Assembly (NCBI GenBank): GCA_963737655.1
Contig: CAVTTN010000002.1
Location: 5,920,001-5,984,000 of the forward strand
Reading direction: 5' to 3'
Length of the DNA: 64,000 nt
Source: an uncultured Planctomycetota bacterium
GTDB taxonomy: Bacteria; Planctomycetota; Planctomycetia; Isosphaerales; Isosphaeraceae
Shown: positions 1-64,000 of the stretch, in pieces
How positions within the stretch are numbered: the first letter of the stretch is position 1
How the letters are laid out: every line of letters starts with the position of its first letter
Notes under the pieces: model-generated
Database searches by the model: none
Told to the model about the DNA's origin: nothing
Seen by the model: the letters and a program-made list of their open reading frames with translations, nothing else
Position numbers and translations under genes: made by a program

Positions 1-58
1 CGTCGGCCTCGCGGAGCTTGCGGATGATCTGCTCGGGCGAGTGGCGGATGCGCTTCAT
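1..58 (-). CDS. IS3-family transposase OrfA, N-terminus (partial)
   Basis: Manual translation MKRIRHSPEQIIRKLREAD, a typical IS3 OrfA HTH start; RBS at 66-71. Not in the ORF track because it runs off the edge. Confidence 0.8.
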   Translation of the reverse strand, partial: MKRIRHSPEQIIRKLREAD

Positions 59-130
59 GGTGAGTCCTCCTGCCCTGGCGGGCGAGAATGGCTCTCATAC
101 CAGATGGACCAACCCAGGGGGAGCAGGCCA
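1..130 (-). mobile_element. Left end of an IS3-family insertion sequence (continues off the window)
   Basis: Minus strand begins TGGCCTGCTCCCC at 130 (IS3-type 5'-TG end), then AGGAGG RBS and an OrfA-like start. Ig-like protein sequence resumes immediately at 131. Confidence 0.8.
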
Positions 131-1692
131 GTGGCGACCGCCCCCCTGCCGGCGGCCCTCGCCGGGGCGACGGCCTCCGCCTCGCCGGGCACGTCCTCGC
201 TCTCCGGGGGCGTGTTCACCGCCTCCGTCCCGATCCTCCCAGCCGGCGGGTCGTTCGCCGTGACGATCTCGGGGACGGCGATGGCCGGCGGGGCGATCGA
301 GGGCACGCTCTCCGCGACCTCCGCCATCGCCGACCCGGACCCGACGAACGACTCGGCCACCGCGTCGGTCCTCGTCGAGCGGGCGGCGACCTCGACGACC
401 CTGACGACGGCCCCCGACCCCTCCGCGATCGGCTCGACGGCCCGGCTCACGGCGGTCGTCTCCGGAGCGGTCGGGGGGCCGGCGCCGGGCGGCTCGGTGG
501 CCTTCTCGGTCGATGGCGAACTGGCGGCGACGGTCCCGGTCACGGCGTCCCCCGGCGGCTCTTCGGCCTCGGCCGTGTTCTCGACGTTGGCGCTCGGCGT
601 CGGTTCGCATCGCCTGACCGCCTCCTATTCGGGAGATGCCGACGATGACCCGAGCGACTCGTCGGCCCCGCTGACCGTCGAGCCGGCCGCTACGACGAAC
701 CGCCTCGCCGCGGATCCCTCGGCCCCGGCCTTCGGCTCGCCCGTGACGTTCACGGCGACGGTCTCGGGGCCGGTGGCGCCGTCGGGCGCGGTGACCTTCT
801 CGATCGACGGCTCCGCGGCGGCGACGGTCCCGCTGGCGGCGTCCGGGGGAGGAGCCTCGTTCACGACCTCGGCCCTGGGCGTGGGGGCGCATCAAATCGT
901 CGCGACCTACTGCGGCGACGCCGAACTCGTTGCGAGTGCCTCGGAGGCCGACGCCGTGGACGTGGGCCGGGCGGCGAGCGCCGCCGTCGCCGCGACGCCC
1001 GCCCCGGCCGGCTCGCCCGTGACGCTCTGGGCGACGGTCTCCGGCCCGGCGCCGCCGACGGGGTCCGTGGCGTTCTTCGACGGCACGACGGCCCTGGGGG
1101 CCGCGGCGCTCGGCCCCGACGGCCGGGCCCTGCTGGTCGTCCCGTCGCTGGCGCCGGGGGGCCACTCGCTGACGGCGGCCTACGGGGGCGACGCGGACCT
1201 GCAGCCGGCGGCCTCGGCCCCGGTGGCCCTGGACGTCGAGGAGCCCCTATCGCCGCCGGGCGAGTCGCAGAGGCCGGCGCCGTCCGGGGCGGCCCCGCGG
1301 GTCGTCCTGGTCCAGCGGTTTGGTGTCGCCGGCCGGCTGACGGCCGTGGAGCTGACTTTCAGCGGGCCGCTCGACCCGTCGCGGGCGGGGGAACTCGCCA
1401 ATTACCGGATCGCCGGACCCCGCGGCCGGCCGATCCGGATCGCCTCGGCCGTCGTCTCGGCCGACGGCACGACGATCACCCTGACGCCGGTGCAGCGGGT
1501 CGTGGTGCGGCCGCTCCTCCGGCTGGAGGTGGTCGGGGCCCGGTCCTCGGGCCTGGCCTCGGCCTCGGCCTCGGCCTCGGGGGCCGCCCTCGACGGCCGG
1601 GGCGACGGCTCGCCCGGTTCGGACTACTCGACCACGATCACGGCGAGGGACCTGGTCCGGCCGCCGGCGGAGTCGTCGCGGGCTCGCCGTCA
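131..1692 (+). pseudogene. 3' part of an Ig-like repeat surface protein (DUF11-like + about three Big_3-like domains + planctomycete-type C-terminal domain), interrupted by IS3
   Basis: ADPDPTNDSATASV (DUF11-like); repeated TTL..PDPS..G..VTFTATV..P.G.V.F..DG...LGVG.H.LTA.Y.GD units; C-terminal LTFSGPLDPSRA..LANYRI...LDGRGDGSPGSDY. Frame stays open to 2617, but sequence past ~1690 is antisense to the next gene. Confidence 0.8.
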
Positions 1693-4416
1693 CGTCGGTC
1701 CGGCTCGTCGCGCGGAGTCGAAGGCCCGGCCATCGGCCGCGGGCGTGAGCACGGGTCCTCTCGTCGGGGTCGATCCGAAGGGGCCCGGGCCGGCCCGAGG
1801 CTCGGCCCGATCAGGGTTCGAGTCGCCGGCCCTTGGGACCCGCTCAGCAGGCCCTCCCTCCGGCCGGTCCTTCGCCGAGGGGGCCGGGCCGGCGGGCCCG
1901 GATTCCGCGGGCGCCGGCCCCTTCGCCGGGGGGCGGGACTCATTGGCCTCGGCGGGCCCGGGCGTCTCTCCGCCCTCGGGGTGGGCCTCGGATCGCGGGC
2001 CCGCCGGGCCGAGTTTCCCGGCCGGCTCGTGGTGGGCCGCCGACCCGGTCGCCTCGCCCTCGCTCCCCTCGCCGGCGGCCGTCCCCCGGAACGCCTTCAG
2101 GCCGAGGCCCAGGGCCAGGAACAGCACAAGCAGGGCGGCCATCCCGCCGAAGAAGACCTTCATCGGGCCGGGGACCCCCTCCTCGCCCCTCCTCGATCCC
2201 AGGAGCATGACGAGCGGGGCGGCGAAGGCCACCGTCAGGGCCGAAGCCCCAACGAAGACGTGGCCGAAGCCGAACGACTCGCCCAGGATGTGGAACAGCT
2301 CCACCGAGTACACCGAGATCAGGAAGATCTCGATCCAGTGGAACGCCGACTGGACCTCGGCCACCGAGCGGATGTGCTCCTCGATCCTCTCGGTGTTCCG
2401 GGCCATCTCGGCGGCGCGGACCCGCTCGACGTCGACCGAGTTGGCGTCCCGGACCATCGCCACGACCTCGTCGAGGCGGAGCGCGTCGAAGAAGAGGCGC
2501 TGGAGCCGCCTCTCGGGCAAGACCAGGCCGGACTTCAGGCGGATCAGCCGCCTCATCAGGGCCTCGCCGCGGCGGACCCGGGCGTCCATCTGGTCGGCCC
2601 AGTCGTCCAGCCCGTGAGCGACCGGGGGCTCGTGGACCAGCGCCTCGGCGTCGCGGGCGATGGCCGTCCACTCCGCCAGGTCGGCGGCCATCGCCTCGGC
2701 GCGGGCCCGGGCCGGCTCCTTCATCGCGACGACGATCCCGCGGCGGCTCCAGACCCCCACGCCGTCGGCGTCGACGACCAGGTGGTGGTCGCGGAAGTCG
2801 CCCGGGGGCTCGGGCCCGTCGCGCCCCTCCAGCAGGGTCCAGAGCAGATGGCTGACCCGGAGCGCGACCTCCCCGCGGAGCGGGTCGGCGCCTCCGGCCA
2901 GGGCCACGTGGCCGAAGCGGTAGCAGCCCGGCGAGGGCGGGTCGGTCCGGGCGATCGCCTCCGCCAGGGCGTGGGCCCGTTCGCCCCGGTCCTCCACTCC
3001 GGTCGTCGCCGGGCGGTCGTGGATTGTCACGTCCGAGACCAGCGGGAGCTCCAGCTCGTCGCGGACGAGCTTGGCGATCGGGTCGTCCTCCAGCCCGGGG
3101 GACGTGCCGGGCGGTCCGATCAGGGACCCTCGGTTCGGGGTGGCGACGATCGTGCCGCCGTAGTTGCTGCCGTCGAACCAGGGGTCGACGAAGAACCCCT
3201 CGGAGCCGTCGGCCCGGCCCCCGAAGCCGGGCCTTGCCCGGCCCTCCAGGGGGGAGCCGGCCGGCGCCCGGACCTCCTCGGCCTGGAGCCGGGACCAGAC
3301 GTTGTAGAGGTGACGGCCGCCGGCGCGCTCCGGGTCGAGCGCGAAGAAGTACTCCGTCGAGTTCACCGGCGAGCCGGCCCGGCGGCCCGAGTAGGCGATC
3401 GCCGTGAACAGGAAGCCCTCGCCCGACGCCGAGCCCTCGGCGTCGCCCCGGGCCCACTCCTTGAACAGGAGGCATTCCGGGTCGCGGAGGTACAGGCCGT
3501 CGACCTGGCGCCTCCTCTGGTACGGCGGCTGGAGGTGGACCGGCCGGATCGAGCCGCCCTTCTTCAGCAGCGACTGGTTCAGGACCGCCGTGTACCATTC
3601 GCCGAACGGGACCGTGGAGTCCAGGAGCGTCACGGTCGCCTTCCTCGCCCGGCGGAGGTCGCGGCGGTAGGCCTCCACCTCGTGGTCCAGGAGCCGGAGC
3701 TCGGGGGCGAACTCGGCGCTTCCCTCCAGGACCGAGTCGGCCAGGGGGTCCAGGGCCCCGGGGCCGGCGTCGGCCAGGAGGCGGGCGACCTCGTCGAAGA
3801 AGCCGCAGGCGCCGTCGGCCGCGCCGTAGCCCCCGCCCCGGCGGTGGACCGCCGCGTAGAGGACCGAGTGGAGCGAGCGGTTCCCGGGGCATTTCAGGCG
3901 GCGGCAGTTGTCCACGAACGCGGCGTAAGAGGCCAGGAGCACCGGCCATCGCCTCTCCGACGGCCAGCCGTCGGTCTTCGGGCCGAACCAGTCGACCTCG
4001 CCCGCGCCGCCCAGCCAACCCTCGGGCCGGAGGCCGAAGTCGGGCCAGCCGTCGGCCGGGACCGCGCCGTCCATGAGCCGGCGGGCGAGGTACATGGCGC
4101 AGAAGGCGTCGAAATCGGGGTCGCGGTGGGTCACGAACCAGAAGTCCCCCTCCGCCTTCTGCCCCAGGGCCGCGACCTTCTCGGCATTGTGCAGGACCGC
4201 CGCGGCGGCCGAGGGGAACTGGCCGGCCTGGCGGAAGAAGTGGTGGTCCAAAACCGGCCGATCGACGCCGTCATGGCCCCAGCAGGCGCCGCCGACGTCC
4301 ACCGCCAGCTCGTTGTCGTGGAGCGTCGCCGGGTCGAAGGTGCCCTCGATCCGTGACCGTCCCCGGGCTTCGTGGAAGTATGTCCCGTATCCGACATAGC
4401 GATAGCGAGGTCTCAT
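1690..4416 (-). CDS. DHH/MYG1-like phosphoesterase domain fused to a CorA-like helical stalk and 2-3 C-terminal TM helices (908 aa)
   Basis: ATG at 4416 overlaps the upstream stop (ATGA). Motifs AVDVGG, VLDHHF, VTHRDPDFDAFCA. Long helical segment, then hydrophobic FHWIEIFLISVYSVELFHIL, VFVGASALTVAFAAPLVMLL and VFFGGMAALLVLFLALGLGL. No GMN motif. Low-complexity tail. Confidence 0.6.
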   Translation of the reverse strand: MRPRYRYVGYGTYFHEARGRSRIEGTFDPATLHDNELAVDVGGACWGHDGVDRPVLDHHFFRQAGQFPSAAAAVLHNAEKVAALGQKAEGDFWFVTHRDPDFDAFCAMYLARRLMDGAVPADGWPDFGLRPEGWLGGAGEVDWFGPKTDGWPSERRWPVLLASYAAFVDNCRRLKCPGNRSLHSVLYAAVHRRGGGYGAADGACGFFDEVARLLADAGPGALDPLADSVLEGSAEFAPELRLLDHEVEAYRRDLRRARKATVTLLDSTVPFGEWYTAVLNQSLLKKGGSIRPVHLQPPYQRRRQVDGLYLRDPECLLFKEWARGDAEGSASGEGFLFTAIAYSGRRAGSPVNSTEYFFALDPERAGGRHLYNVWSRLQAEEVRAPAGSPLEGRARPGFGGRADGSEGFFVDPWFDGSNYGGTIVATPNRGSLIGPPGTSPGLEDDPIAKLVRDELELPLVSDVTIHDRPATTGVEDRGERAHALAEAIARTDPPSPGCYRFGHVALAGGADPLRGEVALRVSHLLWTLLEGRDGPEPPGDFRDHHLVVDADGVGVWSRRGIVVAMKEPARARAEAMAADLAEWTAIARDAEALVHEPPVAHGLDDWADQMDARVRRGEALMRRLIRLKSGLVLPERRLQRLFFDALRLDEVVAMVRDANSVDVERVRAAEMARNTERIEEHIRSVAEVQSAFHWIEIFLISVYSVELFHILGESFGFGHVFVGASALTVAFAAPLVMLLGSRRGEEGVPGPMKVFFGGMAALLVLFLALGLGLKAFRGTAAGEGSEGEATGSAAHHEPAGKLGPAGPRSEAHPEGGETPGPAEANESRPPAKGPAPAESGPAGPAPSAKDRPEGGPAERVPRAGDSNPDRAEPRAGPGPFGSTPTRGPVLTPAADGRAFDSARRAGPT

Positions 4417-7325
4417 CGGCCGGTCTCCTCGATTCGGTCCGCCGCACCAACCGACCCATCCGGCCCGCCGGGGCCGGCGTCGCGGCCCCATTCCAGGACC
4501 TCGTCGAGCGAGGGCGGGCCGTCGCCCAGGGCCGCCCTCCGGACGCACTCGTCCAGGAACCGGGGGCGGAGCGGCCGGACCCTCCCCGGGAGCGATGTGG
4601 CCCCGCCCTCGGCGAGCTTCGAGAGCAGGCGGTCGAAGGCCGCCGACCAGGCGGCCCGGTCCTTCCTCCGGCCGTCGCCGGCCCGGGCGAGCTCCCCGTT
4701 CCGGGCGTGGAGGGCCAGGAGGAGCAGGTCGAGCGCGCCGAGCAGGGGGAAGCTCGTGTCGTCCTCGGGGCCTCGCGAGGCCAGGCGGTCGGCCAGGCCG
4801 TGGAGGACCAGCAGCGGGAAGTCCTCGCCGAACCCCTCGGGACCCGGGCCGAAGAGGCGGCCGAACGCCTCCTCGTCCGATCGGGGCAGAGGCCCCCTCT
4901 CCAGGGCCCCGGCGAGCTCCTCCGCCCGCCCGGAGCGGTCCTTCAGGTCCCGGGCGAGGTCGTGGTGGTGGAGGTGGCGGAGGATCAGCCGGCGGACCCT
5001 CACCCCGTCGCCCGGCCCGGCCCGGCCGCATGACGGGCAGGCCGCCTCGCCCTCGGGGCCGGTCTCGATCAGCGCCACCCGGCAGGCCGGGCAGTCGCGG
5101 CCGAAGAGGCGGGCGAGCGTCGGCTCGACCACCTGGAGGCCGTACGCTTCATGCCCCTGGAAGACGACCTTCAGCCCCCGGCCCGTCGGCTTCACCGCCC
5201 TCGTCCCGGGCTTGCCGACGTCGTGGAAAAGGGCCGCCCACTTCAGCACCGACGCCCCCGGCCCGGCCGTCGCGGCGGCGATTGCGGCCCCGACCTCCGC
5301 GTGATGGGGCCGGATCAGGTCGCGAAGGGCCGAGGCCCGGGCCTCCTGGGCCTCGCGGTTCGGAGGAGGGCCGCTGGCGACCGGCGGGAAGTCCAGGCCC
5401 GAGTCGGCCAGCGCTCGCGCCACGGGGCCGTCGAGCGACTCGGGGTTGAGCAGGCCGGCGAGGGGGGCGGCGAGGAGGGCCTCGGCGTAGGCCAGCGTGA
5501 GCAAGGAGTGATCGAGGACGTCCAGGTGGTGGACGGGGCTCTGGAGGACCCCGCGGGTCGCGGCCAGGGGGGCGAGGGCCCGGCGGCCGTCGCCGCGGTC
5601 GAGGGCGTAGCGGACGCGTCCCGCGGCGCCGGGGGCGTCGAGCCATCGGGGCGAGAGGAGCCGGCGGTGGTCCATCGGCTCGGCCCGGCGGTCGTAAGGG
5701 GCCCGGCCGAGGATGCGGTCCAGGGCGGCCTCCAGGACCCACGCCAGGCCGAGCAGGAGCCGGTAGTTCATCGGGGGGGCCGCCCCGGGTCGGCCGGCGA
5801 ACGGCAGGAGCCCGAGGACCGACAGGTACAGCACCGCGAGGTAGTCGCGACGGTCGGGCGAGCCGACCAGGCCGTGGGGGGCGGCCAGGGCCCGGAGGTG
5901 GGCGATCGAGTGGGCGAGCTTCATGAGGTCGTCGGGGTCGGCGCCGAGCCCCTCGGCCAGGGGGCGGACGCCCTCCAGCCCGCCCTCGACCCCGAGCGCA
6001 TGGTCGAGCAGGATCGCCTCGAACGCCTCGGCCGCGCCCTCGACGTCCTCGCCGCCGGTTCGGAGCGGGAGGCACCAGAGCCGGAGGTTCGCCTCCAGGT
6101 GGGCGAAGTCGGCCAGGGCCGGGCCGGGCCCGGTGTGCTCGAAGTCGATCAGCCAGAAGTCGTCCCCCGAGCCCAGGGCGTTCCTCGGGTTGAGGTCGCC
6201 GTGGATCAGGGAGAACTTCGCGGGGACCTCGCCGAGCCGGTGCAGGAGGCCGTCCCCGCGGCCGAGGAGGTGGTCCTTCAGGTGCTCGCCCCGGACGAAC
6301 GCCGTGTCCCACATCAGCCCGGCCGAGAACTCCCGCCGCCCCCGGAGGCCGCCCTCGCCCCGAGGCCGTGCGAGGTCGTACTTGCCGAACAGGAGCCACG
6401 GGGGCCGGTCCCCCGGGACCTCGGGCCCGGGCGGGGCGAAGGCGCGTTGCCACCGTTTCAGGGGGAGCGTCCGGCCCGGGGAGTGCCAGGGGGCGAGGTT
6501 CGCGAACACCCGGCCAATCATCCGTCCGCAGGTCTCCGGCTCCGAGGCCCCGCGGATCCGGTGCTCCAACGACTCGGCCCGGACCAGGTCGCCGCCGAGG
6601 AACGAGCTGATCACGGTCGCCTCGCCGACCCCCGCCGGCCCCTCGCCGACCGGCCGGACCTCCAGGACCTCCTCCGGGCGGGCGAGGAAGGGATGGAGCC
6701 GGTCTTCCAGATAAAGCCGGGACCGCTCCCACTCGCGAAGGACGTCCCGCGCCCGCCCCGTCTTGACCAGGAGGCAAGACCCCCAGGCCCCCCCGAGGAC
6801 GTCCCCGTCCTCCTCGACCCGGGCCCGCAACCTCGGGCGGACGACCAGCACCTCGGACCCGGAATACCCCCCACCGAACCGCTTCAGCGCCACGACCTCC
6901 TCATAACGCCGCCACGCCCGCCAGAGCAAGGCCGCCCGGGCCTGGGGACGAAGCCCGACCCCGGACCGACCGCCACCCATCAAGGCCGAGCCGATCCGGC
7001 ACCGGGTCCGCCGCACCACGACCCGGAGAGGCACACACTCCCCCCCATCCCGATCCCGAACCCCGACGACGGCCTCATCGTCCTCCCCATCCCCCTCGGG
7101 AAACTCCACGACCAGCCGGACCCCATCCCCCTCCCTCCCCAGCGAGACGACCCGGCAAGGCCCGGCCTCCACTTCGGCCGTCAGGCGAAGGGGCGAACCC
7201 GGTGGAAGGACCAGAGGGAGGGCCAGCGCGAGCCGAGGGCCGTCCGAGTCCCGCGCCAGGGCGAACCGGGCGGTCGCCCTCGCCCCCCCACCGGGATCAT
7301 CGCTCGCGGCCAGCCCATCGATCAT
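4413..7325 (-). CDS. APH/TCAD9-like phosphotransferase fused to a C-terminal HD phosphohydrolase domain
   Basis: Kinase motifs FGGGYSGSEVLVV, LLVKTG, IHGDLNPRN, WLIDFE. HD motifs HHLDVLDHSL, AALFHDVGKP, FQGHEAYG, ILRHLH, ADRLASRG, resembling the HD domain appended to CCA-adding enzymes. Start is ATG 7325 or GTG 7361. Confidence 0.75.
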   Translation of the reverse strand: MIDGLAASDDPGGGARATARFALARDSDGPRLALALPLVLPPGSPLRLTAEVEAGPCRVVSLGREGDGVRLVVEFPEGDGEDDEAVVGVRDRDGGECVPLRVVVRRTRCRIGSALMGGGRSGVGLRPQARAALLWRAWRRYEEVVALKRFGGGYSGSEVLVVRPRLRARVEEDGDVLGGAWGSCLLVKTGRARDVLREWERSRLYLEDRLHPFLARPEEVLEVRPVGEGPAGVGEATVISSFLGGDLVRAESLEHRIRGASEPETCGRMIGRVFANLAPWHSPGRTLPLKRWQRAFAPPGPEVPGDRPPWLLFGKYDLARPRGEGGLRGRREFSAGLMWDTAFVRGEHLKDHLLGRGDGLLHRLGEVPAKFSLIHGDLNPRNALGSGDDFWLIDFEHTGPGPALADFAHLEANLRLWCLPLRTGGEDVEGAAEAFEAILLDHALGVEGGLEGVRPLAEGLGADPDDLMKLAHSIAHLRALAAPHGLVGSPDRRDYLAVLYLSVLGLLPFAGRPGAAPPMNYRLLLGLAWVLEAALDRILGRAPYDRRAEPMDHRRLLSPRWLDAPGAAGRVRYALDRGDGRRALAPLAATRGVLQSPVHHLDVLDHSLLTLAYAEALLAAPLAGLLNPESLDGPVARALADSGLDFPPVASGPPPNREAQEARASALRDLIRPHHAEVGAAIAAATAGPGASVLKWAALFHDVGKPGTRAVKPTGRGLKVVFQGHEAYGLQVVEPTLARLFGRDCPACRVALIETGPEGEAACPSCGRAGPGDGVRVRRLILRHLHHHDLARDLKDRSGRAEELAGALERGPLPRSDEEAFGRLFGPGPEGFGEDFPLLVLHGLADRLASRGPEDDTSFPLLGALDLLLLALHARNGELARAGDGRRKDRAAWSAAFDRLLSKLAEGGATSLPGRVRPLRPRFLDECVRRAALGDGPPSLDEVLEWGRDAGPGGPDGSVGAADRIEETGR

Positions 7326-7382
7326 CGCCCCGCCCTCCGAATCCGCCGTGATCGGTCGCACACCCCGCCGGGGATCGATCGC

Positions 7383-10300
7383 TCATTCCTTCCGCCTCTG
7401 GATGTAGGCCTTGAGCTGGATGAGGTACGGATGTGTCGGGATCAGCGCGAGCAGACGAGACACGATCGTCTCCGCCTCGGCAAACCGCCCCAACGAGCAC
7501 AAACTCCCCGCATAGCCCGCCGCGATCTCAAAGTTCTCGGGGTTGGCGGCGTAGAGGGCCTCGCGGATGGCGGCGGCGCGGCGGTAGGCGGCCTCGGCCT
7601 CCGGCGCCCGGCCGGCGGTGCGCAGGAGGATTCCGAGGTTGTTGAGGGTCCCGGCCACGCCGCCGCCCAGGGCGACGTTCTCGGGGTTGGCGGCGTAGAG
7701 GGCCTCGCGGATGGCGGCGGCGCGGCGGTAGGCGGCCTCGGCCTCCGGCGCCCGGCCGGCGGCGCGCAGGAGGTTGCCCAGGTTGTTGAGGGTCGAGCCC
7801 ACGCCGCCGCCCAGGGCGACGTTCTCGGGGTTGGCGGCGTAGAGCGCCTCGTAGAGGTCGGCGGCGCGGCGGTAGGCGGCCTCGGCCTCCGGCGCCCGGC
7901 CGGCGGCGCGCAGGAGGTTGCCCAGGTTGTTGAGGGTCATGCCCACGCCGTCGCCCAGGTCGACGTTCTCGGGGTTGGCGGCGTAGAGGGCCTCGTACAC
8001 CAGGGCGGCGCGGCGGTAGGCGGCCTCGGCCTCCGGCGCCCGGCCGGCGGCGCGTAGGAGGATTCCGAGGTTGTTGAGGGTCCCGGCCACGCCGCCCAGG
8101 GCGACGTTCTCGGGGTTGGCGGCGTAGAGGGCCTCGCGGATGGCGGCGGCGCGGCGGTAGGCGGCCTCGGCCTCCGGCGCCCGGCCGGCGGCGCGCAGGA
8201 GGTTGCCCAGGTTGTTGAGGGTCATGCCCACGCCGTCGCCCAGGGCGACGTTCTCGGGGTTGGCGGCGTAGAGGGCCTCGCGGATGGCGGCGGCGCGGCG
8301 GTAGGCGGCCTCGGCCTCCGGCGCCCGGCCGGCGGCGCGCAGGAGGATTCCGAGGTTGTTGAGGGTCCCGGCCACGCCGCCGCCCAGGGCGACGTTCTCG
8401 GGGTTGGCGGCGTAGAGCGCCTCGTAGAGGTCGGCGGCGCGGCGGTAGGCGGCCTCGGCCTCCGGCGCCCGGCCGGCGGCGCTCAGGAGGACCCCGAGGT
8501 TGCTGAGGGTCGAGCCCAAGCCGCCGCCCAGGTCGACGTTCTCGGGGTTGGCGGCGTAGAGGGCCTCGCGGATCGCGGCAGTAGCCTGGTAATAGGCCGT
8601 CGCGGCCAGGGCGAATGGGGTCTGATGGAGCTGGTACGCGGCCCCAAAGAGCGTGTCGGCGAATGCGGCCTCACCCGTGGCCGAGAGGGAGGCCGCGGCG
8701 GTCTCGGCGGTGGGGCTGCCCCGGCCCGGGATGTAGTCGGATCGGGCGATCTCGATGAGGAGGGTCGCGAGGCGGTCGGTCAGCCAGGAGGGGGCGTCTT
8801 TCCAGATCGCGACGATCGAGGCGTAGTCCCCCCGGGCGGCCAGGTCGCGCCCGAGGAAGAGGAAGGCGTCGGCGTATTCGGGGAAGACGGCTTCGTGGGC
8901 CGCCCGGCGACTCCAGGCGGCGACGTCGGCCTTGCGGTCGGGGTCGAGGTGGCGGTAGAGGAGGTATCCGGCCACGGCCTGGTAGAGGAATCGGTAGCCG
9001 CCCCCCTCTTCGCGGACTCTCTTGCGGACCCAGCCCTCGTTGGCGAGGGCCTCGACCGGGTTGGACGTCGCCCGGGCGACCGCCGCCGAGTGCCCCTCCT
9101 CCCAGGCGCGGCGGATCGCGTTCACGTCGTCGTCGTCGAGGTCGGCGCCGGGGCGGCCGAGGTCGTCCAGGAGGTGGTCGAGCACCGGGGCGAGCGCCGG
9201 GCCGAGTCCGGGCCTCTCGGCCATCGCGCGGTCGACGTAGCGGCGGAACAGCGAGGGGACCGTCGTCACCCGCTCGGCCGGTCGGCCGTCGAACGCCTCC
9301 ATGAAGAGGTTGAGGTGCAGCGGGCTGGCCAGGAGCCTCCGCGTCGGCCCCGGCAGGTCGTCCCAGGGCGTGGGGCAGAAGGGAACCCGTTCGCGGGACG
9401 GGGCCGCGTCGGGGCTCTGGTAGAGGCCGTAGACTCGCCGGGCCTGGGCCTCGCCCAGCGGCTCCAGGGAGACGACCGGCGGGCCCGGCATGCCGCCCCG
9501 GCCGTCGGACTCGGGGACGAACAGGTGCGGACGCGCCTCCTCCAGGGGGCTGGGCTCGTTCGGCCCGAGCTTGCCCGACCAGGTCCCCAGCCACTCCTGG
9601 CGGGTCGAGAGCAGGACCTTGCACCAGGGGAACCGAGCGGCCTCCCGGACGAGGTCCAGGGCCTCGCGGAGGGCCAGCTCGGGCGCGCCCGTCTCGTTCA
9701 GGGCGTCGATCACCAGGACCATCCGCCGGCCCTCGACCCGGTCCTCTCTCCAGAGCCGATGGAGGTGGTCGAACAGCTCGCGGAACGATCCGAACCCGCC
9801 GGCCTTGCGGCGCTTCCCGGTGGCCCCCTCGACGGCCACGCCGAGCTTCTCGGCCACGTCGCGGAACAGGGAAACCCCCTCCTCCCGGGGCGCCAGGCCG
9901 TTGCCCCGGAGGAACAGCACGAGGTTCGGGTTCTCGCGGGGAGCCTCCTCGGCGGGCCGAGCCAAGAGGGCCGCGACCCGGTGCGCCAGGAGGGCCGTCT
10001 TGCCCGCGCCCGCCGGGCCGACGAGCAGCAATCCGCCGGTGAACCGCGCCTTCGCCGAGTCCGCCGGCCACCGCGACGGCTCGGGCACGCGGAGGAAGGC
10101 GTCCAGGTGGCGCTCGACGTCCTCGAACGGGACGTAGCACTCGGGGAAGTACTTCCGGCCCAGGAGGTCGTCGAGCGTCTGCCGGGAGTAGTCGGCCGCG
10201 CTGTCGGCGATCGTCCAGGGCGCCGTCTGGGCCTTCTCCAACGCGTAGTCGATCCGCCGGGCGGCCAGGAGCTCGCGCATCCGGTCGCACGAGTTCGGCC

Positions 10301-11174
10301 CCGGCTCGGACAGCCGATGGTGGACGCCCAGGTAGTACAGATAACTGTTCTCCACGACCCGCTTCCCCTCGACGCGGATGCCGTAATGGCCGTCGTAGAG
10401 GTAGAGCGGCTCGCGGCCGGCACCCCGGAGCGGGTTGGCCAGGGGGAACAGGGGGACGGCCCGGCCGTCGGGCGCCACCAGGGCGGCCTCCGACTCGGCG
10501 AAGGCCTCGGCCAGGGGCCCGGAGAGATCCTCCTCCGAGGCCGGGGGTGGCTCGACCCCCTTCAGAGTCCGAACCAGCCCCCGCCCGGGAACGGACGCAT
10601 CCGGGGCTTCGAGGCGGACCTTCAGGCGGTAGTCGCCGAGGAAGTCGAACGCCTCCAAAACCCGATGGAGGACGGGCAGGTAGATTTCGAGGTGATGGGC
10701 GGCCTCGGCCTCGTCGGGGACGCCGCCGTGGGCCGTCCCGTTCCGAAGCGCGAGGATCGCCCGGAGCGGGGCCAGTCGCGTGCCGCCGTCGCCCCTGAGG
10801 CCGAACGGCCGTTCCTCGGTGGTTTTCAGGGCGTCGAGGGCGGCGCAGAGCCCGGGGAAGATCGGCGCGATGCCGACCGCCGGGAGGTGGGTTCGGAGGG
10901 TCTCGACCAGGGCGATCCAGTCGGAGAAGAACGGCGAGCGGATCGAGGCGACCGCCCGGTTCAGGGCCTTCACCCCCTTCTCGGCCGCCTCGTCGATCGG
11001 CCCGAGGAGGTACTGGCCGACCAGCGGCAGGCCGACGATCCGCAGGAGCTGGTACTCGGTGAAGCAGAGCGCCCATCGCCGCAAGGAGGCGTCGCCGGGG
11101 CCGAAGACCAGCGAATACGGATGGGCGATCGGATAGGGGAAGTCGTCGAGGACGCGGCGACGGGGGGAATGCAT
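7383..11174 (-). CDS. STAND (NACHT-like) NTPase with N-terminal HEPN-like domain and C-terminal TPR array (STAND-1, 1263 aa)
   Basis: FPYPIA...LRNGTAHGG (R-x4-H); Walker A GPAGAGKT; Walker B LVIDALNE; about seven 48-aa TPR-like repeats. Confidence 0.85.
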   Translation of the reverse strand: MHSPRRRVLDDFPYPIAHPYSLVFGPGDASLRRWALCFTEYQLLRIVGLPLVGQYLLGPIDEAAEKGVKALNRAVASIRSPFFSDWIALVETLRTHLPAVGIAPIFPGLCAALDALKTTEERPFGLRGDGGTRLAPLRAILALRNGTAHGGVPDEAEAAHHLEIYLPVLHRVLEAFDFLGDYRLKVRLEAPDASVPGRGLVRTLKGVEPPPASEEDLSGPLAEAFAESEAALVAPDGRAVPLFPLANPLRGAGREPLYLYDGHYGIRVEGKRVVENSYLYYLGVHHRLSEPGPNSCDRMRELLAARRIDYALEKAQTAPWTIADSAADYSRQTLDDLLGRKYFPECYVPFEDVERHLDAFLRVPEPSRWPADSAKARFTGGLLLVGPAGAGKTALLAHRVAALLARPAEEAPRENPNLVLFLRGNGLAPREEGVSLFRDVAEKLGVAVEGATGKRRKAGGFGSFRELFDHLHRLWREDRVEGRRMVLVIDALNETGAPELALREALDLVREAARFPWCKVLLSTRQEWLGTWSGKLGPNEPSPLEEARPHLFVPESDGRGGMPGPPVVSLEPLGEAQARRVYGLYQSPDAAPSRERVPFCPTPWDDLPGPTRRLLASPLHLNLFMEAFDGRPAERVTTVPSLFRRYVDRAMAERPGLGPALAPVLDHLLDDLGRPGADLDDDDVNAIRRAWEEGHSAAVARATSNPVEALANEGWVRKRVREEGGGYRFLYQAVAGYLLYRHLDPDRKADVAAWSRRAAHEAVFPEYADAFLFLGRDLAARGDYASIVAIWKDAPSWLTDRLATLLIEIARSDYIPGRGSPTAETAAASLSATGEAAFADTLFGAAYQLHQTPFALAATAYYQATAAIREALYAANPENVDLGGGLGSTLSNLGVLLSAAGRAPEAEAAYRRAADLYEALYAANPENVALGGGVAGTLNNLGILLRAAGRAPEAEAAYRRAAAIREALYAANPENVALGDGVGMTLNNLGNLLRAAGRAPEAEAAYRRAAAIREALYAANPENVALGGVAGTLNNLGILLRAAGRAPEAEAAYRRAALVYEALYAANPENVDLGDGVGMTLNNLGNLLRAAGRAPEAEAAYRRAADLYEALYAANPENVALGGGVGSTLNNLGNLLRAAGRAPEAEAAYRRAAAIREALYAANPENVALGGGVAGTLNNLGILLRTAGRAPEAEAAYRRAAAIREALYAANPENFEIAAGYAGSLCSLGRFAEAETIVSRLLALIPTHPYLIQLKAYIQRRKE
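7534..8576 (-). repeat. About 7 near-identical 144-bp tandem repeats encoding 48-aa TPR units
   Basis: ttctcggggttggcggcgtagag recurs at 7534, 7678, 7822 etc.; one unit is 3 nt shorter (ALGGVAG). Confidence 0.95.
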
Positions 11175-11585
11175 GGCCGAGGCTCCGGGGTCCGGCGTCT
11201 CGCCGGGGCCCGGTTCGGGCCCCGCGGGGTCGTCTCTCCGTCCGGTCGAGGCCCCCTCCGGGCCGCCGCTCCTGCGCGGCCCCTCGACTGTAAGGGGCGT
11301 CCGACGGGTTTTCCAGGATCAAATCCTCAAGCGATCGCGCAAAGGAGGTCCCGAGGGACTCGTCCCGAGCCGGGACGACCTGGTCAGGGCGATCCGTCCG
11401 TTGGTCCAGGTCATGGCGGAAGCTCCGTTCTCGGGCCTCGGCGCGATGTCATTCCCTCGTTCCCACTGGTCCTTACGCCCGGGACGCGAGAAGATCGGGC
11501 CCGACCGACCTCGGGACTCGTCGGACGCAACCCGGTTGCAACGCCGTCAAGTCGGGGCGGCGGGCCCTTGATGCGGGAGGGACTC

Positions 11586-12572
11586 ATGGCACGCGACGCC
11601 CGGGGGCCCTCCCTGGAGCTGCTCCAGACCCTGGTCCTCTTCGCCGAGCACGGGGCCGGGGCGCGGGTCGCCGCGGCCCTGGGCCTAGACGAGGCGGTGG
11701 TCAGCCGCCGCCTGGGCCAGCTCCGCGAGGACTTCGGGCTGATCGAGAGGCGGGGCCGGACCCCCGAGGTCTCGGCGAAGGGACGGGAGGCCCTGCCGGC
11801 GATCCGGGCGCTGCTGCGGCAGCACGACGGGCTCTGCGACTGGCTGGCCGACCGCCGCCCTGGCCCCCGAGAGCTGGCGCTGGCCCTCGGCGGGTTCGCC
11901 GCCCGCCATTACCTGCCGCGGGCCCTGGCGATCCTCGGCGGCCCGACGGGCGAGGCACACGTCCGGGCGCAGATTCGGAGGGGCCGGGAGCGGGTCTCGG
12001 GGGTCGCCGGGGGCGTCTATGACCTGGCGATCGTCTCCCACTCCGAGCCCCAGGTCCGCTCGATCGCGAGGGGCCTCCCAGGCGGGGCCGAGTTGCGGGT
12101 CTCGCCCCTGGCCGAGCTGCGGCTGGCCGTCGCCGCCCGGCCGGGGACGGCCGCCGCCGAGCCGTTGGGGCGGTCCCTGGCCGGCCAGCCCCTGCCCCTG
12201 GCCGCCCTGGCCGGGATGTCCCTGATCGGGCTCGACCGGCAGTCCGGCGTCCGTCTCCAGGTCGAGGGGAGGCTCCGGGGCCTCGGCACGCCCCCCCGAT
12301 TCCGGGTCGAGGCTGGTGGCTGGGACGCGGCCCGCGAGTGCGCCCGCCAGGGCCTCGGCGCCGCGATCCTCCCCCTGGCCCTCCTCCGCCGCGAGGACGC
12401 CGAGGACCTGGTGGTCCGCCTACTGGAACCCTCGGCCGCGATCCTCCACAGCCTCGTCGAGCGCGACGACCCGGCCGAACCGGCGCTCGACGCCCTCGAG
12501 CAGGCCCTGCTCCGGTCGGCCGAGGGTCTGGCCGAGGAGGTCGAGCGGACCTGGCGGGGCCGCCTGCTGTGA
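11586..12572 (+). CDS. LysR-family transcriptional regulator
   Basis: GGGAGG RBS; N-terminal HTH (LQTLVLFAEHG..AAALGLDEAVVSRRLGQLRE); YDLAI and ARQGLGAAILP substrate-binding motifs. Divergent from STAND-1. Confidence 0.9.
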   Translation: MARDARGPSLELLQTLVLFAEHGAGARVAAALGLDEAVVSRRLGQLREDFGLIERRGRTPEVSAKGREALPAIRALLRQHDGLCDWLADRRPGPRELALALGGFAARHYLPRALAILGGPTGEAHVRAQIRRGRERVSGVAGGVYDLAIVSHSEPQVRSIARGLPGGAELRVSPLAELRLAVAARPGTAAAEPLGRSLAGQPLPLAALAGMSLIGLDRQSGVRLQVEGRLRGLGTPPRFRVEAGGWDAARECARQGLGAAILPLALLRREDAEDLVVRLLEPSAAILHSLVERDDPAEPALDALEQALLRSAEGLAEEVERTWRGRLL

Positions 12573-12587
12573 TCGGTGCGTATCGGG

Positions 12588-13697
12588 TCAGTCGGGCCGG
12601 GGGCCGAGAGAGTCGAGCGCCTCCAGGAGCCGGGGCGGCTTCAGGCAGGTGCAGGAGGCGCAAGGCGTCTTTCCCGCCACGCCGAGCCGGCCGACCTCGG
12701 CGAGGGGGCCGGGCCCGGCCTTGAAGACCGTCCCCTTGCCGGGTCCGCCCCCGGCCAGCCAGCGGACGAAGTGGCAGCGGAGCGGCTCGACCTCGACCCA
12801 GCCGCCGGCCTCGACCTCCCGGCGGCTCCAGGCCGACGACCCGCGGTCCTCGTACGGCTTCCACCAGACCTCCAGCCGCCCCTCCAGCACCCCGTAGATC
12901 TCGACGATCGGGGCGCCGTGGACGTGGACGTCCTGCGGGTCCTTCGCGGTGAAGAAGCTCCAGGTGAAGCCCAGCCCCTGCCTCTGGTGGCGGAGGTACG
13001 GGTCGGCCACCCGGAGGTTGAACGCCCGGGGGCCGGCCTCCAGGATCGCGTCGAGCGTGGCCCGGTCGAGGATCGACACGCCCGAGCGGTTCCGCGACCG
13101 CCACCGCCGGGCCAGGGCGTCCATCGACGGCCCCGAGACGTCGCCCCCCAGCCACCTCCTCGAGGCGCCGACGCGTCGCTCCTCCTCCGGGCGGGACCGG
13201 TATCGGGCCTCCAGATCCGCCTCTCGGGCCCGGAGCCCCTCGAAGACCAGCCGGGCCGTCGGCGACAGGTCGGGCCGGGCCAGGGCGTCCCCGGCGGTCC
13301 GCCACTCGCCGCCGAGCCTCTGGGCGATCGGGCCGAGGTCGTCGGGATGGACCCAGGCGACGATCGGGTAGATCGTGTACCGGGTTGGCTCGCCCAGGGC
13401 CGGCGAGACGAGCTCGACGGACTCGGCCGGCAGCTCCTCCTCGATCGCGTAGCGGCCGTCGTCCAGGCCGAGGTCCCCCTGCATCAGGTCGTCGACGAAC
13501 GCCTCGACCGAGCGGCCGTCGAGCGAGGGGGCGGCCTCGTCCCGGACCGTCTTCTTCGCAGGAAGGCCGAGGAGCGGGGCCTCCCCCGACCCGACGTGCC
13601 ACCGGGGGTGGGGGTGGATGAGAAAAAGGGTCTCTCCGGGCCCACCGCCTCCTTGAGGGATGAGCATGTGGACGACGTGAACGCTCCGCCCTGTCAT
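12588..13697 (-). CDS. NUDIX-like N-terminal domain + C-terminal cupin domain protein
   Basis: Cupin motif DVHVHGAPIVEIYGVLEGRLEV...VEVEPLRCHFV is clear. The N-terminal LFLIHPHPRW..LGLPAKK..IEEEL..ELVSP..TRYTIYP only loosely resembles divergent NUDIX folds. Start uncertain. Confidence 0.55.
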   Translation of the reverse strand: MTGRSVHVVHMLIPQGGGGPGETLFLIHPHPRWHVGSGEAPLLGLPAKKTVRDEAAPSLDGRSVEAFVDDLMQGDLGLDDGRYAIEEELPAESVELVSPALGEPTRYTIYPIVAWVHPDDLGPIAQRLGGEWRTAGDALARPDLSPTARLVFEGLRAREADLEARYRSRPEEERRVGASRRWLGGDVSGPSMDALARRWRSRNRSGVSILDRATLDAILEAGPRAFNLRVADPYLRHQRQGLGFTWSFFTAKDPQDVHVHGAPIVEIYGVLEGRLEVWWKPYEDRGSSAWSRREVEAGGWVEVEPLRCHFVRWLAGGGPGKGTVFKAGPGPLAEVGRLGVAGKTPCASCTCLKPPRLLEALDSLGPRPD

Positions 13698-14377
13698 GGC
13701 AACCCCCGGCCCTCGCCCGGTGCATTTCCTATGGATAAAGTGGCGGTTCACGGCCAGCGAGTCAAGGACGGCGAAGGCCACGTCCGGCGCGTGGCCCGGC
13801 CCCGATTGTCGCCGGCATCCGGTGCCTCCTCGCCGATGCCTCAATATCCGGTTTTCCTGAAGCCATGAGAATTAAGTTGGCACCCCCGGGCTCGCGGTGG
13901 GACAATCCGTCCGAGCAGAGACCGGGGATCAGAGATTCGGGAACGGGGCCGAGGAGGCAGATATGGTCTCGCAGATCATCCGATGGAATTGCCCGGGTGC
14001 CGGAGGGGGCCTGATCCTGGGCCGTCTCCCGTTCGGGCCCTCGGCCATGGGTGAGGTCCCGGGCAGGGTCAGGCGACCGCTTCTGCGAGCGGGATCCGGG
14101 GGTGGCCGGGGGCCAGGGACCCCGATCGAACGGGATTTTCCTTGAAAACGCACCAGGGGCCCTTGAGACCGCTCGGCCCGTCACGCCTATGACGTCGTGC
14201 GCAGGGCCCGTCACGATGACGTCCTCAATCCTGAGCGTGCGATCCCTCACGCGGCTGTCCGGGCTCCGAAGACGCCGCCGAGGGCGGGCCTGAGGCCGGT
14301 GCTCGATCCGGTCACGCGGCCTGGGAGGCCGGACTTCGCGCGTGCCGGTCCGCGGAACCCTCGATCGGAGGCCGGGC

Positions 14378-17334
14378 GTGCCGACGACCGAGCCCGCGAC
14401 GCTGGACGATCGGATCAATTTCCTCGTCGAGGCCGTCGATCCCGAGATCCGCCTCGGCCTCCAGCAGCAGCTCAGGACCCTCCGCGGCGCCGACAATCCC
14501 CTCGGCGTGGTGCTGGGCATGTCCCGGCTGGCAATCCAACTATTTCGGCTCATCTATCGAGATGCCGGCAAGAAATGGCCGGACGGCGACAACCTCTATT
14601 CCGTCATCGTCCGGGCCGCGAAGGGGGATGCGGCCGAAAAGATCCCCGGATACCAGATCCTGCCCGAGGCGCTCGACTCGCCCCTTCACACGCTCCGCGT
14701 GATGTCGAACAAGGTTGATCACGCGGCCGAGCGGTTCCGCATCGGCGTGGACGAGGCCGAGATGGTCCTCAACGCCCTCCTCTCGGTCCTCCGCTGGTAC
14801 TACTGCGATTCGTCGCTCGCCTCGCCCCCCCTGCCGGCGATCTATTCGTTCGGGCCTCCGACCCCGGCGGGTCCGCCTCGGGTGCCCCGGTCGGGGGCGG
14901 ATGGGGCGCCCTCGAACCTCCCCTATTTCGACGACGCGTTCGTCGGGCGTCTCCATGAGTTGGAGCAAATTCGCTTCCTCCTGGTCGACGAGGCGAAGGG
15001 GGTCGTGACGATCACCGGGACCGGGGGGATCGGCAAGACGAGGTTCGCGTGCGAGGCGGCGAGGGCCCTTCTGCCCTACTTTCCCGGGGGAGCCTTCCTG
15101 GTCGAGCTGAAGGAGAGGCTGACGATCGACGACCTCTGCGTCGCCATCGGGGACGCCTTCGGGTTGAGGCTCGACCAGCAGGACCGGCCGATAGACGTGA
15201 TCGGCAGCTTCCTGAGGTCGCTCGCCCGGCCGACCCTCCTCGTCCTCGACAACTTCGAGCACATGGCCATCCACGCGGATCGGACCGTGAGGGCCTGGAG
15301 GTCGACGGCCCGGGCCGTACAGATGCTCGTGACCAGCCGAGTCTCGCTGGGGACCTCGGGGGAGCACCTCTTCCCGCTGCCGAGCCTCGACGTCCCTCCC
15401 CCCGTGATCCTGGGGACGGGGGAGGCGTTGGCCCCGGGAGCGGGGCCGGTCCAGGAGCCGCCGGGGCTCGGGAGCGAGGACATCAGGGCCATCGGCCACA
15501 ACGAGGCGGTCCGGCTCTTCTGCCAGGCCGCGTCCTCGCGGGGGCGGCGGTTCGAGCTCGATGCGGCGACGGCCATCCCCGTGGTCCAGATCTGCCAACT
15601 CCTCCAGGGCCAGCCCCTCCCGATTATCCTCGTGGCCAAGCGCGCCCGCTTCCGTCCCGTCCTGGACCTGTACCTGGAGGCGAGCGAGAGCCCGCTCGAG
15701 GCCGCGTTTGCCGACGGCCAGACCCTGCGTGCGACCATCGCATGGAGCTACGACCTCCTGTCCGAGGGCGAGCGCGACGTCTTCCGGCAGGTCTGCGTCT
15801 TCCGCGACGGGTTCACCTCCGATGCCGTCGACGAGGTCGTCGCCCCCTCGGACGGTTCGGGGCGCAGCGCCGAGGAATTCGTCGAAAGATTGTGCGACTA
15901 CAGCCTCGTCGAGTGCGTCCCCCGGCCCGACGGCCGGACCCGATTCACCCTGTTCCAGACGGTCCTGGACTTCGGGAGGAACCTCTGGCCCGAGGGCCCG
16001 GATCGCCCGCCCCCGGGGGTCGCTCTGCGCTGGGCGGAATACTGCGCGAGGTCTGCCGAGCTCTGGGCCGGTCGCATTCCGACCGAGGAGTGCGGGCCGG
16101 CCCTCGACCGGCTGGTCGAGGAGCGAGAGAACCTCCTGGCCGCCCATCGCTGGGCCCTGGCCTCGGGCGAAGCGCACCTCGCTTCCCGCATCATCCTCGC
16201 CTTCGCCCCGGCCCTCAAGTACCGAGGGCCCTGGACGATCCGCGTCGAGAGGCTCCTGGAGACGCTGGACGTCACCCCCCTCGACGACGGCCGCCTCGGG
16301 GTCCTCCTGCGGATCGAGGCTCTCGGACGCCCTCTGGGGCATCGGCGACTACCCGGCCGCGCTGGAGGCCGCCCAGGCGGCCCTGGCCGCGGCCCGGGTC
16401 CTCCCCGCCACGGATCTCCCCCTCCTCGCCCGCTCGCTGGACGAGGCGGCGAAGCGGGCCGCGGACAACGGAAAGACGGCCCTCGCCGTCCGACTGCACG
16501 AGGAGGGCCGGGACCTCGGGATCCGGGAACGGGACGAATTCATCATCGCCCTCCACGAGACCGGCCTCGGTTCCATCTTCGACCGCGCCGGAAGGTTCGA
16601 TGAGGCGCGATCCTCCGTCCGTTCCGCCGTCGGCCGCCTCGAGCGTTCGGCCGACCCGATGACGCTGGCCTGGGCCGTTAACCGGCTGGGGCTGGTGCTC
16701 TGGCACGAGGGCAAGAGCGAGGAGGCCCTCGGGCACTTCGTGAGGGTCGAGCGTCTGTTCCGACAGGTCGATTACCCCCGTTGGTACGCAGGGGCGATGA
16801 CCAACCAGGGCCTCGCCTTGAATGACCTGGAGCGATTCGAGGAGGCCGAGGTTTGCTTCCGGGCCGCGGGTGCCATCCACACCGGTCAGGGGAACCGCTC
16901 CTGGTGGGCCGTCAACCAGGCCGGCCTGGGCGCGAACTATCTTCTCAGGGGCCGCCCGGCAATGGCGATCCAGGTGCTCTCGGGCGCGATGCTCGCGGCC
17001 CAGGAGACGCATTATCTCGAGAATCTGGCCCTGATCCACGGGCTCCTCGGTCGGGCCTATTCCCAGCGGGGCGAATACCCCGAGTCGAGGGCCCATCTCG
17101 TCCGGGCGGTCGTCATCGAGCACGGCATCGGGACCCGCGACCGGCGCTGATTTCGGGAATCTCGTCCGGCTGGCCTGGGTGCTGACCGCGTTGGGTAGGC
17201 CCCTGAAGGCCCGGTCCCTGCTCCGGGTCGGCGGCGAACTCTCGAGGAGGCTCGGGCTCTCCGCAACGCATCCCCTCGGGCCGGTCCGGGACGACCTGAA
17301 GATCGCCCGGGAACTCCAGGGGCCCCCGACCTGA
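14378..17334 (+). pseudogene. DUF4145/HEPN-like + NB-ARC-like STAND ATPase + TPR protein (STAND-2), two apparent frameshifts (~16319, ~17147)
   Basis: GTG after GGAGG; LRVMSNKVDH; Walker A GTGGIGKT; LLVLDNFEH; TIAWSYDLL. TPRs continue in the 15561..17150 frame from LSDALWGIGDY, then DFGNLVRLAW... to a stop at 17334. Confidence 0.75.
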
Positions 17335-17521
17335 ATCGACCGGAAACGCATTTCTCGCCCGTCCACCCCATCCGCCATCCGGGCCGTCGATTCGCCGGGC
17401 CGACAAGGCGAACGAGGAGGCCGACCTCGGGCGATTCGACATGCAAGGGCCAACATTACTGATTAGAATCCACGGGTCGTCATCGGACCAGGCCGCGCCG
17501 CCGCGACCTCGGGTACGGGCG

Positions 17522-17560
17522 GGTTGCCGCCGACGCAACCGGCATGCTCGGGCCGCAACC
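17522..17560. promoter_or_regulatory. Candidate tandem LysR-type boxes upstream of STAND-3
   Basis: GGTTGC-N7-GCAACC dyad (contains T-N11-A) at 17522-17540; a second TGC-N7-GCAACC 20 bp downstream. Confidence 0.45.
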
Positions 17561-17659
17561 CGGGAGGGCCCGGGGCGAACGGCCGGGGCCTGGGCGACGT
17601 CCTGGCGGGTGAGGGGCCTCCGTTCCGGCGGCCCTCGATCGATCGAGGGGAGGGGCATC

Positions 17660-20600
17660 ATGGGGGCTTCCGACTCGTTCTTCCCGGCCCGGGCCGATCG
17701 CGACGTCCGGGACGAGGTGATCCGCGAATACCCGTTCCCCCTGGCCGTGACCTATGCCCGGCTCCAGGACGAGCTGGAACTCCAGGAGCCGGTCGCCGCG
17801 GCCTGGCAGATGCGGGACGCGATGGAGTCTTTCCTGAAGTTCTCCGCGAGCCTGGCCGTCGCCGACGCCCTGGCCTCCGGCCCCGACCCGAAGCTCGCCG
17901 GGGAGCTCGCGGGCCGGCTCCTGAAGTGGGGCGGCCTCGTCCTGGGGGACTGGCACGAGCTGGTCCGATTGCCCCTGAAACCCCTGGAGGAGGCCGCCCG
18001 CGCCGGCCGGCTCGACTGCTCGGGCCGTCGCCTGCCCGAGCTGTATCTCCTGTTCTTCAGCCCGAAGAACGGGCGGCCCTCGCCCCTGCATCGGCTGATC
18101 CAGGGCGACGGATCGGCCTTCATCGCCTGGAGGAACAGGGAGTTCGGCCACGGCCTGTTCCGCCGGGATCGCGCCTGGTACGCGAAGGAGACCCTCGGCT
18201 GGATCGATCGCCTCCACGCGCTCTACGACGGCCTGAAGCCGGTCCTGGCGGGGTGGTCGCTCGTGGGCCAGACCCCGGGCGGGGAGCGGGTCGAGTGGCA
18301 GGGGACGGACCGGCCGCCCCATGCCCCACCCCACGAGCACGAGCCCTGGGGCGAGCCCCTGCCGATGCTCCTGGTCCACGAGGACGGCCGCGAATTGCCG
18401 CTCGGCCCGCTCCTGTCGGTCCAGCACTGCACGCTCTGCGGCCATCCCGCCGCGTTCTACTTCGACAAGAGTGAGCGGAAAAAATATGGCCACAGCACCC
18501 ATTTCCTGGAGTACTTCGGCGGCCACCCGCACATCCATGCCAACTGGAACCAGACCCTCCGCCTCGCCGGTTTCCTCCCGCCCGAGTTCGAGTTCACTCG
18601 CGAGGCCCACGACCCCGACGAGCTGGCCGAGGGCATCCGCCTGGCGTTCCGCGACTTCGACGCCGAGTACTTCCCCCGGCCTACCTCCTCGAACGGGTCT
18701 GGGCGCTCGCCGAGGACCGTGCCCGGGGCTACGTCCACCTCGTCGGCCCCGAGGGGATGGGCAAGACGTTCGTCATCCGCGGCCTGGAGCGGGAGTCGAA
18801 GGCGAAGTCCATCCCGGTCCTGGCGTACCACGTCCTCCCGGGCGCGGCGGCCCTTTATCAGACGTTCCTGGTCGAGCTGAACGAGAGGGCCCGCGACGCC
18901 CTGAAGCTCCGCACGATCGATCCCCAGATCAAGGGGGAGACGACCCCCGAGGGGATGCGGGAGGAGTTCGTGGCGTACCTCACGACCCTCATGGAGGCGA
19001 ACCGGCTCGACCGCCTGATCGTCGCGATCGACGCCCTCGACGAGCTCCCGGACCCGCCCGCGAAGACGCCTTCGATCACCGACTTCCTGCCGCCCGCGGC
19101 GGAGCTTCCCCGGGGCTGCACGATCGTCCTGACGGGCCGCCCCGCGCTGCGTCCCCGCGCGGCCTCCGACCTCGACCGCGTCCGAACCGCGTCGGGAGTC
19201 GAATCGTTCACGACGATCCCCCTCGACCCCGCCGCCCCGGCCAACCGCGACCTCCTCCGGGCCTACCTGCTGCGAAAGGAGCACCTGCCGGCCGGTCTCT
19301 CCACGCCCGAGCAGGCCGACGCGGTGATCGAACGGGCCGGCGGGGTGTTCCTCTACGCCTTCCACCTGAGCCGCGCGCTCCGCTCCGGGGCCTACGCGGA
19401 CATCGCCGCCCTGCCCGACGGGGATCGGTTCTACGCCGACTACCTCGGCCGGCTCCGCGAGACGGCCGGCGACCGCCTGTTCGAGGAGGTCTACCTCCCC
19501 GCCCTGATCCTCCTGTCGGCCGCGTTCGCCCCGGTCACGCTCGGCCAGCTCGTGCGCTGGGGCATCCCGAAGGACCGGCTCCCGTTCGCCCTGATCGACC
19601 TCCACGACTTCCTCCGGGTCCACCGGGTCCGCGGCTGGCACGACTCGCTCGCCCCCGAGGGCCCCGAGCCCGAGCGCCGCTACGAGATCGCCCACGACGC
19701 CTTCCTCCGGTTCGTCCGCTCCGACCCCACGCTCTCCGCCCTCCTGCGAGATGCCCACGCGAAGATCGGCGCCGCGGCCCGCCCGAAGGACGGTTGGCCG
19801 AGCATCAGCCCGTTCGAGGACGAGGAGATTTACAACCTGATCCACGTCCTGCCGCACCTCCGCGAATCGGGCCGAACGGACCTGCTCCGCGCCGTGACGG
19901 CGGACGAGTCCTACGCGGAAACTTGCTGGGCGATCGGGAATCTCGCGCAGGACAGTGCGAGATTCCACATCGCCGAGAAGCTCCACGACCGATCGGAGAA
20001 GGTCTATCGGGAGTTGGTCGACTCGGGCCGCGTCGAGCTGGCCAACGACCTGGCCGGTGCCCTCATGAACCGCGGCAACGCACTATCGAATCTCGGCCGG
20101 CTGGCGGAGGCGGTGACGGCGTACGACGAGGCGGTCGCCATCCTCCGCCGGCTCGTCGACTCGGGCCGCGGCGAGCTGGCCAACGACCTGGCCGGTGCCC
20201 TCATGAACCGCGGCAACGCGCTGTCGGATCTCGGCAAGCTGGCGGAGGCGGTGACGGCGTACGACGAGGCGGTCGCCATCCTCCGCCGGCTCGTCGACTC
20301 GGGCCGCGTCGAGCTGGCCAACGACCTGGCCAAGGCCCTCATGAACCGCGGCGTCTCCCTCCGCAACCTGGGCAAGCTGGCGGAGGCGGTGACGGCGTAC
20401 GACGAGGCGGTCGCCATCCTCCGCCGGCTCGTCGACTCGGGCCGCGTCGAGCTGGCCAACGACCTGGCCAAGGCCCTCATGAACCGCGGCGTCTCCCTCC
20501 GCAACCTGGGCAAGCTGGCGGAGGCGGTGACGGCGTACGACGAGGCGGTCGCCATCCTCCGCCGGCTCGTCGACTCGGGCCGCGTCGAGCTGGCCAACGA

Positions 20601-21012
20601 CCTGGCCATGGCCCTCTTCAACAAGGCGTGGCTTCTGAAGAAGCAGGAAGATTGGCCCGCGGCCCTGGAGTGCTACGACGAGGCAATCGGGCTGCGAGAG
20701 GGCTGCGTCGAGGCCGGGATGGTCCATCTCCTGGGCAAATTGCTCCAGACCATCCGCTACCGGATGATGACCCTGCTGGACCTCGGGCGGTGGGACGAGG
20801 CCGCCGAGGATGTCGTCCGATTGCTCGACCATGCCCGGCCGGCTCTGGAAGCGGAGGAGATGCCGCAACCGATCCTGAAGGAGATCGGCGCGATGGTGGG
20901 CCGGTTGCGGAACCTGCCGGAGGAGGCGTGGATCCGGGTTGAGTCCGGGCTGGGCGATTGGGCGGAGATCGTCCGTCAGTGGGTGAAGGGGACGGGCGAG
21001 GATGAGGATTGA
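17660..21012 (+). CDS. HEPN-like + STAND NTPase + TPR protein (STAND-3), one apparent frameshift at a C-run (~18675)
   Basis: YPFPLA...WRNREFGHG. Adding one C to ttccccc joins it to VHLVGPEGMGKT (Walker A) and IVAIDALDE (Walker B) of ORF 18757..21012; 46-aa TPR repeats follow. Confidence 0.8.
20017..20607 (+). repeat. 4+ near-identical 138-bp tandem repeats encoding 46-aa TPR units
   Basis: gtcgactcgggccgc recurs every 138 bp (20017, 20155, ...); unit RVELANDLAxALMNRGxxLxxLGxLAEAVTAYDEAVAILRRLVDSG. Confidence 0.95.
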
Positions 21013-21100
21013 TCGCGGGGGCGGTGGACTCGCGGGGGCCTCGGCCGGGTGGTAGGATCGTGGGCGAGGCGGGTTTCGGGGAGACCCGGAGGTCGGATCG

Positions 21101-22501
21101 ATGAACACGTGGATCGTCATGCTCATCATGGGCGTCGCCCCGATTGCGGATGGCCCCGGCGTCGGGCCGGGTCCCCCGGCCGTTGAGCTGGGGGGCGTGG
21201 TTTATGTCGCCCTCGATGCCCTGGCCGGGGCGATGGGCGGGAGCGTCGCGTTCACCGAGCCGGGCCTCCCCCTCGGCATCCGGCCGTTGACGGTGACCGT
21301 CGGCGAGGAGCGGTGGCAGTTCCCCAACGGCGGGGACCGCGTCCTCGTCGTGGCCTCGAAGCGGGAGGTCCCGCTGGCCCATCCCGTGGTGTTCTACCGG
21401 GAGGGCTACTACGTCTCGGCCCGGGAGATCGCCCCGATCCTCGGCGTCGAGGCGCGCACCGACGGCGGCCTCCGCGTGATCGCCAAGGGCCGGACCCTCG
21501 AACTCCGGCCGGTCCCGATCGATTCGCCGTTCCATGCCCATCGGGTCGAAGCGTTCAAGGCGGTCCATCGGCCCGTTCGGACCACCGCCACGCTCAGGGC
21601 GAGGACGTCGCTCCACGGCGCCGACGGCCTCCGCGAGATCCCGGCGGGGACGGCGCTGCTCGTCCGCCGGGAGGCCGAGGTGGACGGCTCCCGGGCGGTC
21701 GTCCTCTCGGACTGCGGCCCGGATTTCCGCAGCTACGTGGCCGACGCCCGGGCCGTCGAGAAGGCGACCGAGGCGGGGAGCCTCGCCGGGTCGCCCTGGG
21801 AGGCCGCCCGGGCCTGGTTCGACCGGGCCGCCGAGGCCGAGACCGGCCTGAAGAGGGGCGAGGCCGCCGCCCTCGGCAAGACCGCATGCCTGACCGTCGA
21901 TTTGTGCTGGTCGCTCCGCCCGTTCGAGCCGGGGCTGATGGACGTCCTCCGCGGCTCGGCCGAGGGCCGAGACAGGCCGGCCGCGCCGGTCCTGTTCCTC
22001 ACCGGCCGCTGGATGGAGCAGCACCCCGGCGAGCTCCATGAGCTGATCGAATTGTCCCGCCGCCCCGGGCTGGACGTCACCTGGGGCCTCCACTCGTTCG
22101 ACCACCCGAAGTACGGCAAGTTCCTGAACGATTACCCGAGGGAGAGGCTCCAGGCCGACGACCTCCGCCAGGAACGCCTGATGCTGGAGTGGGGGATCGT
22201 GCCGTCGGTCGTCTATCGCTTCCCCGGCCTCATCCACGACCGAGAGAGGCTCCGGGGAATCCTCGACCTGGACCTGTTCCCGATCGACTGCGACTCGTGG
22301 CAGGCGATCGTCGAGCAGGAGAAGGGCCGGCCCGAGGAGGACCGCGGGCCGTTCGCCCGGCCGATCGGCGACGGGAGCATCATCCTCGTCCACGGCAACG
22401 GCAACGAGCCGGCGGGCATCCCCCCTCTTCGTCGCTGGCTGGCCGACCATCCCGACTGGACTCTGGGACCGATCCGTCAGTTCCTCCCGACCGGGAAGTA
22501 A
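21101..22501 (+). CDS. Probably exported polysaccharide deacetylase (NodB-homology) protein with N-terminal stalk-like domain
   Basis: Hydrophobic N-terminus; CLTVDLC, LFLTGRWM, GLHSFDHP, YRFPGL, IILVHGNGNEP. Confidence 0.75.
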   Translation: MNTWIVMLIMGVAPIADGPGVGPGPPAVELGGVVYVALDALAGAMGGSVAFTEPGLPLGIRPLTVTVGEERWQFPNGGDRVLVVASKREVPLAHPVVFYREGYYVSAREIAPILGVEARTDGGLRVIAKGRTLELRPVPIDSPFHAHRVEAFKAVHRPVRTTATLRARTSLHGADGLREIPAGTALLVRREAEVDGSRAVVLSDCGPDFRSYVADARAVEKATEAGSLAGSPWEAARAWFDRAAEAETGLKRGEAAALGKTACLTVDLCWSLRPFEPGLMDVLRGSAEGRDRPAAPVLFLTGRWMEQHPGELHELIELSRRPGLDVTWGLHSFDHPKYGKFLNDYPRERLQADDLRQERLMLEWGIVPSVVYRFPGLIHDRERLRGILDLDLFPIDCDSWQAIVEQEKGRPEEDRGPFARPIGDGSIILVHGNGNEPAGIPPLRRWLADHPDWTLGPIRQFLPTGK

Positions 22502-22531
22502 GGCCCCGCGAGCCGGGAGCCGGAGGGTCGC

Positions 22532-25500
22532 ATGACCGCTCCCGCCGAGCCTCGCCACGACCGCCTGCCGACGCCCGTGGCCGAGCTGGTCGAGCGCGCC
22601 CACCGCGGAGACGAGCCGGTCGAGGCGAGGCGAGAGGCGATGCTGAAGGTGCCGGAATGCCTCCTGAGGGTCGCCTCGCTCCCGCTCCTGGCCGTCTGCC
22701 TGAGAGGACCCTCGATCCACCCGGAGATGGCCAAGCTCCTGTCCCTGTTCGGCTTCCCCACGTTCTCGACCTGGCGATGGCTGGCCAAGGTGCTGAAGAG
22801 GGGGGACCTCGGCACCGACTGGGGCCCCCTGGCCGGCTACCGCGAGGACTTCGGCCGGGCCTACCGGTTGGTGAACGAGACGACCGCGGTGGCCCGGCCG
22901 GAGTACGCCCTCGGCGCCGCCGGGAAGGAGGCCGGCCTCCTCGACCTCTTCCAGGGCCTCCGCAACCACTGGGCGCACTCCTCCGGGACCTCGCCGGCCC
23001 TCTGCCGGAGGGACCTGGACGAGTACCTCCCGCGTCTGGACGCGATCCTCGACGCCTTCGCCTTCCTCGGGCGCTACCGCTTTTGCTCGATCGCGGGGGA
23101 CGGCCACCAAGCGACCCTGTTCCGGGGCGTCCGCCCGGCGGAGATCGACCTGGCCGATGGGGCCAGCGAGGGGGCGGCCCTGCTGACGCCCGACGATCGG
23201 GCGGTCCCGCTCTCGCCGCTGGTGGTCCCGGGGCCCGACGGCGCCCTCGGCTGGTTCGATGGCTACCGGCTGGGACGCGACGGGCCGGACGCCTCCGACG
23301 GCCTGGCCTATCAGACCGACCTCGGCCGGCAATACCGCTCGGGCCCGGTGGCGGAGGGCCTCCGGGCCCTGTTCCGGGCCCACAACGTCCTGCTGCTCCC
23401 GGGCTCGAAGGGCCTGACCCTCCGACGATTGAACGAATACCTCTCGGCGGTGACCGGCCAGAACCTGAAGGAGCTGGACGCCCGGTACGGCCGCGACCTC
23501 TTCGTCGATCGGCCCGCCCTGACCGGGGCCCTCAGGGCGTTCGTCGAGGGGGAGCGGTCGGAGGAGGCGCCCGTGGCCCTGCTCCTGACCGGGCCGGCGG
23601 GGTCGGGCAAGTCCGGGCTGCTGGTCCACCTGGCCCAGGGGCTCCTCCGGGCCCCGGGGGGAGGCCCTGGCGTCCTCCTGATGAGGGGGGACAAGTTGAC
23701 GGTCGAGGGGGACATGCCCCAGATCCTCTTCTCCAACCTCCTGATGATGCTCGGCGCCGACCGGGAGGAGGTCCGCACCTTCGCGGACCTCTGCGAGAGG
23801 CTGGAGGCCAGCCGCAAGGGGGAGGACCGGGACCTCCGCCTCGTGGTCGTCTTCGACGGGGTGAACGAGGCGTCGGACCGGCCCGAGAAGGTCTTCCGCG
23901 AGCTCCTGGACGTCATCGCGACGGCCCGCCCGTACCGCTGGATTCGGATCGTGGCGGCGGTCCGCTCGGACTTCCTCCGGAGGCACAGGGCGGGGCTGGA
24001 AGGGGCCGAGAAGGACCCGCTCCACGGCCTGCGCGACCTGCTGGCCACCCCCGGGCCCGACGCCCCGGAGGAGATCCGCGGCGAGGGCCTCCCGGTCTGG
24101 GCCGTCCCGACGATCACCGAGGCCGAGCGCCGGGAGATCTACGAGCGGTTCCGGGCCCGCCGCGCCGAGGGGACGCCCGGGGTCCCGGCGTGCCTGACGC
24201 CCTGGGACGGCCTCGACCCCGAAATCCGCGGGAAGATCCTCGACCGGCCTCTCTTGATCCGCCTCTGGATGGAGCTGTACGACGGCCGGCCCGCCGGGGC
24301 CCTGCACTCGGTCTCGGACCTCTACATCGCCTACCTCGACGCGCTCTCGGCCTCGATGCCGGGGCTGTCACGGGTCGCGCTGCCCCGGGTCGTCGAGCAC
24401 ATGCTGAGGGTCGGCCGGTCGGCGCTGACCGACGAGGACGCCGGGCAGATCCGGGCGTCCGGGCCGGCGGGGGGCGACGCGCTGTCCGCCCTGGTCGCCG
24501 CGGGCCTCTTCGAGGTCCGGGTCCCGACGACCGGGCCGGTCCGCTACGGCGTGTTCCACGAGCGGATGGCCGAGGCCCTGGCCGCCCGGTGGCTCCGCGA
24601 GTCGGTCGGCTACCCGGCCCGGCCCGACGGCGACCGGCCCCCGCCGGCCATCGATCCCGCCGCGCTCAGGGCCTGGGACGCGTTCCCCCGCCACTCGCTC
24701 AACCCCCTCCTGTTCGGCGGCCTGGAGCTCTTCATCCGCCGCCTCCTGGACGTGAAGGACTGGAAGAACGCCTCGCGGGTCCTGGAGCACGTCGACTTCC
24801 AGATGCCCCCGGGCTCCAGTTGGCTGTTCCTCGCCGGCCGCCAGAACCTGACGATCGAGTTCCGCGAGGCGCTCCGCGACCGCCTGGAGGACCGGTCCCT
24901 CCGCCAGCAGAACCTCTTCCAGCTCGGCCTGGGCTACATCCGGGCCGGCCGTCACGAGGAGGCGGCCGACGCCCTCGGCCTGGCTCGCTCGCTGGGCGGG
25001 AGCCCGCAGATGAGGGCGGCGATCGCGATGTACACCGGGCTCTGCCTGGTCCGCGAGGGGGACCTCGATCGCGGGGAGGCCGAGCTGGAGGCCGCCCGAG
25101 GGCTGGCCGCCGGGACCCGGCTCGAGGGGAACGTCCACGGCCACCTCGCCAGCCTGAGGGTCAGGCGGCTCCGGGCCTCCGGCGGCGATCGGCCGCCCCC
25201 GCAGGATGTCCAGGAGGTGGTCGAGGCCCTGTACCGTCGCGCCATCGAGCTGAACGGCCGAGGAACCCGGCCCGACCGCCGGTGCGAGGTCTTCTGGAGG
25301 AAGGAGTGGGGCGAGACGCTCCTGTTCCTCGGCCGGGCTGGCGAGGCCGTGGACGAGTTGGAGGCCGCCTGGACGACGTGCGTGGCCAGCGGCCTGGATG
25401 CCAAGTGCCGGCTCGACCTCCACCTCGCCCTGGGCCGGTCCTACCGGTTCGAGGGCCGGGGCAACGAGGCCGACGAGCAGTTCCGGCTCGGCCTGGCCTT

Positions 25501-25567
25501 GGCGGCCGAGATCGGCGACGCCGAGCTCCGGCAGGCCCTGGAGGCCGCCAAGGCGGGCGGCCCATGA
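22532..25567 (+). CDS. HEPN-like + STAND NTPase + TPR-like protein (STAND-4, 1011 aa)
   Basis: LPTPVA...LRNHWAHS; Walker A GPAGSGKS; Walker B VVFDGVNE; CLTPWDGL matches CPTPWDDL of STAND-1; helical TPR-like C-terminus. Confidence 0.85.
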   Translation: MTAPAEPRHDRLPTPVAELVERAHRGDEPVEARREAMLKVPECLLRVASLPLLAVCLRGPSIHPEMAKLLSLFGFPTFSTWRWLAKVLKRGDLGTDWGPLAGYREDFGRAYRLVNETTAVARPEYALGAAGKEAGLLDLFQGLRNHWAHSSGTSPALCRRDLDEYLPRLDAILDAFAFLGRYRFCSIAGDGHQATLFRGVRPAEIDLADGASEGAALLTPDDRAVPLSPLVVPGPDGALGWFDGYRLGRDGPDASDGLAYQTDLGRQYRSGPVAEGLRALFRAHNVLLLPGSKGLTLRRLNEYLSAVTGQNLKELDARYGRDLFVDRPALTGALRAFVEGERSEEAPVALLLTGPAGSGKSGLLVHLAQGLLRAPGGGPGVLLMRGDKLTVEGDMPQILFSNLLMMLGADREEVRTFADLCERLEASRKGEDRDLRLVVVFDGVNEASDRPEKVFRELLDVIATARPYRWIRIVAAVRSDFLRRHRAGLEGAEKDPLHGLRDLLATPGPDAPEEIRGEGLPVWAVPTITEAERREIYERFRARRAEGTPGVPACLTPWDGLDPEIRGKILDRPLLIRLWMELYDGRPAGALHSVSDLYIAYLDALSASMPGLSRVALPRVVEHMLRVGRSALTDEDAGQIRASGPAGGDALSALVAAGLFEVRVPTTGPVRYGVFHERMAEALAARWLRESVGYPARPDGDRPPPAIDPAALRAWDAFPRHSLNPLLFGGLELFIRRLLDVKDWKNASRVLEHVDFQMPPGSSWLFLAGRQNLTIEFREALRDRLEDRSLRQQNLFQLGLGYIRAGRHEEAADALGLARSLGGSPQMRAAIAMYTGLCLVREGDLDRGEAELEAARGLAAGTRLEGNVHGHLASLRVRRLRASGGDRPPPQDVQEVVEALYRRAIELNGRGTRPDRRCEVFWRKEWGETLLFLGRAGEAVDELEAAWTTCVASGLDAKCRLDLHLALGRSYRFEGRGNEADEQFRLGLALAAEIGDAELRQALEAAKAGGP

Positions 25568-26295
25568 GACCGGACCCCGGGGCCGGGCCGTGACCCCCGG
25601 GTGGGCGGCCCTCGCGGGGCGAGACGGGTTCGATCCTTCGCGACCTCTCCGATCCGGCGTTTCGTCCGAAACGACGGAGGCCCATCGACAAGGGGTTGTA
25701 GCGGAGGTCACGGGATGATCGCAGGACCTGGGTCCGGCCGGGGACCCGGCCGGGCCCCTCGCCGCCAGCCTGCCCCTGGGGCACCCGCGCGTTCACGGGC
25801 GCCCAGGAGCCGGCACCAGCGTGGGTCGCACGGACTACTCCGGGTCGCCGGGGCCGGAATCAGCCGGGGTCACACTCTCGGCCGGCGGTCGGGTGACCGA
25901 GGGCCGAACCCCATTGGGTGGGCGACGAATCCCGCGCGGCACTCCACGCGTAGCCGGGGCCCTGGGGGGGCCGGCGCCTCGCCCCTGGCGGGCCTCGGAC
26001 TGAGTGGCGGCCCCCGGTCGCGGGGGCCGGGGTGCGATGGTGGAGAGGACGCCGCGGCGTCGGCGATCGTGGCGAGTCACGCCGGCCCGTCGTCCTGGCC
26101 TGGTCCGGGCCACTCGGGAGACGATCGCGGTTCGGTCCCACGGTCGGCCGGGCGACCCGCAGGGACCCGGGGCGGTCGGCCGGCGAACTCCGGCTCCGGC
26201 CCGAGGAACGGAGCCGGTCGGCCCCGACCCCTCAGCTCACCGAGAGCCTCACGGTACGGCGGCCCGGCCGGGTTCAGCCCGGGCGGGCATCTCGA

Positions 26296-26751
26296 TCACC
26301 TCGGCATGGATTCCCATCCCCGTGGTCTCGCCGGCCGCGTGACGGACGAGCCACCGGTGCGGCCTCGGGGAGGCCGTGCGCAGTGAGCGGCCGTCGAAGG
26401 GGGCGACGTCGTCGCGGCGCGGATCAGCCGCAGGCCAGGCTCGGGGTACGGCAGCGAGGCGGCCCGCCAGCGGTCGATGATCCTCGTGCGGACAGCGGTA
26501 ACGGCGTGGTAGGCGGGGTGGCGGGTGTCGAAGATCTTCTTGCCGGCGGCCAGGGCCGGGGCGTCGGCGTCGAAGGGGGAGACGGCGGCGGCGCGCTGCT
26601 CGGGGGTCAGGGCCTTCTGCACGCCGGGCCGGGCGAACTGGAGGCGGCAGGCGGCCGAGCCGGCGCGGAGACGGCGGGCCGGGCCGTCGTCGGCGTCGAT
26701 GCCGGGCGGGGCCGGTCCGGCGTGGGGGGCGATCTCGGTGGCGAGGCTCAT
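26296..26751 (-). pseudogene. Truncated conserved hypothetical protein (DUF3150-like) of the AAA module
   Basis: GVQKALTPEQR...AGKKIFDTRHPAY...SLPYPEPGLRLIR, after which the sequence loses coding character at ~26410. Start overlaps the AAA stop. Confidence 0.55.
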
Positions 26752-28287
26752 GCGGGCGGCTCCTGGTCGGGGTGGAGGTCGGGCGACGTGCGGACGTGCT
26801 CGCGTGTTCGAGCGAGTCGATGACAGGAGGTATCAGTTGGACGAAGGGTCGCCGCGGCGGACGGCCCGGCCGGGCCGGGCCTGGGGGACTGGCCGGCCTC
26901 GCGCGAGTACAGGCCGGGCCGCTCGGCCGACAGGCAGCGGCCGGAGGCCCACTGCCGCGGCCGCTCGACCGCCTCGCCGGCCGTGGCGGCGACCGGGACG
27001 ACGTGGTGCGCGGCCTCGACCGGAGCCACGCCCAGCAGGGCCGCCAGGCGGCAGCAGGCCCGCACCTCGGCGCCGGTCCAGTCGCGGTCCTCGGGCCGGC
27101 GGGCCGAGGGGTCCAGGCCGTAGCGTTCGAGGTAGGTCCGCCAGATGGCGTCCTTCTCGGCGCGGCCGGGCAGGTCGAGGAAGAACACGCCGTCGAACCG
27201 GCCGGCGCGGGCGAACTCCGGCGGCAGCCGCGAGACGTCGTTGCAGGTGCCGACGAAGAAGGCGTCGGACTCGTGATCATTGAGCCAGATCAGCAGGGCG
27301 CCGAAGAGCCGCGACCCGACGCCCGAGTCGGCCGAGGACCCCGAGGCGGCGCCGCCGAGGGCCTTCTCCAGCTCGTCGCAGAAGACGACGCACGGGGCCA
27401 TCGCGTCGACCTGGCGCAGCGCCTCGTGGACCCGCCTCTCGGTCTCCTCCACGAGCGAGCCCTTCAGGGCGCCGACGTCGAGCACCAGGGTGGGCCGCCC
27501 GGTCTCCGCCCCCAATGACTTCGCGAACTGCGACTTGCCGGTGCCAGGCGGCCGAGGCCCGGCCGGGCCTCAGAGCCTTCGCGCGGAAGTCCTTCAGCGC
27601 CCCGAGGCCGCCCAGCTCGGCGAACGACCCGCCGCCGCGGTGCAGGCTTAGCAGGCCCGAGGCCCGCAAGGCCCCGGCCTTCAGCTCCCACAGCGGCCCG
27701 GGCGCCAGGCGGCCGTGCCGCACCAGCGCCAGGCTGAAGGCGTTCTCGGCCTCGGTGCGGGTCAGGCCCGCCGCGTCGAGCACCGCCTCCAGGGCCTCGC
27801 CCCCGGGCAGCTCGCCCGGCTCGGTGGCCACGCCCCGGGCGATGGAGAGCAGGTCGTCGCGGCCGGGCAATTCGTGCTCGATCACGGCGAACTGGCATTC
27901 CAGCTCGACCGGGATCTGCAGCACGGGCGACAGGACCACCACGAACGTGCGGTCGGCCTTGCCGGCGGCGATCCGCGTCTCCAGGGCCTGGGCGACCTCG
28001 GCCGAGCCGAGCAGGCGGTGGAAGTGGCGGAGCACGCGGACCGCCGTGCCGCCGGGCGAGGCCATGGCGTCTAGGACCAGCGGGTCGCCGCCGGCGGTCT
28101 GGGCCGGGGTCGGACCGCCGCCGGGGTCGACCAGGCCGCGGTCGAGGTCCCAGGCGGCCAGGGGCCAGCCGCGATCGCGGCAGAGGGCGGCGACCTCGGC
28201 CGGGGCGTCGTCGGGCTCGTGGGTCAGGACCCACAGCGCCGGGAAGCAGGCGCGGACGTGCTCGTCCAGCCGCTCGGTGAGCGTCAT
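26748..28287 (-). pseudogene. Ycf46-like AAA+ ATPase, disrupted by a deletion/frameshift just before Walker A
   Basis: N-half ...GGLGALKDF. PGTGKSQFAKSLG, FCDELEKAL and LPPEFARAGRFDGVFFLDLP lie in another frame, and the usual GVLLLG strand before Walker A is missing (~27550). Confidence 0.85.
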
Positions 28288-28335
28288 CGGATGACTCCTC
28301 GGGGATGTTCGGAGGGAAGCGAAATCGGGAGGGGA

Positions 28336-28527
28336 TCAGGTGGGCTGGCGGAGGTCGGGGCGGGCCTCCGGCGCGACGTACATCTCGGCGGTGGGCCGCT
28401 CGGCCAGGCGAGCGCCCAGGGCTTCTTCATAGGGCCGGCCCGCCTCGCGGCACGACGGCCCGGAGAAGCGTCGGGTGGCCACGGTCGTCGCGCCCTTCGG
28501 GTCGACGACGATCTCGACGACCTTCAT
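28336..28527 (-). CDS. DUF2997 family small protein
   Basis: MKVVEIVVDPKGATTVATRRFSGPSCREAGRPYEEALG...TAEMY; ATGA overlap with the upstream gene. Confidence 0.8.
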   Translation of the reverse strand: MKVVEIVVDPKGATTVATRRFSGPSCREAGRPYEEALGARLAERPTAEMYVAPEARPDLRQPT

Positions 28528-28892
28528 GCGCCACTTCCCACGGCGACCGTCAGGCGGATCGAGCCGTCGGGCAAGGCCGCCTCGACGACGGAGTGGCCGC
28601 TGCGGCGGGCCTCGGCCCTGGCCGTCTCGACGGCGTAGGCCTGGAGGAAGCGGCCGAGGTGCTCCTGCCGGCCCCACAGGCCGCCGTAGTTGTCGTAGCG
28701 GGCCACGCCGGCGGCGACGTCCAGGACCAGGGGATAGAGCCAGCCCGGCAGCCGGATCAGCAGGCCGGAGGCGTGGCCGGAGAACAGCGGGGACGAGCCC
28801 TCCTCGGGGGCGGGCAGGCCCAGGCGGCAGCAGGCGGCGGCGACGGCGGAGGGGTCGCGGCACTCGGCGCGGACCTCGACGACGTGCGACAT
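28524..28892 (-). CDS. DUF1257 (Ycf35-like) family protein
   Basis: MSHVVEV...LPGWLYP...YDNYGGLWG...FLQAYAVE...DGSIRLTV; adjacent to DUF2997 and the AAA gene. Confidence 0.8.
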   Translation of the reverse strand: MSHVVEVRAECRDPSAVAAACCRLGLPAPEEGSSPLFSGHASGLLIRLPGWLYPLVLDVAAGVARYDNYGGLWGRQEHLGRFLQAYAVETARAEARRSGHSVVEAALPDGSIRLTVAVGSGA

Positions 28893-29297
28893 GGATCGGG
28901 TTCTCCGGGGTGACGGGGCGGCCCCGCCCTTGAGACGACGGCGGGCGCCTCAAGGGATCCTGCCGCGAATCAGGCCCGGATTTAGCGGCGGCCCGTCGTC
29001 GGATCGGCCGGCCGCCCTGCCGCCGGATGGGGCCCGGCCGGGCCCCATCCGGCGGGATGACGGGGCCGGCCGAACGCATCCTCAGTGGCCGTCCCCTCCC
29101 GACGATCGCCACTGGAGGGACGAGCGACGTGACCGGGACCTCTGCCGCCCCACGACTGCCGTGGGGCGGCCCTCTCGGCCTCGCGACCGGTCGATGTTGG
29201 GCCTGGTCGCCCTCTCACATGGGGCTCGATTTCGACCGACCCGCCGATTAGGATCTGTTCGCATCCGCGAATGCTTTTGCCGCGAGGGCCTGGCGGG

Positions 29298-32260
29298 ATG
29301 GCGATCTTACCGATGCCGGTAGGGGTCGAGGAGAATGGCGGGACCGAGGAGTTCGTCGCCGCCATCGAGCGTCGTCGGGACGGGCTCGGGCTGGCGAGTC
29401 CCTGGTCCATCGCCGAGCTTCGACTCGACGAAGAGGATTACGAACGCCTGGGCTGCTGGGCCGGGAGGCTCGGCGGGCGGACGGTCCGGGAGTGGACTCG
29501 CGACGATTGGAGCTGGGCGGACCCGCCGGTGAGCCCAAAGCGATCACGTCGGGCCTGCCTCGGCCTGGTCCTGCTGGCGGTCGCCGCCGAGGCGGCCCGT
29601 CGCGAGGCAACCGAGGCGACGCTCTGGCGATACGTCCGCCGGCGCCCCGACGGGAGGCTCCGGTTCCGGGCGGATTCCGACCTCTTCGTCCAGGGTCAGC
29701 CCGGCGAGTCCTTCAAGGTGGCCCTCCGCGCGGCCGCGGAGGAGTTCGGCCTCCGCCACGTCACGGGCCACGCCGACACGAAGCGGTACTACCTGACGGT
29801 CTTCCTCCAGTTCGGCTTCGGCCTCCGCGACGCGGAGCACCGCCTCGCCGGTTGGCTCTCGGGCCAGGGCCTCCAGGTCGCGATCGAGCGCCTGGCCGAG
29901 CGGGGCGGGCCTCTCGGCTCCCAGTCGTTCTCGGCGCTCTGGCGCGACCTCCGTCACGGCCGGGGCCGCCTCCTGCCCGCCGAGGCCCTGCGGGTGAGGC
30001 TCACGGCCTCACCCTGGGTGTTGCCGTGCTGGGCAGACCGGCTCGTCGAGGCTCGCAGGCCGGTCGCTGCCCTCCTCGGAGGGCGCCGGACGGGTCCGCC
30101 TCGCGGCCTGAGGACGATCCTGGGCCCGCCCCTCATGGTCTGGGCCGGCGGCGGCCCACCCCAATTCGCCTGCAAGGTCGCCGACCTGGCGACGGCCCCC
30201 CTGCCGGGTCGCGAGTACTCGTTGAGGGTCGCCGGGCGAGTGCTCGCGAGGATCGAGCGCGACGAGGACGGCCTGTCGTCCGACCGCGATGCCGTGACCC
30301 TGCCCGGGTTCCCCGCGATCGCCGCCGTCGAGCCTCCGGGACGAGGACTCGGGCGAGGGCGAGGCCCTGCCCCTGGTGTGCTTCGACCCCCAGGAGCCCG
30401 CCTCGCTCTTCGACCTGCGGTCCGGCCGGCCGGTCGCGGCGGGCGCTCGGACGGACCCGACGGGGAGGTACGCCCTGGTCCATGCCGACGACCTGACGCT
30501 CGTGCCCTCGCCCGGCGAATGGAGGGCCGTCCGATCCGGGCCGCTGAAACTCCGGGCCGCCGCCCTGGCGGGCCCCGAGCTGGCGGCGGCGAGGCTGACC
30601 CTCGACGGCGCGACGGTCTGGGAGGCCCGATCGCCCTCGGCCGGGGCCGCCGCCCCGCCCTGGGCCAGCGTCCGGCTGGAGCTCGCCGGAAAGGCCGCGA
30701 GCCTGCCCTCCCTGCCGATGGGCCGTTCCTACGAGATCCTGGTCCGCCACCCAGAGGACGTGCGCGTCGCCTTCGTCCGCCGGGGGATGGAGCCCCTGGA
30801 ACCGTCGCCGGCGGGCCCCGGGACGACCCGCGTCGGGCCGATCACGTCCACCGTCCCGACGCTCGCCGGGACGACTCGGTGGCTGATCGGACTGGAGCGC
30901 CAGGGGGAGTCGGCCCGGGTCGTCGAGACCTTCCAGCCGCCTCGCCACGGGGGGGCCATCTTCCGCGAGGACGGCTGGGAGGTCCTCGACCCGAGCAACG
31001 CCCTGGACGCCGAGGACGGCCGGAGGTCGCCCGTGCTGATCCTCCCCCCCACGGCCTGGGACGGCCAGGTCATCCGCGAGGGATCGCAGACATGGGCCCT
31101 GATGGAGGGTGAGGCCTGGGTCGGACGCACGGAGCCGCGCCCTCGGATCATCCCGCGACTTTCGGGCCTCGGGGCCCGTTGACTGTGAGGCTCGGGCCGT
31201 TCAACGCCGTGCCCGGCACGCCTCCGGACGGCGGCCCGAGGCGTCTGGACGCCCTGATCCTGGCCGATCGCGTGGTGGATCGAGGGATCGTCCGGGGTGT
31301 CGTGGTCGCCGAGGCCACCGTCGATGCCCACGCCTGGCGGATCGAGCTGACGAGGGCCCTGGAGATCGGCGACGATCACGAGGTCCACTGGTGGGACCGC
31401 TCCGGGGAGGTGTTCCACCTGAGGCCGTCGGCCTGGCCGATCGGCGACCCCGTCCGCCTGGACTGGTGGTCGGTCCGGCCCCCGTTCGTCGCCTCCGAGC
31501 CCGGGCCCTGCTCGTCACCTACGAGGGCCGGAGGCTCGGAGCCTGGTGGGCGGCGGGCTGGGCCTCCGGGCTGGAGGAGGTCGCCTCGGCCCGCGACCCC
31601 GGCCTGATCGCCGAGTGGATCCGCTGGGCCCGGTTGCCCGCCCTGGAGCCGCGATCCCTGCCCGAGGTCCGGCGGCTGGCCGAGCGCTGGCCGGCGGAGG
31701 CCCTGCGGGCCTGGTCCGTCGAGGACTCCTCCGACGGCTGGCGGTTCGTGGCCCGCGCCGCGTTCCGCGACTGGTGGCCCGGGCCGGACCAATTGGACGG
31801 CGTGGCCGGCGTCCTGGGCGGCGCCGCCCCGATCCCGGAAGTGGCTGCGGCCCTCCGCCTGATGGATCTCTGCCCCGTGACGATGGGGCGTTTCCTCAAG
31901 GCGAGGGCCGAGGGCGCCTCCGACCCGGAGAGGCGAGTGCTGTTCGCCGGCGTCCGGAGGTCGATCGAGGACTCGCTCCGGTTCGACGTGGGCGAGTGGG
32001 TCGGCACCGACGACACGCTCCGGGACGGCGTCTCGCGGGCCACCGGCCTGGCCGATGCGTTCCTCCGCGGCCTAAACGCCAGCGGGATGGCGGCCGTGCT
32101 CGGCCATCCTCCTGGGGACGAGTTCGACCAGCGGCCGAACCTCGACCTCGCCGTGACCCAGTTCACGGCCTGCCGCCTCCTGCTGGCGATGGACATCCTC
32201 CAGTGCCTCGAAGCCGGCGCGGTCTCCCACTGGAAAGGTGGCCATTTTGCAACCGCTTGA
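29298..32260 (+). pseudogene. Large helicase-partner protein (Druantia DruF/DruH-like position), three apparent frameshifts (~30332, ~31176, ~31500)
   Basis: Coding-like sequence passes through four ORF frames (29271, 30376, 31179, 31109) joined by single-C indels. N-terminal block LW...LFVQGQP...FGLRH...YLTVFLQFGF. Overlaps the helicase start. Confidence 0.6.
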
Positions 32261-35200
32261 CGCCCTGAAGTTGACCGACTCGCTTCGCAGGAGGCTCGTA
32301 GAGTTCACGGCCGATGACCACCACGTCCGAGACGCCCGGCTCCGCGCCATCGCCCGGGAGATCTGGTCGGGACCTCCCGCCGAGGGCGGGTTGACGAGCG
32401 ACCTGTGGGTCGAGTCCTCGCCGCCGGCCCTGGCCTCCGTGACGAGCCTGGGGGACCTCGTCCGCCACGGCGACTTCGACGGCTGGCTGGCCGACCAGCT
32501 CGACCGGGCCGGGGCGGTCCCCGGGCACCGGCCGCTCTACGAGCATCAACTCCGGGCGATCGAGGCGGCGAGGGCCGAGGGTCTGCCCGGCAGGCCGGCC
32601 CTGGTCGTGACCGCCCCGACCGGCTCGGGCAAGACCGAGAGCTTCCTCCTGCCCGTCCTCGACGACCTCGCCCGAACCCCAAGGAACCCCGGGGTCCGGG
32701 GCATCCGTTCCCTGATCCTCTATCCGATGAACGCCCTGGTGAACGACCAGGTCGATCGGCTCCATTCCTGGCTCCGGGGCCAGGACCGGCTCACCCTCTT
32801 CCACTTCACGTCCGAGACGCCCGAGGACTACAAGGCTGCGGTGAACCGTGACCTGCCGCCCTTCGACGCGAGCCGGATGAGGACCCGCGAGCAGGCCCGG
32901 GGGCGCGAGGACCATCGGGGCGTCAAGGTCCCGGGCCACCGCGAGCGGGGCCCTCAGCCGGACGTCCTGATCACCAATTATTCGATGCTCGAATACATGC
33001 TCTGCCGTCCCCAGGATGCGATCTTCTTCGGGCCGGCGTTACGATCGATCGTCCTGGACGAGGCCCACCTCTACACCGGGACGCTCGCGGCCGAGATCGC
33101 CCTGCTGCTCCGTCGAGTCCTGGAGCGCTGCGGCCGGGCGCCCTCGGACGTCCTCCACGTCGCGACCTCGGCCACCCTGGGCCGGGGAGACTCGTCCGAG
33201 CTAGGGGCCTTCGCGGCCACCCTCTTCACCAAGCCCCGCGAACTCGTCCAGGTGATCGAAGGACGCAGCGCCCGCAACCTAATGGCCGTCCCGAGCCCGC
33301 CTCCGGTCCCCCCCGAAGCCGCCTCGGTCGCGGGCCGAGCCTGGCTGACCGGCCCGACCCTCGTCGCCGACCCCGCCGGAGAGGTCCGCCTGAACGTCTC
33401 GGATAGGGACTGCCGGGCCCTGGCCGACGACCTCCGGGCGATCGTCGGAGGCGACGAGGTAAACGCGGCGCCGGGCGCCTGCGGCGATCGCCCGGCCGTC
33501 CTCCTCCGAGACGCCTTGGAGCATGCGCCGATCCTCCATCGGATCGACGACGAATTGCACGGGAAGCGTCACATGAGGCTGGACGACCTGGCGGCTCGGG
33601 TCTGGAGACGATCCGACGACGAGGCGGTCGGGGCGACGATCAAGCTCCTCCAGGCCGGGGCGGCGGCCCGGGACTCGCCGGGGGCCTACCCGCTGCTGCC
33701 CCACCGGCTCCATACACTGGTGAGGCCCGCCGACGGGCTGGTCGTGTGCTTGAACGCGGAGTGCTCGGGCCGGTCCGACCGGAAGCTCGACGGCCTCGGC
33801 CGGGTCTGGCCGGGAAGGTCCGACCTCTGCGGATCGTGCGGGTCGGCCGCGATGAGCCTCCATCGCTGCGCCCATTGCGGCGAGTGGGGGCTCGCCGCGG
33901 TGGAGATGGACGGCCGATATCGGCCCGCCCCGCCCCGCCCGAACGAGGGCGCCGTCGTTCGATTCGCCACGATGGCCATCGACGGCGCCAAGGCGATCGG
34001 CGTGGCGCCGAGGGACGGCCGGAGGACGTCGTCGGGGGCGCTCAGGCTCTGGCCGGTCGAGGACTGCCCGAGGTGCGGGGCCTCGGCGGCCAGGGAATGG
34101 AGCCCGTTCGAGTCGGGGGCCGCGCTGTCCCTCTCGATCGTGGCCGAGACCCTGCTGGCGGGCCTGCCCGAATTCCCGTCGCCCGGGGCGATCGTGAGGC
34201 CCGCGAGGGGCCGCCGCCTCCTGGCCTTCAGCGACAGCCGGGCCGAGGCCGCCCGCCTCGGCCCGCGGCTGACCCTCCAGCACGAGATCCAGGTCGCCCG
34301 CGCCGCCATCGCCCGATTCGTCGAGGGCGGCGGATCGGCGGCCGACGCGGCGCGGATCGGCGACCTGGCCGAGGACCTCGAGACCCTGGGGCGAAGGCGC
34401 GAACGGCCGGGGCTGACCGGCCCGCAGCGCGAGGGCATCGAGCGAGACATCGCGGCGAAGGAACGCGAGCTGGAGGCCGCGCGGCAGGGCGGGACGATCG
34501 ACCAATGGACCGACTCGCTGGCGAAGAATGCCGAGAGCGGGACGATCCTCCGCGAATTGCTCGACGCCGACGCCGGGGAGAAGCATCAGGCGGCCGAATG
34601 GTCGGCGAAGTCCTGGGAGGAGAACGAGGCAGCCATCCGCAGGAGGCTACCGAACCTGATCGCCCGAGAGCTGGCGGCCCGACCTCGCGGCCGGATCTCG
34701 CTGGAGACGGCCGGGCTAGTCGAGGTCGTCTATCCGCGGCTCGACGCGGTGGCGGCCGACCCCGCGTTCCTCGGGTCGATGTCGTCGGCCGCCGCCCGGA
34801 GCGAGCTGCGAGCCGCCTGGCACGGCCTCCTGGCCGCGATCTGCGACGCGGTCCGCTCCGACGGCGCCGTCACCCTCGGCGAGGAAGGGGACCGCGATTA
34901 CCCCCTGGGCGAGAACCTGGTCGGCCGGTGGTGCTCGGCCGACGGCGAGGGGTATCGCCTGTTCCGGCTCGTCGGTACGACCGAGAGGCAGGCCCGCCGC
35001 CGGTTCGCCGCGTCGGTCCTGGAGGCCGCGGGCCTCCCCGGGCGCGAGGCGACCGAGCGGGCCCCGGACCTCCTGCGATCGGCGTTCGAGGCGATCCGAT
35101 CGTCGGGCCTGCCGTGGTTGGAGACGACGGGCCGACCGGCGGAGGGCGGGGAGGTCCCGGCGATCCGAGTCGTCTTCGCGAAGCTGGGGCTGAGGCGCCC

Positions 35201-37478
35201 CGCGACCCCATTCCTCTGCGAGACGACCGGCCATTTCTAGCCAAGGTCGGTCCTGGGCTGCGCCCCCGAGGCCGGGTGCGTGGGCCTGAGGGCCGTCGAC
35301 GACGACGCGCTCGACCGGGACCCGAGGCTGGGCCGCCTCCGTCGGGAGTTCAAGGCCTCGGAGATCTTCGCCCTGGGCCTCTGGGCCGAGGAGCATAGCG
35401 CCCAGCTCGACCCCCCGGAGAATCGTCGGCTCCAGGACCTCTTCCGCGCGGGCCTGCGGAACGTTCTGAGCTCGACGACCGCGCTGGAGCTGGGGATCGA
35501 CATCGGCGGCCTCTCGGGCGTGCTGATGGGGAACGTGCCCCCGGGCAAGGCGAATTACCTCCAGAGGGCCGGGCGGGCCGGCCGCCGGGCCGACGGATCG
35601 TCGCTCGTCGTCACGTTCGCCCGGCCCCGGCCCTACGACCGCGAGGTCTTCGGCGACCTCGGCGGCTATCTCGCCCGCCCCCTGAGGTCCCCGACGGTCC
35701 TCCTCGGCCGGGAGCGGCTTGGCCTCCGCCACGCCCGCGCCTTCCTCCTCGGCGAATTCTTCCGCGCCGTGTACCCCGAGGGCCACAAGGTCGGGGCCAT
35801 GCGTGCCTACGGCCTGATGGGCGGCTTCTGCGGGGTGGAGCGGGTCCAGTCCTTCTGGAAGTCCGGCAAGCCGCGCCCTCCGGCCTCGGCCGATCTCCCC
35901 TACGTCCTGCCGGGCGGCCTCCCGTGGAAGGCGGACGGGGAGGCCGGGCTGGCCGGCGGGTTCCTCGCATTCCTTCGCTGGGCCGAGACGTCGGAGGGGA
36001 TGACTCGCCTCTCGCAGCCCCTGGGGGCCGTGCTCCACGACACCCCGGCCGCCGCCGGATTGGCCCGGTGGGACGGATTCCTCCGGGACGTTCGCGAGAA
36101 GTTCGCCGCGGAGATCGGCCGGTGGCGGGCCGACTACGCGGACGTGCTCGCCGCGTGGAAGGCCGTCGAGGGCGACGACCCCGGCGACCGGGCGCGGGCC
36201 AATGCCGTCTGCTACCAGCTCGACACGCTCGCCGACACCACCGTGATCGAGGTCCTCGCCGATCGTCAGGTCCTGCCCCGCTACGGCTTCCCGATTGGGA
36301 TGCTCAAGCTGAGGGTGGTCGTCCCCAGGACGGATCGGTCGGGCCGGGAGCGAGGCCGCGAGGAGGACCGATTCCGACTGGAAAGGGGCGGCCTGCTCGC
36401 CCTCCGCGAGTACGCGCCCGGCTCGAAGCTCCTGGCCGGCGGCAAGGTGGTGACCTCGCGAGGCCTGATGAAGCACTGGACCGGCGCGAACGTGAACAGC
36501 GCCTTCGGGCTGAGGGGACTCGGGTCGGAATGCGAGGACGGGCACTACTCGTATCGGATCGACTCTCAGGAGTCCTTCGACGAATGCCCGGTCTGCGGGG
36601 CCGGCCCCAGGCGCCCCCCCGACGAGCTGCTCCTGCCCCGGCACGGGTTCACCAGCGCCCTGTGGGACCCCCCGCGACGACGGACCGAGGTCGAGTCCGT
36701 CGGGAGCGTCGATCGGGCCACCATCAGCTTCGCCCGAGGGGGCTCCGGGGCGGCCCGCGCCGAGGATTTCGGCGGCGTCCCCGGCCTCCTCGCGCTCTAT
36801 CGGGAGGACGGCGAGATCCTCGTCTACCACCGGGGCGAACACGCGAACGGCTTCGCCGTGTGCGTCAAGTGCGGCTACGCCGAGAGCGAGCCGAGGAGGA
36901 AGCCCGGGGAGGCGGCCGACGGGCTCGTCGGGCTGCCGAAGAGCTTCAGCCGCCATGCCTCCCTCGACGACGCCAAAGGGAAGTCCCCATGCCTGAGGTC
37001 CGGCGATCCGCCCCCCCTGCGTCGCCGGGTCCTGGCGGCGAGGGAGACGACCGACGTGCTGCTGCTGGACCTCGATCGGTGCCTGCCCGCGACGGTCGAC
37101 GACAAGGAGGCCGAGGCCGTGATCGAGACGCTCGGGCGGTCCCTGCTCGCCTCGGGCTCCAGGCTCCTGGACCTCGACACCCGGGAGCTCGGTGGCTTCC
37201 CCCTGGGCCGGGGGATCGTCCTCCACGACAACGTCCCGGGGGGCGCCGGACACGTCGGCGAGCTCTTCGAGAAGCATCGGGACCGGGACGGCGGCCGGTC
37301 CTGGCTGGAGGAGGCCCGCCGCATCCTCCGGGGCGACGACGCCCACGACGCCCGCTGCGAGACCGCCTGCCTCGACTGCCTCCTGACGTTCGACGTCCAG
37401 GACGCCATGAGCCGCGGGATGCTGAGGCGTCGGCTCGCCCTGGAGGCCCTGGAAGCGATGCTCGGAGCGGCCGGCTGA
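32238..37478 (+). pseudogene. druE: DruE-like DEAD/DEAH helicase with C-terminal DUF1998, in-frame TAG at 35238-35240
   Basis: APTGSGKTESF, YPMNALVNDQ, TNYSMLEYML, LDEAHLY, TSAT, FSDSR, EHSAQL, LELGIDIG, NYLQRAGRAGRR, LPRYGFP, DNVPGGAG, CETACLDCL. Both ORF halves are in the same frame. Confidence 0.85.
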
Positions 37479-37533
37479 TCCGCGATCCGCCGGGCCGGCC
37501 GATGCCGAGAGGAGAAATCCGCGAAGTCCGGAC

Positions 37534-37570
37534 GGGACGACGGTCGATGTCCCACCCCCCTCGTTAGATT
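37534..37570 (+). promoter_or_regulatory. Candidate WYL operator and -10 element
   Basis: GGGAC-N10-GTCCC dyad (37534-37553), then TAGATT (37565-37570), 50 bp before the WYL start. Confidence 0.45.
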
Positions 37571-37620
37571 GGTCGTTGCCGGTGCCGGGGGATCGGTGCC
37601 GTACCTCGGGGAGGCAGGCC

Positions 37621-38592
37621 GTGAAGGTCGCCACGCGGTTCGCCATGCAAAGGATCGCCGCCCTGGACCGGGCCGTCCGGGCCGGCGAGTATCGCAACGC
37701 GTCGACCCTGGCCCGGCTCCTCGAGGTCGATCGCCGGACCGTCCAGCGTGACATCGAGTTCCTCCGAGACCGACTCGGCGGCCCCCTGGAGTTCGACGCC
37801 CGGCGGAACGGCTATCGCTACGCCGACCCCGACTACCGCCTCTCCTTCCTGGACCTGGACGAGAGCGAGCTGATCGCCCTGTTCCTGGCCGAGGGGGTCC
37901 TGAGGCAGTACCGGGGCACCCCGTACGCCGCCGACCTCGCCTCGGCCTGCCGGAAGATCGCCGCCGGGACGGCCGGGACGGCGGCCGGCGAGGCCGAGGC
38001 GCACTCGTTCCGCCTGACTGCCCCGTCCCCCCTGGACCCGGGCGTCTATGAGGCCCTCCTCGCGGCGATCCGTTCCCGGTCCCGCCTGGCGATCCGCTAC
38101 TACTCGGCCTCGCGCGACGAGGAGGCCGACCGCCGGATCGACCCGTACCACGTGGCCACGATCGACGGCAGCCCCTACCTGATCGCCCATTGCCACGCCC
38201 GGGGCGAGATCCGCATGTTCGCCCCCTCCCGGATCCGGGGCCTGAAGGCGACGGGCGAGACGTTCGACCCGCCGGTTGACTTCCGCGTCGAGGAGGACCT
38301 CGACGGGTCGTTCGCCGTGCTCCGCGGCGGGCCGGCGCACCACGTCCGGCTGAGGTTCTCCGGCCTGGCCGTCCGCTACGTCCGAGAGCGGGTCTGGCAC
38401 CCCAGCCAGTCGGTCGAGGACCGGCCCGACGGCTCGTTGGACCTCACCCTGACCGTCGATCACCTCCGCGAGGTCGAGCGATTCGCGCTGTCCTGGGGAC
38501 CGGACTGCCGGGTCATCGAGCCGGAGGCCCTCCGGGACCTCGTGGCCCGGGCCCTGGCGCTCGCGGCGGCCCAGTACGGGCCCCCGCGGTGA
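37621..38592 (+). CDS. HTH-WYL-WCX transcriptional regulator
   Basis: LARLLEVDRRTVQRDIEFLRD HTH; RRIDPYH..YLIAHCHARGEIRMFAPSRI WYL domain; VIEPEALR C-terminus; GGGAGG RBS. Confidence 0.93.
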   Translation: MKVATRFAMQRIAALDRAVRAGEYRNASTLARLLEVDRRTVQRDIEFLRDRLGGPLEFDARRNGYRYADPDYRLSFLDLDESELIALFLAEGVLRQYRGTPYAADLASACRKIAAGTAGTAAGEAEAHSFRLTAPSPLDPGVYEALLAAIRSRSRLAIRYYSASRDEEADRRIDPYHVATIDGSPYLIAHCHARGEIRMFAPSRIRGLKATGETFDPPVDFRVEEDLDGSFAVLRGGPAHHVRLRFSGLAVRYVRERVWHPSQSVEDRPDGSLDLTLTVDHLREVERFALSWGPDCRVIEPEALRDLVARALALAAAQYGPPR

Positions 38593-38659
38593 TCGGCAAG
38601 CGGGACCGAGTGGCTCTGTTGTGACCCTTCTGCCGCCCCGATTCCCGAAGAGGCCCGAG

Positions 38660-41047
38660 ATGGACGAACCGCAGGAACCTCGATACGCCCACACGCTCGA
38701 GGGGGCCGGTACGGACCGGTGGCAGACAATGCAAAAGCACCTCGCCGGGGTCGCTCGTCTCGCGGGGGACCACGCCGGGGCCTTCGGCTCGCGGGCCTGG
38801 GGTGAGTTGGCCGGGCTCTGGCACGACCTGGGCAAGTACGCCGAGGATTTCCAGTCGTACCTCAGGGCGTCCTCGCGAGACCCGGCGATCCTCGATGCCT
38901 CGGTGCTCGACGAACCGCGCGGACCGGGAAAGAAGGTGGACCATTCCACCGCCGGGGCCGCGTTCGTGTATGAGAAGTGCCAGGGAAAGCTCGGGGGAAG
39001 AGAGAGGAACGAGCTTCCCCCGACGGCCTTGACGCTGGCGATGGTCATCGCCGGGCACCACGGCGGGTTACCCAAGAGGTGTCAATTTGAGCAAGAACGG
39101 TTGACCGCCGAAGAGAAAACTTCCAGGCTCCGGGCCGCCAAATCGGGCGGCGCCCCGAGCGACCTTCTGGCCCACGAGTTACCCCCGCCACCGGACTTCC
39201 TGCGGCCCGAGGCTCTGCAAGGCGCGGCGTCCTCGCGGGAGGAACGCCTGCGGTTGTTCCAACTCCGCCACGAATTCTGGACCCGCATGCTCTTCTCGGC
39301 GCTGGTCGATGCCGACAGCCTGGACACCGAGGCGTTCTGCAACCCCGAGCGGTCCCGGGTCCGAGACCGGGCGAAGGGGGACGAAACCCTGCTGACCCGC
39401 ATGAAGGAGCGGCTCGACGCCCACCTCCTCCGCGTGGCGGACCGGGGGCGGGAGCGGGCGGATTCCCTCCCCGCCGGCGCCCGCGAACGGGCCGAGGCCG
39501 TCCTGGACCTCCGGGCCCGGGTCCTCGCCGCCTGCCGAGGCCGGGCCAAGGCGCCCCCCGGCCGTCGCAGCCTCACGGTCCCGACCGGCGGCGGCAAGAC
39601 GCTCTCGGCCCTGGCCTATGCCCTCGAACATGCGATCAAGAACGGGCTCCGCCGGGTGATCGTGGTGATCCCCTTCACCAGCATCATCGACCAGACGGCC
39701 GGGGTCTATCGCGACGCCTTCGGCGACGACCTGGCCGAATTCGTGATCGAGCACCACAGCAACCTCGACCCCGAGCGAGAGGAGTACCACAGCCGCCTGG
39801 CCTCGGAGAACTGGGACGCCCCGGTGGTCGTCACCACCAGCGTCCAGTTCTTCGAGAGCCTCTTCTCCCACAAGAGGTCGGCGACGCGGAAGCTCCACAA
39901 CATCGCCCGGAGCGTGGTCGTCTTCGACGAGGTCCAGACGCTCCCCCATGAGCTTCGCGAGCCGATCTTCGACGCCCTGAACGAGCTGGTGGACCACTAC
40001 GGCGTGTCGGCCCTGTTCTGCACCGCGACCCAGCCGGCCCTGTCGCTGAAGCAGGTCGGCCTCCAGGACTTCCCGCATCTCGTTGACGTGGAAGAGGTCA
40101 TCGACGACGTCGGCGCCCAGTTCGGGGCCGTCGCAGATCGGGTGAGCGTCGAGTTTCCCGAGGACGATGGGCCCACGACCTGGGAGGCCCTGGCGGCCCG
40201 GGTCCGCGAGCACGACCGGGCCCTGGCGATCGTCCACCGTCGCGACGATGCCCGCCTCCTCGCCGAAGCGGTCGGCCCGGGGACCGTCCACCTCTCGACT
40301 CGCATGTGCCCCACCCACCGCCGGGAGGTCATCGAGCGGATCAGGGCGGACCTGGCCGCGGGCCGTCCGATCCGAGTCGTGAGCACGACTTTAATTGAAG
40401 CCGGCGTCGATCTTGACTTCCCCACGGTCTTCCGCGCGCTCGGGGGGGCCGATTCCTGCGCCCAGGCTGCTGGCCGATGCAACCGTGAAGGCCGGCTGAC
40501 CGACGCGGAAGGCTACCCCATCCCGGGCCGCCTGATCCTCTTCCGCGCCCCCAGCGACCCGCCCCCGGGCTTGAGGCTCGGACTCCAGGTGGCCGACACT
40601 CTTCGACGATCGGGCGACCCCCTGGACCTGTTCGACCCGACGACGTTCGACCGCTATTTCCGAGAGTATTTCTCGTCGATCAACGTTGACCGGACCGAGG
40701 TGACCCTCTCACGCACGGAGCGGGATTTCCCCGAGGTCGATGCCCGATTCCGCATCATCGAGGAGGACGGGAAGGCCGGCGTGGTTGTTCCCTACGGCGG
40801 CTTCGAGGCCGGCGTCCGGGACTACGAGCGCGACCCCTGCCGCCGCACGCTACGCGGACTGCAACCGTTCCTCGTCAATGCCCACGAACATGATTTGGCG
40901 TTCTTCAGGAAAGAGGGATTGATCCAAACGATCCACGAGCAGGTCCATGTGTTGAGGGCGCCGGGTCCGCAGTATGACCCGACCTACGGACTGATCGTGG
41001 ACCGGGTCGTCCCGGCCGATCCCGGGGCGCTCATCACGGACCCCTGA
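38660..41047 (+). CDS. cas3: Cas3 HD nuclease-helicase (type I-C, system 1)
   Basis: YAH, WHDLGK, IAGHHGGL, LVDADSLDT, VPTGGGKT, FDEVQ, CTATQP, QAAGRCNREG. Confidence 0.97.
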   Translation: MDEPQEPRYAHTLEGAGTDRWQTMQKHLAGVARLAGDHAGAFGSRAWGELAGLWHDLGKYAEDFQSYLRASSRDPAILDASVLDEPRGPGKKVDHSTAGAAFVYEKCQGKLGGRERNELPPTALTLAMVIAGHHGGLPKRCQFEQERLTAEEKTSRLRAAKSGGAPSDLLAHELPPPPDFLRPEALQGAASSREERLRLFQLRHEFWTRMLFSALVDADSLDTEAFCNPERSRVRDRAKGDETLLTRMKERLDAHLLRVADRGRERADSLPAGARERAEAVLDLRARVLAACRGRAKAPPGRRSLTVPTGGGKTLSALAYALEHAIKNGLRRVIVVIPFTSIIDQTAGVYRDAFGDDLAEFVIEHHSNLDPEREEYHSRLASENWDAPVVVTTSVQFFESLFSHKRSATRKLHNIARSVVVFDEVQTLPHELREPIFDALNELVDHYGVSALFCTATQPALSLKQVGLQDFPHLVDVEEVIDDVGAQFGAVADRVSVEFPEDDGPTTWEALAARVREHDRALAIVHRRDDARLLAEAVGPGTVHLSTRMCPTHRREVIERIRADLAAGRPIRVVSTTLIEAGVDLDFPTVFRALGGADSCAQAAGRCNREGRLTDAEGYPIPGRLILFRAPSDPPPGLRLGLQVADTLRRSGDPLDLFDPTTFDRYFREYFSSINVDRTEVTLSRTERDFPEVDARFRIIEEDGKAGVVVPYGGFEAGVRDYERDPCRRTLRGLQPFLVNAHEHDLAFFRKEGLIQTIHEQVHVLRAPGPQYDPTYGLIVDRVVPADPGALITDP

Positions 41048-41165
41048 GCCGGGTCTTCGGTTCGCAGTAGCGAAATTTCCAAAAATTCCCCGAACGCTCC
41101 CGGACGAGGGCCGTTCTTGGATCGGGCGAAGGTGCCCCACGCTCCTCGGGGCACCGATCGGCCGC

Positions 41166-41225
41166 GACGCGGCGGCCGACCGTCCCGGCGGCGTGTGGGT
41201 TGAAACGCAGTGGCGAAGTTTCCAA
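41166..41225 (+). ncRNA. Solo degenerate CRISPR repeat + 19-nt pseudo-spacer (candidate crRNA-like regulatory RNA)
   Basis: GTGGGTTGAAAC (41195-41206) is identical to the last 12 nt of the array-1 repeat. The following 41207-41225 matches 41064-41082 at 17/19, and that site is preceded by TTC. Confidence 0.75.
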
Positions 41226-41245
41226 TCCCCGAAAGGAGCATGAAT

Positions 41246-41917
41246 GTGACGAATGCCGAACGCACCTACCGTGTCCGAATCCGCGGCGAATGGGCCTGCT
41301 TCACCAGGCCCGAGCTCAAGACCGAGCGCGTGTCCTATCATGTGATCACGCCTTCGGCCGTCCGGGGGGCGGTCGAAGCGGTGGTCTGGAAGCCGGCGAT
41401 CCGCTGGAACGTCCACCGGATCGCGGTCCTGGCGCCGATCAAGTTCGCCTCGGTCAAACGGAACGAGGTGAACCGGGTCATCCCCACGCGGAACGCCCGG
41501 GCCCTGATGAGGGGCGAGGAGGTGCCCGACTACTTCGCCGACGAGGACCGGGCCCAGCGCAACGCGCTGGTCTTGCGGGACGTGGACTACGTCGCCGAGG
41601 TCTCGTTCGCGATGACCCGCCGCGCCGGCCCGGAAGACAACCCCCTGAAGTTCGACGAGATGTTCCGCCGCCGCCTGGAGCGGGGCCAGTACCACATGAG
41701 CCCGTACCTCGGCACCCGCGAGTTCCCCGCGATCATCGAGCCGGCCGGTGACGAGGACTGGAAGCCGATTGCCGTCGATATGGACCTCGGCCGGATGCTC
41801 CTGGACATCGACTACGGCCGCCCCAACCGCCCGGTCTTCTTCGAGGCCCGCATGAAGGGCGGCGTGATCGAGGTCCCGGCCATGAGCCGTCGCGAGGACG
41901 GCGAGGTGGGCGCATGA
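41246..41917 (+). CDS. cas5c: Cas5c (Cas5d)
   Basis: GEWACFTRPELKTERVSYHVITPSAVRG, KRNEV, PYLGTREFP. Start is GTG 41246 (AGGAG at 41234) or ATG 41240. Confidence 0.97.
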   Translation: MTNAERTYRVRIRGEWACFTRPELKTERVSYHVITPSAVRGAVEAVVWKPAIRWNVHRIAVLAPIKFASVKRNEVNRVIPTRNARALMRGEEVPDYFADEDRAQRNALVLRDVDYVAEVSFAMTRRAGPEDNPLKFDEMFRRRLERGQYHMSPYLGTREFPAIIEPAGDEDWKPIAVDMDLGRMLLDIDYGRPNRPVFFEARMKGGVIEVPAMSRREDGEVGA

Positions 41918-43731
41918 TCCTCAAGGAGCTGGCCGACCTGGCGAAGCGCGAGGGGCTGGTCGAGGACCCCGACTTCGAGCCCAAGCCCGTACGGTGGATC
42001 GTGCACATCGGCCTGGATGGGCAATTCTTCGGAATGGTCGACACGCGGGTTGAGGTCGACGGCAAGGCCCGGCCCAAGGTCCTCCAGGTGCCCCGCGCTC
42101 CGGTCCGGACGAGCGGATCGGCGGCGAACTTCCTCGTGGACAAGGCCGAATACGCCCTCGGATACGACCCCGACGAGAACCCGAGGAAGGTCCCGAAGCT
42201 GGCGCTCCACCGCTCCCTGTTCGCCGCGTCTGTCGAGACGGCGCTGACTCTGGCCCCCGACGACGCCGGCCTGAAGGCCCTGCTCGCCTTCGTCCGGGAC
42301 GACGCGGCGGTCTCCGGGGCGATCGGGGCCGTCCGGGGAAAGGCCGCCGCGAATGACCTGTTCGCGTTCCGCGCGATGCTCGGCGACGAGTCGGGCATGG
42401 TCCACGACCGCGAAGCCGTACGCTCGGCCTGGAAGGCGATGCGGCACCCGGCCGTCGAGGCGGGCGCCGACCTCCCGGAATGCCTCGTCTGCGGGGGCAG
42501 GGCCCCGGCCGTCGCCCACCCGCAGGTCAAGAGGATCCCCGGGGGCTCGACCTCGGGCATCGCGATCGTGTCGTCGAACGCAAGCGCCTTCGAGTCCTAC
42601 GGCCAGGAGGGGAACGAGGGAGCGCCGATCTGCCGCGAGTGCTCCGACTCCTACGGGACGGCCCTGAGCCGCCTGTTCCACCCGCAGTATACCGCCCCCG
42701 ACGGCCGGACCTTGCCCCGCCGGTCCTTCCGGCTCTCCGACGACACCGGGGTCGTCTACTGGGCCTCAGGAGCGGAGGAGCATCAGTTCGAAAACGAGAT
42801 CGGAGAACTCGATTTCGAGGACGCAGGCAAGGCCGGGGCGTTGTTCGAGGCCGTCCATTCCGGCAAGGGCGTCCTCCTCGGGGATACCACGCCGTTCCAC
42901 GCCCTGATCGTCACCGGGGGGCAGGGCCGGGCGACGCTTCGGAGCTACTTCCAATCGACCGTCGGCGAGGTCGCGGCGCATTTGCGGGAGTATTTCGAGG
43001 ACATCGAGATCGTCCGGCGGTTCCCGAACTCGCCGAGGTGGCCGCCGCTGTCGTGGCTGGTCCGCTCGCTGGCGGCCCAGGGGAAGTTCGAGAACGTGGC
43101 GCCGGCCCTCGCCGGCCGGCTGTTCCTGGCCATCCTCTCGGGCGAGTCGTTCCCCGCCGAGGTCCTCTCGGCGGCGATCGCCCGCATCCGCTCCGAGCCC
43201 GAAAAGCCCGACCAGGGGAAGTACAAGCACACCCGCGAACGGATGGCTCTGATCCGCGCCACGATCAACCGCTGGCTGAAGCCCCACGACCAGCGGGCCC
43301 CCGATCACCGAGTCGCCTCCCTGATCCGAAAGGAGATCCCGCCCGTGCTCGACGAGACCTGCTCCAACAATGCCTATTGCCTGGGCCGTCTGTTCGCCGT
43401 CCTGGAGAAGCTCCAGGGCGAGGCGATCGGCAAGGTCAACGCCTCGATCGCCGACCGCTTCTACGGGGCGGCCTCGGCCACTCCGGCGTCCGTCTTCGGC
43501 ACGCTCCTGCGCAAGGCACAGAGCCATCTCGCGAAGATGTCCGGGCCGTTCTACGTCCAGAAGATCCAGGAGGTGATGAACCTCCTAAGCCCGCCCGAAC
43601 CCTTCCCGACGACCCTCACCCTGGCCGAGCAGGGCCTGTTCGCCCTGGGTTACTACCAGCAACGGGCCGAACTCTGGACCAAGAAGCCCTCCCCGCAAGA
43701 CGACGCGGCCGGGTCCGAGACGAACTCCTGA
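41914..43731 (+). CDS. cas8c: Cas8c (Csd1)
   Basis: RTSGSAANFLVDKAEY, CLVCG, SAFESYG, AYCLGRLFAVLEKLQ, EQGLFALGYYQQ. Confidence 0.96.
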   Translation: MILKELADLAKREGLVEDPDFEPKPVRWIVHIGLDGQFFGMVDTRVEVDGKARPKVLQVPRAPVRTSGSAANFLVDKAEYALGYDPDENPRKVPKLALHRSLFAASVETALTLAPDDAGLKALLAFVRDDAAVSGAIGAVRGKAAANDLFAFRAMLGDESGMVHDREAVRSAWKAMRHPAVEAGADLPECLVCGGRAPAVAHPQVKRIPGGSTSGIAIVSSNASAFESYGQEGNEGAPICRECSDSYGTALSRLFHPQYTAPDGRTLPRRSFRLSDDTGVVYWASGAEEHQFENEIGELDFEDAGKAGALFEAVHSGKGVLLGDTTPFHALIVTGGQGRATLRSYFQSTVGEVAAHLREYFEDIEIVRRFPNSPRWPPLSWLVRSLAAQGKFENVAPALAGRLFLAILSGESFPAEVLSAAIARIRSEPEKPDQGKYKHTRERMALIRATINRWLKPHDQRAPDHRVASLIRKEIPPVLDETCSNNAYCLGRLFAVLEKLQGEAIGKVNASIADRFYGAASATPASVFGTLLRKAQSHLAKMSGPFYVQKIQEVMNLLSPPEPFPTTLTLAEQGLFALGYYQQRAELWTKKPSPQDDAAGSETNS

Positions 43732-43794
43732 TTCCCTACCACTCGCTTCCAATCGACTGTCCCCCGAACCCCTGGACTTAGCCGGAGCCTCCCC

Positions 43795-44826
43795 ATGTCC
43801 GAACCGTCTCAGCCCGTCGATCGCCGCCACGAGTTCGTCCTGTTCTTCGACGTCCAGGACGGCAACCCCAACGGCGACCCCGACGCCGGCAACGCCCCCC
43901 GGATCGACCCTGAGACCGGCCAGGGGCTAGTCACCGATGTCTGTTTGAAGCGCAAGGTCCGCAACTTCGTCCAGCTCACCCAGGCCGAGGGCCAGGGGGC
44001 CGAGCGGAGGCCGATCGGCGGTTACGAGATCTACGTGAAGGAGCGGGGCATCCTCGCCGCCGAGCAGAAGAAGGCCTATTCGGCGATCGGCAAGGAACCC
44101 GACAGCCGGACCGCCACCGTGAAGGAGGCCCGCGCCTGGATGTGCAAGACCTTCTTCGACGTCCGGGCCTTCGGCGCCGTGATGAGCACGGGCAAGGCGG
44201 GCGACGAGGACGCCGAGCCTAGGGCCGAGAAGGGGACGAAGGACAAGGACGCGCCCGCCAAGAAGAAGCCGGCCGGTGCGCAGAAGCACTGGAATTGCGG
44301 GCAGGTGCGGGGGCCGATCCAGCTCTCGTTCTCGCGGTCGATCGACCCGATCCTCACCCTGGAGCACGCGATCACGCGAGTGGCCCTGACCAACAAGGAC
44401 GACACCAAGCGGGGCCAGGATCTCACCGGCGAGGGCGAGGAGGCATCCAGCGGGCAGATGGGCCGGAAGTCCACGGTCCCCTACGCCCTGTATCGGGGCC
44501 ATGGCTTCGTCTCCCCCTACCTGGCGCTGGATACTGGCTTCACCCGGGCGGACCTCGACCTGTTCTGGAAGGCCCTGGTCGGCATGTTCGATCACGACCG
44601 CTCCGCCTCCCGGGGGGTGATGGCCGCCCGGACGCTGATCGTCTTCGAGCACGCCTCGGCCCTGGGCAACCACCCGGCTCACCGCCTGTTCGAGCGTGTG
44701 AAGTGCGCTCGCACGCCGGAAGACGACCCGACCCGGGCGAAGCGGCCCGCCCGGAGGTTCGAGGATTACCGGGTCACGGTCGATGAGTCGGCCATCGAGG
44801 GGGTCACGATCCGCTCGCTGATCTGA
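43795..44826 (+). CDS. cas7c: Cas7c (Csd2)
   Basis: NPNGDPDAGNAPRID, TDVCLKRKVRN, FFDVRAFGAV, GQVRGPIQ, MGRKSTVPYALY, DRSASRG. Confidence 0.97.
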   Translation: MSEPSQPVDRRHEFVLFFDVQDGNPNGDPDAGNAPRIDPETGQGLVTDVCLKRKVRNFVQLTQAEGQGAERRPIGGYEIYVKERGILAAEQKKAYSAIGKEPDSRTATVKEARAWMCKTFFDVRAFGAVMSTGKAGDEDAEPRAEKGTKDKDAPAKKKPAGAQKHWNCGQVRGPIQLSFSRSIDPILTLEHAITRVALTNKDDTKRGQDLTGEGEEASSGQMGRKSTVPYALYRGHGFVSPYLALDTGFTRADLDLFWKALVGMFDHDRSASRGVMAARTLIVFEHASALGNHPAHRLFERVKCARTPEDDPTRAKRPARRFEDYRVTVDESAIEGVTIRSLI

Positions 44827-44846
44827 GGCTCGACCGGGCCCGTCGC

Positions 44847-44889
44847 GACGAGGGGCGAGGATTGCGGACCTCGCCCCTCGTCCGCAATC
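44847..44889 (+). other. Structured intergenic element (14-bp hairpin plus alternative/pseudoknot pairing) before the cas4 RBS
   Basis: GACGAGGGGCGAGG pairs with CCTCGCCCCTCGTC; GATTGCGGAC (44860-69) is also the reverse complement of GTCCGCAATC (44880-89). Confidence 0.6.
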
Positions 44890-44902
44890 GGAGGACGAAA
44901 CG

Positions 44903-45562
44903 ATGGAGATCGACGACTACCTGCCGCTCTCGGCGCTCCAGCACCTGATCTTCTGCGAGAGGCAGTTCGCCCTGATCCACGTCGAGGGGATCTGGGCCGA
45001 GAACGAGCTGACGATCTCCGGCCGCCAGCTCCACGAGCGGGCCGACCTCCCCGGCCAGTCCCTCGGCGCCTCGATCCGCGTCTCCCGGGCCCTGCCGCTC
45101 CGCTGCGATCGCCTCCGACTCTCGGGCAGGGCCGACGTGGTCGAGTTCCACCGCGAGGCCGGCCCCGGAGGCCCCGTCTGGCGCCCCTTCCCCGTCGAGT
45201 ACAAGCGGGGACGACCCAAGAGGGGCGGGGCCGACGAGGTCCAGCTCTGCGCCCAGGCCCTCTGCCTCGAGGAGATGACCGGGCTGGACGTCCCTCGCGG
45301 GGCCCTCTTCTACGGGACCACGAGGCGGAGGAAGCCGGTCGAATTCGATGCCCCCCTCCGGGCCCGGGTCGAGGCCGCCGCCCTCAGGTGCCATGCCCTG
45401 TTCGACGCCCGCTCGACCCCGAGAGCGACGCGGGACCGACGATGCGACCGCTGCTCCCTGCTCGACTTCTGCCTGCCGGGCGTGACGGGCCCGGCAGCCC
45501 CCCCGACGATCGACCCCGCCGACCCCCGACGCTACGCCCTTGTCCCGGAGGCCCCCCCGTGA
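44903..45562 (+). CDS. cas4: Cas4
   Basis: LSALQHLIFCERQ, GRADVVEF, PVEYKRG, QLCAQALCLEEM, CDRCSLLDFC. Confidence 0.97.
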   Translation: MEIDDYLPLSALQHLIFCERQFALIHVEGIWAENELTISGRQLHERADLPGQSLGASIRVSRALPLRCDRLRLSGRADVVEFHREAGPGGPVWRPFPVEYKRGRPKRGGADEVQLCAQALCLEEMTGLDVPRGALFYGTTRRRKPVEFDAPLRARVEAAALRCHALFDARSTPRATRDRRCDRCSLLDFCLPGVTGPAAPPTIDPADPRRYALVPEAPP

Positions 45563-46593
45563 GCGCCTACCACAACACCCTCTTCGTCACCACCCCCGGC
45601 GCCTACCTCGCCAAGGACCGCGAGAACCTGGCCGTGAGGGTCGAGCACCAGACCCGGCTCGCCGTCCCCTTCCACCACCTCGGCGGGGTCGTCTGCCTCG
45701 GGCCGGTCTCGGCCAGCCCCGAGCTGATGGCCGCCTGCGCCGAGAGGGGCATCGGCCTGTCCTTCCTCGACGGGGACGGCCGGTTCCTCGCGCGGGTGGA
45801 GGGGCCGGCCTCCGGCAACGTCCTGCTCCGCCGTCGCCAGTATCGCCTCGCCGACGACCCGGTCGCCGCGGCGGGGCTGGCCCGGTCCTTCGTCGTCGGC
45901 AAGGTGGCGAACGCCCGGGCCCTGATCGTCCGCTCCGCCCGCGAGCAGAAGGACCCGGCCCGCTCGGCCATCCTGGACTCGGCCGCCACGAGGCTCTCCG
46001 AGCGGCTCGCCGACCTGGGCAGGCCCGGCCAATCGCTCGAGACCGTCCGCGGCCTCGAAGGAGAGGCCGCCGCCACTTACTTCGCCGCCTTCGACGCCAT
46101 GATCCGCGCCGCCGACCCCGCCCTCCGGTTCGCGACCAGGAGCCGCCGCCCCCCGAGGGACCCTGTCAACGCGATGCTGTCGTTCGCCTACGCCCTGGTG
46201 CGTCACGACTGCACCTCGGCCCTCGCCGCCGTGGGCCTCGACCCGGCCGTCGGCTACCTGCACGCCGACCGGCCCGGGCGGCCCTCGCTCGCCCTGGACC
46301 TGATGGAGGAGTTCCGCCACTCCCTGGCCGACCGGCTCGTCCTGGCCATGATCAACCGCGGGCAGGTCTCGCCCTCGGGGTTCGTGAGCGACCCGGCCGG
46401 CGGGGTCGCGATGGACGCCGCGATGCGCAAGGCCGTCATCGTCGCCTACCAGGAACGCAAGCAGTCGTCGCTGACCCACCCCCTGACCGGCGAGGCGACG
46501 AGCTTCGCGATCGTGCCCCACATCCAGGCCCGCCTCCTGGCCCGGACGATCCGGGGCGACCTGGACCCCTATCCGCCGTTCCTCGTCCGTTGA
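45559..46593 (+). CDS. cas1: Cas1 (I-C)
   Basis: NTLFVTTPGAYL, SGNVLLRRRQY, RGLEGEAA, DPVNAMLSFAY, LALDLMEEFR; GTG overlaps the cas4 stop. Confidence 0.97.
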   Translation: MSAYHNTLFVTTPGAYLAKDRENLAVRVEHQTRLAVPFHHLGGVVCLGPVSASPELMAACAERGIGLSFLDGDGRFLARVEGPASGNVLLRRRQYRLADDPVAAAGLARSFVVGKVANARALIVRSAREQKDPARSAILDSAATRLSERLADLGRPGQSLETVRGLEGEAAATYFAAFDAMIRAADPALRFATRSRRPPRDPVNAMLSFAYALVRHDCTSALAAVGLDPAVGYLHADRPGRPSLALDLMEEFRHSLADRLVLAMINRGQVSPSGFVSDPAGGVAMDAAMRKAVIVAYQERKQSSLTHPLTGEATSFAIVPHIQARLLARTIRGDLDPYPPFLVR

Positions 46594-46613
46594 ACCTCCG
46601 AGGGGACCCCGCC

Positions 46614-46904
46614 ATGTTCGTCCTGGTCTGCTACGACGTCTCGACCACGACCCCGGCCGGCCGTCGGCGACTGAGGAGGGTGGCTCGCCTCTGCAAAGAC
46701 TTCGGCCAGCGGGTCCAGCAGAGCGTCTTCGAGTGCGACGTCGGCGAGGCGCAATGGGTGACCCTCCGACCGGCCCTCCTCGCGGAGTTCGACCCGAACG
46801 AGGACAGTCTCCGCTTCTACCGCCTCGGGGAGGCCCCCTCGTCCCGGGCCGAGCATCACGGGGTGCGGCCCTCGGTCGATTTTCAGGGTCCGCTGATCGC
46901 CTGA
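46614..46904 (+). CDS. cas2: Cas2
   Basis: MFVLVCYDV...RRLRRVARLC..FGQRVQQSVFEC...DSLRFYRL. Confidence 0.97.
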   Translation: MFVLVCYDVSTTTPAGRRRLRRVARLCKDFGQRVQQSVFECDVGEAQWVTLRPALLAEFDPNEDSLRFYRLGEAPSSRAEHHGVRPSVDFQGPLIA

Positions 46905-47164
46905 GCCGTGGCCCCCGCCGCCGAAATCGCGCCAACCCCCATCCCGGACGATGCACTCGGTCCACCCGAGGGCCGGCGGACTCGAACGCGGACCAGAAGC
47001 GATGCTGGAAAGGGGGGAGGATCGCGATTTGAGGGAAGTTCTTGGCTACAAAAGGTTTTGGTCGAGTAGCGCGGTCAGAAACTCGGGAAACTACCCCAAT
47101 GGCTGATTGGCCCGCTTTCCAGGTAACACAAATCCTTAACCCGCAAGAACCTATGCCTACAGGG
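46905..47164 (+). promoter_or_regulatory. CRISPR leader of array 1
   Basis: Non-coding, comparatively AT-rich segment between cas2 and the first repeat. Confidence 0.75.
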
Positions 47165-50132
47165 GTTCCCCTCGTCGACGAGGCGAGGGGTGGGTTGAAA
47201 CAACTCGGTGAGTCCGAGGAAGCATAGCCTGACGGGTTCCCCTCGTCGACGAGGCGAGGGGTGGGTTGAAACGATATGCCTTGAAGCCACCCGCCATCCC
47301 CGACAAGTTCCCCTCGTCGACGAGGCGAGGGGTGGGTTGAAACATCGCCAGGGCGACGACCCCCCGCGCCTCCAGGGCGTTCCCCTCGTCGACGAGGCGA
47401 GGGGTGGGTTGAAACGCGTAGGCGTAGAAGTGGGTCGGCTGGCCCCGGGTTCCCCTCGTCGACGAGGCGAGGGGTGGGTTGAAACTGCTCCCGGCCGCCG
47501 GCCACATCTGGCAGATCGAGTTCCCCTCGTCGACGAGGCGAGGGGTGGGTTGAAACCTCGCGTTCGGCTGGGCCCGGGGCAAGGACATCGTTCCCCTCGT
47601 CGACGAGGCGAGGGGTGGGTTGAAACACGCCGGGGGGTGACCCCGAGGCGTCTCCGCTGGTTCCCCTCGTCGACGAGGCGAGGGGTGGGTTGAAACCCGT
47701 CCGCATCCACCGGACGACCGACCGGCATGGTTCCCCTCGTCGACGAGGCGAGGGGTGGGTTGAAACCGCGACTACGCCTACACCGCGTGCCGGTGGAGGG
47801 GTTCCCCTCGTCGACGAGGCGAGGGGTGGGTTGAAACGGTGCCTTGCGCGACGTCCAGCGAGGGCTGTCGCGTTCCCCTCGTCGACGAGGCGAGGGGTGG
47901 GTTGAAACGCGATCCCCCCCCCAACGTCGGCGGCGGCCCCGTGTTCCCCTCGTCGACGAGGCGAGGGGTGGGTTGAAACGACACGATCGCCTCCACGCCC
48001 TCCGCGCCGTACCGTTCCCCTCGTCGACGAGGCGAGGGGTGGGTTGAAACTCCCAGATCTTCGTGGCGAGGCCCTCGAACGGGCAGTTCCCCTCGTCGAC
48101 GAGGCGAGGGGTGGGTTGAAACTCGAACTGGCCCCGGCGGACGAGCTCCTCGTGCAGGTTCCCCTCGTCGACGAGGCGAGGGGTGGGTTGAAACGCCAAT
48201 TTCGTGGAATTGCTGGCCATCTCCTGGCGTTCCCCTCGTCGACGAGGCGAGGGGTGGGTTGAAACGTCGCCGGCTACGGCAACGACGGCACGAGCCTGCC
48301 GTTCCCCTCGTCGACGAGGCGAGGGGTGGGTTGAAACGTTGAGGGCCTCGGCATCGAGCCAGTGGGGCGGCGTTCCCCTCGTCGACGAGGCGAGGGGTGG
48401 GTTGAAACCTTCCAGCAGACCGAGTGTCGATCGACCCCGGCCGGTTCCCCTCGTCGACGAGGCGAGGGGTGGGTTGAAACCGGAACCAGGGCCACGACTC
48501 GGCCGAGGAAGCCCAGGTTCCCCTCGTCGACGAGGCGAGGGGTGGGTTGAAACAGTTGCGGGCCGACGTCGCTGGGGTGCGACCTGGGCGTTCCCCTCGT
48601 CGACGAGGCGAGGGGTGGGTTGAAACCAGTACAAGCAGGAGGTCCTGGACCACGGCACCGGGTTCCCCTCGTCGACGAGGCGAGGGGTGGGTTGAAACAG
48701 GCCGCGGTCAAGAAGCGGCTGAGCGGCGAAAAGTTCCCCTCGTCGACGAGGCGAGGGGTGGGTTGAAACGGTTCAGGGGTTGATAAGGCGGAGGACCTCG
48801 ACCCGTTCCCCTCGTCGACGAGGCGAGGGGTGGGTTGAAACCATGATGAGGCGGAGCCGGCAGCACCGGGAGTGGCGTTCCCCTCGTCGACGAGGCGAGG
48901 GGTGGGTTGAAACATGTCGAGCAGGAAGCCCGTCCTGCCGCCCGAGCTGTTCCCCTCGTCGACGAGGCGAGGGGTGGGTTGAAACCGGCTCTTCGACGAC
49001 ATCATGCGGGACGAGGACATGTTCCCCTCGTCGACGAGGCGAGGGGTGGGTTGAAACCTTGCGCGAGTGCAACGCCGAGATCGACCGCGAGCTGGTTCCC
49101 CTCGTCGACGAGGCGAGGGGTGGGTTGAAACCTCGAGTCGGACCGCCGGGAGGACGCCGGCGCGGGGTTCCCCTCGTCGACTAGGCGAGGGGTGGGTTGA
49201 AACCGGCCACCTGGACCCCTCGACGCGTGCCGAAGCGTTCCCCTCGTCGACGAGGCGAGGGGTGGGTTGAAACTTCGGTGGCCAACCGGAACGCGAGCAA
49301 TTCGTCGTTCCCCTCGTCGACGAGGCGAGGGGTGGGTTGAAACCCGACGGACTGGGGCCGGCGGCTTCGGGCCGGGGCGTTCCCCTCGTCGACGAGGCGA
49401 GGGGTGGGTTGAAACGGGTCCAGGTCCGGCCGGATCGCCTTCAGCTCGGCCGTTCCCCTCGTCGACGAGGCGAGGGGTGGGTTGAAACGGCCCCGACGGC
49501 TATCCCGAGATCGAGGCGTTCGCGTTCCCCTCGTCGACGAGGCGAGGGGTGGGTTGAAACTGGTCGGGCGGTCCCGGGGCCGGCCTCCGCGACGGTTCCC
49601 CTCGTCGACGAGGCGAGGGGTGGGTTGAAACATTACGGCCAGGACGGCGCGTCGGTGGCGATCGGTTCCCCTCGTCGACGAGGCGAGGGGTGGGTTGAAA
49701 CAGGTCGGCCAGGGTCTTCGCGAGGTCGGCGAGCTGGTTCCCCTCGTCGACGAGGCGAGGGGTGGGTTGAAACACCTACGCGACGACGCCGGCCCAGACC
49801 GGCTCGCGGTTCCCCTCGTCGACGAGGCGAGGGGTGGGTTGAAACGGCGACGACGAGGCGACGATCGCCGCGTTGGCGGGGTTCCCCTCGTCGACGAGGC
49901 GAGGGGTGGGTTGAAACTCGGAGGTCGAGGACGTCCAGTGGGACCGCAAGGGGTTCCCCTCGTCGACGAGGCGAGGGGTGGGTTGAAACTCGGCCACCTG
50001 GGCCCGCAACACGTCCACGGGCGGTTCCCCTCGTCGACGAGGCGAGGGGTGGGTTGAAACTATTCGACCGCCGTGAACCGCGCCGGCCTCACCGGGTTCC
50101 CCTCGTCGACGAGGCGAGGGGTGGGTTGAAAC
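47165..50132 (+). CRISPR. CRISPR array 1: 42 copies of the 37-nt repeat GTTCCCCTCGTCGACGAGGCGAGGGGTGGGTTGAAAC, 41 spacers of 33-37 nt
   Basis: Repeats counted by hand from 47165 to 50096; stem CCCCTCG/CGAGGGG plus 11-nt tail; copy 29 (49167) has G>T at 49182; possible degenerate terminal repeat at 50163-50198. Confidence 0.99.
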
Positions 50133-50425
50133 AAGTCTCCCAACTACCCTAGCCCTCGCCCAGTTCCGTCGCCTCGTCGGCGAGAGTTGAGCTCAAATCG
50201 GAATCGGACCGAGTGGAGACGAATTGCTTCGACGCTCTGGATCGCCTCCTCTGAAAGACCTCGGTCGGAAATCTGTACTCACTTTGTACTCATTTACCGG
50301 TCGGCGTACTGCCCTTCCCCGCACTTTCTCGCGTTCCGACGCACCGCTTTGCAAACGGCCCCGATCGCTGTATGATACTTCGCAGGAAGGCATTCCGGCG
50401 ATTTTCGGGGCGGGTGACGACCCGT

Positions 50426-50468
50426 TTCCCAAGCTGGACGTCAGGGGTTCGAATCCCCTCGCCCGCTC
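50426..50468 (+). mobile_element. 3' half of tRNA-Gly(CCC): probable att site
   Basis: TTCCCAAGCTGGACGTCAGGGGTTCGAATCCCCTCGCCCGCT gives anticodon loop, T-arm (AGGGG-TTCGAAT-CCCCT) and 3' acceptor strand; no D-arm/5' half upstream. Confidence 0.8.
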
Positions 50469-50692
50469 TTGACTTAGGACAACAGGGCCGGTCTGGTTGC
50501 ACCCTGGGTTGCACCGGGGCTACGCGGCATCACGGGGTTACACGACCCCTGAGCGGTGCCAGCTCCAACCATGATGGGCAGCGAGAGGCAGGGGCACCGA
50601 CCCGCCGGGCGATCGGCTGGAGTCGAGTCGGTTGGAGCGGGTGCCGTGATCCTCCTGAGCCTATACCGGGCCACGGGCCAGGCTCGCCCCTT

Positions 50693-50870
50693 CGAAGATC
50701 GCATGACCGTGAGCTTAGGCCGAGAGACCTGCTGGCGGTCGCGCTGCTCAGGTGCGTTGAGAGGTTTCAATCAGCTCCCGACTCAGAGGCCGGGAGAGGC
50801 GTGAAGTCCGCTCGCATGGTCGCTCCCCTCCGCGTTTCAATCAGCTCCCGACTCAGAGGCCGGGAGAGGC
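50693..50870 (-). CRISPR. CRISPR mini-array 2: repeat GCCTCTCCCGGCCTCTGAGTCGGGAGCTGATTGAAAC, 2 perfect copies + 1 degenerate, 2 spacers
   Basis: Identical 37-mers at 50764-50800 and 50834-50870 with a 33-nt spacer; remnant aggccgagagacc at 50717-50729 lies 34 nt further on; leader 50871-51118 follows cas2. Confidence 0.9.
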
Positions 50871-51118
50871 GGCCCTTCCCCAAGTGGCTCGGGCGCAGGG
50901 ATTTGCGAACAAGCCTTCGCGGACCTCGTCGGGATGCGGCCGAGGCCCGGTCGGTTATGGGGAGAGGGACTGCGTAAGGGTTCATGGGTCATGGATTTCG
51001 GACGATCGCGGACCCCCCGGCCCGACGCCGGAACGGGGGGTCCGCGATCCGTTCGACTCTACGTGGAAGCCTTCCGACTTGTCAAAGAGCGCGGGCCGAC
51101 CGGGGCTTCGGCCTCATC

Positions 51119-51409
51119 TCAGAGGATCAGGGGGCCGTCCAGGTCGAGCGGGGCGTTGACCCCGTGGTGCTCGATTTTCCTTCGGACGGCCTCGTCCAAA
51201 GGATAGATCCTCAGGCTGTCCTCGGCCGGGTCGATCTCACCCAGCAACGCCTCCCTGAGGAGGACCCATTGCTCCGGGCCGACCAGGCACTCGAAGACCG
51301 ACTGCTGGACGCGCTGGCCGTAGTTCTTGCAGGCCGTGGCCACGCGGCGGAGGCGTCGGCGGCCGGCCGGGGTGGTCGTGGCCACGTCGTAGGTCACGAG
51401 GATCAGCAT
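51119..51409 (-). CDS. cas2: Cas2 (system 2)
   Basis: MLILVTYDV...RRLRRVATACKNYGQRVQQSVFEC...DSLRIYPL. Confidence 0.97.
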   Translation of the reverse strand: MLILVTYDVATTTPAGRRRLRRVATACKNYGQRVQQSVFECLVGPEQWVLLREALLGEIDPAEDSLRIYPLDEAVRRKIEHHGVNAPLDLDGPLIL

Positions 51410-51422
51410 GGTCGGGCGGGCC

Positions 51423-52454
51423 TCAGCGGACGATGCATGGCGGGTAGGCCCCGGAATCGCCCCGGATGTGGCGGGCCAGGAGCTTCGCCTGGAGGAACGG
51501 GAGCTGCCCGATTCGCACCGGGGCGTCGAGCAGGGGGTGCTTCAGCTCGTCCCTCTTCCGCGCCACGTACGCCTGGACGAGGGTCTTGCGGGCCTCGGCG
51601 TTCATCTCGACGCCCCCTCCGTCCCGGCGGGCGAACTGCGAGGGCGCGACCTGCCGGCGGTTGATCAGGGCGAGGACCAGGCGGTCGGCGACGAGGGTGC
51701 GGAACTCCTCGACCAGGTCCAGGGCGAGCGAGGGGCGGCCGGGGCGGTCGGCGTGGAGGAAGCCGACGCTCGGGTCCAGGCCCGCGGCCGACAGGGCGGC
51801 GACGCAGTCGTGGACCATCAGGGCATAGGTGAACGAGAGCATCGCGTTGACCGGGTCGAGGGGCGGGCGTCGCGAGCGGCCGTCCATCGCCAGGTCCCGG
51901 CGGCCGTGGCGGATCATCCGCGGGAAGGCGGCGAAGTAGCAGCGGGCGGAGTCCCCTTCGCGGCCCCGGACCTCGTCGAGGGTCGCGGCGTCGGGGAGGC
52001 CCTCGATGCTCTCGGCCATCCGGCCGGCGGCGAAGTTCAGGGCGGCGACGTCGTCGGCCGAGTCGGACTCCCGGGCGGCCCGGAGCAGGGCGTTGCGGGC
52101 GTTGTGGACCTTGCCGGCGACGAACGAGCGGGCCAGGGGCAGGCAGGACTCGGGGCGGTCGGCGATCCGGAACTGCTGGCGGCGGAGCAGGACGTTGCCC
52201 GAGCCCGGGGCGTCCACCCGGCCGATCAGCCGGCCCGATTCGGACAGGAAGGTCACCGCCACGCCCGCCTCCAGGCAGAGCTCGATCAGCCCGGGGCTGA
52301 CCATCACCTGGCCGAAGGCGGCGATGGCGTCGAGGTTGTGGATCGGCAGGGCGAGCCTCTTCTGCTTCTCGACCTCGACGACGACCGTCCGGTGGTCGCG
52401 CCTCAGGTACGACCCCTGGGTGAAGACGTAGAGGGTGTTGAGCTGGATGTCCAC
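51423..52454 (-). CDS. cas1: Cas1 (I-C, system 2)
   Basis: LNTLYVFTQGSYL, SGNVLLRRQQF, RGREGDSA, DPVNAMLSFTY, LALDLVEEFR. Confidence 0.97.
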   Translation of the reverse strand: MDIQLNTLYVFTQGSYLRRDHRTVVVEVEKQKRLALPIHNLDAIAAFGQVMVSPGLIELCLEAGVAVTFLSESGRLIGRVDAPGSGNVLLRRQQFRIADRPESCLPLARSFVAGKVHNARNALLRAARESDSADDVAALNFAAGRMAESIEGLPDAATLDEVRGREGDSARCYFAAFPRMIRHGRRDLAMDGRSRRPPLDPVNAMLSFTYALMVHDCVAALSAAGLDPSVGFLHADRPGRPSLALDLVEEFRTLVADRLVLALINRRQVAPSQFARRDGGGVEMNAEARKTLVQAYVARKRDELKHPLLDAPVRIGQLPFLQAKLLARHIRGDSGAYPPCIVR

Positions 52455-52487
52455 GGAGGGCGCCTCCCGGGTCGCCGACGGGGGGTT

Positions 52488-53171
52488 TCAGGGGGCGGGA
52501 TCGGAGAGCCGGGCCGAGAACAGGCCGCGGGCCATCGCGGCGAGGCGGCCGGGGTGGGCGAACGCCTCGGGCAGGCAGTGGCCCCGGAGCGAGCAGCCCC
52601 GGCACTGGGGCTTCTTCACCGCGGGCGGGACTTGAACTGAGGCGAGCAGGTCGTGGAGCCGGGCCACGGCGGTCTCGGTCTCGTCGCGGAGTTCGAGGGT
52701 GAACGGGACCTCGCGCCTCTTCTTGCTGACGGCGTGGAAGACGGCCCCCTCGGGGACCGGCAGGCCGAGCATCTCCTCCAGGCAGAGGGCCTGGGCGCAG
52801 AGCTGGACGTCGTCGTTGCTCCAGGGTCGGGCCTTGCCCCGCTTGTACTCGACCGGGTAGGGCGTCTCGACGAGGGGGAGGCCGGGCGGCTTTCGGCCGG
52901 GCCCGCGGCGGAACTCGACGAGGTCGGCGCGGCCGTAGAGCCGGAGCCGCCGGGAGGCGATCCACAGGCCGCGCTCGGTGCGGACGCCCTTGCGGCGCTC
53001 GAACCCGGGGCGGTCGGCCCTGCGGTGGAGCGAATCGCCTCGCCGGGTGTGCTCGTTGTGGACGTAGAGGCCCTCCAGGTGGCGCAGCGCCGCCCGGCGG
53101 TCGCAATACAGCAGGGCGTTCAGGGCCGACAGGGGGACGAGGTCGTCCCCCTCGGAGTCGGCGGCGGTCAT
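52488..53171 (-). CDS. cas4: Cas4 (system 2)
   Basis: LSALNALLYCDRR, GRADLVEF, PVEYKRG, QLCAQALCLEEM, CRGCSLRGHC; ATG overlaps the cas7 stop. Confidence 0.95.
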   Translation of the reverse strand: MTAADSEGDDLVPLSALNALLYCDRRAALRHLEGLYVHNEHTRRGDSLHRRADRPGFERRKGVRTERGLWIASRRLRLYGRADLVEFRRGPGRKPPGLPLVETPYPVEYKRGKARPWSNDDVQLCAQALCLEEMLGLPVPEGAVFHAVSKKRREVPFTLELRDETETAVARLHDLLASVQVPPAVKKPQCRGCSLRGHCLPEAFAHPGRLAAMARGLFSARLSDPAP

Positions 53172-54121
53172 CGCGCCGGGTCCACGTGGCGGTGGAGCTT
53201 CACGCCCGGGAACCTCGCCTCGTCGAACCCGACCTTCACCGCGTAGTCGGCGAACGACTGTGGCATCGAGTCCCTGGCCTTCAGCGCCACCCCCACCGAG
53301 TCGAACAGCTCGTGGGCGTGGGCGCAGCCGAGCATCGCCTCGCGGCGGTTCTGCTCGGGGTTGGGGCCGGCCTGGGTGCCGACGTGCTCGAAGTCCAGGA
53401 CGCCCCGGACGACCATGTCCCCCCGGGCCGCCGAGCGGTCGTGGTCGAAGAGGTGCGTCAGGGCCTCGATGAAGAGGTCGTAGTCGGCCCGGTCGAACCC
53501 CGTGTTCTGGGCGAACCGGGGCGACACGTAGCACTTCGCGGAGTACAGGCCGTAGGGGACGATGTACTTCTGCCCCATCGTCCGGCCGCTCTCGGCATCC
53601 GCCTCCTTCGTGGCGACGCATCGGGTGATGGTGATCTCCTGGGTGGTGATCGGGTCGAACGACCTGCCGAAGGAGAACTGGACGGGCCCGCGGATCTGGC
53701 CGTGGGCCGAACCCTTCATGACGTCGCCGCCGGTCGAGATCACCTGGCCGAAGGTGCGGATGTCGTAGTACTGGTTGCAGAGCCAGTCCTTGATCAGGCG
53801 GCCGTGCTCGTCCTTGATCTTCGCCTTGTCCTTCTTCTCCCGGACCTGGTCCTTCGTCCTCGACTCGGCCTCGGCCTGCTTGGTGTTGAGGACGTTCCCC
53901 TGCTTGATGAGGATGTCGAACGCCTTGCCGTTGGTGGGCGGCGGGAAGAGGTCCACGTAGTTGCGGACCTTGCGCTTCAGGCAGACGTCGGAGACCAGGC
54001 CGCGGCCCGAGGCGGCATCGACCCGGGGCTGGTTGCCGGCGTCGGGGTCGCCGTTGGGGTTGCCGTTGGTGACCTCGAAGAGGACCAGGATGTCGTGGCG
54101 CGAAGCGAGGGGCTCGGACAT
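53168..54121 (-). CDS. cas7c: Cas7c (system 2)
   Basis: NPNGDPDAGNQPRVD, SDVCLKRKVRN, YYDIRTFGQV, MGQKYIVPYGLY, DRSAARG. Confidence 0.97.
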   Translation of the reverse strand: MSEPLASRHDILVLFEVTNGNPNGDPDAGNQPRVDAASGRGLVSDVCLKRKVRNYVDLFPPPTNGKAFDILIKQGNVLNTKQAEAESRTKDQVREKKDKAKIKDEHGRLIKDWLCNQYYDIRTFGQVISTGGDVMKGSAHGQIRGPVQFSFGRSFDPITTQEITITRCVATKEADAESGRTMGQKYIVPYGLYSAKCYVSPRFAQNTGFDRADYDLFIEALTHLFDHDRSAARGDMVVRGVLDFEHVGTQAGPNPEQNRREAMLGCAHAHELFDSVGVALKARDSMPQSFADYAVKVGFDEARFPGVKLHRHVDPAR

Positions 54122-54163
54122 GGAACGGCGTCCTTTCTTGGTGGCGCGAGGGGGTCGTCCGGG

Positions 54164-56206
54164 TCAGTCGGATTCGGAGGGGATGGGGGCCTGGACCTCG
54201 GCGAGCGCCTCGAGGGTCGGGTCCTCGGCCGCCTTGCCGGCGGCCTTGTCGGCGAGGTATTTCTTGATGGCGCGGTCGTCGGCCGCCTTCTGCTGGTGGA
54301 AGCCGAGGGCGAACCGGCCCTGCTCCTTGGGGCCGAGCAGCGAGGGGAATTCCGGGGCGGCGCCGACGCTGCGGGGCCCCAGCCGGGCGAGGATCTCGTT
54401 GACCCTCGCCGACAGCGCCCAGCCCTTGCCCTGGAGCCTCGGGTCGCCGCTCTTCTTGAGCTTCTTCTCGTGGGCCTTGGCCAGCCGGAGCAGGGTCTGG
54501 AAGGAATTCGCGGGGTAGACCGACGCCGCCCCGTAGAACCGCGAGACGACGTCGCCGCCGACCTGCCCCTGGGCGGCCCTCTGGAGGTCGTCGAGGACGG
54601 CGAGGAGCCGGCCGCCGTTGTACGCGGGGTCGTTCGTGTCCTCGCAGAGGACGAGTTCGACGGGCATCGGCGAGTCTCCCGATCGCTTGAGGATGAGCTT
54701 GATGAGCGCGAATCGCGACGTGTCGAAGCGGAGGCCGTTGCCCTTCTCCTTCGCGGCGATCCTCAGCCGCTGGAGCGCCGGGCCGAGGAGCGCCGCCGGG
54801 TTGAACCGGGACGGGTCGAGGGCGGCCCGGTACAGGGCGTCGTAGGTCGAATCCTGGACCTCCGACGGGACCCGGGCCGTGGTCGCGGCGAGGGCATACA
54901 CCGAGAATGGGTTGATCGCCCCGAACGGCGAATCCTCCGGGCCGGAGGGCGCGGGCCCCCTGGCCTTCCTGGGGACCGCGATGGCCTCGACCTTCAGGTC
55001 GTCGAACCAGGCACGGACGGCGTCGATGACCTCGCCCAGGGGCTCGTCGAGCCATCGGCGGACGACGACCCGGCCGCCGTTGGCCGCGAGCGTCAGGGAT
55101 CGATAGAGCCCCCCGGTGCGGAACTCGAAGAACTCGCCCCCCTTCTCGAAGGCCCGGAAGAACCTCTCCAGGGCGTCCGAGGTCGGGACGTTCAGGACGT
55201 CGAGGACCATCCCACCCAGCTCGGGGCGGACGTCCACCCAGCCGCAGAGGACGGCATCGCCGACCTTCGCCCGGAGGCCCCTCTCGGAGAGGACGTGGTT
55301 CAGGCCGAGGGCGTAGGCCGCGGCGGCGTCCTCGGAGACCGGGGCGTTCCAGCCCCCTTCGAAACCGTAGGAGCGGAGGCTCGGCGTCATCTTGTCGAAC
55401 GAGACGAGGTAGCCGCCGATCGGCGGCAGGCCCGGGACGCCCTTGATGGTCGTCCGGTGGACCTCGGCGATCGGGACCTCGACCGGATTCTCCGCGTCGC
55501 CGGTGACGAGGCAGATCCCCCGAGGGGCCGTCGTTCCCGGCGTGGCCTCCGCGAACCGCTCGCGGCGGAACTGGTCGCGCCAGTAGTCGATCAGGGGCGA
55601 GTCCTCGTCGGCGAAGACGGGGAGGGCGAGCGCCCCGACCTGGAACGTGACCGTCTTGCCTTCGAGGGGCACCGGACCGTTCGGGGTGAGGGCGGAGAAG
55701 GCCGGCTTGCCCTCCTTGCCGACCGGCACGACGTCGGCGATCGCCGCGAGCGCGGCCTTGCGGTCGGGGGCCGCCAGGAAGAGGTCCCGGAACCCGAGCA
55801 TCGCCGCGAGCTCCGCGCTCTTCGTCGCCTCGTGGGCGTCGGCGATCCGCTTCCAGTAATGGTCGAACGCCTTGGCCGCGTTCTTGCCGCCGGCCGGGAT
55901 CGGCTCGCCGTCCTTCGCGGAGAGGCCGAGGACCTTCTCGGCCGAGTCGGCGAGGAAATGGGCCTTACCCCCGGCGTTCACGCCCGGGTACTCGGGCATC
56001 GCCAGCGACTTGAATTCGATCGACCTCATCTTCCCCGGCTTCTTGGGGTCGGGGACCTCGTCGTTGAGCGGGTCCCACGCGCCGGAGGCCAGGGGACGGC
56101 CGGCGGAGTCGATGCGGAGGACCAGGTGGACGGGCCTCTTGCGGATGGCCATGTCCTCGATCAGTTTCTGTCGATGGGCATAGTCGTGGAGGGCCTTGAG
56201 GATCAC
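54164..56206 (-). CDS. cas8c: Cas8c, divergent long variant (680 aa, system 2)
   Basis: GTG overlaps the cas5 stop (MILKALHDY); HFLADSAEKVLG, CLVTG, LVSFDK..SYG, AYNGGRLLAVLDDLQ, EQGRFALGFHQQ. Confidence 0.9.
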   Translation of the reverse strand: MILKALHDYAHRQKLIEDMAIRKRPVHLVLRIDSAGRPLASGAWDPLNDEVPDPKKPGKMRSIEFKSLAMPEYPGVNAGGKAHFLADSAEKVLGLSAKDGEPIPAGGKNAAKAFDHYWKRIADAHEATKSAELAAMLGFRDLFLAAPDRKAALAAIADVVPVGKEGKPAFSALTPNGPVPLEGKTVTFQVGALALPVFADEDSPLIDYWRDQFRRERFAEATPGTTAPRGICLVTGDAENPVEVPIAEVHRTTIKGVPGLPPIGGYLVSFDKMTPSLRSYGFEGGWNAPVSEDAAAAYALGLNHVLSERGLRAKVGDAVLCGWVDVRPELGGMVLDVLNVPTSDALERFFRAFEKGGEFFEFRTGGLYRSLTLAANGGRVVVRRWLDEPLGEVIDAVRAWFDDLKVEAIAVPRKARGPAPSGPEDSPFGAINPFSVYALAATTARVPSEVQDSTYDALYRAALDPSRFNPAALLGPALQRLRIAAKEKGNGLRFDTSRFALIKLILKRSGDSPMPVELVLCEDTNDPAYNGGRLLAVLDDLQRAAQGQVGGDVVSRFYGAASVYPANSFQTLLRLAKAHEKKLKKSGDPRLQGKGWALSARVNEILARLGPRSVGAAPEFPSLLGPKEQGRFALGFHQQKAADDRAIKKYLADKAAGKAAEDPTLEALAEVQAPIPSESD

Positions 56207-56940
56207 GCCGTCGCCTCCTTCTTCTTGATGACCTTGACGCGGTCGGGGTGGCAGTCGAGCCGGGCCCCGACGACCCGGGCGTGGAAGAACACGGAGGCCG
56301 GCGCGACGTCGCGGCCGGAGCCTCGGAGCGTCGGGTCGAAGACGTCGTAGAGCATCAGGCCGAGGTCTTCGGTGGCCGCCCAATCCTCGACGCCGAGCCG
56401 GACGGCCGCCGGGTCCTCGACGTGCTCGAAGAAGGCGTCGAACTCCCGGACCCCGAGGCAGGGCCGGTGCGTACACTTCCCCGCCTTCGCCCGGCGGACG
56501 AACTGCCCGCGGTACTTCTCGATGAAGTCCCTCGGCGGCTCGGCCCGGTCCGTCAGGCGGATCTCGGACGTGATCAGGTATTCCACGCCCGAAAGCGCCA
56601 GCATGCCCCTCTGGGTGGTGTCGTCGGCACCGCCCCCGGCCCGGATCGCGGCCATCGGGGGCCCGCCCTCCATCGCCCGGCCCGCCTCCTTCATCGAGAC
56701 GACCCGCTTCACCTCGTTCCGCCGGAACGAGAACCACGAGCCGCGCCGGATGACCCCGATCGAGTCGATCAGGTAGCACATCTGAGGCTCCCAGTAGATC
56801 GCCTCCAGGATGCCGCGGGCCGCCGAGGGCGTGAGGAGCGGATAGGAGACGCGCTCCGCCTTGAGTTCGGGGCGGGTCACGCAGGCGAAATCGCCCCAGA
56901 CGCGGAGGGAGACGAGGCCCGGATGTTTGCTCACGCTCAT
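56203..56940 (-). CDS. cas5c: Cas5c (system 2)
   Basis: VWGDFACVTRPELKAERVSYPLLTPSAARGILEAIYW, RRNEV, PCLGVREF, DLGLMLYD. Confidence 0.96.
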   Translation of the reverse strand: MSVSKHPGLVSLRVWGDFACVTRPELKAERVSYPLLTPSAARGILEAIYWEPQMCYLIDSIGVIRRGSWFSFRRNEVKRVVSMKEAGRAMEGGPPMAAIRAGGGADDTTQRGMLALSGVEYLITSEIRLTDRAEPPRDFIEKYRGQFVRRAKAGKCTHRPCLGVREFDAFFEHVEDPAAVRLGVEDWAATEDLGLMLYDVFDPTLRGSGRDVAPASVFFHARVVGARLDCHPDRVKVIKKKEATA

Positions 56941-57109
56941 CGCTCCTTTCGTGGCGTTGTCGGTTCGGAGGTGTCGAAGGGCGGGGCGAAGTCACGGCGA
57001 TCCGCGGCGATGCGATGGAGGTCGGGGGTCATCCGAGGGAGAGGGAGACATCCCCGGCCCGAGCGGCCTCGGGCCGGGGGCCCTTCGGTCCGCCACCGAT
57101 CGGGAGGGT

Positions 57110-59440
57110 TCATCGGACGTCCCCGAATGGGTCCGATCCCTTCCCCATGACGCAGTATTCCTCGATGGGCAGCTCCACGACGGGGATGCCCAAGGCTTCT
57201 TCATATTTGCCGAGGTATTCGAGCGGGCCGTCCTCCTGCCCGTGGGAAAGGGGCTGGATCAAATCCTGGCGGCGGAAGTGCTCGATCCAGTCCGGCATGA
57301 GCGAGACGCTCAGCCGCTGGAGTCGGCGATGGTCGCCAGGGCCCAGGTGGGCCCTGCGCGGATCGCCTCGATGAGTTCGCTCGCGGCCTCGCCGAAGGGG
57401 ACGACCACGCCCCGGCCGGCCTCGTCGATGACCTTGAACAGCTCATCGACCCTGCGGAACCTGAGTTCCCGGCGCGCTTTCTGGATCTCCAGGCCGAGTT
57501 CGCAACCCTCGCCCCTCTTGATGAGATATTCGTGGTAAGCCTCGAAGATCGAGGGGTCGGTGAGGATGCGAGAGGGGTCGGCGGCATGCACGAGGAGGAA
57601 CTCGCGGGCGGTCGCCGTCGCTCGACGGTAGTAGCCGGGCGGCGTGTCGTTCTTGTCCAGGGGTTCGAAGACGATCACCCGCCCCTCGGGCGAGCCGGCG
57701 GCGCGGGTCAGGAGGCCCTCGCGGTCACACCGACCGGCGGCCTGGATGATTGCATCCAGTGGTGCCAGGGCCCGATAGACCACCGGGAAGTCGATGTCGA
57801 CCCCGGCTTCCACCACTTGCGTACTGATGACAATGCAGTCCTCGGTCTCCAGGTCGCCGTAGATGGTCCCCGGCCCGGCGTCGCCCTTCCGGCCGAGGAC
57901 GGCCTCTCGGTGGGCGGGGCACATCGTGCTGGAGAGGTGGTGCAGGTTGCGGAACTCGCGCCCTTTCAGGGCATTGAACAGCTCCTGCGCGTGCTTGCGG
58001 AGGTTGACGATCACCAGGGCCTTCGGCGTGCCCTCCAGGCGGTCGGCCAGGTCGTCCCACGACCAGCGGCCCTCGGCCAGGAACGGCAGTTCGAGGCGGG
58101 CGCGGGCGAGGTCCCGGAAGAGGGCCGTCCGGTCCTCGATCACCTCGCGGCAGAGGCCGGGGGTGAATCCGCTGGGCAGGGTCGTCTTCCTCCGGGCGAA
58201 GGTCGGCCTCGTCGCCGATGCAGAGGAGCGAGGTGACGCCGAAGTGGGCGGAGAGGTCGCCCAGGGCGCTCAGGACCGGGTCGAGCAGGGGGAACGGGAG
58301 CGCCTGGACCTCGTCGAGGACGACGACCGACCTCGCGATGTTGTGGAGCTTCCTGGTGCGGCCGGGCCGGCACGAGAAGAGGGACTCGAGGAACTGGACG
58401 GCGGTGGTCACGACCACGGGGGCGTCCCAGTTCTCGGTGGCGTTGCCGGCCCGACGCCTCGCCTTCGAGATGCCCTCCTCGCCGTCCCCCTCCTCGACGG
58501 CCACGGCGGAGTGGTGCTCCAGGACGACGTCGGGCCCGCCGTCGCGGTTCAGGGCCCGGCGGTAGACGGCCGCGTTCTGCTCGATGATCGCCAGGAACGG
58601 CAGGACGACGATCACCCGGCGGAGCCCATGCTGCTTCGCGTGCTCCAGGGCGAAGGCCATCGCGGCGAGCGTCTTGCCCGAGCCCGTCGGCGCCCTCAGG
58701 CTGAACAGGCCGGGCGGGAGGGCCGCGGCCCGCAAGCAGGACTCGTAGACGTCCCGCCGGGCCGCATCGATGGCGCCATCGTCCTGCTTCGAGAGGCCCC
58801 GGACGTACTCCGAGAGCCGATCGCCGAGCGCGACGGGATCGAACGGGATCGACGGCCGCCCCTCGCCGGTGAAATAGCGCTCGGTGTCGAGGTGGTCGGC
58901 GTCCACCAGGCACGAGAACAGCATCCGCACCCTCAGCTCGCGATCGAACGACGCCGAGGCGAACTGGCTTCGAGGGTCGAGAGCGATCAGGGGGTCGGCG
59001 AGGGGTGCATGCCACGGGATCGACCTCGGCACCATCGCCGACTCGAGCCTCTTCAGGAGTTCGGGAGCCGCCTGCCCCGGCGTCAGGTCGCGATCGGTGA
59101 GGCCGTCCTGATACCCCCCGTAATCTGCCAGGCCGGCGTGGTGTCCGAGGACGGCGAACGCCGCACTATATCGCTGCGCGGAGTGGGCGGACGCGGCGCC
59201 GTAGACGGCGTGACGCTTCCCCTTCTCCGGCCCCGACCAGGCCCCCCGCAGGTATTGCTGGAAGGCCGGGCGGAACTTCCCGAGGTCATGGAGCCACCCG
59301 GCGACCCGGGCATCCGTCTCCAGGCCCGGCGTGGCGAGGCGGGCGAGCTCCGCGGAGAGGTCCGCGACGGCCCGCAAGTGTTCGACGAGGTCATGCGGCC
59401 GACCGTCCGAGCCGCCGAGGTGCGCATAAATCCCGCTCAT
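57110..59440 (-). pseudogene. cas3: Cas3 (system 2) with two apparent frameshifts (~58218, ~57350)
   Basis: YAH, LHDLGK, LVDADHLDT, APTGSGKT, LDEVQ. An extra base in LLC/SATRP shifts into ORF 57310..58143 (STQVVEAGVDIDFP, QAAGRCDREG); the C-terminus HRRLQRLSVSL... runs to 57110 in another frame. Confidence 0.9.
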
Positions 59441-59531
59441 GGCGTCCTCGCCCATCCGCGCCGTGGCCCGCACCGACATGGTCCGGCCTGGGTCGTCGAG
59501 CCACCCCCGCGGATGACTGCACGCAGGTTTA

Positions 59532-60469
59532 GAGCGTATCCCAGTAGGTGGACAGGCGCATACAATTCGTGTGTGATGCCCGCTCCTTTTCCGGGATTCG
59601 TCTCATGGCCAAGGCTCGGCCCCGCGCCTCGTCCCCATCCGCTCCACCGGTCGACGATCAGTGGCGTATCCCCGACCCGCTGTGGGAACGCATCGTGCAA
59701 CTGCTACCGCCTCGGCCGCTCCACCCGCTGGGCTGCCACAACCCTTGCACCGACGACCGCAAGGCCATGGACGCCGTCTTCTTCGTACTGCGCACCGGCT
59801 GCCGTTGGGGGGCCCTCGACGCCACCGGCATCTGCAAGCATTCCTCGGCCCACCGCCGCTTCCAGGAGTGGGCCGCCGCCGGCGTCTTCGTCAACCTCTG
59901 GGCCTCGGGCCTCCAGGAATACGACGAGCTGAAGGGGCTGGATTGGGAGTGGCTGGCGATGGACGGGGCCATGACCAAGGCCCCGCTGGGAGGCGAGCGG
60001 CCCGGCCGGGACCCGACGGACCGGGGCAAGCAGGGCACCAAGCGGAGCCCGCTGGTTGAGGCCGGCGGGGTGCCGGTGGGGCTTGCGGTCGATGGTGCCA
60101 ACCGGCACGACAAGAAGCTCGTGGAGGCGACCCTGGAGAGCATCCCGGCGGATCGTCCCGAGCCGACGCCGGAGAGGCCGCAGGGGCTGTGCCTGGACAA
60201 GGGCTACGACTACGACGACACGAGGGAACTGGTGAGGGAGTTCGGCTTCACGGCGCACGTCCGGGCCCGGGGCGAGGAGGCCGAGGAACTCAAGCGGGAG
60301 GCGGGCCAGAAGGCCCGCCGCTGGGTGGTGGAGCGGACACACAGCTGGATGAACCGGTTCCGTCGGCTCCTGATCCGTTGGGAGAAGCAGGTGGAGAATT
60401 ACTTCGGCATGTTGCACTTCGTCTGCGCCTGGATCACCTATCGATCCGCCGGCCTACTGGGATAGGCTC
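59532..60469 (+). mobile_element. IS5-family element (IS1031-like), complete
   Basis: TIRs GAGCGTATCCCAGTAGG / CCTACTGGGATAGGCTC (16/17); TTA on both flanks (59529-31 and 60470-72). Confidence 0.93.
59605..60465 (+). CDS. IS5-family DDE transposase
   Basis: VLRTGCRW, AHRRFQEW, AMDG, LDKGYD, RWVVERTHSWMNRFRRL..RWEK. Confidence 0.95.
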   Translation: MAKARPRASSPSAPPVDDQWRIPDPLWERIVQLLPPRPLHPLGCHNPCTDDRKAMDAVFFVLRTGCRWGALDATGICKHSSAHRRFQEWAAAGVFVNLWASGLQEYDELKGLDWEWLAMDGAMTKAPLGGERPGRDPTDRGKQGTKRSPLVEAGGVPVGLAVDGANRHDKKLVEATLESIPADRPEPTPERPQGLCLDKGYDYDDTRELVREFGFTAHVRARGEEAEELKREAGQKARRWVVERTHSWMNRFRRLLIRWEKQVENYFGMLHFVCAWITYRSAGLLG

Positions 60470-60953
60470 TTAGGCGAGGCTTCGCCTTCACCAGGGACTC
60501 CGGAGCGAACTCCAAGGCTCGCACCCATGACAGCCCCCGGCCACGCGGGTTCTGCTCCTCGGACATGCCGAGCCCCCCTCGCCGTTCCATGGGGCCGAGT
60601 CCGACGTCGGACCGAGGTAACCATCTTGTGAAACGCATCTGCTGAGCACCGCTGGCTTGGCTCAGGTGACTCGGCGACCAGGATAGATCATCTCCGCTCC
60701 GAGATGCGGGCCTTGCAGGTGCGGCATCGATTGACGATCGGGCGGAGTTTCGTGCCATGGTTTCAGGCCACGAGGGGAAAGTACGGAACAGAGAAGGTCT
60801 CCGGATCGACGCGAGAAGAAGCGGCTTGCGTCGGCTCGGAGCGTAGCATAAGCTCTCACATCCAGCGGGACGGGCACATGCCGGTCGCTCGCCGTTTCCA
60901 TCGGCGCGTCGTTTCCCGCGCTCGTTCAGTCACCGCACGGACCCCTGACTCGC

Positions 60954-61385
60954 GTGCAAACGTCCGGCGCATCGGGTCGCTTGAAGTTCCGCCTCGTCGG
61001 AGTGGCCTTCGCCCTCCTGACGGTGGCTGGCCTCGCGCCCGGCGCGGCCCGCGCCGATTGCTGGCATCCGGGACGCGAAGGGCCGGACCACCTGGTCCTG
61101 CTCCGCGACGCCGGGGCGCTGGGCGAGACGGGCCGGTCGGCCCTCCTGGACGAGTCTCACAACATGCCGAGACCGGACTCGGGCGGATGCACCGGGCCGT
61201 ATTGCTCGGACCGCTCCGAGCAGCCCCTGCCCCCCTCGGCGGCGACGTCGCCGCGGATGAGCCAGTGGGCGGTGCTGGATGCGCCGCCGCCTCCGATCAC
61301 CCCGGCCTCGTTCCCCCGCCGTCACGACGACGGCGACGCGAGCCCGATCCTCGCGGCCGACGCGATCTTCCATCCTCCGAGATGA
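60954..61385 (+). CDS. Small exported Cys-containing protein ending HPPR (possible DUF2946-like leader)
   Basis: Signal-like LVGVAFALLTVAGLAPGAARA-DC; CTGPYCS; C-terminal IFHPPR; upstream of the DUF1559 operon. Confidence 0.6.
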   Translation: MQTSGASGRLKFRLVGVAFALLTVAGLAPGAARADCWHPGREGPDHLVLLRDAGALGETGRSALLDESHNMPRPDSGGCTGPYCSDRSEQPLPPSAATSPRMSQWAVLDAPPPPITPASFPRRHDDGDASPILAADAIFHPPR

Positions 61386-61824
61386 GCCGCGCCGGCGGTC
61401 GGGTCGACGGCCCATCGCGATGATGGTGCGCGCCCGAAGGGGCAGGCGCCATCTCCCCCGGACTGTCGCCGATCTCTCGGCGGTCGCGAGCGGCCACGCA
61501 TGCCCTTGGAGAATCCTCTCCCGGTGCGGGCGGTGACGCTCCTGCGCCTCGAGCGATCGGCGGCCCCAACCCGAGGGTCCGCACGACGAGCCGACCGCCC
61601 TCGCCGCCGTCACGTCCACGCCTCCGGGCTCGATCGGACACCGCGCGCGGAGCGGCGCGAGGGGTCGGATGGGCCGGGTGCGCGTGCATTCGACCTCCCG
61701 GATTCCACCGATGCCGCCCGATCCGCCACGGTCGCGCCCCGCGCCCGGTCGGGGCGTCGCACGGGCCTCGAGGAACGTGCGCGACGAGTTCAGCTCATCA
61801 TTTGTCTTGAAAGAGCATGAATTC

Positions 61825-62692
61825 ATGAAGATTCCTGAGGCGCGACGCGGCTTCACCCTGATCAAGCTGCTCATGGTGATCGCCATCATCGGCGTCTTGA
61901 TCGCCCTGCTGTGCCCTGCCCGGTGCCGAGCTGCCGATGCAGCCCTCGCCGTCGGCTTCGAGCTTCTCGGCGGTCTCGCACCTGCTCCCGAGGTTAGAGC
62001 TGACGAACCAGTACAACGGCCTGAACTTCTCGCTCCCCAGCTCGGACCCCGCGAACGCGACGGTCTCGTTCTCGGCCGTCTCGTCGTTCATCTGCCCGTC
62101 GGACGTGAACAACACGGCGCTGGCGCAGATCGGCGCACAGACGCACTACATGGCCGACATGGGGAGCTGGATCGTCTGGCAGGCGGCCACCGGCCCGAAC
62201 ACGGCGCTTCAGCCCCCCAGCGGCGAGTTCTACGGCAACGGCGCCACGCGGTTCGCCGACATCACCGACGGCCTGTCGAACACCGCGTTCTACAGCGAGC
62301 GCATCCTGGCCGATGGCAACAACGCCGTCGTCAGCCCGATCGCCGACGTCTTCTTCCCGAAGGGGTCGCCCACGACGATCGACGACGCCGTGAGCCAGCG
62401 CCGGGTGCTGGACATCACCGACCTGAGCAACCAGTTCCCGCTCTTCATGGGCGCCCCGTGGACCAACGGCCAGCACGTCTTCACGCACCTGGGCGGGCCG
62501 AACACGCGGTCGTGCGGCTTCTTCATCTTGCTCAGGGTGATCATGCCGCCGTCGAGCCGCCATCCGGGCGGGATCAACGTCCTGAGGGGGGACGGCCCGG
62601 TGAAGTTCGTCAAGGACTCGATCAACCTCCAAACCTGGCGCGCCCTGGGCACGCGGTCGGGCGGCGAGATCATCAACCAAACGGACCTTTGA
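61825..62692 (+). pseudogene. DUF1559 prepilin-type protein with internal deletion/frameshift
   Basis: RRGFTLIKLLMVIAIIGVLIALL; the conserved AREAARR..NNLKQ block is absent; other frame has FICPSD, ITDGLSNT, SRHPGGINVLRGDG.VKF, WRALGTRSGGE. Confidence 0.88.
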
Positions 62693-62714
62693 ACCAAGAG
62701 AGCGACACGACGCC

Positions 62715-63104
62715 ATGATCACCGCACGCAAGCTCCGCGCGTCGCTCCTGGCCCTGGCCGCCCTCGCGGCGGCCGGGTGCGCCGAGTCCATCGGCCCGAC
62801 TCCGCTCGACGAGGGGAAGGCCCGCGACGCGCTCAAAGTCACGCTCGACGCCTGGAAGGACGGATCGTCGACCGACTCCCTGAAGTCCGGCCCGCAGGCC
62901 ATCGTCGCGCAGGATCTCGACTGGCAGACCGGCGCGAAGCTCGTCGATTTCTCGATCGAAGGGGACGGCAAGAAGGTCGATTCGAACCTGCGGGTCCCCG
63001 TCAAATTGACCCTGAAGGACGCGTCCGGGAAAGGCGCCGTCAAGACCGTCAACTACCTCGTGACCACCAGCCCGAAGGTGACCGTCTTCCGCGGCTTCCC
63101 CTGA
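62715..63104 (+). CDS. Planctomycete lipoprotein downstream of DUF1559
   Basis: Lipobox LAAAGC; ALKVTLDAWKDG...DLDWQTGAKL...YLVTTSPKVTVFR. Confidence 0.8.
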   Translation: MITARKLRASLLALAALAAAGCAESIGPTPLDEGKARDALKVTLDAWKDGSSTDSLKSGPQAIVAQDLDWQTGAKLVDFSIEGDGKKVDSNLRVPVKLTLKDASGKGAVKTVNYLVTTSPKVTVFRGFP

Positions 63105-63145
63105 CGGGCGCGACACGGATCGACTCCAACTCCCGGAGTCCCGCG

Positions 63146-64000
63146 ATGATACCGAAGTCTCGATGGCTCGCGACGATCGCCGCCTCGCTCGGCCTGGCCG
63201 CGCTGACGCCCCACGACGCCCACGCCTCGGGAGCTCACCCTTTGCTCGCCCCGCTTTCGAACGAAGAGGCCTGGAAAGCGATGCCGCCGGCCGAGGTCGG
63301 CTCGGGCAAGCCGCTCCCGTCATGGGCCCGGATGCTCGCGCGATCGCTCCCGCGCACCACGGCCGCGATCCTGCGACTCGACTACGCCCAGAGGGCCCGG
63401 AGCCCGCTCGACCCGAAGCTCCGCGCCGCCATGCGGTTCGTCGCGGCCCGCGCGAACGGATCGACCTATGGCGAAACCTACGCCGCCTCCGACGCCACCC
63501 GCGCCGGGCTCGACAAGACGGCCCTGGTCGCGCCGGCCCCGGACTTCACCCTCCCGAAGGCCGACGGGACCGGCGACGTGACGCTCTCGATGCTCGTCGG
63601 GTCGAGGCCCGTGGTGCTGATCTTCGGCACCTTCACTTGCGGCCCCTTCCGGGCCCAGGCCGGGAACATCGAGAAGCTGTACGAGCGCTACAAGGACCGC
63701 GCGGAGTTCGTCATGGTCTACGTGCGAGAGCCCCACCCGACGGACGGCTGGAGGATGGAGAACAACGATCGGGTCGGCGTGGCCCGGACGTGCAGCCGGT
63801 CCCTCCGGCTTTGCTTCCCGATCCTCGTTGACACGATGGACGACGCGGCGAACAACCTCTCCAGCGGCCTCCCCGGCCGCCTCTACCTGATCGACCTCGG
63901 CGGCAAGGTGGCCTTCAAGAACGGCCGAGGCCCGTTCGGGTTCAAGCTCGCCGAGCTGGAGCAATCCCTGATCCTGCTGCTGAGGCAGGACGAGTCCGCG
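63146..64000 (+). CDS. Exported AhpD-like/deiodinase-like (thioredoxin fold) protein, probably internally deleted, runs off the window
   Basis: Manual translation is open for 285 codons: signal peptide, LPRTTAAILRLD..LDPKLRAAMRFVAARANG, then APDFTL..PVVLIFGTFTCGPFR..VYVREPHPTDGW..LVDTMDD..PGRLYLID. Confidence 0.75.
   Translation, partial: MIPKSRWLATIAASLGLAALTPHDAHASGAHPLLAPLSNEEAWKAMPPAEVGSGKPLPSWARMLARSLPRTTAAILRLDYAQRARSPLDPKLRAAMRFVAARANGSTYGETYAASDATRAGLDKTALVAPAPDFTLPKADGTGDVTLSMLVGSRPVVLIFGTFTCGPFRAQAGNIEKLYERYKDRAEFVMVYVREPHPTDGWRMENNDRVGVARTCSRSLRLCFPILVDTMDDAANNLSSGLPGRLYLIDLGGKVAFKNGRGPFGFKLAELEQSLILLLRQDESA

Follow-up and report, generated by a model that had tools for sequence, protein, structure and literature searches.

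Organization of the type I-C locus

The window considered here is a stretch of 64,000 nucleotides from an uncultured Planctomycetota bacterium, and its first type I-C locus is arranged in the order WYL regulator, cas3, the element described below, cas5c, cas8c, cas7, cas4, cas1, cas2, and a 42-repeat array. The cas3 gene (38621..41047, plus strand) encodes an HD nuclease-helicase with the Pfam domains Cas3_HD, DEAD, and Cas3-like_C_2 and a TIGR01596 score above the cut-off. The product of cas5c (41246..41917, plus strand) scores above the cut-off of TIGR01876 and matches a pre-crRNA processing endonuclease (PDB 8dex) with an E value of 4e-57; the gene starts at ATG 41240 or GTG 41246, and the spacing to the ribosome site makes GTG 41246 likelier. 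The remainder of the operon, which is presumed to be repressed, comprises cas8c, cas7, cas4, cas1, and cas2 (41914..46904, plus strand; Pfam and NCBIfam matches). It is followed by CRISPR array 1 (47165..50132, plus strand), with 42 repeats of 37 nt and 41 spacers of 33–37 nt, for which we identified no protospacers.

The WYL-domain regulator gene (37576-38592) lies directly upstream of cas3, and further upstream, at 32238-37478, two ORFs encode a DruE-like helicase (Druantia type III). A 44-bp stretch resembling the 3′ end of a tRNA (50426-50469) is repeated exactly at positions 5903285-5903328 of the same contig (C2), which suggests that the first locus and the upstream defence genes belong to an island of about 67 kb that has integrated into the genome. 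Furthermore, 90 bp match C2 positions 7114440-7114529, and another regularly spaced array, with a period of about 71, is found elsewhere in the genome (G000:C2:2630904-2635265).

A solitary handle and guide directly upstream of cas5c

The 12-mer that ends the array-1 repeat has 43 copies in the genome (7.63 Mb), of which 42 are in the array and one is at 41195-41206. This last copy includes an 11-nt 5′ handle (41196..41206, plus strand), identical to the repeat end, and is followed by the pairing part of a guide (41207..41225, plus strand). The guide's target site (41064..41082, plus strand) lies 143 bp upstream and matches the guide at 17 of 19 positions. It is preceded by TTC (41061..41063, plus strand), the PAM of type I-C systems (10.1101/2024.12.27.630466), which begins 13 nt past the cas3 stop codon. 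Thus, as in crlRNA/CreR elements, this type I-C locus has a repeat-derived handle that is not part of the array. The original prediction described this anatomy from the letters alone, and it is borne out by the sequence in its coordinates and letters: the end of an array repeat followed by a guide, a TTC-flanked match (41061-41082) in the cas3-cas5 gap, mismatches at positions 6 and 12 only over the 19 nt, and no second repeat after the guide. It also proposed that the guide runs into the cas5 ribosome site, and in fact this site (41233-41238) corresponds to guide positions 27-32. If the guide RNA were 49-50 nt long, a length taken over from the small-RNA data on CRISIS elements (10.1101/2024.12.27.630466), its non-pairing remainder (41226..41245, plus strand) would cover both the cas5 ribosome site and ATG 41240.

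The match between guide and target stands out in the genome. When every sixth position is ignored, the best match of the guide is its own target, with a run of 19 and a TTC, followed by a run of 13 that has no PAM; we found no second good target anywhere in the genome, including the Druantia-like and WYL genes. For comparison, across the whole genome the TTC-flanked runs reached by the 41 array spacers are 8 to 17 long. A guide/target pair of this kind appeared in none of 100 shuffles of the window. On contig C2, 57 of the 7.6 million plus-strand positions have a TTC-flanked 16/16 match located 25-300 nt upstream; many of them evidently belong to tandem repeats or to another array, and 41207 is the only one that comes after a TTGAAAC/T handle.

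Covariation of guides and targets in related loci

We pooled 122 cas5 loci, namely 113 from searches of genomes of the same phylum (including the two of the window), 8 close loci out of 80 from metagenomes, and 1 out of a set of 63 relatives; the remaining loci of the last two sets were left out as distant or duplicate, and most of the 63 relatives had no clear TTC-flanked pair. After removing duplicates and short flanks, 117 loci were left; a handle within 1.5 kb is absent from 53 of them and present in the remaining 64, which give 73 handles in total. The first 17 guide positions were weighted equally, no PAM was demanded, and positions 6 and 12 received no special treatment in the scoring. 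At a threshold of 14/17, matches were obtained for 32 of the 73 handles, compared with 3 of 2190 shuffled guides. The covarying guide/target pairs that the original prediction had proposed to look for in related type I-C loci are therefore present, in 32 of the 117 loci (counting the window).

Across the 32 pairs, identity is 0.88-1.0 at positions 1-5, 7-11, and 13-16, dips to 0.31 at position 6 and 0.41 at position 12, and falls to 0.62 at position 17 and to at most 0.31 beyond it. The PAMs are TTC (17 pairs), GCC (8), TTT (3), GTC (3), and CTT (1), and all 32 targets are on the cas5 strand, upstream of cas5. These loci are kin rather than independent samples, and neither the 6/12 pattern nor the PAM was built into the search. 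Given that the guides are mostly unrelated in sequence, guide and target must have changed together many times. According to publications on such elements, every sixth base of the guide does not pair, and pairing over a short stretch leads to binding without cutting (10.1101/2024.12.27.630466; 10.1101/2023.03.10.532045; PMC10120712; 10.1101/2024.10.29.618823, in the portions available). The proposal that the guide of the window directs such binding is supported by the covarying pairs, the 6/12 pattern, PAM conservation, and the published type I-C experiments.

It could be argued that the similarity between 41064-41082 and 41207-41225 arose by chance duplication, that the element is a copy of the array leader, or that the two sites are operators of the WYL regulator encoded nearby. 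Indeed, the element and the array leader have a few words of 8-10 nt in common. Nevertheless, the combination of a handle and a PAM-flanked match is unique in the genome, no third copy of the putative operator is found near the WYL or cas3 promoter, and the handle register and the 6/12 pattern recur in relatives with unrelated sequences, so that these explanations are largely refuted and we consider them extremely improbable. An origin by duplication of the leader was also rejected as a candidate, as the similarity to the array leader is not above that of shuffles (691/2000).

The pairs follow three layouts. In most of them the guide precedes the target and is encoded on the opposite strand; in L244 and L249 it also precedes the target, on the same strand; and in the clade of the window it shares the strand of the target and follows it, immediately upstream of cas5. 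In 14 loci with the first layout (L003, L015, L017, L018, L019, L023, L025, L026, L029, L030, L032, L034, L199, and L205), the target is followed by a conserved ORF of about 75-100 codons. Those of its proteins that were tested have no Pfam or PADLOC match and fall only in unnamed Atlas clusters; DRLPY and ARKRG motifs are shared across the family. This protein, under an opposite-strand guide, is a candidate for a CRISPR-guarded toxin or regulator. A search of viral contigs for phage mimics of the handle and guide, made with one pattern, gave 0 exact matches.

All 13 targets flanked by GCC or GTC belong to two Cas5 clades (support 98; loci L006, L007, L009, L010, L033, L035, L208, L213, L215, L223, L225, L226, and L250), one of which includes the second type I-C locus of the window (51119-59479, minus strand). 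This confinement predicts a PAM other than TTC for that locus, and a GCC PAM for type I-C was not found in our literature search, which covered few subscription papers. The cas3 gene of the second locus (57310-59479, minus strand) is divided between two reading frames that overlap near 58143, and its array (50764-50871) has two repeats only. No solo guide was found within 56200-61500, and the search for targets of the array-2 spacers gave only short runs.

Sigma factor genes in the closest relatives

The nearest named relatives of the window's Cas5 come from one Paludisphaera and one Planctomycetales genome, and its clade comprises 12 non-redundant loci with Cas5 proteins that are 74-100% identical. 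Nine of the 12 carry the handle. The other three (L121, L124, and L132) have neither the handle nor the insert, leaving a cas3-cas5 gap of about 50-70 nt, and the absence of handle and target from these loci indicates that the loop is dispensable. Guides homologous to that of the window, albeit diverged, are found in L119, L120, L125, and L127.

In L013, L014, L125, and L127, guide and target vary together, and a full ORF lies between the matching target and the handle. All four ORFs match sigma-70 ECF models; the L013 and L014 proteins are above the Pfam cut-offs for region 2 or region 4, and L014 alone of the four passes that of TIGR02937. The sigma ORF of L013 ends inside the handle. Remains of such genes are seen in other members of the clade: L119 keeps the last 125 codons of a sigma gene beside a long opposite-strand ORF that has no Pfam name, L120 retains the final 46 residues of the sigma-70 protein P0011, and a fragment weakly resembling region 4 (probability 27%) is present in L126, while L012 is cut by the contig end. 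Thus, 6 of the 11 closest relatives have firm sigma cargo and one more has weak evidence for it. These genes, placed between cas3 and cas5c, are at L099:18103-18732, L101:18430-19020, L125:1874-2371, L127:1526-2083, L119:1694-2071, and L120:2-142, with the repeat unit after them and, where the DNA extends that far, the target of the guide before them. For four of the nine clade guides (L012, L119, L120, and L126) no target could be identified, the upstream DNA being cut off or interrupted; a target for the L012 guide elsewhere in G122 was sought and not counted, as the single match, in apparently coding DNA, was equalled by a control pattern that also gave one. In G118, the repeats of the array have GGAAC at their end (L100:6213 onward) and the solo unit keeps GAAAC (L099:18725-18735), the form found in the other arrays of the clade.

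The cargo sigma proteins are only about 20-36% identical to each other and form a small group, in which 10 representatives score above 100 bits before a drop to the 60-85 bits of generic ECF factors. They have no PADLOC match. In 401 genomes of the class, with 8 candidates per genome scored, high scores were obtained only at two known loci, and no orthologue was found in the genome of the window (best score 47 bits). In the Cas5 tree, the window groups with L119 and L120 with weak support (84/88), and its guide is homologous to theirs, though diverged. Together with the lack of a sigma member in the genome, this grouping makes loss of the sigma gene the simplest history, and we infer that the window locus has the appearance of a cassette in which a sigma gene formerly separated target and guide, with an order of gain and loss on the tree that is weakly supported.

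Such a history raises the question of whether guide and target are an inert relic of a cassette that formerly controlled a sigma factor. In favour of this are the sigma gene remains before the handle in L119 and L120, the nearest Cas5 relatives, the absence of the orthologue, and the ambiguity of the hairpin predicted in the window (see below). Against it, the guide has diverged and still agrees with its own target wherever pairing is expected (16 of 16 positions) and at position 18, with PAM and handle intact. As decay would not spare exactly the pairing positions, we regard an inert relic as improbable.

Expected promoter and leader of the cas5c message

A scan of the cas3-cas5 gap for sigma-70 consensus sequences found no promoter, and no plus-strand terminator was found after cas3. 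On the other side, the stretch 41061-41090 is 60% A+T, a level met by 0.5% of the 30-mers of the contig, and this, together with its position, is in keeping with a target site in or next to a promoter. As transcription in CRISIS loci starts 37-46 bp downstream of the target, the start would be expected at 41101..41110 (plus strand).

If there were no dedicated promoter, the same guide binding could act differently, with Cascade, 13 nt after the cas3 stop, serving as a roadblock to read-through from WYL-cas3, which would still be autorepression. Besides the lack of a promoter consensus and of a terminator, the gaps of about 50-70 nt in clade loci devoid of the element suggest that read-through can feed cas5. 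Nevertheless, folding of such a read-through RNA is predicted to pair 41089-41106 with 41180-41199 or to remove G41195 from the cut-site stem in another way, and in published loci the site is at a mapped promoter. We therefore consider a roadblock unlikely, and a promoter block remains our preferred reading.

The array-1 repeat folds into a 9-bp stem that ends directly before the 11-nt handle. The original prediction of a solo repeat upstream of cas5c holds for the handle, which matches the repeat end exactly, but not for the 25 nt before it, which hardly resemble the repeat. Instead, a longer substitute hairpin is predicted (41138..41195, plus strand), whose stem would close at G41195 just before the handle, at the expected Cas5c cut site. 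For RNAs with 5′ ends at 41095-41130, C41138 pairs with G41195 with a probability of 0.40-0.71 in 7 of 10 folds, the other 3 preferring a register shifted by 2 nt; for RNAs starting at 41048 or 41085, G41195 is predicted to be outside the cut-site stem. Folding thus favours the cut-site register for RNAs beginning near the expected start. A C-G closed stem is kept at the same place in the relatives with different letters (and with enlarged loops in L120 and L126), and the predicted hairpin is clearer in L119, L120, L126, and L127 than in the window. The leader folds are not clearly more stable than those of shuffles (best z -1.7), and rival predicted folds bury the handle, including by pairing it with guide positions 12-23. 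These positions are nearly complementary to the handle (41197-41229) and may hide it, a feature that is not general among the relatives. The predicted 3′ hairpin is weak (-8.7 kcal/mol over 58 nt), and Rfam has no match in the window.

Four of the nine clade units (the window, L012, L125, and L127) have the cas5 ribosome site and start codon at most 40 nt from the handle, so that both would fall inside a guide RNA of 49-50 nt; in the other five, about 80-105 nt forming a G+C-rich hairpin region separate the handle from the cas5 start.

The leader also contains a possible Arg-rich mini-ORF of 28 codons (41117..41203, plus strand), with a TTG start, GAGG 6-7 nt upstream, and a stop inside the handle, which may be there by chance. 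It could be imagined that this ORF, or a structured leader RNA, is a small repressed toxin that harms the cell when Cascade is lost, as in CreTA. The possible ribosome site and the position of the stop codon, the same as for the sigma ORF of L013, fit this idea, as does the finding that CreA represses toxin and cas genes together (10.1101/2023.03.10.532045). Nevertheless, short stop-free frames are common at 69% G+C, the mini-ORF has no Pfam or other family match, and no counterpart was noticed in relatives, which makes a guarded toxin very unlikely.

A proposed model of Cascade autorepression

The anatomy of the element, its uniqueness in the genome, and the covariation of guides and targets in relatives are observed directly in the DNA. 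From them we infer how promoter, processing, binding, repression, and translation could be connected in the Cascade system of the window. A promoter in the cas3-cas5 gap, overlapping 41061-41082 or just downstream of it, would make the cas5-8c-7 message, whose leader would fold into the long hairpin 41138-41195. Cas5c would cut at its base, producing the 11-nt handle, and Cascade would assemble on the next 35-39 nt. Loaded with this guide, Cascade would pair over up to 19 bp at the TTC-flanked site, too short to trigger Cas3, and block the promoter. This would constitute a negative feedback in which spare Cascade lowers the supply of Cascade and guide, and more crRNA or an anti-CRISPR would lift the repression. 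Moreover, as the cas5 ribosome site lies within the guide footprint, every guide produced probably costs one translatable cas5 message.

We think it more probable than not that Cascade with the solo guide binds the site and blocks the promoter for cas5-8c-7; adding the possibility of a roadblock, which has the same outcome, it is quite likely that the element is a functional device for Cascade autorepression.

A more speculative idea is that, in this clade, a dedicated ECF-type sigma factor, with its gene between cas3 and cas5, is kept repressed by Cascade through a guide embedded in the leader, the window retaining the stripped core. An anti-CRISPR or a surge of crRNA would then remove Cascade, and the sigma factor would appear and rewire transcription, leading to either a defence regulon or growth arrest through competition for RNA polymerase. 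We hold this only tentatively, as a possibility that is somewhat less likely than its negation. If true, RNA-guided surveillance would trigger a sigma switch without an anti-sigma protein, and in the stripped core the excision of the guide would also remove the cas5 ribosome site, so that one element would repress both transcription and translation.

Comparison with known systems

Type I-C CRISIS loci (Nezha, Gabija, sole-Sir2, and others) have solitary repeat units directly before cas5c, which, according to small-RNA sequencing and reporters, yield guides of 48-50 nt with an 11-nt handle. These guides, mismatched at positions 6 and 12, act on TTC/TTA-flanked sites to repress the promoters there, and Neisseria-type I-C elements are processed and repress 4.8- to 60-fold (10.1101/2024.12.27.630466, in the portions available). 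The element of the window is similar in having a single repeat-like unit before cas5c on the same strand, an 11-nt handle after a hairpin (here predicted), a partial match with 6/12 mismatches and a TTC PAM upstream in the cas3-cas5 gap, and no second repeat, as in most CRISIS loci. In contrast, CRISIS loci have an immune gene between target and repeat unit, and in the window these are separated by 143 bp with no long ORF and no non-cas immune gene, just the possible 28-codon ORF; lacking immune cargo, the element is not a CRISIS member. The closest relatives of the window also differ from CRISIS in carrying ECF-type sigma cargo instead of immune cargo, and the word "sigma" is absent from the main text of the CRISIS paper, as far as it was available.

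CreR has been defined as a Cas-regulating RNA, with type I-C cases predicted and I-B, I-E, and V-A cases tested (10.1101/2023.03.10.532045, in part); that of the window belongs to I-C. As in CreR, there is a degenerate repeat with a guide, a partial PAM-flanked match by the promoter of the effector genes (here putative), and no toxin gene, but I-E CreR has two repeat-like parts and the window has one, inside the leader of the message presumed to be repressed. Among 1206 I-C loci surveyed, repeat-like sequences were reported in 34% and mini-arrays in 7%; the mini-arrays were interpreted as transcribed opposite to cas3, with the target downstream (PMC10120712, in part), in contrast to the same-strand guide and upstream target described here. 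Viral mimics are aimed at I-C loci, and Neisseria I-C loci are Cracr targets (10.1101/2024.10.29.618823, in part). CreTA resembles the element of the window in its short PAM-flanked pairing, which gives repression instead of cutting there and would do so here, and CreA also represses cas8 (10.1101/2023.03.10.532045, in part), but the subtype differs and the only toxin candidate of the window is the mini-ORF or leader RNA. As for the sigma factors, in the DdvS system an ECF sigma linked to CRISPR-Cas expression, as in the relatives of the window, is held by an anti-sigma and controls cas genes (PMC6061681, in part), whereas in the relatives Cascade is predicted to control the sigma gene. Neither a guide-controlled sigma factor nor processing of a cas5 leader was found in the literature search, which covered few subscription papers.

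Thus, the element of the window very probably works like CreR with the anatomy of CRISIS repeat units, in a layout that has already been published. What distinguishes it from the cases in the literature examined is the absence of cargo, the cas5 ribosome site within the guide footprint (4 of 9 clade loci), and sigma cargo in at least 6 of 11 closest relatives. It offers a compact, testable case of cargo-less type I-C autorepression, the literature examined (in part) having tested other subtypes or cases with immune cargo. It also opens other leads, namely a sigma gene apparently under CRISPR control, a protein of about 75-100 amino acids apparently controlled in a similar way in 14 other loci, and guide/target pairs from which a GCC/GTC PAM is predicted for two Cas5 clades of type I-C.
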